NCBI RefSeq assembly: GCF_030253515.1 | Contig: NZ_CP124549.1 | Coordinates: 630,001-662,000, forward strand | DNA: 32,000 bases | Source: Candidatus Nanosynbacter lyticus | Lineage (GTDB): Bacteria > Patescibacteriota > Saccharimonadia > Saccharimonadales > Saccharimonadaceae | Reading direction: 5' to 3' | Shown here: piece after piece, positions 1-32,000 of the stretch | Layout: each line of letters opens with the position of its first letter | Position numbering within the stretch: the first letter of the stretch is position 1 | The notes under the pieces: generated by a model | The model's input: the letters and a program-made list of their open reading frames with translations, nothing else | Database searches by the model: none | Told to the model about the DNA's origin: nothing | Position numbers and translations under genes: made by a program

Positions 1-34
1 CTTTGTAATGCTAGTTTTACAATACACCACTGCC

Positions 35-43
35 TGCTATAAT
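35..43 (+). promoter_or_regulatory. extended -10 promoter (TGCTATAAT) for an apparently leaderless mRNA
   Basis: TGCTATAAT at 35-43. Only 6 nt (acaatt) lie before ATG 50, leaving no room for a Shine-Dalgarno. Confidence 0.55.
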
Positions 44-49
44 ACAATT

Positions 50-421
50 ATGGTTAAAATTGCTATCATCGAAGATGACGCGACAATCAGTCAGATGTAC
101 CGAATGAAGTTCGAGGCGGACGGGTTTGACGTGCGGCTAGCGAGTAATGGTACGATTGGCGTGGCGCTTGTCGAATCGTTTCGTCCAGATGTCATTTTGC
201 TTGATATCCAGATGCCAGAGATGGATGGGGCCGAAGCCTTGCGGCGTATTCGCTCACACGCGTGGGGCAAGACCATACCGGTTATCGTGCTGACCAACCT
301 CGGCGAAGAAGAAGCTCCGCGCGAGATGCGTTCACTCGGTATCCAAGGCTACATCGTCAAGGCCAATCTCACCCCGCGCCAAGTTGTCGCCCAGGTCAAA
401 TCAGTCATTACAAAGCCGTGA
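50..421 (+). CDS. stand-alone response regulator receiver domain protein (CheY-like, 123 aa)
   Basis: ORF 8..421 trimmed to ATG 50 (MVKIAIIEDD). Receiver hallmarks are present: acidic EDD pocket, phospho-acceptor Asp in VILLDIQMPEMDG, VLTN Thr and YIVKA Lys. There is no output domain. Confidence 0.9.
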   Translation: MVKIAIIEDDATISQMYRMKFEADGFDVRLASNGTIGVALVESFRPDVILLDIQMPEMDGAEALRRIRSHAWGKTIPVIVLTNLGEEEAPREMRSLGIQGYIVKANLTPRQVVAQVKSVITKP

Positions 422-425
422 GTTT

Positions 426-1235
426 CTACCGGATATTGACCCGGCGCAGACACGCCGTAATTACATTATCAAACAACGCGCTCACCGTCAGCGGGCCGAC
501 GCCGCCTTTTTCTGGCGTCAAGTGAATGTCGGTGCGCGTCCGATTCGCCGGTGCCACGTCACCAACAATCTTGCCATCCTCCGAGGCGGTTCCTGCGTCA
601 ACCACCACCGCACCAGGCCGGATCATATTTGGCTGAATCAGCCCTGCCACGCCGGTTGCCGTGACGATGACGTCATATTCGTGTAGTCGCGATAAATCAT
701 CACCCCGACTAAATACCGTTACGTCCAGTCCCGATGCTCGCCACATCCGCTCCAGCGGCGCGCCAACTAGCCGCCCACGCCCGACAATAGCCAACCTTTT
801 ACCAGCCAGCTCCACACTATAGCCCGCTAACAGCCAATTGATGGCCATCGGTGTCGCCGGGTCAAACAGCGTTCGCTCAGAATTAAGGCCATCGACGTCT
901 TTTTCCGGTGCCACCAGCCGCACAATTTGATCGGTCTGCTCTGGCTCGGCGAGCGGCAGCTGGACGATAATTCCCTGGACATCATCGCGTTGGTTTAGCG
1001 CCGTGATTGTCTCCGCCAGCTGACGAGTCGCCACCCGACAAATTTCTACCTCAATCAAAATATCCGCACCGTAGCGCTGCTTGAGGCGCATGTAGGTGGC
1101 GATGACTGGATTGTCCGAATCGGTGACGATGGCGAGGCGCGGCTGAATGTGGTGCGCTTGACGGAGCATGCGCACTTGCTTGGCCTGACGTTGCTTAATA
1201 AACGACGCGAGTTCTGCACCATTGAGAGATTTCAT
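426..1235 (-). CDS. folD: bifunctional methylenetetrahydrofolate dehydrogenase/cyclohydrolase
   Basis: ORF 426..1259 trimmed to ATG 1235 (MKSLNGAELASFIKQRQ). FolD motifs seen: VQLPL, EKDVDG, GRGRLVGAPL, GGVGPLT. The stop lies 4 nt from the convergent response-regulator stop. Confidence 0.9.
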   Translation of the reverse strand: MKSLNGAELASFIKQRQAKQVRMLRQAHHIQPRLAIVTDSDNPVIATYMRLKQRYGADILIEVEICRVATRQLAETITALNQRDDVQGIIVQLPLAEPEQTDQIVRLVAPEKDVDGLNSERTLFDPATPMAINWLLAGYSVELAGKRLAIVGRGRLVGAPLERMWRASGLDVTVFSRGDDLSRLHEYDVIVTATGVAGLIQPNMIRPGAVVVDAGTASEDGKIVGDVAPANRTRTDIHLTPEKGGVGPLTVSALFDNVITACLRRVNIR

Positions 1236-1241
1236 TGTTTG

Positions 1242-1250
1242 ATTGTAGCA
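1242..1250 (-). promoter_or_regulatory. extended -10 promoter (TGCTACAAT) for leaderless folD
   Basis: The minus strand reads TGCTACAAT, then 6 nt (caaaca), then ATG at 1235. Confidence 0.55.
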
Positions 1251-1295
1251 AATCAGCATGGGCGCGTCGAGCGCCTTGAGGATGGTAGCCGCCTG

Positions 1296-1304
1296 TGGTA
1301 TAAT
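1296..1304 (+). promoter_or_regulatory. extended -10 promoter (TGGTATAAT) for tRNA-His
   Basis: TGGTATAAT ends 10 nt before the tRNA 5' end. Confidence 0.55.
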
Positions 1305-1314
1305 CGGGAAGCTT

Positions 1315-1392
1315 GGCGGATGTAGCTCAGTTGGTTAGAGCGCTGGATTGTGGCTCCGGAGGCCGTGGGTTCGAGCCCCATCATTCGCCCCA
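1315..1392 (+). tRNA. tRNA-His(GTG) with encoded G-1 and CCA
   Basis: Hand-folded cloverleaf. Acceptor GCGGATG/CATTCGC, anticodon stem CTGGA/TCCGG, loop TTGTGGC, T-loop TTCGAGC. An extra 5' G pairs with discriminator C, which is the His identity element. Confidence 0.92.
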
Positions 1393-1445
1393 AGCATTGT
1401 CCGTAGCAAAAGGTGCGGCGTTATGTTTACCTTTACCGCTCATTA

Positions 1446-1454
1446 TGCTATAAT
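1446..1454 (+). promoter_or_regulatory. extended -10 promoter (TGCTATAAT) for tRNA-Lys
   Basis: TGCTATAAT ends 11 nt before the tRNA 5' end. Confidence 0.55.
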
Positions 1455-1465
1455 CCGGACTGATT

Positions 1466-1542
1466 GGGCCAGTAGCTCAGCTGGTTAGAGCACCTGCCTC
1501 TTAAGCAGGGTGTCGAGGGTTCGAGCCCCTCCTGGCCCTCCA
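1466..1542 (+). tRNA. tRNA-Lys(CTT)
   Basis: Acceptor GGGCCAG/CTGGCCC, anticodon stem CCTGC/GCAGG, loop CTCTTAA, T-loop TTCGAGC, encoded CCA. Confidence 0.92.
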
Positions 1543-1552
1543 AGGAATGATT

Positions 1553-1577
1553 AAACCCCAGTTTGCCTGGGGTTTTA
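1553..1577. terminator. bidirectional rho-independent terminator
   Basis: Stem ACCCCAG (1555-1561) / CTGGGGT (1567-1573) with a 5-nt loop. It is flanked by AAA on the left and TTTT on the right, and sits between convergent tRNA-Lys and CDS 1601..2020. Confidence 0.6.
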
Positions 1578-1600
1578 GTATGCCTGGTAAATCATACTGT

Positions 1601-2020
1601 TTATAAAAATGGATCATGGCCACGCGAAGGCGGCTCTTGAAATCGAGGTGATGGTTGTGAGCGAGTGGTATTATTACCACCGGTTGGACCGCCCAGCGGT
1701 GCGCCGCCTGGGACATTTTGTGATGGCGACGACGGCTCTGCTTGGCGCAGCGGATTGCCCACAAAGGTGCGATTAGAGAGCGGAACGTCGCTAGTCGTAT
1801 CATAGTCTTCCGCCGTCTCGTCGGTGCTTGCTGATGGTACATAGCCGCGCGCACCCAGCGCTGATGACTGATAATTCCCGATCCGCTGACGATCACAGTT
1901 ACGGTCGCTCACTCGACGACTTCGACCGGTATTACCAAACGCTGGCTGCGTCCGTGGCCGATGCGCCATTAACCGCTGAACCAACCGACGCGACATTCGC
2001 GGTTTACCACTAGCATCCAT
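1601..2020 (-). CDS. hypothetical basic, low-complexity (Pro/Ser/Gly/Arg-rich) 139-aa protein
   Basis: ATG 2020 is preceded by GAAGGAGGG (2025-2033). It lies 22 nt downstream of tRNA-Arg(TCT) on the same strand and ends just before the 1553-1577 hairpin. No domain recognised. Alternative-frame ORFs overlap it, so coding status is uncertain. Confidence 0.5.
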   Translation of the reverse strand: MDASGKPRMSRRLVQRLMAHRPRTQPAFGNTGRSRRVSDRNCDRQRIGNYQSSALGARGYVPSASTDETAEDYDTTSDVPLSNRTFVGNPLRQAEPSSPSQNVPGGAPLGGPTGGNNTTRSQPSPRFQEPPSRGHDPFL

Positions 2021-2042
2021 ATGACCCTCCTTCGATCATTCC

Positions 2043-2119
2043 TGGCGCCCCGAGTAGGATTCGAACCTACGACCTTAGGCTTAGAAGTCCTCTGCTCTAT
2101 CCAGCTGAGCTATCAGGGC
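2043..2119 (-). tRNA. tRNA-Arg(TCT), with an unusually weak anticodon stem
   Basis: Acceptor GCCCTGA/TCGGGGC, D arm GCTC..GAGC, loop CTTCTAA, T arm GTAGG-TTCGAAT-CCTAC, encoded CCA. The anticodon stem GAGGA/GCCTA has only 3 Watson-Crick pairs. Confidence 0.78.
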
Positions 2120-2127
2120 ATGTTCAC

Positions 2128-2136
2128 ATTATAGCA
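2128..2136 (-). promoter_or_regulatory. extended -10 promoter (TGCTATAAT) for tRNA-Arg(TCT)
   Basis: The minus strand reads TGCTATAAT, 8 nt upstream of the tRNA 5' end. It is back-to-back with the 2143-2151 promoter. Confidence 0.55.
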
Positions 2137-2142
2137 TCTTTC

Positions 2143-2151
2143 TGGTACAAT
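2143..2151 (+). promoter_or_regulatory. extended -10 promoter (TGGTACAAT) for tRNA-Gly
   Basis: TGGTACAAT ends 11 nt before the tRNA 5' end. The two divergent -10 boxes share a 43-bp intergenic region. Confidence 0.55.
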
Positions 2152-2162
2152 AGTGCAAGCTC

Positions 2163-2237
2163 GCGGGTGTAGTACAGCGGCTAGTATGCAAGTTTTCCAA
2201 ACTTGAGATGGGAGTTCGATTCTCCCCACCCGCACCA
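2163..2237 (+). tRNA. tRNA-Gly(TCC)
   Basis: Acceptor GCGGGTG/CACCCGC, anticodon stem CAAGT/ACTTG, loop TTTCCAA, T-loop TTCGATT, encoded CCA. Confidence 0.92.
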
Positions 2238-2271
2238 ATGTCAGATAATTTCAATCCGCAAAAAGGGCATC

Positions 2272-4041
2272 ATGGATCCATATTCATACACAAACACATC
2301 ACCATACCAGCCACAGGACATCGAAGACGCATCCGAATTTTATGACGTGATTGAGCGCAGCAGCCTAACACATCAACTGTCTGAGTCGCGGCCATACGTT
2401 TACTGGACAATGGAAATTTATGACAAAGCCAACGGCATCAAAGGCGGTGGCGGCTTGGGCGTATTGGCGGCAGACACGCGGCGGGTGGCCGAAAAGCTAG
2501 AGGTACCATTTGTGGTAGTGACACCGTTTTACCGCAGTGAGTCACACCAAAAAATTACCGACCTCGCACAGACTGAATACGTTGAGAAGGTCTCACCCCA
2601 GGAGTATGGCTTTCATTATATTGATGAGGTTTCGGTTAGCTCCGCCGGCTTTCCTGATGCTAGCCTCAGCATCTTTCGCAAGACACTTGGCTCGACGCAA
2701 TTTGTTACCATCTCAGAGCCAAACTTTGGGCAGTTGTACGAAGGTGAAGGCTCGGGCGATCACCGGCTGTACCAAGAGGTGGCCCTTGGATTTGGCGGCT
2801 ATAAAGCCTTGAAACTGCTCGGCATCAAACCAGCTGTCATCCAGCTCAACGAAACCGCAACAATTTTTGCGGCGTTGGCTCGACTGGATGAACTATGCGC
2901 CAATGGCATGAACTTGTACGAAGCAATCGTTTACGTACGCAAACACACACTCTACACCAACCACACCCTACTCCAGGCAGCTGAACCAGAATTCCACCGC
3001 TCGCAATTTGAAAAATTGGTACTGCCAAACCTCAAAAGCAACGCCGTGCGCTGCTGGCTGATGGAGCAATTTCAGGATGACCGCTTGCGGCCAAACTTGC
3101 TGGCAATTGAGCTAACCGAAGCTAAAAATGGCGTCAGTAAACTGCACGCACGAGTGGCAAATTTCCGCGACCGCAACAACGACAAAGTCAAATTCCACGC
3201 CATCACCAACGGCATTGACCTGGAAACATGGGTGCTGCCGGAGATCCTGCAGACTTATCGTGAGCATACCATCCTTGATAAATTTGGCTTGCCAACAGAG
3301 CAGTATCAAGAAGCAATCGCCACGCTACCCGCCAACACCATTCGCTCGCTCAAACGCGTAGGCCGGCTGGAGCTAAACCGAGTCCTTATAAAGCGCAAGG
3401 ACCAATACAACAACCCAGTTCACCTGCCCGAAGACGCTCTGGTGTTCGACTTCAAACGGCGATTCGCCAATTACAAGCGACCACACCTGGCATTTGAGCG
3501 TCCGGAAGTGCTCAAGCAGATTTTGCTCGATAGCAACGCTCACTATATTCTTGCTGGCAAGGTCCATCAGGGCGATCATGACATGTATCAGCAGCTCCTG
3601 ACCATCCTCAAACTCGTCGATAGCGACCCTGTCCTGCGTGAGCGTGTCCACTACATTCAAGATTACGACGAGACCCTGGGGCGAGCACTGGCGATTGGCT
3701 CAGATGTTGCTATCAACGTGCCGATCATTGGCCTCGAGGCCTGCGGCACATCATGGGAAAAAGACATTGCCAATCTCAAACTACTCATCTCTACCAGCGA
3801 CGGCGGCGTTGCCGACATTAAACCAATTGCCTGCCTCGAGGTAAGCGGTGTAAGTCCAGAGGACGAGACCACCTCGCTCTACGCTAATATGCGGCGGGCG
3901 GCACAAATCGTCGCCAGTGACGATTTGCTGACGCAGCACATTCATCGCCAGCTCATAGCCTATCTACCGATTATATCGGGTGCACGGATGCTCAAAGATT
4001 ATCTCAAGTTTCTGTTTCCCGCCCGTCATACAACCAAATAG
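2272..4041 (+). CDS. glgP: alpha-glucan (glycogen/maltodextrin) phosphorylase, GT35 family, 589 aa
   Basis: ORF 2203..4041 trimmed to ATG 2272, because the upstream part overlaps tRNA-Gly. Motifs seen: GGGLGVLAAD, YTNHT, and EACGTSWEK, which corresponds to the PLP-lysine motif EASGTSxMK. Confidence 0.8.
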   Translation: MDPYSYTNTSPYQPQDIEDASEFYDVIERSSLTHQLSESRPYVYWTMEIYDKANGIKGGGGLGVLAADTRRVAEKLEVPFVVVTPFYRSESHQKITDLAQTEYVEKVSPQEYGFHYIDEVSVSSAGFPDASLSIFRKTLGSTQFVTISEPNFGQLYEGEGSGDHRLYQEVALGFGGYKALKLLGIKPAVIQLNETATIFAALARLDELCANGMNLYEAIVYVRKHTLYTNHTLLQAAEPEFHRSQFEKLVLPNLKSNAVRCWLMEQFQDDRLRPNLLAIELTEAKNGVSKLHARVANFRDRNNDKVKFHAITNGIDLETWVLPEILQTYREHTILDKFGLPTEQYQEAIATLPANTIRSLKRVGRLELNRVLIKRKDQYNNPVHLPEDALVFDFKRRFANYKRPHLAFERPEVLKQILLDSNAHYILAGKVHQGDHDMYQQLLTILKLVDSDPVLRERVHYIQDYDETLGRALAIGSDVAINVPIIGLEACGTSWEKDIANLKLLISTSDGGVADIKPIACLEVSGVSPEDETTSLYANMRRAAQIVASDDLLTQHIHRQLIAYLPIISGARMLKDYLKFLFPARHTTK

Positions 4042-4065
4042 AGCCAATAGCAGAACACTCTGTAA

Positions 4066-5589
4066 CTACTCGGTAATAACTTCAATTTCTGCACCCAGTG
4101 AATTGAGCCGCTGCGCTAGTTCCTCGTAGCCGCGATTGATTGAATACACATCGCGCAAGATTGACACGCCCGGCGCCGCTAACATGGCGAGTAGTACCAC
4201 AACCGACGGCCGCAGCGCCGGCGGTGCCACGACATCAGCGGGCTTCCACCTTGTTGGACCGGTGATATACACCCGGTGCGGATCAACCAGTTCAATCTGC
4301 GCATTCAATTTACTCAGCTCGGTGAAATAAATCGCTCGGTTCTCGTAACTCCAATCGTGCACCAATGTCCGGCCTTTAGCGACGGTCGCAATCAGCCCCA
4401 AGAACGGCAGATTATCCATATTAATCCCCGGAAACGGCAGCGCGTGAATCTTGTCTTTTGGTGCAATCAACCTAGAGTGTTTCAGCGTAATATCCACCAG
4501 GCGAGTACGACCATTGTTGGCTGCGTATTCCTCACTTAACTCATATTGCAAACCCATTTCAGCCAAGGTTGCTAGCTCAATTTCCAGAAACTCAATTGGC
4601 GCCCGGCGCACCGTGATTTCTGAATCAGTCACCACGGCCGCCGCGATAAAGCTCATCGCCTCGATCGGGTCTTCAGACGGATAATAATCAACTGCTGTAT
4701 TGATATGCGACCGGCCCGTGATTTTCAACGTCGTTGTACCAATTCCTTCGATGGTCACACCCAATTTCTGCAAGAAGAAACATACATCCTGCACCATGTA
4801 GTTTGGGCTGGCGTTGCGGATGATGGTGGTGTCTGGTGACAGCGCCGCCGCCATGATAACGTTTTCCGTCACCGTGTCGCCGCGTTCAGTCAACAAAATT
4901 ATCCGATCACCAGTCGTCGGCTCGACGCGCGCATGATAATATTCGCTCTCAGCGTCCACCCGCATCCCAAAATGCTTCAGGCCCGACAGATGTGGCTCCA
5001 CCGTGCGCTTACCGAGATTACAGCCACCGGCAAATGGCAACTGAAAATCATGATATTGATGAAGCAGCGGGCCAAGGAACATGATCACAGTACGCGTGCG
5101 CTTGGCAGCAGCGATATCCATATCCTCCAGCCTCAGCCGCGCCGGTGGTATAATCTCCAGGTCGTTCTTTCGCAGCCAACGGGTTTTAACGCCAATCGAG
5201 TTGAGCACCTCAAGGATCCGGTTAACCTCCTCGATACGCGCCACATGACGCAGCGTCGTTTTTCCCTTGTTGAGCAAGCTGGCACAGAGCAGCCCCACGG
5301 CCGCATTCTTGCTCGTTTTGACCGATATATCACCAGAAAGTTTTTTACCGCCATGCACCCGAAAGTTCATCTTGCCTGAGTGATTGAGCGTAACGATGTT
5401 ACAGTTGAGCACATCACTAATCCTCATTAGCATCTCGACACTAATATTCTGACCGCCGTTCTCGATACGATTGATGGCACTTTGTGATGTACCAATGGCC
5501 TCAGCTAGTTGCGTCTGTGTGAGGCCTTTACGATTACGATTTTCATTGATAATAACGCCGATTTTTTGGAGATAGTTATTCATGCTCAT
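4066..5589 (-). CDS. murA: UDP-N-acetylglucosamine 1-carboxyvinyltransferase with an N-terminal XRE-type HTH domain (fusion)
   Basis: N-terminal ~70 aa: GLTQTQLAEAIGTSQSAINRIENGGQNISVEMLMRISDVL, an HTH_3-like sequence. This is followed by MNFRVHGGKKLSGDISVKTSKNAA and the catalytic loop FAGGCNLGKRTVEPH, both MurA-like. The start is taken as ATG 5589 on promoter geometry; ATG 5583 or 5610 are also possible. Confidence 0.85.
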   Translation of the reverse strand: MSMNNYLQKIGVIINENRNRKGLTQTQLAEAIGTSQSAINRIENGGQNISVEMLMRISDVLNCNIVTLNHSGKMNFRVHGGKKLSGDISVKTSKNAAVGLLCASLLNKGKTTLRHVARIEEVNRILEVLNSIGVKTRWLRKNDLEIIPPARLRLEDMDIAAAKRTRTVIMFLGPLLHQYHDFQLPFAGGCNLGKRTVEPHLSGLKHFGMRVDAESEYYHARVEPTTGDRIILLTERGDTVTENVIMAAALSPDTTIIRNASPNYMVQDVCFFLQKLGVTIEGIGTTTLKITGRSHINTAVDYYPSEDPIEAMSFIAAAVVTDSEITVRRAPIEFLEIELATLAEMGLQYELSEEYAANNGRTRLVDITLKHSRLIAPKDKIHALPFPGINMDNLPFLGLIATVAKGRTLVHDWSYENRAIYFTELSKLNAQIELVDPHRVYITGPTRWKPADVVAPPALRPSVVVLLAMLAAPGVSILRDVYSINRGYEELAQRLNSLGAEIEVITE

Positions 5590-5596
5590 AATGCAC

Positions 5597-5605
5597 AATA
5601 TATCA
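5597..5605 (-). promoter_or_regulatory. extended -10 promoter (TGATATATT) for leaderless HTH-murA
   Basis: The minus strand reads TGATATATT, then 7 nt, then ATG 5589. Confidence 0.45.
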
Positions 5606-5626
5606 CACATGATATATGATGTAAAG

Positions 5627-5635
5627 TGCTATAAT
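5627..5635 (+). promoter_or_regulatory. extended -10 promoter (TGCTATAAT) for glyA
   Basis: TGCTATAAT is followed by a leader containing AAGGAGGG 6 nt before ATG 5657. Confidence 0.6.
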
Positions 5636-5656
5636 AAAGGAAAAGGAGGGAGTGTT

Positions 5657-6928
5657 ATGCAAGATACACAGGTCGCCGATTTAATTGCGGCAGAAATAAA
5701 ACGACAACAACGGGGGATTGAGCTGATCCCAAGCGAAAATTACGTTTCAACTAGTGTACTCAAAGCGCTGGGTAGCATCTTTACCAACAAATATTCTGAG
5801 GGCTATCCAGGCCGGCGCTACTATGGCGGGCAGGACAATACCGACCAAATTGAGCAACTGGCGATTGACCGCGCTAAAAAGCTATTCGGCGCTGATCACG
5901 CCAATGTCCAGCCGCACTCCGGCGCCCAGGCGAATGAGGCGGTGTATTATGCGTGGTGCGAGCCGGGCGATACCATTTTGGCGATGGATTTGGCACACGG
6001 CGGCCACTTAACACATGGTGCACCGGTGACTCGCTCGGCCCGCGAGTATACTTTTATTCGCTACGGCATCAAGGATGTCGAGACTGGTGAAATTGACTAT
6101 GAAGAAATTCGCCGCTTGGCGCTAAAACATCGGCCAAAGATTATTTTGGCCGGCTTCTCGGCCTATCCGCGCGAGCTGGATTACGCCAAGTTTGCCGAGA
6201 TTGGCAACGAAGTTGGCGCTATGTTGATGGCGGATATGAGCCACATCGCTGGATTAATCGTTGGTGGCGTGGCTAAAAATCCGTTTGACTACGGCTTTCA
6301 TATTATCACCACTACCACACACAAAACCTTGCGCGGTCCGCGTGGCGGCTTGATTTTGTCAAAAGGTGTGGTCGGCAATCCTTTGAAGCGACCAGAAAAA
6401 ACTTTGGAAAACTTGCCAACACTGATTGACCGGGCGGTCTTCCCTGGCACTCAAGGTGGCCCGCACATGCACACCATCGCTGCCAAAGCAGTCGCCTTTG
6501 GCGAGGCGCTACGCCCAGAGTTCACGGAATACGCCCAGCAAATCGTAAAGAATGCAGCCGTTCTGGCAGATGAATTAAAGCGCGGCGGCCTGAAATTGGT
6601 AACAGGTGGCACCAGCAACCATCTAGTGTTGGCAGATATCTATGGCAGCTTCGGCATTGATGGTAAAATTGCTCAGGAGCGGCTAGAGGCCAGCGGCATC
6701 ACCGCCAACGCCAACGCCATCCCGAACGATACCCTGCCGCCATTCCGTCCAAGCGGCCTGCGCCTCGGCACGCCAGCGGTAACAACACGCGGCATGACGG
6801 AGGCGGAAGTCAAACAGATTGCCAAGTGGATTATCACAGCGATAACCGCAGAGGACCCGGCAGAATACGCAAAAATTAAGCAGCAAACTACTAGTCTTGC
6901 GGCGCGTTTTCCGCTACCATATAACTAA
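5657..6928 (+). CDS. glyA: serine hydroxymethyltransferase
   Basis: ORF 5582..6928 trimmed to ATG 5657 behind a strong SD. Motifs seen: LIPSENY, GYPGRRYYGG, and TTTTHKTLRGPRGG (the PLP lysine). Confidence 0.95.
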   Translation: MQDTQVADLIAAEIKRQQRGIELIPSENYVSTSVLKALGSIFTNKYSEGYPGRRYYGGQDNTDQIEQLAIDRAKKLFGADHANVQPHSGAQANEAVYYAWCEPGDTILAMDLAHGGHLTHGAPVTRSAREYTFIRYGIKDVETGEIDYEEIRRLALKHRPKIILAGFSAYPRELDYAKFAEIGNEVGAMLMADMSHIAGLIVGGVAKNPFDYGFHIITTTTHKTLRGPRGGLILSKGVVGNPLKRPEKTLENLPTLIDRAVFPGTQGGPHMHTIAAKAVAFGEALRPEFTEYAQQIVKNAAVLADELKRGGLKLVTGGTSNHLVLADIYGSFGIDGKIAQERLEASGITANANAIPNDTLPPFRPSGLRLGTPAVTTRGMTEAEVKQIAKWIITAITAEDPAEYAKIKQQTTSLAARFPLPYN

Positions 6929-6942
6929 TACTAAATAACTTG

Positions 6943-7064
6943 GGGGGCAAATCAGAAATGGTTTCTTCAAACAAAACTAAAGGTTTCACATTGGTTGAGC
7001 TCTTGATCGTTATCGTGGTCATCGCTATCTTGGCTGCTATTTCGATAGCAGCGTACAATGGTGT
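6943..7064 (+). repeat. left arm of the 122-bp inverted repeat (pilin RBS plus N-terminal 35 codons)
   Basis: By hand alignment, 118 of 122 nt are identical to the reverse complement of 7789-7910. Confidence 0.9.
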
Positions 7065-7380
7065 ATCCAACAAAGCTCGGGATAGCGAGAGGTTAGCCAG
7101 CGCACGCGACATCATCAATGCTGCCGCCGTGTACAACTCAGAAAAAGGCCACTGGCCGACAATAGCAGAGCTGGGGTCATTTAATACGATTAGGTTACCT
7201 GACCAGGTAAAAAGTCGCCTCGGAACTACCGCACCAAGTCCAACCGATAAAAGCAAGTATCTATACGAGTTGTGCGGAACTGCTCCAAACGTTACCGGAG
7301 CAAAAGTTACCTACTGGAAAGAAGCTATTGATGGACACGAAGCTCACGAGAAGATAGTCAGTAGCGGTAGCGGTTGTTAA
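6958..7380 (+). CDS. type IV pilin-like protein (prepilin, 140 aa)
   Basis: ATG 6958 follows GGGGGG. Prepilin signal MVSSNKTKG|FTLVELLIVIVVIAILAAI (Gly-1, Phe+1, Glu+5). C-terminal Cys pair (ELCG...GSGC). Only 29 nt lie after the glyA stop, with no obvious own promoter. Confidence 0.85.
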   Translation: MVSSNKTKGFTLVELLIVIVVIAILAAISIAAYNGVSNKARDSERLASARDIINAAAVYNSEKGHWPTIAELGSFNTIRLPDQVKSRLGTTAPSPTDKSKYLYELCGTAPNVTGAKVTYWKEAIDGHEAHEKIVSSGSGC

Positions 7381-7415
7381 AACAAAGAGACAAACAAACT
7401 GTTATGCTGCTCGTA

Positions 7416-7444
7416 TAAAAAGCCCCGGTAATTCCGGGGCTTTA
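7416..7444. terminator. bidirectional rho-independent terminator between the convergent pilin genes
   Basis: Stem GCCCCGG (7422-7428) / CCGGGGC (7434-7440), loop TAATT, with an A-run on the left and a T-run on the right. Confidence 0.7.
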
Positions 7445-7469
7445 GTGTAATAATACTACAGTAAGCTTA

Positions 7470-7895
7470 CTAGCAGTTGCTACCAGTAGTAATCACCTGC
7501 TCGTGCTGAGCACTTCCTTCGATAATATCTTTCCAGTAGGTAACTTTAGCACCGGTGTTGTTATTGTTTGAGTCCTGACAAAGTTCGTATTTGTACTTGC
7601 CCTTATCGTTTGGACCTGGGGCAGTGTTGCCTATATTATCCTTCGCATTCTTTGATAGCTTAATCGTATCAAATCCCTTGATTTCGGTATCCGTTGGCCA
7701 CTTATCCTTTTCAGAATTATATGCAGCTGCTGCGTTAATAATGTTACGCGCATCGGTTGCACGCTCATCATCCCGAGCCTTATTTGTCACACCATTGTAC
7801 GCCACAATCGAAATAGCAGCCAAGATAGCGATGACCACGATAACGATCAAGAGCTCAACCAATGTGAAACCTTTAGTTTTGTTTGAAGAAATCAT
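7470..7895 (-). CDS. type IV pilin-like protein (prepilin, 141 aa), paralog of 6958..7380
   Basis: MISSNKTKG|FTLVELLIVIVVIAILAAI. The C-terminal domain is homologous to the neighbouring pilin but diverged. It has a Cys pair (ELCQ...GSNC) and its own -35/-10 promoter. Confidence 0.88.
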   Translation of the reverse strand: MISSNKTKGFTLVELLIVIVVIAILAAISIVAYNGVTNKARDDERATDARNIINAAAAYNSEKDKWPTDTEIKGFDTIKLSKNAKDNIGNTAPGPNDKGKYKYELCQDSNNNNTGAKVTYWKDIIEGSAQHEQVITTGSNC

Positions 7896-7910
7896 TTCTG
7901 ATTTGCCCCC
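7789..7910 (-). repeat. right arm of the 122-bp inverted repeat
   Basis: Reverse complement of 6943-7064 with 4 mismatches. It covers the RBS GGGGG, the start codon and the first 35 codons. Confidence 0.9.
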
Positions 7911-7939
7911 TATTTTTAGTTAGTTATTATTGTAACTTG

Positions 7940-7968
7940 ATTGTAGCAAAGCGATTATAAAAGCGCAA
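7940..7968 (-). promoter_or_regulatory. sigma70-type promoter for pilin 7470..7895 (TTGCGC-17-TACAAT with TG extension)
   Basis: The minus strand reads TTGCGC (7968-7963), a 17-nt spacer, then TGCTACAAT (7948-7940). A second TATAAT (7959-7954) lies inside the spacer. Confidence 0.6.
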
Positions 7969-8070
7969 GCATTTTATGAATAATTCCCTGATTCGGCCCC
8001 TATAGCCTGCGAAAACAGGGGGTGGTGTATCTCGCCCAGAGCGCTTAATCTCGAAACCTGCCCGAACCCA

Positions 8071-8736
8071 CTATGGACACGAGGCGCCGGCAGTGCCGTT
8101 TACAGGAACATTGATTGACTTGACGAAGCGCTGACTGGAATATTCGATATTCTGACCCGCAACCGTCTTGGTTACCCCGAGACTGACTTTAAGTGTACCG
8201 TCGTTGATCTTGCAAACATTGAAATTAAGCACCGTACTGGTATCGATGATCGTTTCGACTGCCCCGTCCAACTGCCAGATACGGTCGGTGGCGCTCGGAC
8301 ATGAGCCATCGTACATCGTCTTGCGCTTGAGTTCCGAGCCACTCTGGAAATACTCAGTGGTATAGGTCTTGGCATCAGCGATAGCAACCGCCCCCCACGC
8401 CACGCCGCAATCACTTTTTTGGATCAGGCGCCGCGTCGAACTATAGGGGTTTTCGCTGGTAGCGAGACTATGTATACGCACATACGAGGACGTTGTTCCC
8501 TCAAGCGTGGTACTGAGCCGCACATCCGCCTCAATTCGATCAAGTGCCGTTAGCACATCACTCTGTAGTTGTGACTTGGCACTGGTGACCATTGACGAGC
8601 CAGTGAGATTGATGATTAGGCCAATAATACCCGCCAGCACCAAAATAATGACTGGCGCAATCGCCAAGATCTCGATCAGCGTAAAGCCCTGGCTGTGCTG
8701 CCGTCGGTTAGAATTAGCCCGAAATGTACGTCGCAT
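8071..8736 (-). CDS. minor pilin-like protein (prepilin-type N-terminus, 221 aa)
   Basis: Start ATG 8736 lies behind GGAGGTGG. Signal MRRTFRANSNRRQHSQG|FTLIEILAI. It overlaps the upstream gene by 23 nt. Confidence 0.75.
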   Translation of the reverse strand: MRRTFRANSNRRQHSQGFTLIEILAIAPVIILVLAGIIGLIINLTGSSMVTSAKSQLQSDVLTALDRIEADVRLSTTLEGTTSSYVRIHSLATSENPYSSTRRLIQKSDCGVAWGAVAIADAKTYTTEYFQSGSELKRKTMYDGSCPSATDRIWQLDGAVETIIDTSTVLNFNVCKINDGTLKVSLGVTKTVAGQNIEYSSQRFVKSINVPVNGTAGASCP

Positions 8737-9127
8737 GCACCACCTCCTGCGCTGGCGTTCCATAAGTAATAATTACCGCAACACGAATGACCGCGATGCT
8801 GTTTGGCACTTTACAATATTCGACTCGAGCACGTACTGGATCCGGCAATGTTGGCGTGGTCGGTGGTGTCACGTGTTCAGTCTTGACCGCACCGCTGCCA
8901 CAAACCTCAGATACTGTTTTATACAAGCCACGTTCACGTAGGATGCCGTAGCCGAGATTGGCAGCTTCTGAGGTGCGGCGAGCCTCGGTATTACGTGCCA
9001 ATACCGCCCCGTACAGCTGGTAGCCACTCATTAAAAAGATCCCGGCAATAATCAAGGTGATCATCAGTTCGACAACGGTGAAACCGCCCGCATGCTTTAG
9101 AGACGTTTGCTGTTGAGTACTTGCCAT
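8714..9127 (-). CDS. minor pilin-like protein (137 aa)
   Basis: ATG 9127 lies behind AAAGGAG. Signal ...KHAGG|FTVVELMITLIIAG. It overlaps the upstream gene by 31 nt. Confidence 0.75.
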   Translation of the reverse strand: MASTQQQTSLKHAGGFTVVELMITLIIAGIFLMSGYQLYGAVLARNTEARRTSEAANLGYGILRERGLYKTVSEVCGSGAVKTEHVTPPTTPTLPDPVRARVEYCKVPNSIAVIRVAVIITYGTPAQEVVHATYISG

Positions 9128-9684
9128 TTACCCGGCTCCTTTGTTTCTAAATGATAAAAAATCGTATAGCGCCGACAAGCCGCGCCCGCCTCATCACATA
9201 CACCATCCTTAGCGCCGGCAACGTAGATGTACGCACCATTTGGATAGTTAGTGATCTTGGTGTTTTCGTAATCATCTTTTTTGGCAAGCAGCTGACCCAC
9301 GTTAGCGATCGGATTGACACCGAATGTACCGTTAATCGCCGAAATGAGGCGTTCTCGATCCAGTGGACCAGTCTTGGCGGCACCACCCAGTTCGTCAAAC
9401 GCCGCCGCAAACTGCGCCGCAGTCATCTTGCCAGCGCCGCTAGCCCCGGAAACGTACGCTGGGTAGCCGCCGGCAGGCTTGATGACGTTACCGGCGCTGT
9501 CACGAATTTCCCGCGGATAGACGCTCTCGAGGTAGTTCTGCAAGGCCAGCACATCAGCCTCACGCTCCTTATCGCGTGCCGCCGCCTGATAATTACGAAA
9601 ACTCAATGTCGCGAGCACCAGCAAAATCGCCATGACGGCAATAGCAATGATCAGCTCGACTAGCGTAAACCCCCGTCCCTTCAT
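9097..9684 (-). CDS. minor pilin-like protein (195 aa), first gene of a three-gene pilin operon
   Basis: ORF 9097..9735 trimmed to ATG 9684. Signal MKGRG|FTLVELIIAIAVMAILLV. Confidence 0.75.
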   Translation of the reverse strand: MKGRGFTLVELIIAIAVMAILLVLATLSFRNYQAAARDKEREADVLALQNYLESVYPREIRDSAGNVIKPAGGYPAYVSGASGAGKMTAAQFAAAFDELGGAAKTGPLDRERLISAINGTFGVNPIANVGQLLAKKDDYENTKITNYPNGAYIYVAGAKDGVCDEAGAACRRYTIFYHLETKEPGKWQVLNSKRL

Positions 9685-9690
9685 ACCCCC

Positions 9691-9719
9691 ATCATACTCG
9701 GAAATATGCATAAGCGCAA
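9691..9719 (-). promoter_or_regulatory. promoter of the minor-pilin operon (TTGCGC-17-TATGAT), leaderless geometry
   Basis: The minus strand reads TTGCGC (9719-9714), a 17-nt spacer, TATGAT (9696-9691), then 6 nt (GGGGGT) before ATG 9684. Confidence 0.5.
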
Positions 9720-9731
9720 GCGTTTTGGCAC

Positions 9732-10751
9732 TCAAATTTCTAACGGTTCTTGCTGGATCTGGATGTGGAACTTATCGTAGACTGCCTGGATAATGGCGTC
9801 ACGTGCCGCCGCCAGATCGTGATAGCTAGTCGCCGACTCATTGATCAGTACCAGTGCGTTCTTGTCGTGCACCCGCATACCGTGTAGCAGTGCCCCCTTG
9901 AGTCCAGCCTGTTCAATCAGCCAGCCCGTCGGCACCTTGTGTCGGCCATCCGGCATGTCATAGCATGGGACATCTGGATACTGTTCACGAAGTTCGCTTA
10001 GCTGCCATGATTCAATCAGTGCGTTCTTGAAGAATGAACCAGCATTAGGCCGCTCAGTCGGATCAGGTAACTTATCAAACCGAATTGCCATCACCGCGTC
10101 GCGGATCACCTGCGGCGTAAAGGTCGTGATGTTCATGTCGGTCAAATACCGCTGTAAGCCGGCATAGAACGGCGGTTTTGGCGCTGCGTGATGGAGCTTG
10201 ATGATAATCGAGAGAATGCAGTAGCGGCCGCTCGCTTCACCGCGAAAAATACTATGCCGATACGAAAACCCGCACTCCGCTGCGTCTAAGGTCACCACCC
10301 GGTCAGCCAGCGAATCGTACGCCTCTAGCTCAGTGAGCACATCAGCAACTTCCTGGCCATACGCCCCGACATTTTGCACCGGCGCAGCGCCGGCTGTACC
10401 AGGGATGGCCGACATCGCCTCAATGCCGCTCAGGCCCATGGCCACCGTACGCTTAACCACCTCGTCCCATATTTCACCCGCACCAACCTTGATCGTTGCT
10501 GTCTGGCCATCATCAGTCAGCACTGCAAATCCCTTGATCCGATTGAGCAACACCGCCCCCTCAAACCCTTCATCGCGAGCGATGACATTACTACCGCCAC
10601 CCAAGACAAAAATTGGGATACCCTGCACCTTGGCACTGTTATATAGCTCTCTAACCTCATTCACCGACGTCGCCGATGCCATAAAGCGTGCTGTGCCGCC
10701 GAGGCGCATCGTCGTATATTGTTGCAACGGAATCTCTGTTCGTATCTCCAT
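9732..10751 (-). CDS. murB: UDP-N-acetylenolpyruvoylglucosamine reductase
   Basis: ORF 9732..10811 trimmed to ATG 10751 (MEIRTEIPLQQYTTMRLGG), because the longer form would run into the tRNA promoter. FAD-binding PCMH domain (VLGGGSNV) and SYRHS motif are present. Confidence 0.9.
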   Translation of the reverse strand: MEIRTEIPLQQYTTMRLGGTARFMASATSVNEVRELYNSAKVQGIPIFVLGGGSNVIARDEGFEGAVLLNRIKGFAVLTDDGQTATIKVGAGEIWDEVVKRTVAMGLSGIEAMSAIPGTAGAAPVQNVGAYGQEVADVLTELEAYDSLADRVVTLDAAECGFSYRHSIFRGEASGRYCILSIIIKLHHAAPKPPFYAGLQRYLTDMNITTFTPQVIRDAVMAIRFDKLPDPTERPNAGSFFKNALIESWQLSELREQYPDVPCYDMPDGRHKVPTGWLIEQAGLKGALLHGMRVHDKNALVLINESATSYHDLAAARDAIIQAVYDKFHIQIQQEPLEI

Positions 10752-10758
10752 GTGATCC

Positions 10759-10767
10759 ATTATATCA
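10759..10767 (-). promoter_or_regulatory. extended -10 promoter (TGATATAAT) for leaderless murB
   Basis: The minus strand reads TGATATAAT, then 7 nt (ggatcac), then ATG 10751. Confidence 0.55.
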
Positions 10768-10788
10768 TTTCTATTTAGGCACGGTGCG

Positions 10789-10797
10789 TGGTATAAT
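10789..10797 (+). promoter_or_regulatory. extended -10 promoter (TGGTATAAT) for the tRNA-Arg pair
   Basis: TGGTATAAT ends 10 nt before the tRNA 5' end. It is divergent from the murB promoter. Confidence 0.55.
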
Positions 10798-10807
10798 ACC
10801 CTCGTGT

Positions 10808-10884
10808 GCACCCGTAGCTCAGCGGATTAGAGTACTTGGCTTCGAACCAAGGGGTCGCAAGTTCGAATCTTGCCGGGTGTACCA
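10808..10884 (+). tRNA. tRNA-Arg(TCG)
   Basis: Acceptor GCACCCG/CGGGTGT (G1-U72 wobble), anticodon stem CTTGG/CCAAG, loop CTTCGAA, T-loop TTCGAAT, encoded CCA. Confidence 0.88.
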
Positions 10885-10934
10885 TGAACTCCGCGCTATT
10901 CCTACCGGACCTTTTCCTATCAGCGCGTTAGTAT

Positions 10935-11011
10935 GCCCCGTTAGCTCAACTGGATAGAGCGTTGGTTTCCGGTACCAAAGGTTGCAGGTTCGATTCCTGT
11001 GCGGGGTACCA
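10935..11011 (+). tRNA. tRNA-Arg(CCG)
   Basis: Acceptor GCCCCGT/GCGGGGT, anticodon stem TTGGT/ACCAA, loop TTCCGGT, T-loop TTCGATT, encoded CCA. Confidence 0.88.
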
Positions 11012-11016
11012 CTATA

Positions 11017-12390
11017 CTAGACGATACCCTGGTCGATAACGGGGTATTTTTGTTGGAATTCCTCAGTTGTTGGCAATGTCAACTTGCCGTCTGTCATGAC
11101 TTTGATTTTACCTTGAAAATGATCATATGCCTCATATACCGATAGGCTAGAGGTTATCATCCGCGGTAATTTATGGATGAAGTCCATTGCCCATATTATT
11201 GCTGGTGTATAGACGCCTTGTTCGCCTCCACTAAAACCTATCAGCGTTTCTCCGCTCAGAGACCGCATCAACTCATCATGAAATACTTTCGCTGATTGAC
11301 ACTTAATTTCTTCTTCGGTAACGGTCGTGAGGCGCTCTATCGTGGCATCAAACTCGCGCCGCGATTGTCGTTGCTGTTCTTCCCGCTCTAGTCGGTCGTG
11401 TGTCTCTTTCACACCATCGAACAGCTGCAAGAAACAGTCCGCCAAATATTCATCAGTATGACTCTCACGCGCGTCCAATTGACCATCGTTAGTTTTTATG
11501 CCCATGCTAGTACGAACTTCCAGTGCGGCTCGCTCACGCTGTATTGCGTCATACTCTTGTTGGCACTCTTGGCACTTCTTGGCAAACATAAGGGCGTCCG
11601 AGTTATATCGCGGATCTCTAAATATAAACCGAATAATATCATTGATAGTTATTATCTGTGCATCAAATCTAAAGTTAGGGTCGACTCTGCTCGTCTCCCA
11701 AAACCACTGCAGACTAGATACCACCGGTGACGGCTTGCTCGCTCGCGCCTTGTCAATAAGGTCGAGGTTAATGGTAATGTTGTCGGGGCATTCATGTATT
11801 ACCCGACTAAGTTGTTCTACCTGCCCCTCAAGCCATTTTCTTTCAGTCAGTCGAAAGCCAATCGACCCAACCGCACCACCCACAACAGTCCCAGCTGTCG
11901 TCAGAAATGGCTCGCCAGAACCTAGCCATGACATACCTCCACCAGCGACAAAGCCGCCAAGTCCGAGAGTACCCATATCCCGTAGTGTTAGCCTAGTATG
12001 TCGATCTTCCCGAGCTATATCTTCAAGTTGCTCGACGATATTCACGAGCATAGGATCTTGGCATATGGTAACAAAGCCCTGGCTGGAGATGCGGCCGTTA
12101 TATTCAACCCTCTCAGACCCGGGGAGATCAAGAAAACACCCCCCTACAATTACCCCGTCCGCGATAACAAAACAGGAGTCCTGCACCTCTCTTGAAAGCT
12201 TCGGGTCAACCAATTCTCCATCCTCTAGCACCTTAATAGGTGTTAATATCTCCACGCTCCCTCGCGGTATGGCACGACGTGTCCGCTGGGTTAGTTGCCC
12301 ACTTTCATCAATAAAACCACCCTCCACAAGCCCCTCAATTGAATGAGGTGACTGCTTTTTAATCTCATTTCCACGACCGGGAAACTCCAT
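11017..12390 (-). CDS. hypothetical 457-aa protein with a central glycine-zipper hydrophobic segment and a C-terminal charged/coiled region
   Basis: ORF 11017..12810 trimmed to ATG 12390, because the upstream part overlaps the Clp gene and the promoter. Central segment: GTLGLGGFVAGGGMSWLGSGEPFLTTAGTVVGGAVGSIGF. No family recognised. It looks AT-richer than its neighbours. Confidence 0.7.
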   Translation of the reverse strand: MEFPGRGNEIKKQSPHSIEGLVEGGFIDESGQLTQRTRRAIPRGSVEILTPIKVLEDGELVDPKLSREVQDSCFVIADGVIVGGCFLDLPGSERVEYNGRISSQGFVTICQDPMLVNIVEQLEDIAREDRHTRLTLRDMGTLGLGGFVAGGGMSWLGSGEPFLTTAGTVVGGAVGSIGFRLTERKWLEGQVEQLSRVIHECPDNITINLDLIDKARASKPSPVVSSLQWFWETSRVDPNFRFDAQIITINDIIRFIFRDPRYNSDALMFAKKCQECQQEYDAIQRERAALEVRTSMGIKTNDGQLDARESHTDEYLADCFLQLFDGVKETHDRLEREEQQRQSRREFDATIERLTTVTEEEIKCQSAKVFHDELMRSLSGETLIGFSGGEQGVYTPAIIWAMDFIHKLPRMITSSLSVYEAYDHFQGKIKVMTDGKLTLPTTEEFQQKYPVIDQGIV

Positions 12391-12411
12391 ACTACTCTTA
12401 GCCACGTAGCT

Positions 12412-12440
12412 ATTATACAATAATACAAATATACTTGCAA
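12412..12440 (-). promoter_or_regulatory. near-consensus sigma70 promoter (TTGCAA-17-TGTATAAT)
   Basis: The minus strand reads TTGCAA (12440-12435), a 17-nt spacer ending in TG, then TATAAT (12417-12412). It lies in the 52-bp gap after the Clp stop codon. Confidence 0.65.
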
Positions 12441-12442
12441 CC

Positions 12443-14911
12443 CTACTGTTCAAGCGACATCGGTGGCGCGCCCGGGCCTGGGGACACCATACTGCTACCA
12501 TTAGCCGCCTCGCCGACCACCGCTCGTATCTGCTCCGCCGTGATAATCGTCGTTGAGCCCGGCGCGACGGTGCCAGCCAACAATTGTTTAGCGACGGTAT
12601 TCTCGACGGCTCGCTGCACCACGCGGCGCATCGGACGAGCACCGAGGCGCGGGTCGTAGCCAGCATCGACCAGTAATTTTTTACCCGCCTCTTCGACAGT
12701 GACTTGGATTTTTTGTGGCGCCAGCGTTCGATTGATACCAGCCAAAATGAGATCAACGACCTGTAGCAGCTCTTCTTTACCCAAGGGACGAAATAGCACG
12801 ATTTCATCAAAGCGGTTCAAGAATTCCGGACGAAATAGATTGGTATTAATCAGCTCGTTGATAAATGTTTGTTCAAACTGCTCCAGTTGGTAGCCACGCT
12901 CGATGTATTCGCGAATTCTCTCAGCACCAGCATTTGACGTGGCGATGACGATGGCGTCACGAAAACTAATGTCGCGGTTTTTCTCGTCGCGTAAAATTCC
13001 CTCGTCCAGTAACTGCAAAAGCGTCGTGAGCACCTGTGGATGAGCCTTTTCAATTTCATCAAGCAGTACCACCGAGAATGGTCGCTTCTGCACCTGGGCG
13101 GTCAGACTCATCGGATCATTCGCCCCATCAGCGATCAGCCGCGCCACGTCCTCGGCCCGGACAAACTCGTTGAGATCCAGCCGGATGAGGTTGCCCTCGC
13201 CACCAAAGTAGATATCCGCCAGCGCTTTGGACAGCTCAGTTTTACCGACACCAGTTGGGCCAAGGAACAGAAACGTACCAATCGGCCGATCAGGATTGCG
13301 CACACCGGCGCGCGCTCGCCGAATCGCATCAGAGATGACGCTAACGGCACGCGTTTGATTGATCATCCGTTGATGGATCAGGTCTTCGAGGTTCAAAAGC
13401 TTCTCTCGTTCATCGTCAGTCGAGGCGGTCGCGATCTTGATGCCCATGGTTTTTTCGACCGCGTCATCAACCGACTGGGCCGTCACCAGACCGGACGACG
13501 CATAGTGGGCTGCCGCCTCCAGCACCTTGAGCGCCCGACCTGGCATCGCCACGTCTTGGACGTAGCGCTCGCCGACACGGTAGGCTTCGGCGATGGCTTG
13601 ATACATGTAGGTCACTTTATGGCGATGTTCAAGACCAAGCAGCTGATCGCGCATAATCCGCACCGTCTCCTCAGGTGATGACGGCTCGATAACGATGGTA
13701 TTGAGCGCCGTCGCCAGCTGGGCATTGCGCTGAGAAATCTGCAAGTAGCGCTGACTATCCATGGTGAGGATAATCCGCAGCCTGCCCGCCTCCAGAATCG
13801 GCAGTAGCAAATTACTCAGATCAACCGAACCGACACCCTCCTCGAAAAACAGCTGGGCATTATCGAGGCACAGAATCACATTCTTTGATAAAAATGCTTC
13901 GTTGAGAATCTGCGTCACCAGTCCTTCCAGCTCGCCCCGACCGGCTGCCGCCGAGATCAACGACGAGGCGTCCAAGAGGAAAATCTGCCGATAGAGCAGT
14001 GATGACGGCACGGTTTTGTGCCCATCGATGAGCATCTCGGCAAACGCCGCCACGACCGTACTTTTGCCAGCCCCATCGAGCCCGACCAGCACTGCATTCT
14101 GTCGGCCGTTCGAGCCAAAAATTGTCATTAGCTGCTCCAGCGCTGCCTGATGAGCGTCTAGCTGCGCGATCATCGTCCCGCCCGATACCTGCAGGCTGAG
14201 GTTCTGGGCAAACCGGCTCAAGAGCGGCGTATAGCCAAACGACCAATCACGAGCGATACCACCGGTGTGAAGCGGCTTTTGCTTGAACTGCTCGATCAAC
14301 GACTTGAGGCGCTCATACCACATAATGCCACCCAGCACATCACGAAAATCAATTTTTAGATTTGCTAGCAGAGCGTCATGATTCGGAAATTGCTCAACAA
14401 TCGCTGCTGCTAACACCGCACCCGTTACTTTTGGACTATTGGTGTCACGCCAAATTCGCAGTGCTGACTGCCACAAAGCTGCTGTATCATTTGGATTATC
14501 TGAGGCAATATTTGTTAAAAAGTTCGGCGTGAGGCCCAGCCGCACTCCGAGGAATTGCCCGGCCCGCGACTGACCAACCGCCAGCGCGATCTCTTTTGGC
14601 GTCGGTCGCTGACTCAGGCGGCCCAGCACATCCGCTGCCATCACATCATCAATCGTCTCCGCTCGCGGACTCACCGCCATCGTCTTGAGATCGCCCTGCC
14701 ACCACACGCTGAGCATCGCTAGCGGCCCCACCAGACCAATCATCAACCAGCCAATCGGCCCGTGCTTGATCAATAGCCAAACGCCGCCCAGACCCAATGC
14801 AACAGCGACGAGCACCACCAACACATGCCAAACCGTACCAAACCGCGCCGTGAACCGCGCCTTTTGCGCCCGCAGGCTGTGATAGCGAAACTCTGGCCGC
14901 ACCTCGTTCAC
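12443..14911 (-). CDS. membrane-anchored two-ring Clp/Hsp100-family AAA+ ATPase (822 aa)
   Basis: The start is taken as GTG 14911, which overlaps the upstream TGA (GTGA) and lies behind GGGGG. Two N-terminal TM helices: VWHVLVVLVAVALGLGGVWLLI and IGWLMIGLVGPLAMLSVWW. D1 has Walker A GLDGAGKST and Walker B ILCLDNA (DN instead of DE). D2 has GPTGVGKTE, VVLLDEIEKAH and RPEFLNRFDEIVLF. I see no long M-domain and no IGF/L loop. Confidence 0.85.
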   Translation of the reverse strand: MNEVRPEFRYHSLRAQKARFTARFGTVWHVLVVLVAVALGLGGVWLLIKHGPIGWLMIGLVGPLAMLSVWWQGDLKTMAVSPRAETIDDVMAADVLGRLSQRPTPKEIALAVGQSRAGQFLGVRLGLTPNFLTNIASDNPNDTAALWQSALRIWRDTNSPKVTGAVLAAAIVEQFPNHDALLANLKIDFRDVLGGIMWYERLKSLIEQFKQKPLHTGGIARDWSFGYTPLLSRFAQNLSLQVSGGTMIAQLDAHQAALEQLMTIFGSNGRQNAVLVGLDGAGKSTVVAAFAEMLIDGHKTVPSSLLYRQIFLLDASSLISAAAGRGELEGLVTQILNEAFLSKNVILCLDNAQLFFEEGVGSVDLSNLLLPILEAGRLRIILTMDSQRYLQISQRNAQLATALNTIVIEPSSPEETVRIMRDQLLGLEHRHKVTYMYQAIAEAYRVGERYVQDVAMPGRALKVLEAAAHYASSGLVTAQSVDDAVEKTMGIKIATASTDDEREKLLNLEDLIHQRMINQTRAVSVISDAIRRARAGVRNPDRPIGTFLFLGPTGVGKTELSKALADIYFGGEGNLIRLDLNEFVRAEDVARLIADGANDPMSLTAQVQKRPFSVVLLDEIEKAHPQVLTTLLQLLDEGILRDEKNRDISFRDAIVIATSNAGAERIREYIERGYQLEQFEQTFINELINTNLFRPEFLNRFDEIVLFRPLGKEELLQVVDLILAGINRTLAPQKIQVTVEEAGKKLLVDAGYDPRLGARPMRRVVQRAVENTVAKQLLAGTVAPGSTTIITAEQIRAVVGEAANGSSMVSPGPGAPPMSLEQ

Positions 14912-15288
14912 GCCAAAACCCCCATCTGCCACAAGATAATTCCCACCACCGGCGTCAAGGGTAGTAGCGCCCAGACAACGATACTGCCGACCGCCCACAC
15001 CGCCCGCAGGCTGATAACTACCAGCCCCGCAAACAGCACCAGAAGCCGCACCACCGCACCAACTGCCCGCGAGAACAGCCGGTCGAAAAAGGCCTGCATC
15101 TTGACAGCAAGCGGCGCCTGAGCACGAACTTGCCCTGCGGAAATTTGGCGAAATGGATCGAACAGCGTCCGCACCAACAAACCGATTGAGAAAAAATCGG
15201 CCGTCCGCAGCACACCGAGACCAACGCGCTGCATATGCCGCCGCCAGCCTGCGCCATACCACCACTGGAAAATACCCACCAAAAACAT
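14908..15288 (-). CDS. small integral membrane protein (126 aa), translationally coupled to the AAA+ gene
   Basis: ORF 14908..15339 trimmed to ATG 15288 (MFLVGIFQWWYGAGW). It has hydrophobic helices at the N- and C-termini. Its reading frame looks far more protein-like than the overlapping N-terminal extension of the Clp ORF. Confidence 0.7.
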   Translation of the reverse strand: MFLVGIFQWWYGAGWRRHMQRVGLGVLRTADFFSIGLLVRTLFDPFRQISAGQVRAQAPLAVKMQAFFDRLFSRAVGAVVRLLVLFAGLVVISLRAVWAVGSIVVWALLPLTPVVGIILWQMGVLA

Positions 15289-15294
15289 AGTTCT

Positions 15295-15303
15295 ATTGTA
15301 GCA
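15295..15303 (-). promoter_or_regulatory. extended -10 promoter (TGCTACAAT), leaderless geometry
   Basis: The minus strand reads TGCTACAAT, then 6 nt (agaact), then ATG 15288. Confidence 0.55.
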
Positions 15304-15319
15304 CACTGCTTGGGCGCGG

Positions 15320-15325
15320 TATAAT
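15320..15325 (+). promoter_or_regulatory. -10 box (TATAAT) for leaderless murT-gatD
   Basis: TATAAT, then 7 nt (accaaat), then ATG 15333. It is divergent from the 15295-15303 box within a 44-bp intergenic region. Confidence 0.5.
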
Positions 15326-15332
15326 ACCAAAT

Positions 15333-16598
15333 ATGTCACGACAGATTCTCAGTACACTCATCGGCAAAACCGTCAAACAAGCCGCTCGCCTACGCGGCGG
15401 CGGCTCGGCACTCCCGGGGCTCGTGATTGAAAAGATCGACCCGGGTTTTATCACTCGCACTCTGGCGCAAATACCGCACGGTGTGGTGGTTATCAGCGGC
15501 ACCAACGGCAAAACCACCACTACTAAGATTGTCGTTGAACTGCTCGAGGCGGCCGGCCTCAAGGTTTTCACCAATCGCACGGGCAGTAATTTCTCGCGCG
15601 GCGTGGCAGCAGCACTGCTCGGCGAGGTCGATATGCGCGGGCGGCTGGATGCCGACATCGCGGTGCTGGAGCTTGACGAGGCCTGGGCAGTCAAGTTTGT
15701 TCAATTAGTACCGCCACGCTACAGCCTGCTGCTCAATGTCATGCGCGATCAGCTGGATCGGTTTGGCGAGATCGACACGGCAGCTGGTTTCTTGGCAAAA
15801 ATCGCCCAGGCAACCACTGATACCGTGGTGCTCAACCGCGACGACCCGCGCATCTATCGCCTGCACCAAAATACGGCAGCGGACGTAGCGTTTTTTGGCA
15901 CAACCGACCAGCTGCTCGAGCTGATGCCGACTGACGATGCGCTCAAGACTGGCCATGCTCAGGCCAACCAGACAGCTCCGGCTGACGTACTGCTCATGGA
16001 CATCGATAAGCAAACGGCGACCTTTCACATTGACAATGCCAAGCACGCGGTGCCGATGCGACTGAATGGCGTGTATAACTTGCTCAATGCAGCGGCGGCG
16101 CTGAGTTTGGTCCGGCAAATTACAGGAGAGAAAGCCGAGCTGACGACGTTACTAGGCGCCCTGTCGGACGTAGCGCCGGCATTCGGTCGAGGCGAGACCA
16201 TCGTGATTGACGGCACACCGATTGAGCTGATTCTCGTGAAAAATCCGAGCGGCTTTCGGCTCAGCCTGCTGTCATTTGCCGACGGGACGGCGGATACGAT
16301 GATTGCCATCAACGACAACTACGCCGACGGACGCGACGTTAGCTGGCTGTGGGACGTGGATGTTTCACGCCTCGAGCAGGTGGCGGTGGTCAGCGGCGTA
16401 CGCGCCCATGACATGGCACTGCGGCTAGGGTATGATGATATTACGCCAGAAATAATCGAGCCAGATTTAGCGGCGGCGTTGGAGAAATTACTAGCCCATC
16501 ATCCACGCAAACCAAAACATATTTACTGTACCTACACGGCGATGATGCGACTGCGCAAATTATTAGCAATCAAAACCGATGTGGAGGCCATCCGATGA
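15333..16598 (+). CDS. murT: Mur ligase-like subunit of lipid II isoglutaminyl synthase (MurT)
   Basis: P-loop ISGTNGKTTT. The C-terminal DUF1727-type motif DNYADGRDVSWLWDVD is present. ATGA overlap with the following amidotransferase gene. Confidence 0.85.
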   Translation: MSRQILSTLIGKTVKQAARLRGGGSALPGLVIEKIDPGFITRTLAQIPHGVVVISGTNGKTTTTKIVVELLEAAGLKVFTNRTGSNFSRGVAAALLGEVDMRGRLDADIAVLELDEAWAVKFVQLVPPRYSLLLNVMRDQLDRFGEIDTAAGFLAKIAQATTDTVVLNRDDPRIYRLHQNTAADVAFFGTTDQLLELMPTDDALKTGHAQANQTAPADVLLMDIDKQTATFHIDNAKHAVPMRLNGVYNLLNAAAALSLVRQITGEKAELTTLLGALSDVAPAFGRGETIVIDGTPIELILVKNPSGFRLSLLSFADGTADTMIAINDNYADGRDVSWLWDVDVSRLEQVAVVSGVRAHDMALRLGYDDITPEIIEPDLAAALEKLLAHHPRKPKHIYCTYTAMMRLRKLLAIKTDVEAIR

Positions 16599-17314
16599 CG
16601 ATCACGATTATTCAATTGTATCCGCGCGATATGAACCTATATGGCGACTGGGGCAATACGCTGGCGCTGAAAAAGCGGCTGGAATGGCGCGGCTTTACGG
16701 TCCGTATTATCGATCATAATCCGGGCGATACGACTGATTTTATGGCGGGAGATATATTTATCGGCGGTGGTGGCCAGGATGCCGGGCAAGAAATTATCCA
16801 GGACGATTTGCTGGCGCGAGCGGATGAGCTACGGCGCTTAGCGGAGAGCGGCGTGCCGATGTTGATGATCTGTGGTATGTATCAATTATTTGGCCGGGCG
16901 TTCACCACACATGATGGGCACGTGATTCGTGGTGCGGGGATTTTACCGCTAGAGACATACGCCAAGGCAGAGCGACTGATCGGCAACATCACGCTCGAGA
17001 GCGAGGAATTCGGACAGATCGTCGGTTATGAAAATCATAGCGGCCAGACACTGCTCGACGACGGAGTGTTGCCGCTCGGGCGCGTGGTGCGGGGCGCTGG
17101 TAATGATGAGACTGGCCAAGTTGAGGGCGCGAGGCTGCACAACATCGTGGCGACGTACCTGCACGGACCGATCTTGCCAAAGAATCCACGGCTCGCTGAT
17201 TTTTTGATCACCGTGGCGCTCGCACGAAAAGGCTATACCGATAAGCTCAGCACGCTACCCATCGACCGCACCGCAGAACATGCACAACGAGTGGCGATGG
17301 AGCGAGGACGGTAA
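16595..17314 (+). CDS. gatD: glutamine amidotransferase subunit of lipid II isoglutaminyl synthase (GatD, CobQ/CobB-type GATase)
   Basis: Nucleophile Cys in LMICGMYQLFG and His in TYLHGP. Coupled to murT. Confidence 0.85.
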   Translation: MTITIIQLYPRDMNLYGDWGNTLALKKRLEWRGFTVRIIDHNPGDTTDFMAGDIFIGGGGQDAGQEIIQDDLLARADELRRLAESGVPMLMICGMYQLFGRAFTTHDGHVIRGAGILPLETYAKAERLIGNITLESEEFGQIVGYENHSGQTLLDDGVLPLGRVVRGAGNDETGQVEGARLHNIVATYLHGPILPKNPRLADFLITVALARKGYTDKLSTLPIDRTAEHAQRVAMERGR

Positions 17315-17326
17315 GCTCAGTGCGGC

Positions 17327-17716
17327 CTAGCGGTCGCTAATGGAGACGGTGTTATTAAAATAATCAACCTTAAAACCCTTAGGGTCATCAAGGAGTGCCA
17401 TAACAGCTTCTCCTTCAAAAAAGCTGTAGGGAGGCTTAGTCATTACGCCTATAAGATCTGACCAACACATGCTTCCATCGTTAGTCTGTAATATTTCTCG
17501 AACAGCCACTTGGCGCTCTCTGTGTTTACATACGGTATTTTTTGACCCCCCAACTGCAACCTTGCCTAAAACTTTCTCTGCTGCCTCACGGCCCAGCCGC
17601 TTATCTTGCTCTTCTTCAGAGGTGCCTAATTCAGTGAGTTCAGCGCGTGATTCATCCATCGGGACAAGTCGCTTAAAATTGGGGTTTTTAGAAATCTGCT
17701 CATGACCTCCACTCAT
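17327..17716 (-). CDS. hypothetical 129-aa protein
   Basis: Only the 3' third of ORF 17327..18406 is used. ATG 17716 is preceded by GGAAGGAG, with a TGGTATAAT box further upstream. No domain recognised. Confidence 0.65.
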   Translation of the reverse strand: MSGGHEQISKNPNFKRLVPMDESRAELTELGTSEEEQDKRLGREAAEKVLGKVAVGGSKNTVCKHRERQVAVREILQTNDGSMCWSDLIGVMTKPPYSFFEGEAVMALLDDPKGFKVDYFNNTVSISDR

Positions 17717-17749
17717 TCTTACGCTCCTTCCATTATAGTCACTGTTTTG

Positions 17750-17758
17750 ATTATACCA
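17750..17758 (-). promoter_or_regulatory. extended -10 promoter (TGGTATAAT)
   Basis: The minus strand reads TGGTATAAT, about 34 nt upstream of ATG 17716. Confidence 0.5.
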
Positions 17759-17818
17759 GAAGCTGGTTAGTAGCGTAAGATTACAGGAACGGGCGTGTAT
17801 TATAACCACAACAGACTG

Positions 17819-17877
17819 AAAACGCCCCCGGAGCGGAGCTCCGAGGGCGCGTGTTCGAACAAGATGAGTGTGGTCGG
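17819..17877. repeat. direct repeat copy A (orphan copy of the tRNA-Pro 3' end plus terminator)
   Basis: 57 of 59 nt are identical to 20510-20568. It contains the hairpin CGCCCCCGG (17823-17831) / CCGAGGGCG (17841-17849). On the minus strand this hairpin has a G-U pair rather than a C-A mismatch and is followed by TTTT. Confidence 0.9.
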
Positions 17878-18508
17878 CTACGTCCCCTGCCCCTTGAATG
17901 AGTCCTCGTTCCTTATCCAGCCGACCCTGCCGGAGCTGCAGCGGTTGGCTGAGGTGATGGGGTCGTTGCCGACGGACGGGCCAGCTGGTATCGCAGCGAT
18001 GATCGAAGTAGCGGAACAGCTGCCAACGAACGCATCGGCTAACGCTGCCCTGATGATCGAGGAGGTGGCTCAGCTGGCGCCCCATGAGGCGGAGCGTGAT
18101 GCTGTGCGCGTACCAAATGATGTTGCTGTGACGTCCACGCCGGTAACAGCTGCTATGGATGAATATCCTTGCTGTGTCATGTCCGGGCGGCGAGACGGCG
18201 CTTCGGATTCCCGTCGGGTGCGGCGTCGGCTTTCGCCTGAGACCATTGCCCAGGTTGTGGAACGCTACCAGACGGGGGCGACGGCGGCGGAGCTTGGTGC
18301 TGAGCATGGTGTGTCGAAGAACGGCATGCTCAAGCTGCTGCGTGAGCAAGGGGTGCAGATTCGTGCCAAATCTCTGCCAATCGCGGTCGTCACTCAGGCC
18401 AAGCATCTGTACGAGCGTGGCATGTCGATGCGTCAGGTGTCGGAGCAGCTGGGCGTCTCACGCACCGCACTCAGGCGGAACTTCCGGGAGATGGGGGTTG
18501 GGGTGTGA
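17864..18508 (+). CDS. GC-rich protein with two tandem C-terminal HTH motifs (resolvase/transposase-N-terminal-like); start uncertain, possibly 5'-truncated
   Basis: ORF 17795..18508. HTH motifs: SPETIAQVVERYQTGATAAELGAEHGVSKNGMLKLLRE and AKHLYERGMSMRQVSEQLGVSRTALRRNFREMG. None of the in-frame ATGs has an SD. The 5' end runs into repeat copy A. Confidence 0.55.
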   Translation: MSVVGYVPCPLNESSFLIQPTLPELQRLAEVMGSLPTDGPAGIAAMIEVAEQLPTNASANAALMIEEVAQLAPHEAERDAVRVPNDVAVTSTPVTAAMDEYPCCVMSGRRDGASDSRRVRRRLSPETIAQVVERYQTGATAAELGAEHGVSKNGMLKLLREQGVQIRAKSLPIAVVTQAKHLYERGMSMRQVSEQLGVSRTALRRNFREMGVGV

Positions 18509-18723
18509 GGTATATTTATCGAAGTGACGTCAAACCTATGGTGGACACATGATGGAAGCTGGTGCCAGCGTAGGTTCTGCTAAACACATGTTGTATGCAG
18601 CAGCAGATTTGTTGCTGGCTGACACCTCAAGGAGGGGGCAGGAAGATAGTTGTGATTATACATGGTCATTCTCAAGTGTGCTTTAGTAAAGGTTTTACCG
18701 GTCGACGTGCTGCTTGTGAATAA

Positions 18724-18744
18724 GCCCCGGACTTAGTCCGGGGC
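18724..18744 (-). terminator. rho-independent terminator hairpin
   Basis: Stem GCCCCGGAC / GTCCGGGGC, loop TTA. On the minus strand it is followed by TTATT and lies directly after stop 18751. Confidence 0.55.
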
Positions 18745-18750
18745 GAGGAA

Positions 18751-18933
18751 TCACTTCCTATCTCTGGTGCTAGTGCCGAAGATGACTACCCAGTTACCCA
18801 CTAGAAAAATCATGGCACTTATGCAGCCGATGGCAAGGCACTCCCCACGACCGAAATCTGACAGGAGGAGTCCGACGTAGACTCCAACCAGGAGTGCGAG
18901 AAGAGAAAAGAAGTAGATTACGCGGAGGAACAT
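18751..18933 (-). CDS. small two-TM membrane protein (60 aa)
   Basis: ORF 18751..19050 trimmed to the only in-frame ATG at 18933 (MFLRVIYFFSLLALLVGVYVGLL...AMIFLVGNWVVIF). The annotated GTG 19050 is part of a TGTATAAT box. Confidence 0.5.
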   Translation of the reverse strand: MFLRVIYFFSLLALLVGVYVGLLLSDFGRGECLAIGCISAMIFLVGNWVVIFGTSTRDRK

Positions 18934-19041
18934 GAGTAGCCCCAATCTCTGGTGTGATACTCGACACTCTTGTGTCGGGCTACTGATGGCCTGATCTGTA
19001 AGCAGCCAGTAGCCCGACGCGAGAAGATGTTCCTGATTGTT

Positions 19042-19049
19042 ATTATACA
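19042..19049 (-). promoter_or_regulatory. extended -10 promoter (TGTATAAT)
   Basis: The minus strand reads TGTATAAT. The transcript would carry a leader of about 100 nt with strong hairpins before ATG 18933. Confidence 0.45.
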
Positions 19050-19085
19050 CTATTTTTGCAAAAAGTCTATACGAAAAGGTGGTAA

Positions 19086-19727
19086 ATGATGGATACTGCG
19101 CGGCATATGAAAATTAGCACAGTGGCCGCTGTGCTAGGCGTAGTTGTAGCCGCTATTGGCATACCCGCAACCTTTGTTGTGCCAGAGATTCGATGCTGGT
19201 CCGGATTGGATAAACCTGATAAATGTCAGGGACCCGTCGCAGTTCCTTCGCCGTTATCCCCCGGCAAAGAAGGGGGCGGAACGCCAACTAGCTCTCCGGC
19301 GACTGTTGAGCCCTCGGCGACAACTTTACAGCCACGCGAAACCGAGACAACTACTTCACTAGGTGGGACAACTGATACTCCTAGCTCGAACCCTCCCGAG
19401 ACTTCGCTGCCCCCGATCGTCGATGAACTAAAAAATCCCCACTACTATACACATGATAAAGAGTATACTGGTAGAGTATGGATCAATATTATTCCAACTT
19501 CAGCAAATGAAGGGAAACAACATACTATCCGTATCATTTGGGGGGCGGTTAAGTATGAAAATACCTTCAGAGTTGGTGACTCTTCGAGTCTTGTGCATGA
19601 GAAAACCAAGCCCGACAGTGTCCGTATGGACGTTTATGTGGAGCCCGCAGCGCGAGTGGAGTTTGGAGTAGGAAGGCCTCCTAGTAAGCATGTCATTGAT
19701 ATAAAGGACGGGTGGACTAAGCGGTAG
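19086..19727 (+). CDS. membrane-anchored or secreted protein with a Pro/Thr/Ser-rich linker and an unknown C-terminal domain (213 aa)
   Basis: AAAGGTGG lies before ATG 19086/19089. N-terminal hydrophobic helix ISTVAAVLGVVVAAIGIPATFVV, then a PT-rich linker and a beta-rich-looking C-terminus. Confidence 0.7.
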   Translation: MMDTARHMKISTVAAVLGVVVAAIGIPATFVVPEIRCWSGLDKPDKCQGPVAVPSPLSPGKEGGGTPTSSPATVEPSATTLQPRETETTTSLGGTTDTPSSNPPETSLPPIVDELKNPHYYTHDKEYTGRVWINIIPTSANEGKQHTIRIIWGAVKYENTFRVGDSSSLVHEKTKPDSVRMDVYVEPAARVEFGVGRPPSKHVIDIKDGWTKR

Positions 19728-19908
19728 ATAAGACTGGACACATACTCTCTTGCTGAGTGCTTTCTCTTCTTGGGTACTCGCTGGAACCGATCTTCGGATT
19801 CAATGCTGAGACTTACCCGCGGTCACCCTCAAACATACCCTGGCTGGGGGGTTTAGCTGGCTGACACACTGCCTATGAACTAGGCCTCACAGAGTCCCTA
19901 AACTCTAC

Positions 19909-20265
19909 CTACTCAAGCCCCAGATGAGCCTCAACCACATGCAGCCGCTTGTCCAGCGCTCGCCATTTCTTGTCCTGGGTGTCCCAGCCAACTGTGTCAG
20001 CGTGCTCGCGAGAGCCTTCCTCGAGGAATAAGCGGGTGCGTAGCGAAGCCAGTTCGGCCTTGAGATCACTTTGGGTGGCCATGACCTTCTTGAAATTATG
20101 ATCAGTCTTCAGTTCAAACAGCTGGAAGACGTCGTCGCTGTTCTTGATGTCTTCGCGGATAGCGGCCTGGCCTTTCTCGAGATCGTTCAGGCGCTTGTCC
20201 ATAGCTTCAAAGCGTTTGTCTATCTGCTCTGTCAATGTATTAATCTTCGCTAATATTTCGTCCAT
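19909..20265 (-). CDS. hypothetical coiled-coil protein (118 aa)
   Basis: Perfect SD AAGGAGGA lies 7 nt before ATG 20265. The N-terminal half has a heptad-like charged sequence. Confidence 0.7.
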   Translation of the reverse strand: MDEILAKINTLTEQIDKRFEAMDKRLNDLEKGQAAIREDIKNSDDVFQLFELKTDHNFKKVMATQSDLKAELASLRTRLFLEEGSREHADTVGWDTQDKKWRALDKRLHVVEAHLGLE

Positions 20266-20508
20266 GTAATATCCTCCTTATATCTATTAAATCATGGCTG
20301 TTACTAGCAAACAAGGGGGTAGTTTCCGGATCCGTTTCACCCACCCCCGCTCCCTCTCTCCGCTCACTTCACCCCTGGTCACTCCGAACACTGGACTTCG
20401 TCCCCTCAGAAATCTGATGACAAAGGGGCGACACGCCCTCTCCTTTAGCAAGAATCCTGTCTTTAAGGATTTCATTAAGACGATTTATCTCACCCCTGCT
20501 ACATCGAC

Positions 20509-20540
20509 AAAAACGCCCCCGGAGCGGAACCCCGAGGGCG
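20509..20540 (-). terminator. rho-independent terminator of tRNA-Pro
   Basis: The minus strand reads CGCCCTCGG-9 nt-CCGGGGGCG followed by TTTTT, 21 nt after the tRNA 3' end. Confidence 0.7.
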
Positions 20541-20568
20541 CGTGTTCGAACAAGATGAGTGTGGTCGG
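20510..20568. repeat. direct repeat copy B (contiguous with tRNA-Pro)
   Basis: It overlaps tRNA-Pro positions CCGACCA (20562-20568) and contains the tRNA terminator. Confidence 0.9.
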
Positions 20569-20638
20569 GGTGAAAGGACTCGAACCTTCGACCTCACGGT
20601 CCCAAACCGCGCGCGCTAGCCAACTGCGCCACACCCCG
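20562..20638 (-). tRNA. tRNA-Pro(TGG)
   Basis: Acceptor CGGGGTG/CACCCCG, anticodon stem CGCGG/CCGTG, loop TTTGGGA, T-loop TTCGAGT, encoded CCA. Confidence 0.92.
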
Positions 20639-20668
20639 AGAAGCTAATCTCGTTACTCACTCCGCTCC

Positions 20669-20677
20669 ATTCTACCA
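20669..20677 (-). promoter_or_regulatory. extended -10 promoter (TGGTAGAAT) for tRNA-Pro
   Basis: The minus strand reads TGGTAGAAT, about 30 nt upstream of the tRNA 5' end. Confidence 0.5.
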
Positions 20678-20747
20678 CACTTTACACATTAAATACAGCA
20701 ATAATTAGTGATTTCAGTTAATATATAGAAGACACTCTCTCATACTT

Positions 20748-21201
20748 ATGCCTGGTACTAAGCACATCACCCATACAATTCACCACCGACAAATGATATA
20801 TCTCTATACCATTGTTTGTGTGTATCTCACGCTGCCCATTCTCATTTGCATCGGTGTTATTCCTTGGAATATGAAGTTCGTGGCACTCGTCTTCGGTGTA
20901 GTAGCAATGTACATAGTGATGCGAATTCTCGGCCATACGCATAGCGACATCGGTATTCCGCGGCATCCTCAGCCGTATACTACAAGAACTACGGCTACAC
21001 CGAGTGCTGGAGCTTGGCGTAGCAGCCGCCCTTTTTGGTTATGTACATATCATCTACGGCGACGTACTCACCGTTGTTATCATGAGCATTGTTGGCCTTG
21101 TCTGGTACCGAGCGTACCAGCGCTCATCAAACCTCATCGGTGTAACGATAAGTCACGTGGTGCTTGGTGTGATGACGATTGCCCTGGGGATTATTGATTA
21201 A
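20748..21201 (+). pseudogene. CPBP (CAAX/Abi-type) intramembrane protease remnant, frame-shifted and internally shortened
   Basis: Frame A gives an N-terminal TM region (MIYLYTIVCVYLTLPILICIGV...). From about 20920, frame B gives FRGILSRIL...LFGYVH...ISHVVLG, which matches CPBP motifs 1-3. The EE preceding FRG is absent and the total length is too short. Confidence 0.45.
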
Positions 21202-21203
21202 CA

Positions 21204-21232
21204 TTGACAAGTTACCCCCCATTTTGTTTAAT
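21204..21232 (+). promoter_or_regulatory. sigma70 promoter (TTGACA-17-TTTAAT)
   Basis: Consensus -35 TTGACA (21204-21209), a 17-nt spacer and TTTAAT (21227-21232), 10 nt before ATG 21243. Confidence 0.55.
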
Positions 21233-21242
21233 GGTAAACAAG

Positions 21243-21866
21243 ATGAGAGGGATGGAACAAGGATCAAGACCAGAAACAAAAGAACCACAGCCAGAGTGCG
21301 AAGCACAGCAGAATCAAGCACTACGACTAGTACGATGGGCGGCACGGACAATGGGTAGCCTGCTTGGGCGCAAGAAGGAAAAGCGTGAGCAAATACCTGA
21401 GCTTTCCCCTGAGGCGGTGAAGCGCGCTCTGCTCGGGAGGGTTAAGCATTCAGCTGATAATGCGACTGGGCAATATTCAGATTCGTCAGAAGAGAATGTT
21501 CAGTACCCGTACATCAACCTTGATGACTCGCTTTATCGTTACCCTTTTCCGGCGGAATTGCTTCCAGGGCTAAAGCAATCGGAAACAACTCGCGAAGAGA
21601 TGGAGGAGCGAAGAGATGCTTGGAGTGATTTGTATTTTCATTTAATCGAGCAGCTTGGAAACATCAAGGCGATGACTTTGGCCTACGAAGAGCGCACCAC
21701 CAAGAAAATATCAAAAAGTGAATATGATTTGCTAGAAGAAAAGTATCAAGATTTACTAAAAGTATGCACCTTCGTTCTCGAAGAGCGAGATCGCCTCGAC
21801 AAGCTCATTCACACAGACCGCTACGTACCTCATGCGCGCTGGAGTGCAGATAGTATTTTTGCTTGA
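21243..21866 (+). CDS. hypothetical 207-aa charged protein
   Basis: ORF 21204..21866 trimmed to ATG 21243, because the annotated start is the -35 box. No domain recognised. The 3' end overlaps the convergent Nudix pseudogene by about 60 nt. Confidence 0.6.
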   Translation: MRGMEQGSRPETKEPQPECEAQQNQALRLVRWAARTMGSLLGRKKEKREQIPELSPEAVKRALLGRVKHSADNATGQYSDSSEENVQYPYINLDDSLYRYPFPAELLPGLKQSETTREEMEERRDAWSDLYFHLIEQLGNIKAMTLAYEERTTKKISKSEYDLLEEKYQDLLKVCTFVLEERDRLDKLIHTDRYVPHARWSADSIFA

Positions 21867-22338
21867 ACAAACCAAGCTCCAAAACCTGACGAATGGCAAC
21901 CTTGTATCCCTCGGGCATGTTGAGCTTATTGACCTCATCCGGAGAGACAAGTGCCAACTCTTTATGTTCATGACTAAAGTGCGGCGTTGCGCCCTCGACC
22001 GCTTTCGCAAAATATGTAACCACAAAAACGTGACGATACGGAAAAATTGTGTACACCCAATTGTGAACATTCATCCCAACTGATATATCAATGTTCAGTT
22101 CTTAATGAACTTCACGTTGTACGCACGCTGTTGGACTTTCCCCGAGATCTAATTTTCCTCCCGGCAGCTCCCATTCGTCACGCTCATTTCGCAAGAGTGG
22201 AATCTGACCGTTAAGAGAGATGACAGCCTTAACAGAAATTGGCAATTGATATTCAAAATAATCAATATCCCGCTTGACCAAATAAGGCTGGGCGAGCGAC
22301 TTAACTTCAATCGTTTCCTTTTGCCAAGCCTTGAACAT
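21805..22338 (-). pseudogene. Nudix hydrolase interrupted by an in-frame TAA inside the Nudix box
   Basis: ORFs 22102..22338 and 21805..22074 are in the same frame. The read-through sequence GGKLDLGESPTACVQREVH*ELNI fits GX5EX7REUXEEXGU, with the stop (22102-22104) replacing the first Glu of the EE pair. Confidence 0.7.
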
Positions 22339-22341
22339 AAA

Positions 22342-22980
22342 TTACGCGTTCACCGCCTCAATCTCCACCGACAATACGTCTTTATTCGTCGGTAGATCAG
22401 ACGTCGGCTCAAAGGTGTAAACCAGTAGCTGACCAAACGGCATTTCCACATGGGCCATGTCTGCTTCTGGCACGTGGTCGAGATGTTTCATCAGCGCGCG
22501 GATAGAATTACCATGCGCCACTAATAGAATGTTCTCACCGGCCTGTAATTTTGGTAAAATCTCCCGCTCAAAATACGGCACGACCCGCGCATGAACATCC
22601 TTGAGCGTTTCACCACCCGGCACTGGATAATCCCAGCCGCGCCGGATACCGTTGAAGGCTTCCTCGCCAATCTCCGCCTTGACTTCCCACTTATTTTTAC
22701 CAGTCAGATCACCATAATCACGCTCATTCAGCTCGGCTGCTTGCGTCGTCGGCAGACTGCCCATGCCGCGCCCCTCAAGCAGCGCATCCAGCGTTTGGTG
22801 CGTCCGCTTGAGTGCCGACGTATACGCCTCATCAAACCTGATGTCTTTGAGTAGCGCACCCAGCCGCACTGTGTCGGCCCGCCCTTTTTCCGTGAGCCCC
22901 ACGTCCGTCCAGCCCGTCCACTTGCCGAGCAGATTCCATTCACTTTCACCGTGTCGACTGATAACTAATATTCCCATCAT
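22342..22980 (-). CDS. gpmA: 2,3-bisphosphoglycerate-dependent phosphoglycerate mutase (histidine phosphatase family)
   Basis: Motifs SRHGESEWN, ALKRT and VAHGNSIRAL are present. SD GGAGGAGG precedes tandem ATGs at 22980 and 22977. Confidence 0.88.
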   Translation of the reverse strand: MMGILVISRHGESEWNLLGKWTGWTDVGLTEKGRADTVRLGALLKDIRFDEAYTSALKRTHQTLDALLEGRGMGSLPTTQAAELNERDYGDLTGKNKWEVKAEIGEEAFNGIRRGWDYPVPGGETLKDVHARVVPYFEREILPKLQAGENILLVAHGNSIRALMKHLDHVPEADMAHVEMPFGQLLVYTFEPTSDLPTNKDVLSVEIEAVNA

Positions 22981-23000
22981 TCCTCCTCCGTTTATTTTTC

Positions 23001-23525
23001 CTACGAACCAAATCCCACGAATTGCGTAACCGCCTCTTGACGTTCGTCATCGCCGTCAACGATTCGCGTTTCGACATAGCCGCCTGGCCGATGATGAGCC
23101 CAATGTGGTATTGACCACGCGAATCCTTCATTGCTTGCCAGCACTGCGTCGCGGCTCAGGAACTGATAGGCGTCAATTTCCGACTGTTGCAAGACGATCT
23201 GCCCAAGTCGCTCATCATCCAGCACGGCCCGAAAGATATACTGATGCGCCAGTCCTTTGTCGCTGGAGCGTGACGCTACCGCAAAAAACGAAACTTCCTC
23301 CTCGGTGACGACTAACCCGACCTCTTCCTGGGCTTCGCGAAGTGCTGCCTGTAGCGGCGTTTCGCCAGCGTCAACCATACCACCGGGCAGACTCCAGTGC
23401 GTCTTGTAATACGCCTTGACTGTGAGCAGCTCACCCGCCGGATTTTCAATCAGCAGCGCAGCACTGGCGATCCGAGTGTCCTGCGTCTTTAGCCACTCCT
23501 CATGCGGCAACCAACCACTTCTCAT
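23001..23525 (-). CDS. Nudix hydrolase (intact)
   Basis: Complete Nudix box GGMVDAGETPLQAALREAQEEVGL. The start overlaps the rny stop (TAATG). Confidence 0.85.
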   Translation of the reverse strand: MRSGWLPHEEWLKTQDTRIASAALLIENPAGELLTVKAYYKTHWSLPGGMVDAGETPLQAALREAQEEVGLVVTEEEVSFFAVASRSSDKGLAHQYIFRAVLDDERLGQIVLQQSEIDAYQFLSRDAVLASNEGFAWSIPHWAHHRPGGYVETRIVDGDDERQEAVTQFVGFGS

Positions 23526-25015
23526 TATTTTGCGTACTCGATCGCCCGTGTTTCACGGATTACATTAACCTTGATAGTGCCTGGGTACTGCATGGTTGAT
23601 TCAATTTTAGTAGCGATATCGCGCGACAGTTTGAATGCGCTCAGATCATCAATATCCTCTGACCGGACAATCACCCGCACTTCGCGCCCCGCAGAAATTG
23701 CATAGGCTTTATCAACACCATTAAAGCTGGTTGCTACGTTCTCTAGGTCGCGCATCCGCTCAGCAAAATTCTCGGCTGAAATATTGCGTGCTCCTGGCCG
23801 AGCAGCACTGGCGGCGTCGCACACTCGTACGATCAATGCCTCCGGCGTCGTCGCCTCGATATCATCATGATGCGCTTCGATGGCGTGAACGATCCGCTCG
23901 TCCATGCCGTATTTGCGCGCTAGCTCGGCACCGATGTGGTGATGCTTACCCTCGATCTTATGCGTTACCGCCTTACCGACGTCATGCAGCAATGTCGCGA
24001 TTTTTGTGATGCGCACATCAGCGCCAATTTCCTCAGCGATCACCCCAGCCATCTGGGCCATCTCAGTCGAATGCTTCAATACGTTCTGCCCGTAACTCGT
24101 CCGGAATTTCAGCTCACCGAGCAGTCGCTGCATTTCCTTCGGGATGCCGACGACGCCCGTCTCGCGCATGGCGTCCTCGCCGGCCTGCTTGACTTCTTTA
24201 TCGATCTGTTTTTTCGCCTTGGCGACAACTTCTTCAATGCGGGCCGGGTGGATACGGCCATCTTTCATCAACATCTCGAGGCTCAATCGAGCCACCTGCC
24301 GGCGAATTGGATCAAAACTCGACAGCACGATCATACCCGGCGTATCATCCACCAAAATATCGACACCAGTCTCGCGCTGCAACGCCTGAATGTTGCGACC
24401 TTCTTTGCCGATGATTCGACCTTTCATCTCATCATCAGTCAGCTTGACGGCCGTGACTGTTCGCTCAGCCGTCACCTCGCTGCTCATCCGCTCCATCGCC
24501 GTGAGCAAGATCATCTGCGCCCGCTCTTCGGCATCATCCATAGCCTCGTGTTGTAATTTTGACACCAATCCGACCAGATCGTTCTTGATATCGCGCTCTG
24601 TCATTTGCATGAGCTTGTCGGCAGCATCCTTTTTCTTTAGGCCCGCAATCTTCTCGAGCTTCTCCTGCTGACGCGTGCGAATAGTGCGAATCTCTTCCTT
24701 GAGATTATCAACCTCATCTTCGTGTGCGCGCAGCTTCTCCGCCCGCTTGTCTAGTTCGTCCAATTTCCGATCCAGCGTCTGCTCGCGATCCGCCAACCGA
24801 TTCTCGGTCTTTTGCCACTCGCGGCGGCGCTCATTTTCGATTTTTAAGGCTTCGTCCTTAGCTTTCAGGACAATGTCGCTCGCCTTACTCTTTGCCTCGG
24901 CGATGTCACGCTCAATTTGCGACTTGCCATTAGCTTGCCGTGTTCGCTGATAGGCGTAAAAACCGCCCACGCCAAGTGCCGCGCCAACCAAGCCGCCAAT
25001 AACTATTCCTACCAT
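23525..25015 (-). CDS. rny: ribonuclease Y
   Basis: ORF trimmed to ATG 25015 (MVGIVIGGLVGAALGVGGFYAY, a TM anchor) behind AAAGGAAA. Features: charged coiled coil, KH domain (IGKEGRNIQAL) and HD domain (LLHDVGKA, AHHDD). Confidence 0.93.
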   Translation of the reverse strand: MVGIVIGGLVGAALGVGGFYAYQRTRQANGKSQIERDIAEAKSKASDIVLKAKDEALKIENERRREWQKTENRLADREQTLDRKLDELDKRAEKLRAHEDEVDNLKEEIRTIRTRQQEKLEKIAGLKKKDAADKLMQMTERDIKNDLVGLVSKLQHEAMDDAEERAQMILLTAMERMSSEVTAERTVTAVKLTDDEMKGRIIGKEGRNIQALQRETGVDILVDDTPGMIVLSSFDPIRRQVARLSLEMLMKDGRIHPARIEEVVAKAKKQIDKEVKQAGEDAMRETGVVGIPKEMQRLLGELKFRTSYGQNVLKHSTEMAQMAGVIAEEIGADVRITKIATLLHDVGKAVTHKIEGKHHHIGAELARKYGMDERIVHAIEAHHDDIEATTPEALIVRVCDAASAARPGARNISAENFAERMRDLENVATSFNGVDKAYAISAGREVRVIVRSEDIDDLSAFKLSRDIATKIESTMQYPGTIKVNVIRETRAIEYAK

Positions 25016-25170
25016 ATGATTTCCTTTCTTTTCTGACCAGTCGCCCCGGGTATACACCCCGAGAAATGTATCAACGACTGGCCATATTCAACTGATGCAA
25101 TAAAACGGCCCGAGCCACTAATCTAAAGCCGTCCTACTTTTATTGTACGATATTGCGGATGAAAATACCA

Positions 25171-25545
25171 CTATTTGCGCGGAGCCGTGATGTGAGCCGC
25201 GCCGCCATATTCGGGGAGAATAATCGTGTCGTTTTCGGCGCGCTTCAGCCGCTCCAGGCAGTCATCTCGCCAGTGATCGCCACTACTGCCAACGATCGGA
25301 ATGCCGAGTCCCTCCGCCAACGTGTTTGCCACCGCACAGCCAATCCTCAGTCCCGTAAAGCTACCCGGCCCACGCATGATGCCGATACCACTGATGTGGT
25401 GAATGCCGCCGGTCTGCTCGTCCAAAAATCGTAGCAGCCCTCGGGCTAAACCACGACCCGCTTCCCAAGCCACCTCTCGCCAGGTATCACCCTGAACAAT
25501 CGTTAAACGGCACGTCATCGTCGATGTATCGAGCAGAATAATCAC
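25171..25545 (-). CDS. tsaB: tRNA t6A biosynthesis protein TsaB, short form (124 aa)
   Basis: GTG start overlaps the tsaE stop (GTGA). N-terminal ASKHA half with MRGPGSFTGLRIG. The C-terminal half typical of YeaZ/TsaB is absent. Confidence 0.75.
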   Translation of the reverse strand: MIILLDTSTMTCRLTIVQGDTWREVAWEAGRGLARGLLRFLDEQTGGIHHISGIGIMRGPGSFTGLRIGCAVANTLAEGLGIPIVGSSGDHWRDDCLERLKRAENDTIILPEYGGAAHITAPRK

Positions 25546-26018
25546 GCTAACTCCTCGTCCGCCGCACTGATTGCCGCGAGGAGTGCCCGGCTCGTCGGCC
25601 CGCCAGCACTCAACGTGACACGCCGCGACTGTTCGTCAATTGCTAGAATCCTCGCTGTCAGTCGATCAGCTGGCAATACCTGCTCGACGGCACCCGCCCA
25701 CTCAACCACTGTTACGGTCTGTGGTTGCATGGTTACCTCATGAATTTCTTCCGCCATGATACCCGCCTCACCCAATCGATAAAAATCATAGTGAGCCAGC
25801 GTCAAGCCGCCCGGCGACTGGTACACGCGGGAAATAGTAAATGTTGGGCTTTGCACCGGTTCAGTAATGTCGAGCCCCTCGGCAACACCTTTCGTTAGCG
25901 TTGTCTTGCCAGCGCCGATGTCCCCGACCAGCTCAATCACCTCACCACCCTTCAGGCTGCGCCCAATCACCTGACCCAGCTGCTGCATCGCTGTGATACT
26001 GGTAATAATCTGGCTCAT
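25542..26018 (-). CDS. tsaE: tRNA t6A biosynthesis ATPase TsaE
   Basis: P-loop GDIGAGKTTLTKG, followed by SPTFT and HYDFYRL motifs. ATGA overlap with the upstream PRC-barrel gene. Confidence 0.88.
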   Translation of the reverse strand: MSQIITSITAMQQLGQVIGRSLKGGEVIELVGDIGAGKTTLTKGVAEGLDITEPVQSPTFTISRVYQSPGGLTLAHYDFYRLGEAGIMAEEIHEVTMQPQTVTVVEWAGAVEQVLPADRLTARILAIDEQSRRVTLSAGGPTSRALLAAISAADEELA

Positions 26019-26599
26019 TTGCTGTCGCTGCCGTCAGCTTCGGCCGCAGGATGCGCCTTTCGGAATGGATTTTCGAACGTTGGCTGTGGCTGCACAACCG
26101 GCTCCTTGTGGCGGATCTCTGGCGTCTTGACAACGATATGTTCGTCAGTCACACGAACGATCTGCGAACGATGAATCAGCAGTTCAGTATCGCCAAAACT
26201 CTTGAGTAGTGGTCGCCGCACCCGGAGCTGCTGAATGACAAAATTACCGGCCTCCAACGTGTAGCCGATGACCTTGCCAACCTTATGATTTTTTTCATCA
26301 ATGACCCGCTTACCAACTAGTGCGAACTGAAACTCATACACTTCCTTGATCTTCAGGACGTCGCTCGGCATAATCAGCTCGTCCGCCGAATCAATGATCA
26401 GACCCAGCGGCCCAATTTCCCGCACATCGGCGATCCGCAGTAAACTCGGTGACTGATCAAGCGTCGGCCCTTCTAGCTCATACGCCACGATTGATAAATT
26501 GCGCGGGTCAATCACCGCCCGCGATGTCCGTGCCAGCTCCGAGCCAGTCTGTAGGCTCATCACCGGTGCGTTATCAAATCGTTCAGCAGAAATTAGCAT
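26015..26599 (-). CDS. PRC-barrel domain protein (two tandem PRC-like repeats)
   Basis: ORF 26015..26608 trimmed to ATG 26599. Repeated pattern: PVMSLQTGSELARTSRAVIDPRNLSIVAYEL and VIDEKNHKVGKVIGYTLEAGNFVIQQLRV. Confidence 0.65.
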   Translation of the reverse strand: MLISAERFDNAPVMSLQTGSELARTSRAVIDPRNLSIVAYELEGPTLDQSPSLLRIADVREIGPLGLIIDSADELIMPSDVLKIKEVYEFQFALVGKRVIDEKNHKVGKVIGYTLEAGNFVIQQLRVRRPLLKSFGDTELLIHRSQIVRVTDEHIVVKTPEIRHKEPVVQPQPTFENPFRKAHPAAEADGSDSK

Positions 26600-26608
26600 A
26601 CTTCTCAC

Positions 26609-26614
26609 ATTATA
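26609..26614 (-). promoter_or_regulatory. -10 box (TATAAT) for the PRC-tsaE-tsaB operon
   Basis: The minus strand reads TATAAT, 9 nt before ATG 26599. This implies a near-leaderless transcript. Confidence 0.45.
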
Positions 26615-26626
26615 GCGATATCCACG

Positions 26627-26914
26627 CTATTCGGCAAACAGGTTCGTCCGCCCCGCCGGCAGACTAAAATTGGCGTTGGCGGTATCGCGCGTACGGAAAC
26701 TGTTGATCTGGTCAATCGTCTTCTGGTCAAATCGCGTCGTCTGTTGTTGGATGGTATCTTCTTTTGGATTCGACGAGGCGAGTAGACTGTAGAGCAGGAA
26801 AATTGCCACCGACACACCAACCACCACCGTCAATGTATAAAGGATAACGTGGTAGCGATGGAAAAACCGCGACACCAGTGTACCAATTTGTGAAATATCA
26901 GGTGAATTTTTCAT
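26627..26914 (-). CDS. small bitopic membrane protein (95 aa), last gene of the pilMNO operon
   Basis: ATGA overlap with the pilO-like gene. One TM helix (ILYTLTVVVGVSVAIFLLYSLL). Confidence 0.65.
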   Translation of the reverse strand: MKNSPDISQIGTLVSRFFHRYHVILYTLTVVVGVSVAIFLLYSLLASSNPKEDTIQQQTTRFDQKTIDQINSFRTRDTANANFSLPAGRTNLFAE

Positions 26915-27540
26915 CGAACATATACCTCCACATCCAGGGTTTGCGTACTCACTTGGCCTACCCCCTCAGCCTTGGACATGCTGACACTAGCGATCTGCAT
27001 CCGCGTCAAGTTCTGCTCAATCAAATGCATAAATCGAAGCAGCGCCATGTAATCTGTTTTTTCGTTGAGGCGAACCGACACTTTCATGCTTTTTGGCCCG
27101 GCAGCGCTGTTTGAACCGGAGCTGTTATTCGTACCCGAGGTGCCTGATGAACCCGAGTTTGACTTGGCTCCAGCCGAGCCTGATGTGAAGGTGAACCCAG
27201 CAATGCCAACGCCTGATTGATTGGCGTAAGTAGTGAGGTCATTGATGATCTGATTCTGATATTGATATTGCTGAGTTTCTGCTACTAGCTGCCGAGCCTT
27301 GGCAACACTATCCTTATATTTCTCCATCTCCTTTTCCAGCCGCGCTAGATTTTGCACCTTAGCGTCAACCGCTTTTGCCTCAGTCTGAATCTTAGAGACT
27401 TCCTCAGCGGTACCCTGCAGCATGGTGTAGCCGAAATAAACGATCCCTCCCATGCCGACCAAGATCAGTACTAGCGACAGCGCAAAGACGATCCGCATGG
27501 TCACCGCCGGTGTCATTTTTTCTCGTTTTCTCTCACTCAT
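26911..27540 (-). CDS. pilO: PilO-like type IV pilus assembly protein
   Basis: N-terminal TM helix and coiled coil, then a C-terminal domain. A Ser/Gly/Asn low-complexity insert is present. ATGA overlap with pilN. The assignment rests on position and architecture. Confidence 0.6.
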   Translation of the reverse strand: MSERKREKMTPAVTMRIVFALSLVLILVGMGGIVYFGYTMLQGTAEEVSKIQTEAKAVDAKVQNLARLEKEMEKYKDSVAKARQLVAETQQYQYQNQIINDLTTYANQSGVGIAGFTFTSGSAGAKSNSGSSGTSGTNNSSGSNSAAGPKSMKVSVRLNEKTDYMALLRFMHLIEQNLTRMQIASVSMSKAEGVGQVSTQTLDVEVYVR

Positions 27541-28097
27541 TGCTTCGCGACCTCCGGCACCATCGTCACATTAATTGTAATATTGATTGGGTAACCGTCC
27601 TTGTTTTCTTTTTCGGCCACCGCCGAGGCGAGATTAACATCCTTAAAGAGGTTTGACTGCTGAAAACTGTCCTTCAGCCGCAGTGCATCGCCATACGTTT
27701 TGCCGCGTGCGTTGATAGTCATCGGCGTGCCGAGCTTCTTGCTATCCAGCGTCAACGTTTGCAAAATTGTTCCCGATGGCATCGCCTGGGCAATCTTGAG
27801 TGCCACCTTTGAATATCGCACGTCTTTATCAAGGATTGCTTTAGCAATCTTGAGGTTTGCACTAAACGAGTCATAATCCTGCTGGACTTTTTGATACTGC
27901 AGCGCCCGACGGTTACCCGTCTCAATCGTCTGCTGAGCAGTCGTTTTTGCATGCTCCATGATCAAATAAATACCTACTGTCGCCACGATGAGTAAGAAGC
28001 CGAGGATTAACGACACCACGCAGTAGCGCCACAATATCACATTTGACCGGCCGGCGACAATCTCACGTTTAACTTTCGGCGGTAATAGATTAATCAT
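27537..28097 (-). CDS. pilN: PilN-like type IV pilus assembly protein
   Basis: MINLLPPKVKRE N-terminus (the INLLP PilM-binding motif) and a single TM helix. It overlaps pilM by 8 nt. Confidence 0.75.
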   Translation of the reverse strand: MINLLPPKVKREIVAGRSNVILWRYCVVSLILGFLLIVATVGIYLIMEHAKTTAQQTIETGNRRALQYQKVQQDYDSFSANLKIAKAILDKDVRYSKVALKIAQAMPSGTILQTLTLDSKKLGTPMTINARGKTYGDALRLKDSFQQSNLFKDVNLASAVAEKENKDGYPINITINVTMVPEVAKQ

Positions 28098-29139
28098 GCC
28101 AAATCTCCTCCGCTCGCACCAGTGATAAGCCAGCTGCTGTCATAAACCGCGGTCGTAGCTGTTTGGCCGGCGGTGCTAAATTATTAAAGTTCAGCGACTG
28201 CCACGGACTAGCCACTCGTGCTGGCAGGGTCAGCTCGCCCGTAAAGTACTCACCAAGCCCTGGCACACTACTACCGCTACCAACGATCAACACCTGTTCA
28301 AGGCGGGATTCATCCGGGAAGCGATCGGTGTAGTAGCGAATAACTTTCTGGATTTCACCGATGATCCGCTGCAGACTCGGCTTTAGTGCCTCGGTAATTT
28401 TTTCTTGGCGCGGGCCAGTGTTGAGGCCATTAAGCACCTTGAATTGGTGCGCCGTCTCGAGTGGTACGTTCAATTTTTTCGCAATGTCAAGCGTCAATGT
28501 ATTGCCACCAATGTTTAGACCACCGGTCACGCGAATTGCCGCATCAAGAATAGCGATATCGGTCGTCGCTGGGCCGATGTCAACGATAACTGTCGGCAGC
28601 GACCCTTCTTTAGTTCGCTCAAGCAGTCGTGCCACCGCATTGATACTCGGCTCAATCATCGCCACCTCAATACCGCACGATTCAACAATTGCCAGCTGCT
28701 CGTCAACAATCTTTTGCGGCACCGCGCACATCAAGACCGATAAATTTTCTTTGCCGCGCTTGATAATCTGATGATCAACATAAAGCGAATCGAGCGGCAT
28801 CGGCACATACTGCTCGACCTCGAGATTCACCGCCTCCTCAATCTTATTCTCCTGCTTGATCGGCAGCGCAAAGGTGCGCGCGTATGTCTTGGTCGTCGGC
28901 AATCCCAGTACCACGCGGTTACTGCCGAGCCGTCCGACAATATTCTTTTCAAACATTTGATTGATCTTGCCGCAGAGATACTCTGCCCGGTCATCGCTCT
29001 CGTCCTTCGCCGGATCCAGCTCAATCGCGCCGTATCCATGCACCGTCATCCGTGCCATATCGACTGACATTACCCGAACGCCGGCCTTGTTAATATCAAG
29101 CCCGATGATCGGCTTTGACTTGTAGAAAATATTTGCCAC
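28090..29139 (-). CDS. pilM: PilM, actin-like type IV pilus assembly ATPase-fold protein
   Basis: IGLDINKAGVRV and VIVDIGPATTDIAIL phosphate-binding motifs. The start is taken as GTG 29139. The alternative is TTG 29199, which abuts the pilC stop. Confidence 0.8.
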   Translation of the reverse strand: MANIFYKSKPIIGLDINKAGVRVMSVDMARMTVHGYGAIELDPAKDESDDRAEYLCGKINQMFEKNIVGRLGSNRVVLGLPTTKTYARTFALPIKQENKIEEAVNLEVEQYVPMPLDSLYVDHQIIKRGKENLSVLMCAVPQKIVDEQLAIVESCGIEVAMIEPSINAVARLLERTKEGSLPTVIVDIGPATTDIAILDAAIRVTGGLNIGGNTLTLDIAKKLNVPLETAHQFKVLNGLNTGPRQEKITEALKPSLQRIIGEIQKVIRYYTDRFPDESRLEQVLIVGSGSSVPGLGEYFTGELTLPARVASPWQSLNFNNLAPPAKQLRPRFMTAAGLSLVRAEEIWHD

Positions 29140-29170
29140 TATCGTTTGCCCACATCTCTTCTTTTTGTTA

Positions 29171-29179
29171 AGTATAGCA
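29171..29179 (-). promoter_or_regulatory. internal extended -10 promoter (TGCTATACT) ahead of pilM
   Basis: The minus strand reads TGCTATACT, with TTGGTT 17 nt upstream. Confidence 0.4.
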
Positions 29180-29199
29180 TAAGCATTTTGAAAAACCAA

Positions 29200-30426
29200 C
29201 TACCCCTTAATTTGATTTGCTAATCCAGTAATCGGCATCATCACCGCCGCCGCGATCAAGCCGACCATACCACCCATAAAGACGATCATCACCGGCTCAA
29301 TCGTCGAACTCAAACCGCTAATCGCTGCATCGACCTCTTCCTCATAAAAATCCGCCACCTTGACCAGCACCTTATCCGTCTGGCCCGTCTCTTCACCGAC
29401 CGCCAGCATCTGGCCAACGATTGGTGGATAGAGATCTTCGCGCTCATTGATAATCCGCGACAAGACCTCGCCATTCTTAATGCGCTTGGCAGCATCAAGC
29501 AATGAATCTTGATACACCGTGTTACCGACTGCCCGGGCCGTTACTTCCAGCGCCTCGAGTACCGACACACCCGCACCGATCAGCGCCGAGAAGGTACGGG
29601 TAAACCGCGCCACCGCCACCTTGCGAATAATCTTACTGACGATCGGTGCTTTCAGGACAAAATGATGGAACTTGACTTTACCTTTTGGCGACTTGATGTA
29701 GCGAAGCAGCGCATACACACCGCCAAATAATAGCGGGAAAATAATATACCAAAAACTTACCATAAACTGGCTGATACTCATCAGTATCTGCGTCAGGGCT
29801 GGCAGCTCCGCGTCCTCGCCCGCCAGATCCTTAATCGTCTTGCCAATCATCGGCAGGACAAAAATCATCAAACCAAAGAACGCCCCGATAGTGATGACGA
29901 TCAGCACCATCGGATAGGTCATAGCACTCTTAATCTTCTTTTTCATTGATGAGTTCTTTTCCTGCTGCAGGGCCAGGCGCTTCAAAATATCATCAAGAAT
30001 ACCGCCCGCTTCACCGGCGCGCACCATGTTGACATACACATCACTAAACGCCTCAGGATGCTTGCTCAGCGCATCAGCGAACGAGGTACCGCCTTCAATC
30101 TCCTTAGATACTGCATTCAAAACCTCGCGAAAATGCGGACTCTCGGCGTGCTGCGCCATTGAGTTGAGTGACCTGAGAATTGGCACACCGGCAGACACCA
30201 TGGTGCTCAGCTGCCTGGTAAAGCTAACTAGCTCCTCGGTCGGTACTGATTTTTTGCCACCCCCAAAACGAAACCCTTTCTTTTCATCGCCAGCTTCCTT
30301 GAGATCGACCAACTTCATGCCCTGAGCTTGAATGAGCTGGATAGCACTGGCGCGACTGCTGGCTTCTAGCTCGCCGTTGATCGGCTGATTGTTATTTTTA
30401 GTTGCGATATATTTAAATTTTGTCAT
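29200..30426 (-). CDS. pilC: type IV pilus platform protein PilC (GspF/T2SS-F family)
   Basis: Two T2SS-F repeats (FTRQLSTMVSAGVPILRSL and FTRTFSALIGAGVSVLEAL) and TM helices. The start directly abuts the pilB stop. Confidence 0.9.
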   Translation of the reverse strand: MTKFKYIATKNNNQPINGELEASSRASAIQLIQAQGMKLVDLKEAGDEKKGFRFGGGKKSVPTEELVSFTRQLSTMVSAGVPILRSLNSMAQHAESPHFREVLNAVSKEIEGGTSFADALSKHPEAFSDVYVNMVRAGEAGGILDDILKRLALQQEKNSSMKKKIKSAMTYPMVLIVITIGAFFGLMIFVLPMIGKTIKDLAGEDAELPALTQILMSISQFMVSFWYIIFPLLFGGVYALLRYIKSPKGKVKFHHFVLKAPIVSKIIRKVAVARFTRTFSALIGAGVSVLEALEVTARAVGNTVYQDSLLDAAKRIKNGEVLSRIINEREDLYPPIVGQMLAVGEETGQTDKVLVKVADFYEEEVDAAISGLSSTIEPVMIVFMGGMVGLIAAAVMMPITGLANQIKG

Positions 30427-32000
30427 TTATTGCTCCCTTGTTGCTCTCAAAACTTCCTCTAGCGTTGTCACGCCACGCAGCGACTTGACGAAACCATCCG
30501 TCTGCATCGTTACCATTCCTTCGTTGATCGCCTGCTGCTGGATCTCATTACTAGTAGCATTAGCGGTGATCATCTTTTGGATCGGAATCGAAATACCGAG
30601 GACTTCGTAAATACCAACGCGCCCCTTGAAGCCATTATGACCGCACTCATCACAGCCCTCAGGATTTGGTCGCCACAAATATTGAATCGTCACGTCGGTC
30701 GAACCGAGCGGTGTATTGCCGCCAATCTTGTCAGCCGCCGCCTGCTGCTCCAATGCATGCAGTCGCTGCATCGAGCCCTGCTTGAGGTTAAACATCTGAA
30801 CGATATAGGCGAGCTCCCCGGCATCCGGCACATATTGCTGACGACAATGCATACACAATCGCCGCACCAAGCGCTGGCCGATCACCGCCTTGACCGTCGA
30901 GGCGATCAAGAATGGCTCAATTCCCATGTCCAATAGACGCGGCAAACAGGTGGCTGCGTTGTTGGTGTGGAGCGTCGAGAACACCAAGTGTCCAGTCAGC
31001 GCCGCCTGCACACCGAGGTTGGCGGTCTCGCCGTCGCGAATCTCACCAACCATGATGATGTTCGGGTCTTGACGCAGCAGCGCGCGTAGTCCCGAAGCAA
31101 AGGTCATGCCAGCTTTCGAGTTAGTCTGGGTTTGGTTGACCCCGGGGATCTTGTATTCAACCGGATCTTCGATGGTTGAGATATTTACATCCGGCGTATT
31201 AAGTTCTGATAGCACACTAAACAAACTGGTCGACTTTCCTGAACCAGTTGGCCCGGTCACCAAGATCATACCGTTTGGTTGCGCCATGGCGTCTTTAAGC
31301 GTACTCAGCGACAACCCCCAATAGCCGAGGCTATCGAGGGCAACCGCCTGATTGGACTCGTCCAAAATACGCATGACGATTTTCTCACCATCAGCGATCG
31401 GCAGCGTCGACACACGCAGCGCGTATTGCTTACCCGAGACCTTGATCTTGAAGCGACCGTCTTGCGGCACGCGGCGTTCGTCGATTTTCAAATTTGACAG
31501 GATTTTGATACGACTAACCAGCGCACCCTGAACATTGCGTGGTAATTTATTCACTTCTTTGAGCACACCATCAATTCGGTAACGAACTTGGACGAAATCC
31601 TCGCGCGGCTCGATGTGGATGTCTGAAGCACCCGACTTGATGGCATATTCCAGCAGCAAGTTAACCGTCTGGGCGATCGGCGAATTCTCAGAAATTTCCT
31701 CTTCAGAGACGTTTTGTGAATCTGATTCAGCACCACTCTGGATTGACACCACTTCATCCAGCTCATCGGTAATGTTACCGCGATAATTCTCCAGGCAGTC
31801 AAGAATGTTGTTTTTTGTCGCCAGGAACACCTTGATGTTGTAACCAATCTCTTTCTGGATGAAGTTCAGCGCCTGTACATCATCCGGGTCTTCCATCGCC
31901 AAACTCAGGACGCCATTATCATCAGCTGCAAACAATACGACATTGTACTGACGGGCAATGTGCTCGGGGATACGCTTGAGAACGTCATCAGGGATATCCT
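30427..32000 (-). CDS. pilB: type IV pilus extension ATPase PilB (GspE family), 5' end outside the window
   Basis: Walker A GPTGSGKST, Walker B IIMVGEIRD, His box GHLVFSTLHTN and a tetra-Cys motif (CMHC...CDEC). The reading frame stays open to position 32000, with T2SS-E N-domain-like sequence. Confidence 0.92.
   Translation of the reverse strand, partial: DIPDDVLKRIPEHIARQYNVVLFAADDNGVLSLAMEDPDDVQALNFIQKEIGYNIKVFLATKNNILDCLENYRGNITDELDEVVSIQSGAESDSQNVSEEEISENSPIAQTVNLLLEYAIKSGASDIHIEPREDFVQVRYRIDGVLKEVNKLPRNVQGALVSRIKILSNLKIDERRVPQDGRFKIKVSGKQYALRVSTLPIADGEKIVMRILDESNQAVALDSLGYWGLSLSTLKDAMAQPNGMILVTGPTGSGKSTSLFSVLSELNTPDVNISTIEDPVEYKIPGVNQTQTNSKAGMTFASGLRALLRQDPNIIMVGEIRDGETANLGVQAALTGHLVFSTLHTNNAATCLPRLLDMGIEPFLIASTVKAVIGQRLVRRLCMHCRQQYVPDAGELAYIVQMFNLKQGSMQRLHALEQQAAADKIGGNTPLGSTDVTIQYLWRPNPEGCDECGHNGFKGRVGIYEVLGISIPIQKMITANATSNEIQQQAINEGMVTMQTDGFVKSLRGVTTLEEVLRATREQ

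Follow-up and report, generated by a model that had tools for sequence, protein, structure and literature searches.

In the genome of Candidatus Nanosynbacter lyticus two pilin genes face each other, and their first 122 bp, beginning at the ribosome-binding site, form a near-identical inverted repeat, while the remainder of both genes has diverged beyond recognition at synonymous sites. What keeps the two ends alike? An earlier note on this DNA had suggested that the beginnings of the genes are being homogenised and, besides, that the repeat works as a switch, inverting the segment between its two arms and so deciding which surface-exposed pilin domain is highly expressed. We have analysed the whole 32-kb stretch of DNA around the pair (hereafter the window) and compared the pair with its counterparts in related genomes and metagenomes. 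Our conclusion, which we hold as probable, is that the arms have been kept near-identical by recurrent non-reciprocal gene conversion, that the pilin next to the minor pilins (pilin B) is the ancestral gene and the one next to glyA (pilin A) an added inverted duplicate, and that the locus is not an invertible switch. The features of the window are collected in Table 1.

Table 1. Features of the pilin locus and of the pilus machinery genes (positions within the window).
Feature	Position	Strand	Evidence and remarks
glyA (serine hydroxymethyltransferase)	5582..6928	+	Pfam SHMT, E=2e-155; synteny kept in all related loci
Left arm (GGGGG ribosome-binding site, 10-nt spacer, ATG, 9-residue leader, mature residues 1-26, i.e., hydrophobic alpha1-N)	6943..7064	+	118/122 identical to the reverse complement of 7789-7910; dS 0.08
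Pilin A, glyA-side major-pilin paralog, 140 aa, type A1 (C-terminus SSGSGC)	6958..7380	+	Pfam N_methyl
Variable globular-domain coding part of pilin A	7065..7380	+	ca. 60% nt identity to B; synonymous divergence saturated
Shared GC-rich hairpin between the convergent genes, candidate bidirectional terminator	7419..7443	.	Folding
Pilin B, minor-pilin-side major-pilin paralog, 141 aa	7470..7895	-	Pfam N_methyl
Right arm (reverse complement of the left arm)	7789..7910	-	Sequence match
Upstream region of pilin B with candidate promoter	7911..7995	-	96-100% identical across strains
Three overlapping minor-pilin genes, 5' of pilin B on the same strand (ORFs 8071-8763, 8714-9127 and 9097-9735; 230, 137 and 204-212 aa)	8071..9735	-	N_methyl in two, GFTLIE in the third
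Type IV pilus machinery: PilO-like candidate, then pilN, pilM, pilC, pilB	26911..31935	-	Pfam PilN, PilM_2, T2SSF, T2SSE

Both proteins matched the Pfam family PF07963 (N_methyl) with E=9e-9 each. They carry the prepilin motif KG/FTLVELLIVIVVIAILAAI, with a nine-residue leader ending in G and followed by FTLVE and a hydrophobic helix, and each has a pair of cysteines at about positions 105 and 140. In the comparison with the type IV pilins of the PDB (E=1e-6 to 1e-4), residue 10 of the query aligned with residue 1 of the gonococcal and meningococcal PilE and of the Pseudomonas aeruginosa PAK pilin, the alignment to the latter covering residues 10-126 of the query and 1-125 of PAK. Judged by these features, A and B are complete, convergent type IVa major-pilin paralogs. 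The minor-pilin genes are separated from pilin B by 175 nt, and the pilus machinery genes are found ca. 19 kb further on, still within the window; the PilO-like candidate among them (26911-27540) had no significant Pfam match.

The layout agrees with that of Nanosynbacter lyticus TM7x at its T4P loci three and two (PMC12206443). There, PilA2, also a protein of 141 aa, is encoded at the end of the minor-pilin cluster and about 20 genes away from pilB2/C2/M2/N2/O2, as in the window (PMC12206443). The context of the machinery genes identifies the pilin cluster of the window as the partner of the second pilus system. On the grounds of synteny and size, A and B can be called PilA2-like and would be equivalent to the TM7x PilA2, and the synteny with the locus-three and locus-two genes of TM7x suggests that they are processed by PilD and polymerise as the main filament subunit. 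In TM7x the thin T4P-2 pilus, with PilA2 as its major subunit, mediates the early host-bacterium binding and decides the competition between Saccharibacteria strains (PMC12206443). The TM7x locus was described with one major pilin, and a second convergent copy, gene conversion or allele diversity are not mentioned in that work (PMC12206443).

The inverted arms are indeed near-identical, as the earlier note had it (118 of 122 nt between 6943-7064 and the reverse complement of 7789-7910), and a core of 44 nt within them occurs exactly twice in the window, with zero occurrences expected in shuffled sequences. In both genes the GGGGG ribosome-binding site marks the beginning of the identity, exactly 15 nt 5' of the ATG, and the flanks beyond that point are unrelated (9/39 matches). 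The abrupt step described at the other end is equally real. Over codons 1-35 the proportion of synonymous differences between A and B (pS) is 0.076 (dS 0.08), and from codon 36 to the end it reaches 0.80, that is, saturation. Considering just the codons that specify the same residue in both genes, a synonymous difference is present in 1 of 33 within the first 35 codons and in 33 of 60 in the rest (Fisher p=1.1e-7). Uniform synonymous divergence along the genes, which the note had regarded as contrary to its claim, is therefore not what is found (0.08, then saturated). A second objection raised there, that the identity might reflect codon constraints common to all pilins, fares no better, since the three minor pilins of the window share only 46-53% nt identity over the equivalent N-terminal stretch and encode the shared GFTLVE motif with different codons. 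Codon constraint thus does not account for the arm identity.

In a broader form of this objection there would be no recombination at all, the 5' identity resulting from purifying selection at the nucleotide level (on translation initiation, mRNA structure or codon choice) or from a very recent duplication after which the 3' part diverged rapidly. It is true that the stretch includes a ribosome-binding site together with the first codons of what is probably a highly expressed gene, and that strong constraint on the residues of alpha1-N is common to all type IV pilins. However, other pilins spell the GFTLVE motif with different codons, and the 16-25 synonymous differences accumulated in the same stretch in L026, L027, L028, L030 and L034 of the loci introduced below indicate that change is tolerated there. 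Besides, fast protein evolution cannot produce the synonymous saturation seen beyond codon 35, and these changes in the arms appear together in both copies of a genome. We regard this explanation as extremely improbable.

The comparison set consisted of 39 related loci from human oral metagenomes and from complete genomes of ca. 0.85 Mb, with the record titles “Candidatus Saccharibacteria bacterium oral taxon 488” or Candidatus Nanosynbacter. The 27 loci that have both genes and their flanks come from complete genomes, from MAGs of different species and from many oral metagenomes, and represent at least nine species-level genomes. The majority of the loci were recovered through an exact match to protein A or B, a procedure that enriches one allele class and fixes the protein identity of one gene, but not its synonymous sites, the intergenic sites or the partner gene. 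The near-identical inverted arms measure 98-151 bp, and both pilins are intact in all of the two-gene loci.

What these loci display is the pattern of concerted evolution, with arms that are closer within a genome than between orthologs and variable domains that cluster by position. The arm of A is on average at a distance of 4.5 from the arm of its own B and of 10.2 from the B arms of other genomes. About 20 synonymous changes and a leader lengthened by an insertion of 3 nt (MVSSKNKVKGF) are common to both copies in L026 and L027, and A differs from its own B at 8-10 positions of the arm as against 20-25 from the orthologous A genes. On a smaller scale, a derived G is present in both copies of L012, L013 and L022, and a derived C in both copies of L021. 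In L036 and L037 both variable domains differ in type from those of the window, and yet the arms are identical to each other (140/140) and correspond to the haplotype of the window's right arm. Less favourable to this reading is L028, where the distance between the arms within the genome is 14, only slightly under the 15-20 found between lineages.

The traces left by these exchanges are non-reciprocal. Four sites distinguish the arms of the window, and among very close strains they appear in non-reciprocal combinations; codon 2, for example, can be (G,A), (G,G) or (A,A) in the (A,B) copies, and the T.TG patch of B has been copied into A in L009, L011, L019-L022, L036 and L037. The 12 strains that have the same cassette as the window differ from it at 0-1 positions in the 724 bp between the arms and at 1-4 positions in the 244 bp of the arms. 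This larger number of changes in the arms indicates that exchange between them is faster than point mutation. As for the limits of the identical tract, the window and all of the 26 loci measured agree on a start at -15, and the end falls anywhere from +68 to +136. Such starts and ends are typical of conversion tracts that run into heterology at one limit and into increasing divergence, or selection, at the other, and, together with the sharp synonymous drop, they are a further sign of concerted evolution. Arms that change in concert, mosaic polymorphisms and variable tract ends all bear out the view, already expressed in the earlier note, that homogenisation is ongoing and that the pair is not simply an old duplication.

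In the mechanism that we propose, the first 122 bp, containing the Shine-Dalgarno sequence, the spacer, the start codon, the nine-residue leader and the buried alpha1-N, would be homogenised by recurrent non-reciprocal homologous recombination between the inverted copies. Tracts would stop at -15 because homology ends there. Downstream they would end at varying points (+68 to +136), beyond which the divergence of the globular domains would block conversion or selection would remove its products. The surface-exposed domains would in this way stay distinct, A being conserved and B being represented by numerous old alleles, which homologous recombination carries from strain to strain. The exchange may be intrachromosomal or proceed via imported DNA, the sequences being compatible with both. 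We infer that the conversion depends on RecA. In Nanosynbacter TM7x recA-recX adjoins the second pilus machinery and allelic exchange works (PMC12206443); recA-recX is outside the 32-kb window.

Could the arms also act as a switch? The two copies have different upstream contexts. Pilin A starts at 6958, separated from the glyA stop (6928) on the same strand by a gap of 29 nt that had been correctly described before, and it is presumably co-transcribed with glyA. Pilin B would have a promoter of its own. Its upstream region keeps its identity across strains whose neighbouring sequence differs by 10-15%, and the promoter previously assigned to it is present on the minus strand as TTGCGC (7968-7963)-17-TACAAT (7945-7940); it matches the sigma-70 consensus at only 8 of 12 positions, below the threshold of our scan, and is better considered a weak candidate. 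The segment between the arms has the 3' halves of both genes and the terminator hairpin, and no promoter. The hairpin, AAAGCCCCGG-TAATT-CCGGGGCTTT, is well supported by folding (-29 kcal/mol and z=-3.4 for the 101 nt from 7375 to 7475) and was not listed by a consensus terminator scan. Of the bidirectional terminator that had been proposed here, the hairpin stands and the T-run is good for the minus-strand gene, but for the plus-strand gene it is short.

With inverted arms placed outside two convergent variable regions and with different sequences upstream, the geometry would allow a switch in which recombination between the arms flips 7065-7788 and swaps the variable domains between the glyA-linked and the own-promoter contexts. 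Furthermore, recombination of the RecA type that gives conversion can give crossovers as well. However, the comparison with sibling loci that the earlier note had recommended as a check returned a single orientation in the window and in 27/27 related two-gene loci belonging to several species, always with the order glyA, arm, glyA-side domain, hairpin, minor-side domain, arm, B upstream region and minor pilins. Known invertible elements are usually found in both orientations across assemblies. Metagenome assemblies give the majority orientation only, and from the 27/27 loci in one orientation we conclude that the inverted state is rarely, if ever, the majority form. A related practical aspect is that an inverted repeat of 100-150 bp can break or confuse short-read assemblies at the pilin locus.

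The variable domains do not change sides either. At the glyA side the domain is of type A1, that of the window, in 24 of the 27 loci and of type A2 in the remaining L028, L036 and L037, and in the neighbour-joining tree of variable domains the glyA-side genes form the clades A1 and A2, neither of which is ever found at the other position. We also scanned the metagenome contigs for the pattern expected at the glyA side of an inverted segment (glyA flank, 120-135 nt and the start of the B variable region); the reciprocal inverted junction (B upstream region, arm and start of the A variable region) would read TAATAACTAACTAAAAATAG N{122} ATCCAACAAAGCTCGGGATAG, and the scan covered the glyA-side junction. 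There were two matches, L019 and L020. As inversions they were ruled out, because the glyA-side gene is still of A type (SSGSGC) with a B-like tract that reaches ca. +135, so that the search recovered only extended conversion tracts. No Pfam domain of a recombinase, integrase, invertase or transposase was found in the ORFs of at least 100 aa of the 32-kb window. The arm mosaics mentioned above, i.e., (G,G), (A,A) and T.TG in both copies, are non-reciprocal. The one instance of a different kind is L028, in which codon 2 is reversed with respect to the window (I in the A copy, V in the B copy), something compatible with a reciprocal exchange that does not amount to a demonstration of it. With the same orientation in all assemblies, position-specific clades of domains and no recombinase in the window, we see very little probability that the pair is an invertible switch, and this part of the earlier proposal is not supported; we favour gene conversion with stable orientation, although a rare RecA-mediated flip may still occur within a population.

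Several well-known systems resemble this locus in one aspect or another. In mechanism it matches the pair tufA/tufB of Salmonella and E. coli, inversely oriented paralogs that undergo RecA-dependent gene conversion. The likeness resides in the two expressed inverted paralogs, the non-reciprocal recombination, the variable tract ends and the stable orientation. In contrast to that pair, whose members are separated by hundreds of kb, our copies are only 0.7 kb from each other; homogenisation is restricted to their first ca. 100-150 bp, with saturation elsewhere, and the portion that escapes conversion encodes a surface domain of which there are many alleles. With pilE/pilS of Neisseria our pair has in common the constant 5' and variable 3' parts of pilin, gene conversion between copies and a constant part that supplies the homology. 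In Neisseria the silent copies lack the promoter and the 5' end, and it is the variable part that gets converted. In the Nanosynbacter pair it is the constant part that is converted and the variable parts are position-specific; instead of donors lacking the 5' end there are two complete copies, with identical ribosome-binding site, ATG and leader. To judge from these complete translation starts and from the purifying selection on A (see below), neither A nor B is a silent cassette.

The likeness to tfpQ/tfpI of Moraxella bovis and M. lacunata consists in the opposed pilin variable regions, and in Moraxella the recombination sites are inside the conserved 5' coding region. That inversion is carried out by Piv; a recombinase gene adjoins the locus, which has a single promoter and only one complete 5' end, and cultures contain both orientations. 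Here there are two complete 5' ends, and the two hallmarks of a site-specific invertible switch, a recombinase in or next to the element and both orientations among assemblies, were absent from the 32-kb window and from the window plus 27 loci, respectively. The S-layer genes sap of Campylobacter fetus are another case in which the long conserved 5' regions of opposed paralogs are substrates of homologous recombination. Their inversion is RecA-dependent, and the genes are divergent, with a single promoter inside the invertible segment. Our genes, by contrast, converge, have their promoters outside the segment and gave no sign of inversion. Finally, the pilA groups of P. aeruginosa and the fimA serogroups of Dichelobacter nodosus share with our locus the conserved 5' end, the old divergent alleles of the exposed domain and their horizontal sharing; they are loci of a single major pilin, sometimes with accessory genes, without a convergent pair that shares a homogenised 5' end. 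A constant 5' part combined with a variable exposed part is, for that matter, the general plan of type IV pilin genes.

The origin of the pair can be read from related and abundant lineages with a single pilin (L030-L035). They have the same neighbourhood and only one major pilin, located 3' of the minor pilins and converging directly on glyA. Since what they carry is the minor-pilin-side gene only, the glyA-side gene A would be an added inverted duplicate, with homology from -15. The two genes have followed different paths. Across species pilin A is under purifying selection (dN 0.004-0.15 against dS from 0.19 to saturated), and pilin B is hypervariable between lineages, with alleles of 139-149 aa and dN of 0.4-0.5 between them; the search made for its alleles gave 2395 homologs. 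The arms behave differently from both. Between species their dS is mostly 0-0.12 (although ca. 1.1 for the haplotype of L026), and that of glyA is 0.3-0.75. This counts against conversion as the only process, because such a low arm dS between species is not predicted by conversion within genomes alone and calls for a further factor, be it a constraint of another kind or the horizontal spread of the 5' end. The arms are thus a few haplotypes that are spreading across species, and the B domain is a set of old and very divergent alleles.

The island of identity extends beyond the arms, by 40-75 nt on the left and 36-85 nt on the right. L019, which over 5.6-6.0 and 8.4-9.2 kb shows no difference from the window (100% identity), has nevertheless other pilin alleles, the replaced tract spanning ca. 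6.0-8.4 kb. The breakpoints of cassette exchange are located near the arms without being confined to them. All this indicates that pilin cassettes are exchanged horizontally by homologous recombination, in a region of the genome that is generally mosaic. One may then ask whether the homogenisation itself comes mainly from outside, that is, whether imported pilin DNA (by natural transformation) recombines ectopically and whole cassettes sweep, with conversion within the chromosome playing a minor role. The stretch from ca. 6.87-6.94 kb to ca. 7995 is essentially identical in strains with flanks that differ by 6-15%, variable domains that are unrelated to each other occur with one and the same arm haplotype in different species, and the low arm dS relative to glyA and the mosaic nature of the region point in the same direction. 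However, variants that are private to a lineage are present in both copies (L026/L027, L012/L013 and L021), which requires a copy-to-copy transfer at some step, and among strains with an identical cassette the differences concentrate in the arms, indicating events that took place after the arrival of the cassette. We therefore consider an external origin of most of the homogenisation unlikely, and retain recurrent gene conversion between the two copies as the explanation for the near-identity of the arms.

A search of the literature did not find any report of this gene pair or of pilin gene conversion in Saccharibacteria. We see in the case a known phenomenon, newly exemplified in a phylum that has been little studied. 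The combination of a second convergent pilin copy, a converted constant part and a hypervariable, horizontally shared domain makes these genes candidate determinants of host specificity and of immune or phage escape. More speculatively, the 5' block (from the ribosome-binding site to alpha1-N) and its short conserved flanks might be a portable recombination anchor for the oral Nanosynbacter population. Natural transformation would swap whole variable-domain cassettes of the host-binding pilus between strains and even species, conversion within the genome would keep both copies compatible with the anchor, and, the anchors being inverted repeats, there could be occasional low-frequency flips or flipped insertions. 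We put this idea forward tentatively, as a possibility that does not reach the level of a preferred interpretation. If true, it would represent pilin variation at the population level in an ultrasmall episymbiont, and it could bear on host range and on the competition among Saccharibacteria.

In the abundant sister lineages L030-L035, a set of related loci compared with the window, the neighbourhood is as in the window, except that there is one major pilin only, converging directly on glyA. Since these lineages carry the single gene in the same setting, the glyA-side copy of the window (pilin A) is a lineage-specific addition. Besides, three other related loci (L028, L036 and L037) have in the glyA-side position a pilin of a second, unrelated type, 144 aa long and with the C-terminus ...TAGTCR or ...AGRCS. 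The existence of this second type implies that the glyA-side gene either was replaced or had two independent origins.

Pilins A and B also share a second inverted patch (42 nt, 83% identity), shorter than the arms formed by their near-identical 5' ends. In each protein it encodes TGAKVTYWK, a conserved strand close to the C-terminus, and it could act as a second homology anchor. Two antisense ORFs, mirror images of each other produced by the inverted repeat, most probably do not represent genes. The intergenic stretch at 7996-8070, which separates the conserved upstream region of pilin B from the last minor-pilin gene, shares only 72-85% identity with each of the other loci; the differences lie in dense clusters and set in at 7996.

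Coordinates of the features discussed (loci named by their handles; otherwise positions in the window)
Feature	Position	Strand
glyA-side pilin, second type	L028 4516-4950	
glyA-side pilin, second type	L036 3497-3931	
glyA-side pilin, second type	L037 3497-3931	
Single major pilin, sister lineage	L030 5001-5432	
Single major pilin, sister lineage	L034 3001-3417	
Second inverted patch	7294-7335 and 7515-7556	
Antisense ORF, 121 aa	6891-7256	-
Antisense ORF, 110 aa	7591-7923	+
XRE-type helix-turn-helix domain fused to full MurA/EPSP-synthase-fold enzyme, 514 aa	4066-5610	-
597-aa ORF	11017-12810	-
Second type IV pilus machinery (pilN, pilM, pilC, pilB, PilO-like candidate)	26911-31935	-

Elsewhere in the window, the XRE-MurA/EPSP-synthase-fold fusion is kept in all related loci. 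The 597-aa ORF gave no match in a Pfam search; its counterparts in related loci range from 187 to 496 aa or are split, yet its part at ca. 11.2-11.8 kb mostly keeps 93-100% identity between strains that otherwise agree at ca. 90%. The layout of the second machinery cluster corresponds to locus two of the cultivated relative TM7x, in which recA-recX adjoin the second pilus machinery (PMC12206443); by analogy, their counterparts would fall past the window end.

When the window was compared with L001-L018 (strain comparison), the pilin cassette at ca. 6900-7995, i.e., the arms, both variable domains, the hairpin and 85 nt upstream of pilin B, was essentially identical, while the flanking glyA and minor-pilin genes differed by 6-15%. 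This disparity suggests that this pilin allele pair has spread recently by a horizontal route.

What the first reader, a model, noticed from the sequence alone, without database searches (positions are those of the whole stretch)
17819..20568. 2.7-kb insertion beside tRNA-Pro bounded by 59-bp direct repeats that duplicate the tRNA 3' end and its terminator; cargo of four orphan genes and no integrase
**The repeats.** 17819-17877 and 20510-20568 are 57/59 identical direct repeats.
- Copy B is contiguous with tRNA-Pro(TGG). It contains the last 7 nt of the tRNA (CCGACCA), a spacer and the tRNA's terminator.
- Copy A is an orphan duplicate 2.69 kb away. It is followed by what looks like the original downstream neighbour: promoter 17750-17758 and gene 17716-17327.
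- Both mismatches fall in the terminator loop.

This is the classical attL/attR footprint of site-specific integration at a tRNA 3' flank.

**The cargo.** The 2632-bp cargo encodes no recognisable integrase, replication, capsid or transfer function. It carries four genes:
- a tandem-HTH protein;
- a 60-aa two-TM protein behind a structured leader;
- a membrane-anchored Pro/Thr-rich surface protein;
- a 118-aa coiled-coil protein with a perfect SD.

It is either a decayed element or a very small satellite-like element mobilised in trans. The cargo combines a surface protein, a small membrane protein and a regulator, which could be a host-interaction or exclusion module.
Basis: partly seen in the sequence, partly recalled or inferred. 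Interest (0 to 1): 0.7.

Follow-up and report, generated by a model that had tools for sequence, protein, structure and literature searches.

The report
Host-derived element remnant beside tRNA-Pro
The 2.7-kb insertion next to a proline tRNA gene in this oral Saccharibacteria (TM7) genome is a stripped-down copy of a ~23-kb mobile element that sits at the same tRNA gene in Arachnia, the bacterium this tiny parasite grows on, so it records recent DNA traffic between host and epibiont.

Summary
Two 59-nt direct repeats (57/59) bracket 2.63 kb beside tRNA-Pro(TGG), and sister genomes carry the exact empty site.

The window comes from the Saccharibacteria oral-taxon-488 complex. The cargo is not orphan. 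Window 17818-20315 is collinear, at 90-97% nucleotide identity, with the left arm of a ~23-kb element in Arachnia (Propionibacteriaceae). One of those contigs carries a protein identical to one in A. propionica, the cultured host of taxon 488. There the element sits at Arachnia's own tRNA-Pro(TGG). It encodes a large serine recombinase (LSR) abutting the att site, a Replic_Relax protein, a coupling-protein-like ATPase and defence genes.

Junctions in several genomes place the crossover in TGGTCGG, the tRNA 3' end CCGACCA. The window copy keeps both att sites, an HTH gene, a two-gene cassette and a coiled-coil gene, but has lost ~20 kb including the recombinase. In other copies the cassette slot holds Gabija or a SIR2 protein.

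Copies from the two phyla interleave in trees. One contig shows a full LSR next to the TM7 tRNA.

Verdict: a real, decayed integrative element of a known kind. Its interest lies in the host-epibiont sharing. The origin of the 59-nt repeat identity is unresolved.

The parts
17327..17716 (-). p129, the native TM7 neighbour, outside the element. It is itself present or absent among sister genomes.
   Evidence: It abuts the single repeat in the empty sites of L011/L014/L015 and is absent in L012/L013/L017/L019/L020. Homologues are found only on Saccharibacteria taxon-488-type contigs, including FBF32_03460. No Pfam, PHROG or PADLOC hit.
17819..17877 (.). attL: 52 nt of the displaced native tRNA-Pro spacer and terminator (chromosomal B arm) plus the 7-nt core.
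   Evidence: Direct repeat. Folds into the 13-bp hairpin. The same sequence is the only copy in empty sites.
17871..17877 (.). Core TGGTCGG at attL, the inferred crossover region.
   Evidence: It is the only sequence shared by attL junctions whose left arm is unrelated (L103-L106). A different TM7 LSR element also leaves a TGGTCG repeat here (L071 versus L056).
17864..18508 (+). Left-end gene of the element: a 214-aa protein with an element-specific N-domain and a C-terminal tandem HTH. Its start codon lies inside the repeat, 7 nt before the core.
   Evidence: HTH_Tnp_1, HTH_7 and HTH_23 hits. Annotated as 214-aa QJU05268.1 (FBF32_03465) in a taxon 488 record on an 893,660-nt contig. dN/dS 0.2-0.5 between TM7 and Arachnia copies. 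The N-domain is found only in this element family, whereas the HTH module is widespread. GC 62% against about 52% for the window.
18509..19907 (.). Variable cassette slot between the HTH gene and the coiled-coil gene.
   Evidence: Replaced by SIR2_2 plus a 131-aa gene in TM7 L002 and Arachnia L091. Replaced by GajA, GajB and an NPCBM gene in L100/L102. Other cassettes occur in L103, L105 and L107. Homology with L100 ends at 18510 and resumes at 19908.
18751..18933 (-). TM60: a 60-aa protein with two predicted transmembrane helices (first cassette gene).
   Evidence: ORF. 98-100% amino-acid identity to the Arachnia copies, dN/dS 0.06-0.2. No family hit.
19086..19727 (+). p213: N-terminal membrane anchor, Pro/Thr/Ser-rich linker and a roughly 100-aa all-beta C-domain (second cassette gene).
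   Evidence: ORF. Homologues are found only at 77% identity or more, all within this element family. dN/dS 0.25-0.38. AF2 model has pLDDT 44, so only the secondary-structure pattern is used.
19909..20265 (-). CC118: a conserved coiled-coil gene that bounds the slot on the right.
   Evidence: Present (118-139 aa) in every Arachnia and TM7 copy whose sequence reaches past the slot. dN/dS 0.07-0.2. Only coiled-coil-type sub-threshold Pfam hits.
20266..20315 (.). CC118 upstream region: the last stretch collinear with the Arachnia element.
   Evidence: Homology to L099/L100/L102 ends at 20315.
20316..20487 (.). 172-nt filler marking the internal deletion of about 20 kb.
   Evidence: No match to any Arachnia locus held. 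TM7 L018 has 520 extra nt inside this stretch, 106 of which match the interior of the Arachnia element (L093 2796-2901, 80%).
20488..20509 (.). 22-nt stub of the element's right (P) arm. In full copies this is the 3' tail of the LSR reading frame.
   Evidence: 81 nt (20488-20568) are 96% identical to the sequence between the LSR gene and Arachnia tRNA-Pro in L093-L098.
20510..20568 (.). attR: element-borne copy of the spacer and terminator (now the working tRNA-Pro terminator) plus the core at 20562-20568.
   Evidence: The identical arrangement lies next to Arachnia tRNA-Pro and next to TM7 tRNA-Pro after a full LSR in L112.
20562..20638 (-). tRNA-Pro(TGG), the integration target.
   Evidence: ARAGORN. 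Rfam tRNA 63.6 bits. The Arachnia tRNA-Pro shares TGGTCGGG and the T-arm.

Best explanation
The 2.69-kb segment is an internally deleted copy of a ~23-kb AICE-like integrative element. AICE stands for actinomycete integrative and conjugative element.

**The element family.**
- It uses a large serine recombinase (LSR) to insert at the 3' end of tRNA-Pro(TGG), with the crossover inside TGGTCGG.
- The same family is integrated at the orthologous tRNA-Pro of Arachnia (Propionibacteriaceae). One such contig carries a protein identical to an A. propionica protein, and A. propionica is the cultured host of Saccharibacteria oral taxon 488.
- Copies in the two phyla are 90-97% identical in nucleotide sequence and interleave phylogenetically. 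Transfer between host and epibiont has therefore been recent and repeated.

**How the repeat arises.** On insertion, the element's right arm supplies a replacement spacer and terminator for the tRNA. The native one is displaced to the far end. The two are near-identical, which gives the 59-nt repeat.

**What happened in this lineage.** About 20 kb was later deleted, removing the transfer and replication genes and the LSR. What remains is:
- both att sites;
- the left-end HTH gene;
- a two-gene cassette (TM60 and p213) in a slot that carries defence systems in other copies;
- the coiled-coil gene.

The remnant cannot move by itself. It now spreads among taxon-488 lineages by homologous recombination, and could only be excised by an LSR supplied in trans.

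**Shown:** the insertion and the empty site, collinearity with the Arachnia element, the core, the LSR family, the cassette variability, and purifying selection.

**Inferred:**
- that an LSR rather than RecA made this particular insertion;
- that the deletion happened after insertion;
- that TM60 and p213 act in defence or exclusion;
- the direction of each transfer.
For: **Insertion.**
- Empty sites with one repeat: L011/L014/L015 have p129, the repeat, then the tRNA. L012/L013 (including the closed genome CP128407.1) have GatD, 93 bp, then the tRNA.

**Shared element.**
- Window 17818-20181 matches L099 at 90.4% over 2.39 kb, with the same gene order HTH, TM60, p213, CC.
- L002 (TM7) matches L091 (Arachnia) at 96.8% over 3.0 kb.
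- The 81-nt right end is 96% identical to the LSR-to-tRNA spacer in L093-L098.

**Host identity.**
- The L091 RpiB protein is identical to A. propionica proteins AFN45898.1 and QCT38077.1. DprA and RplS cluster with Pseudopropionibacterium and Propionibacteriaceae.
- Taxon 488 strains are cultured on A. propionica (PMC6797545, PMC7651992).
- The TM7 side is not an assembly artefact. The HTH and p129 genes are annotated (FBF32_03465 and FBF32_03460) in taxon 488 records on an 893,660-nt contig.

**Recombinase.**
- P0023 and P0053 are LSRs with Resolvase and Recombinase domains that abut attR in Arachnia.
- P0057 is a 644-aa LSR on contig L112. That contig continues into TM7 tRNA-Pro and a TM7 flank 98.6% identical to the window. 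Compared with L093 the LSR has dN/dS 0.09.

**Core.**
- attL junctions with unrelated left arms share only TGGTCGG.
- An unrelated TM7 LSR element leaves a TGGTCG repeat at the same spot.

**Element size.** About 23.2 kb on one Arachnia contig (L099 and L111).

**Deletion series.** L018 keeps 520 more nt, part of which matches the element interior.

**Slot.** GajA scores 6e-159 and GajB 1e-86 in L100. A SIR2 protein occupies the slot in L002.

**Spread within TM7.** The island is 99.5-100% identical among contigs whose flanks are about 93% identical.

**Interleaving.** TM7 and Arachnia copies interleave in the HTH, CC118 and TM60-p213 trees.

**Genes are functional.** dN/dS is 0.06-0.5.
Against: - No recombinase is present in the window or in any of the ten same-complex contigs L001-L010.
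- The only TM7 contig with a full LSR (L112) is a single metagenomic contig. Its two halves share about 150 nt (the 81 nt plus a similar tRNA), so a chimeric join cannot be fully excluded.
- LSR att sites normally share only a few bases. Here the chromosomal left arm of the TM7 target is identical to the element's right arm. For a canonical LSR that makes the target look like attR, which is not a substrate (established LSR biochemistry, my knowledge). RecA-mediated Campbell insertion through the 59-nt identity would give exactly the same structure.
- No recombination directionality factor was identified.
- The function of TM60, p213 and CC118 rests on position only. There is no PADLOC, Pfam or PHROG hit and the p213 model is unusable.
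Confidence: 0.8

Rival explanations
1. Same element, different insertion chemistry. DNA of the Arachnia element, taken up by the naturally competent epibiont or delivered by the element's own transfer machinery, entered the TM7 chromosome by RecA-dependent single-crossover (Campbell) or homology-facilitated recombination. The crossover would go through the 59-81 nt that the element's right arm shares with the TM7 tRNA-Pro flank, without any LSR action.
For: - The repeat length equals exactly the stretch of homology between the element arm and the TM7 flank.
- Naive sites, where LSR action is the only option, show just a 7-nt repeat.
- The island demonstrably moves among TM7 lineages by homologous exchange: island 99-100% identical against flanks about 93%.
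- A canonical LSR should not use a target whose left half equals its own attP half (my knowledge).
Against: - 59 nt is short for efficient RecA recombination.
- The right boundary of the repeat coincides with the LSR core used in all other genomes.
- A full LSR copy appears next to TM7 tRNA-Pro in L112.
Confidence: 0.25
2. Classical tyrosine-integrase tRNA island or phage satellite that lost its integrase, or that relies on a helper phage.
For: Long direct repeats that include a tRNA 3' end are typical of tyrosine-integrase islands (my knowledge). No recombinase is present in the window.
Against: - No tyrosine integrase was found in any of the related full-length copies. All carry an LSR at the att-proximal end.
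- No capsid, packaging or primase genes. No PHROG structural hits.
- Neither the 59-mer, the HTH gene nor the LSR is found in IMG/VR viral contigs.
Confidence: 0.03
3. The genes are ancestral TM7 genes lost by repeat-mediated deletion in relatives, and Arachnia acquired them from TM7. In other words the direction is reversed: a TM7 module captured by an Arachnia element.
For: - TM60, p213 and CC118 have about 50% GC, close to the TM7 genome (52%) and far from Arachnia (64-68%).
- The element arm next to the core carries a TM7-type tRNA-Pro spacer and terminator, in two element variants matched to two TM7 clades. All TM7 clades have this architecture natively.
Against: - The HTH gene (62% GC) and all core genes are actinobacterial in composition and kind: Replic_Relax and a coupling-protein-like ATPase.
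- Other cassettes in the slot are equally low in GC, so composition says little.
- The island is absent from most sister TM7 species, with clean empty sites.
- The flank tree is star-like, so it cannot separate one old gain from several.
Confidence: 0.15
4. Assembly or binning artefact: the apparent sharing between phyla arises from chimeric metagenome contigs.
For: - Several TM7 contigs break inside or at the island (L006, L007, L009, L010).
- L112 is a single contig.
Against: - The TM7 context is seen in at least 10 independent assemblies and in taxon 488 records on genome-sized contigs.
- The Arachnia context is seen in at least 12 independent contigs of up to 690 kb.
- The copies differ by 3-10%, so they are distinct loci rather than one sequence placed twice.
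Confidence: 0.02

Closest known systems
Actinomycete integrative and conjugative elements (AICEs, e.g. pSAM2, SLP1)
   Same: A chromosomal element of a high-GC actinobacterium, integrated at the 3' end of a tRNA gene. It carries a replication-type protein (Replic_Relax) and a single large P-loop DNA-translocase-like ATPase rather than a full T4SS.
   Different: - The classical AICEs use tyrosine integrases (my knowledge). This family uses a large serine recombinase.
- It carries a defence-cassette slot.
- It is also found in a Patescibacteria epibiont.
- Transfer has not been demonstrated.
Large-serine-recombinase elements (SCCmec Ccr, phiC31/Bxb1/phiRv1 integrases, XisF)
   Same: Resolvase, Recombinase and zinc-ribbon architecture. 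Weak NCBIfam similarity to CcrC, CcrB and XisF. The recombinase gene lies adjacent to the att site. Naive sites show a short 7-nt common core.
   Different: - All scores are far below the family cut-offs, so it is not a Ccr or XisF orthologue.
- The target is a tRNA 3' end.
- In TM7 and in several Arachnia loci the element is flanked by repeats of 59 to about 440 nt, because remnants or homologous arms precede it.
- The LSR reading frame has no stop before the core.
Integrase-less tRNA-linked genomic islets and MGE-borne defence hotspots (e.g. P2/P4 and ICE hotspots)
   Same: Two conserved genes (HTH and CC) bracket a slot whose content is swapped between Gabija, SIR2 and unknown cassettes. 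The window copy is a non-autonomous remnant.
   Different: The slot is shared, allele for allele, between two phyla. The window's cassette matches no known defence family.
Host mobile elements reaching Saccharibacteria (Xhp1 prophage of Schaalia binding TM7x, PMC13578794; 'phages' co-targeted by Saccharibacteria and Actinomyces CRISPR spacers, PMC10746230)
   Same: Evidence that mobile DNA of the actinobacterial host meets the epibiont.
   Different: Those reports show binding, limited infection or spacer matches. Here the same non-phage element is found integrated in both chromosomes at the orthologous tRNA.
Lambda gal/bio-type aberrant excision (specialised transducing derivatives)
   Same: Offers a way for an element to pick up the chromosomal arm of attL. 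That would explain why the element arm in Arachnia carries a TM7 tRNA-Pro terminator (analogy from my knowledge; observation).
   Different: Purely an analogy. No intermediate was observed, and an LSR would not be expected to reuse such a hybrid site.

Membership tests
tRNA-linked integrated element (attL/attR island) | Direct repeats, one of them contiguous with the tRNA 3' end | tested here: met
   59-nt repeats. Copy B overlaps the tRNA-Pro 3' end by 7 nt.
tRNA-linked integrated element (attL/attR island) | Empty site with a single repeat in close relatives | tested here: met
   L011/L014/L015 and L012/L013.
tRNA-linked integrated element (attL/attR island) | Recombinase encoded within the repeats | tested here: not met
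   None in window 17819-20568. Present only in full-length relatives.
Large-serine-recombinase integrative element | Resolvase, Recombinase and zinc-ribbon protein adjacent to the att site | tested here: met
   Met in relatives: P0023, P0053 and P0057. Absent from the window copy, which keeps only a 22-nt stub of the reading frame.
Large-serine-recombinase integrative element | Short common core at naive sites | tested here: met
   TGGTCGG is the only shared sequence in L103-L106 attL.
Large-serine-recombinase integrative element | Recombination of attP with attB by the LSR; a cognate directionality factor | not testable with these tools
   Needs a recombination assay. No directionality factor was recognised.
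AICE-like conjugative or mobilisable element | Replication and DNA-translocase modules | tested here: met
   Met in Arachnia copies and in L112: Replic_Relax at 9e-38, and a 709-aa ATPase with DUF87, TrwB and TraD-type P-loop matches. Both are absent from the window.
Tyrosine-integrase tRNA island | Phage_integrase-family recombinase | tested here: not met
   Not seen in the window or in any related locus.
Phage satellite (PICI/P4-like) | Primase or replicase, packaging-redirection or capsid genes; presence in viral collections | tested here: not met
   No PHROG structural hits. Absent from IMG/VR.
Dispersed terminator/REP repeat family | Many copies per genome | tested here: not met
   Two copies in the window. 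Found only at att positions in 115 loci. The whole genome was not available.
Defence-gene hotspot on a mobile element | Conserved flanking genes with interchangeable known defence systems between them | tested here: met
   Gabija (GajA 6e-159, GajB 1e-86) and SIR2 occupy the same slot.
Defence-gene hotspot on a mobile element | The window's own cassette (TM60 and p213) is a defence system | tested here: inconclusive
   No PADLOC, Pfam or PHROG hit. Under purifying selection. The structure model is unusable.

The most novel reading that the evidence does not exclude
The element may be a live shuttle between a bacterium and its obligate epibiont.

- An Arachnia AICE-like element would cross repeatedly, in both directions, into attached Saccharibacteria. 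It would use the tRNA-Pro 3' end, conserved across the two phyla, as a common attB, and carry defence cassettes with it.
- Two element variants carry, next to their core, the tRNA-Pro terminator of two different TM7 clades. This would be the scar of passages through the epibiont.
- The window's mini-island has both att sites intact. It would be a non-autonomous derivative that the LSR of a full copy can still excise and move.
- A bolder sub-reading concerns the attP form, where the LSR frame runs without a stop through the core into the HTH gene (P0001, 595 aa). Integration would then split a recombinase-HTH fusion, as SSV-type archaeal integrases are split.
Probability: 0.3. Interest if true: 0.85.

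Novelty: new member of a known kind. Interest (0 to 1): 0.7.

Why it matters
Saccharibacteria are obligate epibionts with reduced genomes. How they acquire genes, and whether they exchange DNA with the cells they sit on, is mostly inferred from distant phylogenetic signals.

**What this locus offers.** It gives a concrete, recent and structurally resolved case.
- The same integrative element sits at the same tRNA gene in oral taxon 488 and in Arachnia contigs, one of which carries an A. propionica-identical protein. A. propionica is the cultured host of taxon 488.
- Nucleotide identity is 90-97%.
- Allelic defence cassettes (Gabija, SIR2 and an unknown pair) are shared across the two phyla.

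**Why it is testable.** Both partners are in co-culture, and Saccharibacteria can be genetically manipulated (methods section of PMC13622651). Transfer, excision and the cassette's function can therefore be tested directly.

**Practical value.**
- The LSR and its cross-phylum att site could serve as an integration tool for Patescibacteria.
- Shared element variants could serve as markers for pairing uncultured epibionts with their hosts.

I found no paper describing this element.

Tried and rejected
- **Circular-junction search in metagenomes.** It did not give a free circle. It gave attP-like junctions embedded in Arachnia chromosomes (a truncated LSR, the 81 nt, then HTH). I read these as a newer copy behind the remnant of an older one, not as proof of excision.
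- **Viral collection scans.** Scans with the 59-mer core, the LSR and the HTH protein found nothing.
- **Rfam on the island.** Only the tRNA was found. The 'structured leader' upstream of the 60-aa gene has no known family and was not pursued.
- **Family searches on the cargo.** Pfam, PHROGs, PADLOC and NCBIfam on TM60, p213, CC118 and p129 gave no significant family.
- **p213 structure.** AF2 on a shallow alignment gave pLDDT 44, so I ran no fold search.
- **Exhaustive HMMER search with the HTH protein.** The aim was to see whether its N-domain occurs fused to recombinases elsewhere. It does not. Only the generic tandem-HTH module is widespread, so the 'split recombinase-HTH gene' idea has no outside support.
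  - The LSR tail is only weakly constrained (dN/dS 0.3-0.7).
  - The variant element has a stop between the LSR fragment and the HTH gene.
- **Flank phylogeny.** The aim was to count acquisitions in TM7. The tree is star-like and uninformative.
- **Origin of the repeat identity.** I tried to decide whether the 59-mer is native TM7 sequence captured by the element, or element sequence left in TM7.
  - All TM7 clades have the same spacer-hairpin architecture, which favours a native origin.
  - L022-type genomes share 174 nt with the variant element arm, which looks like a remnant.
  - The question is left unresolved.
- **Dispersed-repeat explanation.** Rejected.

Full report
**1.
- The two 59-nt copies (17819-17877 and 20510-20568) are 57/59 identical.
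- tRNA-Pro(TGG) occupies 20562-20638 on the minus strand, so copy B contains its last 7 nt.
- A 35-nt core of the repeat occurs only twice in the window, against none in shuffles.
- Both copies fold on the tRNA strand into the same hairpin of 13 bp with a 3-nt loop, followed by a U-run.
- The two mismatches are apical-stem changes that keep pairing through G.U. They are not loop changes.
- The listed ORFs are present. The only Rfam match in the region is the tRNA.

**2. Organism and empty sites.**
- Left of the island lie MurT and GatD.
- Exact-protein look-up of GatD returned ten human-oral contigs with the same layout.
- A scan of species-representative genomes returned 80 Saccharibacteria loci. 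The closest are the oral-taxon-488 complex, including the closed genome CP128407.1.
- In that complex, flank divergence is 6-8% in all directions and the flank tree is star-like.
- The GatD-to-tRNA-Pro interval takes several states:
  - L012 and L013: 93 bp containing one repeat.
  - L017, L019 and L020: a diverged repeat plus a second hairpin.
  - The window clade and L016: the island with both repeats.
  - L018: the island with its left end replaced and 520 extra nt near its right end.
- p129 has homologues only on taxon-488-type contigs, so it is a genuine chromosomal neighbour.
- The 59-mer core is found only at these positions in all 115 loci.

**3. The cargo belongs to an element shared with Arachnia.** I searched metagenome contigs for the junction expected of a circular form: cargo right end, 59-mer, then cargo left end. 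Two contigs matched. Beyond the island sequence they are 60-70% GC and carry actinobacterial housekeeping genes. The long ORF across that junction was then used as a protein query. It recovered a family of 615-758-aa large serine recombinases (Resolvase and Recombinase domains) and many junction ORFs.

The recombinase loci L093-L098 and L111 read as follows:
- defence or IS genes;
- an MT-A70 methyltransferase;
- a 709-aa ATPase with a coupling-protein/HerA-like P-loop;
- Replic_Relax;
- the LSR;
- 81 nt that are 96% identical to window 20488-20568;
- the actinobacterial tRNA-Pro(TGG), tRNA-Gly, tig, clpP1P2 and clpX.

The left end is seen in L099-L102, L113-L115 and L092. There the gene order is HTH, TM60, p213, CC, exactly as in the window, followed by further element genes. 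Window 17818-20181 aligns to L099 at 90.4%, and homology continues to 20315. On one 67.6-kb contig the two cores are 23.2 kb apart.

Host identity:
- RpiB on L091 is identical to Arachnia propionica proteins.
- DprA and RplS of L099 cluster with Pseudopropionibacterium and Propionibacteriaceae.
- Taxon 488 strains are cultured on A. propionica (PMC6797545, PMC7651992).

**4. The recombination site.**
- attL junctions whose left arm is unrelated (L103-L106, GC above 0.6) share only TGGTCGG with attR.
- In Nanosynbacter genomes an unrelated low-GC element inserts at the same place, leaving a TGGTCG repeat (L071 versus L056). Its 553-aa LSR is only 23% identical to P0023.
- The TM7 and Arachnia tRNA-Pro genes share TGGTCGGG and most of the T-arm.
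- The tRNA-Pro 3' end is therefore an LSR target in both phyla.

**5. Why the repeat is 59 nt and not 7.** The element's right arm ends with a spacer and terminator that is 96-98% identical to the taxon-488 chromosomal spacer and terminator. After insertion the element copy serves the tRNA, and the chromosomal copy sits at attL.

The origin of this identity is unresolved:
- Every TM7 clade has a hairpin at the same distance from tRNA-Pro, and large clades share recognisably homologous versions. This argues that the sequence is native to TM7 and was captured by the element.
- A second element variant (65% HTH identity) sits on contigs with a protein family found in Propionibacterium sp. oral taxon 192. 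Next to its core it carries 174 nt that are 80% identical to the tRNA-Pro flank of a different TM7 clade. The pattern therefore repeats.
- Several Arachnia loci have a truncated LSR plus the 81 nt in front of a complete left end (L091, L092, L099). L113 has just the 59-mer. Remnants of older copies can therefore also create long repeats.
- A canonical LSR should not accept a target whose left half equals its own attP half (my knowledge). RecA-mediated Campbell insertion through the 59-nt identity thus remains a real alternative for the insertion step in this lineage.

**6. What was lost, and what the copy can still do.**
- Homology to the Arachnia element stops at 20315. Then follow 172 nt of filler and the 81-nt right end.
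- L018 retains 520 nt more, part of which matches the element interior. This fits stepwise deletion of about 20 kb.
- No recombinase lies in the window island or in the island of any of L001-L010.
- One 13-kb contig (L112) shows MT-A70, the ATPase, Replic_Relax and an intact 644-aa LSR. These are followed by the 81 nt, TM7 tRNA-Pro and a flank 98.6% identical to the window.
  - Its element half is 93.4% identical to the Arachnia copies, and the LSR has dN/dS 0.09.
  - This is probably a full element in TM7. It is a single contig, though, and the two halves share about 150 nt.
- Within the window clade the island is 99.5-100% identical while the flanks are about 93% identical. The exchanged tract has different ends in different contigs. 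This indicates spread by homologous recombination.

**7. Traffic between the phyla.**
- In trees of the HTH 3' half, CC118 and TM60-p213, TM7 and Arachnia copies interleave.
  - TM7 L018 pairs with A. propionica L091 at 96.5%.
  - TM7 L002 pairs with L099 at 96.1%.
  - For CC118, the window is closer to Arachnia L100 (92.9%) than to TM7 L016 (86.2%) or L018 (90.0%). For TM60-p213 it is closer to Arachnia L099 (93.5%) than to L016 (90.8%) or L018 (90.5%).
- L002 carries the SIR2 cassette allele of L091 at 96.8% over 3 kb.
- Several exchanges are needed to explain this. Their directions are not resolved.

**8. The genes.**
- All four are under purifying selection between TM7 and Arachnia copies: dN/dS 0.06-0.2 for TM60, 0.25-0.38 for p213, 0.07-0.2 for CC118 and 0.2-0.5 for HTH.
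- HTH:
  - It has an N-domain unique to the element and a widespread tandem-HTH module.
  - Its start codon lies in the repeat. Its 5' end, and presumably its promoter, therefore depend on what lies left of the core.
- The stretch between HTH and CC118 is a cassette slot.
  - It holds Gabija plus NPCBM in L100/L102.
  - It holds SIR2_2 plus a 131-aa gene in L002/L091.
  - It holds other unknown sets in L103, L105 and L107.
- TM60 and p213 match no family. p213 homologues are confined to this element. The AF2 model is too poor to use.
- By position I infer a defence or exclusion role acting at the envelope. This is a guess at modest confidence.

**9. Literature.**
- Horizontal transfer into Patescibacteria, and contacts between host phages and TM7, are documented.
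- I found no description of this element, or of any element integrated at the same site in a Saccharibacterium and its host.

**10. Verdict.**
- Mechanistically it is a decayed member of a known kind: an LSR-type integrative element at a tRNA.
- The surprise is its near-identity to an element of the epibiont's own host genus, the shared defence-cassette slot, and the TM7-type terminator carried by the copies in Arachnia.

Noticed in passing
window 20748-21201 and 21805-22338: On the 5' side of tRNA-Pro, a CAAX/Rce1-like protease and a NUDIX hydrolase are each split into two frames in the window. They are intact in related contigs: 208 aa at L004 12915-13541 and 162 aa at L001 15346-15834. They are probably pseudogenes.
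   Followed up: partly
L011-L090, interval between tRNA-Pro and the His_Phos gene (window 20639-22341): The 5' side of tRNA-Pro is also hypervariable between Saccharibacteria species, ranging from about 90 nt to about 4.4 kb. Both sides of this tRNA are therefore gene-flux hotspots.
   Followed up: no
window 17998-18105: A 54-nt in-frame tandem duplication (18 aa) lies inside the HTH gene. It is present in the window and L008 but absent in L001-L005.
   Followed up: partly
L017 9530-9645, also L019 and L020: Two hairpins lie between GatD and tRNA-Pro. The distal one is a diverged copy of the 59-mer terminator and the proximal one is unrelated. This looks like the scar of another element that once sat at the core.
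   Followed up: no
L071 12288-16278, also L075 and L088: A ~4-kb low-GC element sits at the same tRNA-Pro core in Nanosynbacter genomes, with a TGGTCG repeat. It carries a 553-aa large serine recombinase and three unknown genes. It may be a compact native TM7 integrative element.
   Followed up: partly
L044 12263-19940 and L052 8747-16533: In other Saccharibacteria the same interval holds giant 1557- and 1737-aa proteins, with repeated 232-259-aa membrane proteins and an AlkZ-like glycosylase.
   Followed up: no
L107-L110 (contigs with a protein family found in Propionibacterium sp. oral taxon 192): A variant element with 65% HTH identity. It is preceded by an LSR fragment and by 174 nt that are 80% identical to the tRNA-Pro flank of the TM7 clade L022/L023/L026/L027. 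This may be a second host-epibiont pairing.
   Followed up: partly
Proteins P0021, P0022, P0026, P0028, P0033-P0035 (Arachnia attR loci): Many recombinase genes in the Arachnia population carry the same large internal deletion, roughly residues 80-400. Decayed, non-autonomous copies are therefore common in the host too.
   Followed up: no
L093 1-2368 and L111 178-2025; L099 16181-18288: The Arachnia element also carries ThsB_TIR plus SIR2_2 (Thoeris-like), Abi_C and RhuM genes further inside. It is a multi-defence island.
   Followed up: no
window 18934-19085: The divergent intergenic region between TM60 and p213 contains a strong hairpin (about 18980-19017) and a promoter-like site on the minus strand (19069-19042). 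It has no Rfam family.
   Followed up: no
L006, L007, L009 and L010 contig ends: Several long TM7 contigs, one of 538 kb, end inside or exactly at the island. This is expected if assemblers meet near-identical sequence from Arachnia or alternative alleles in the same sample.
   Followed up: no
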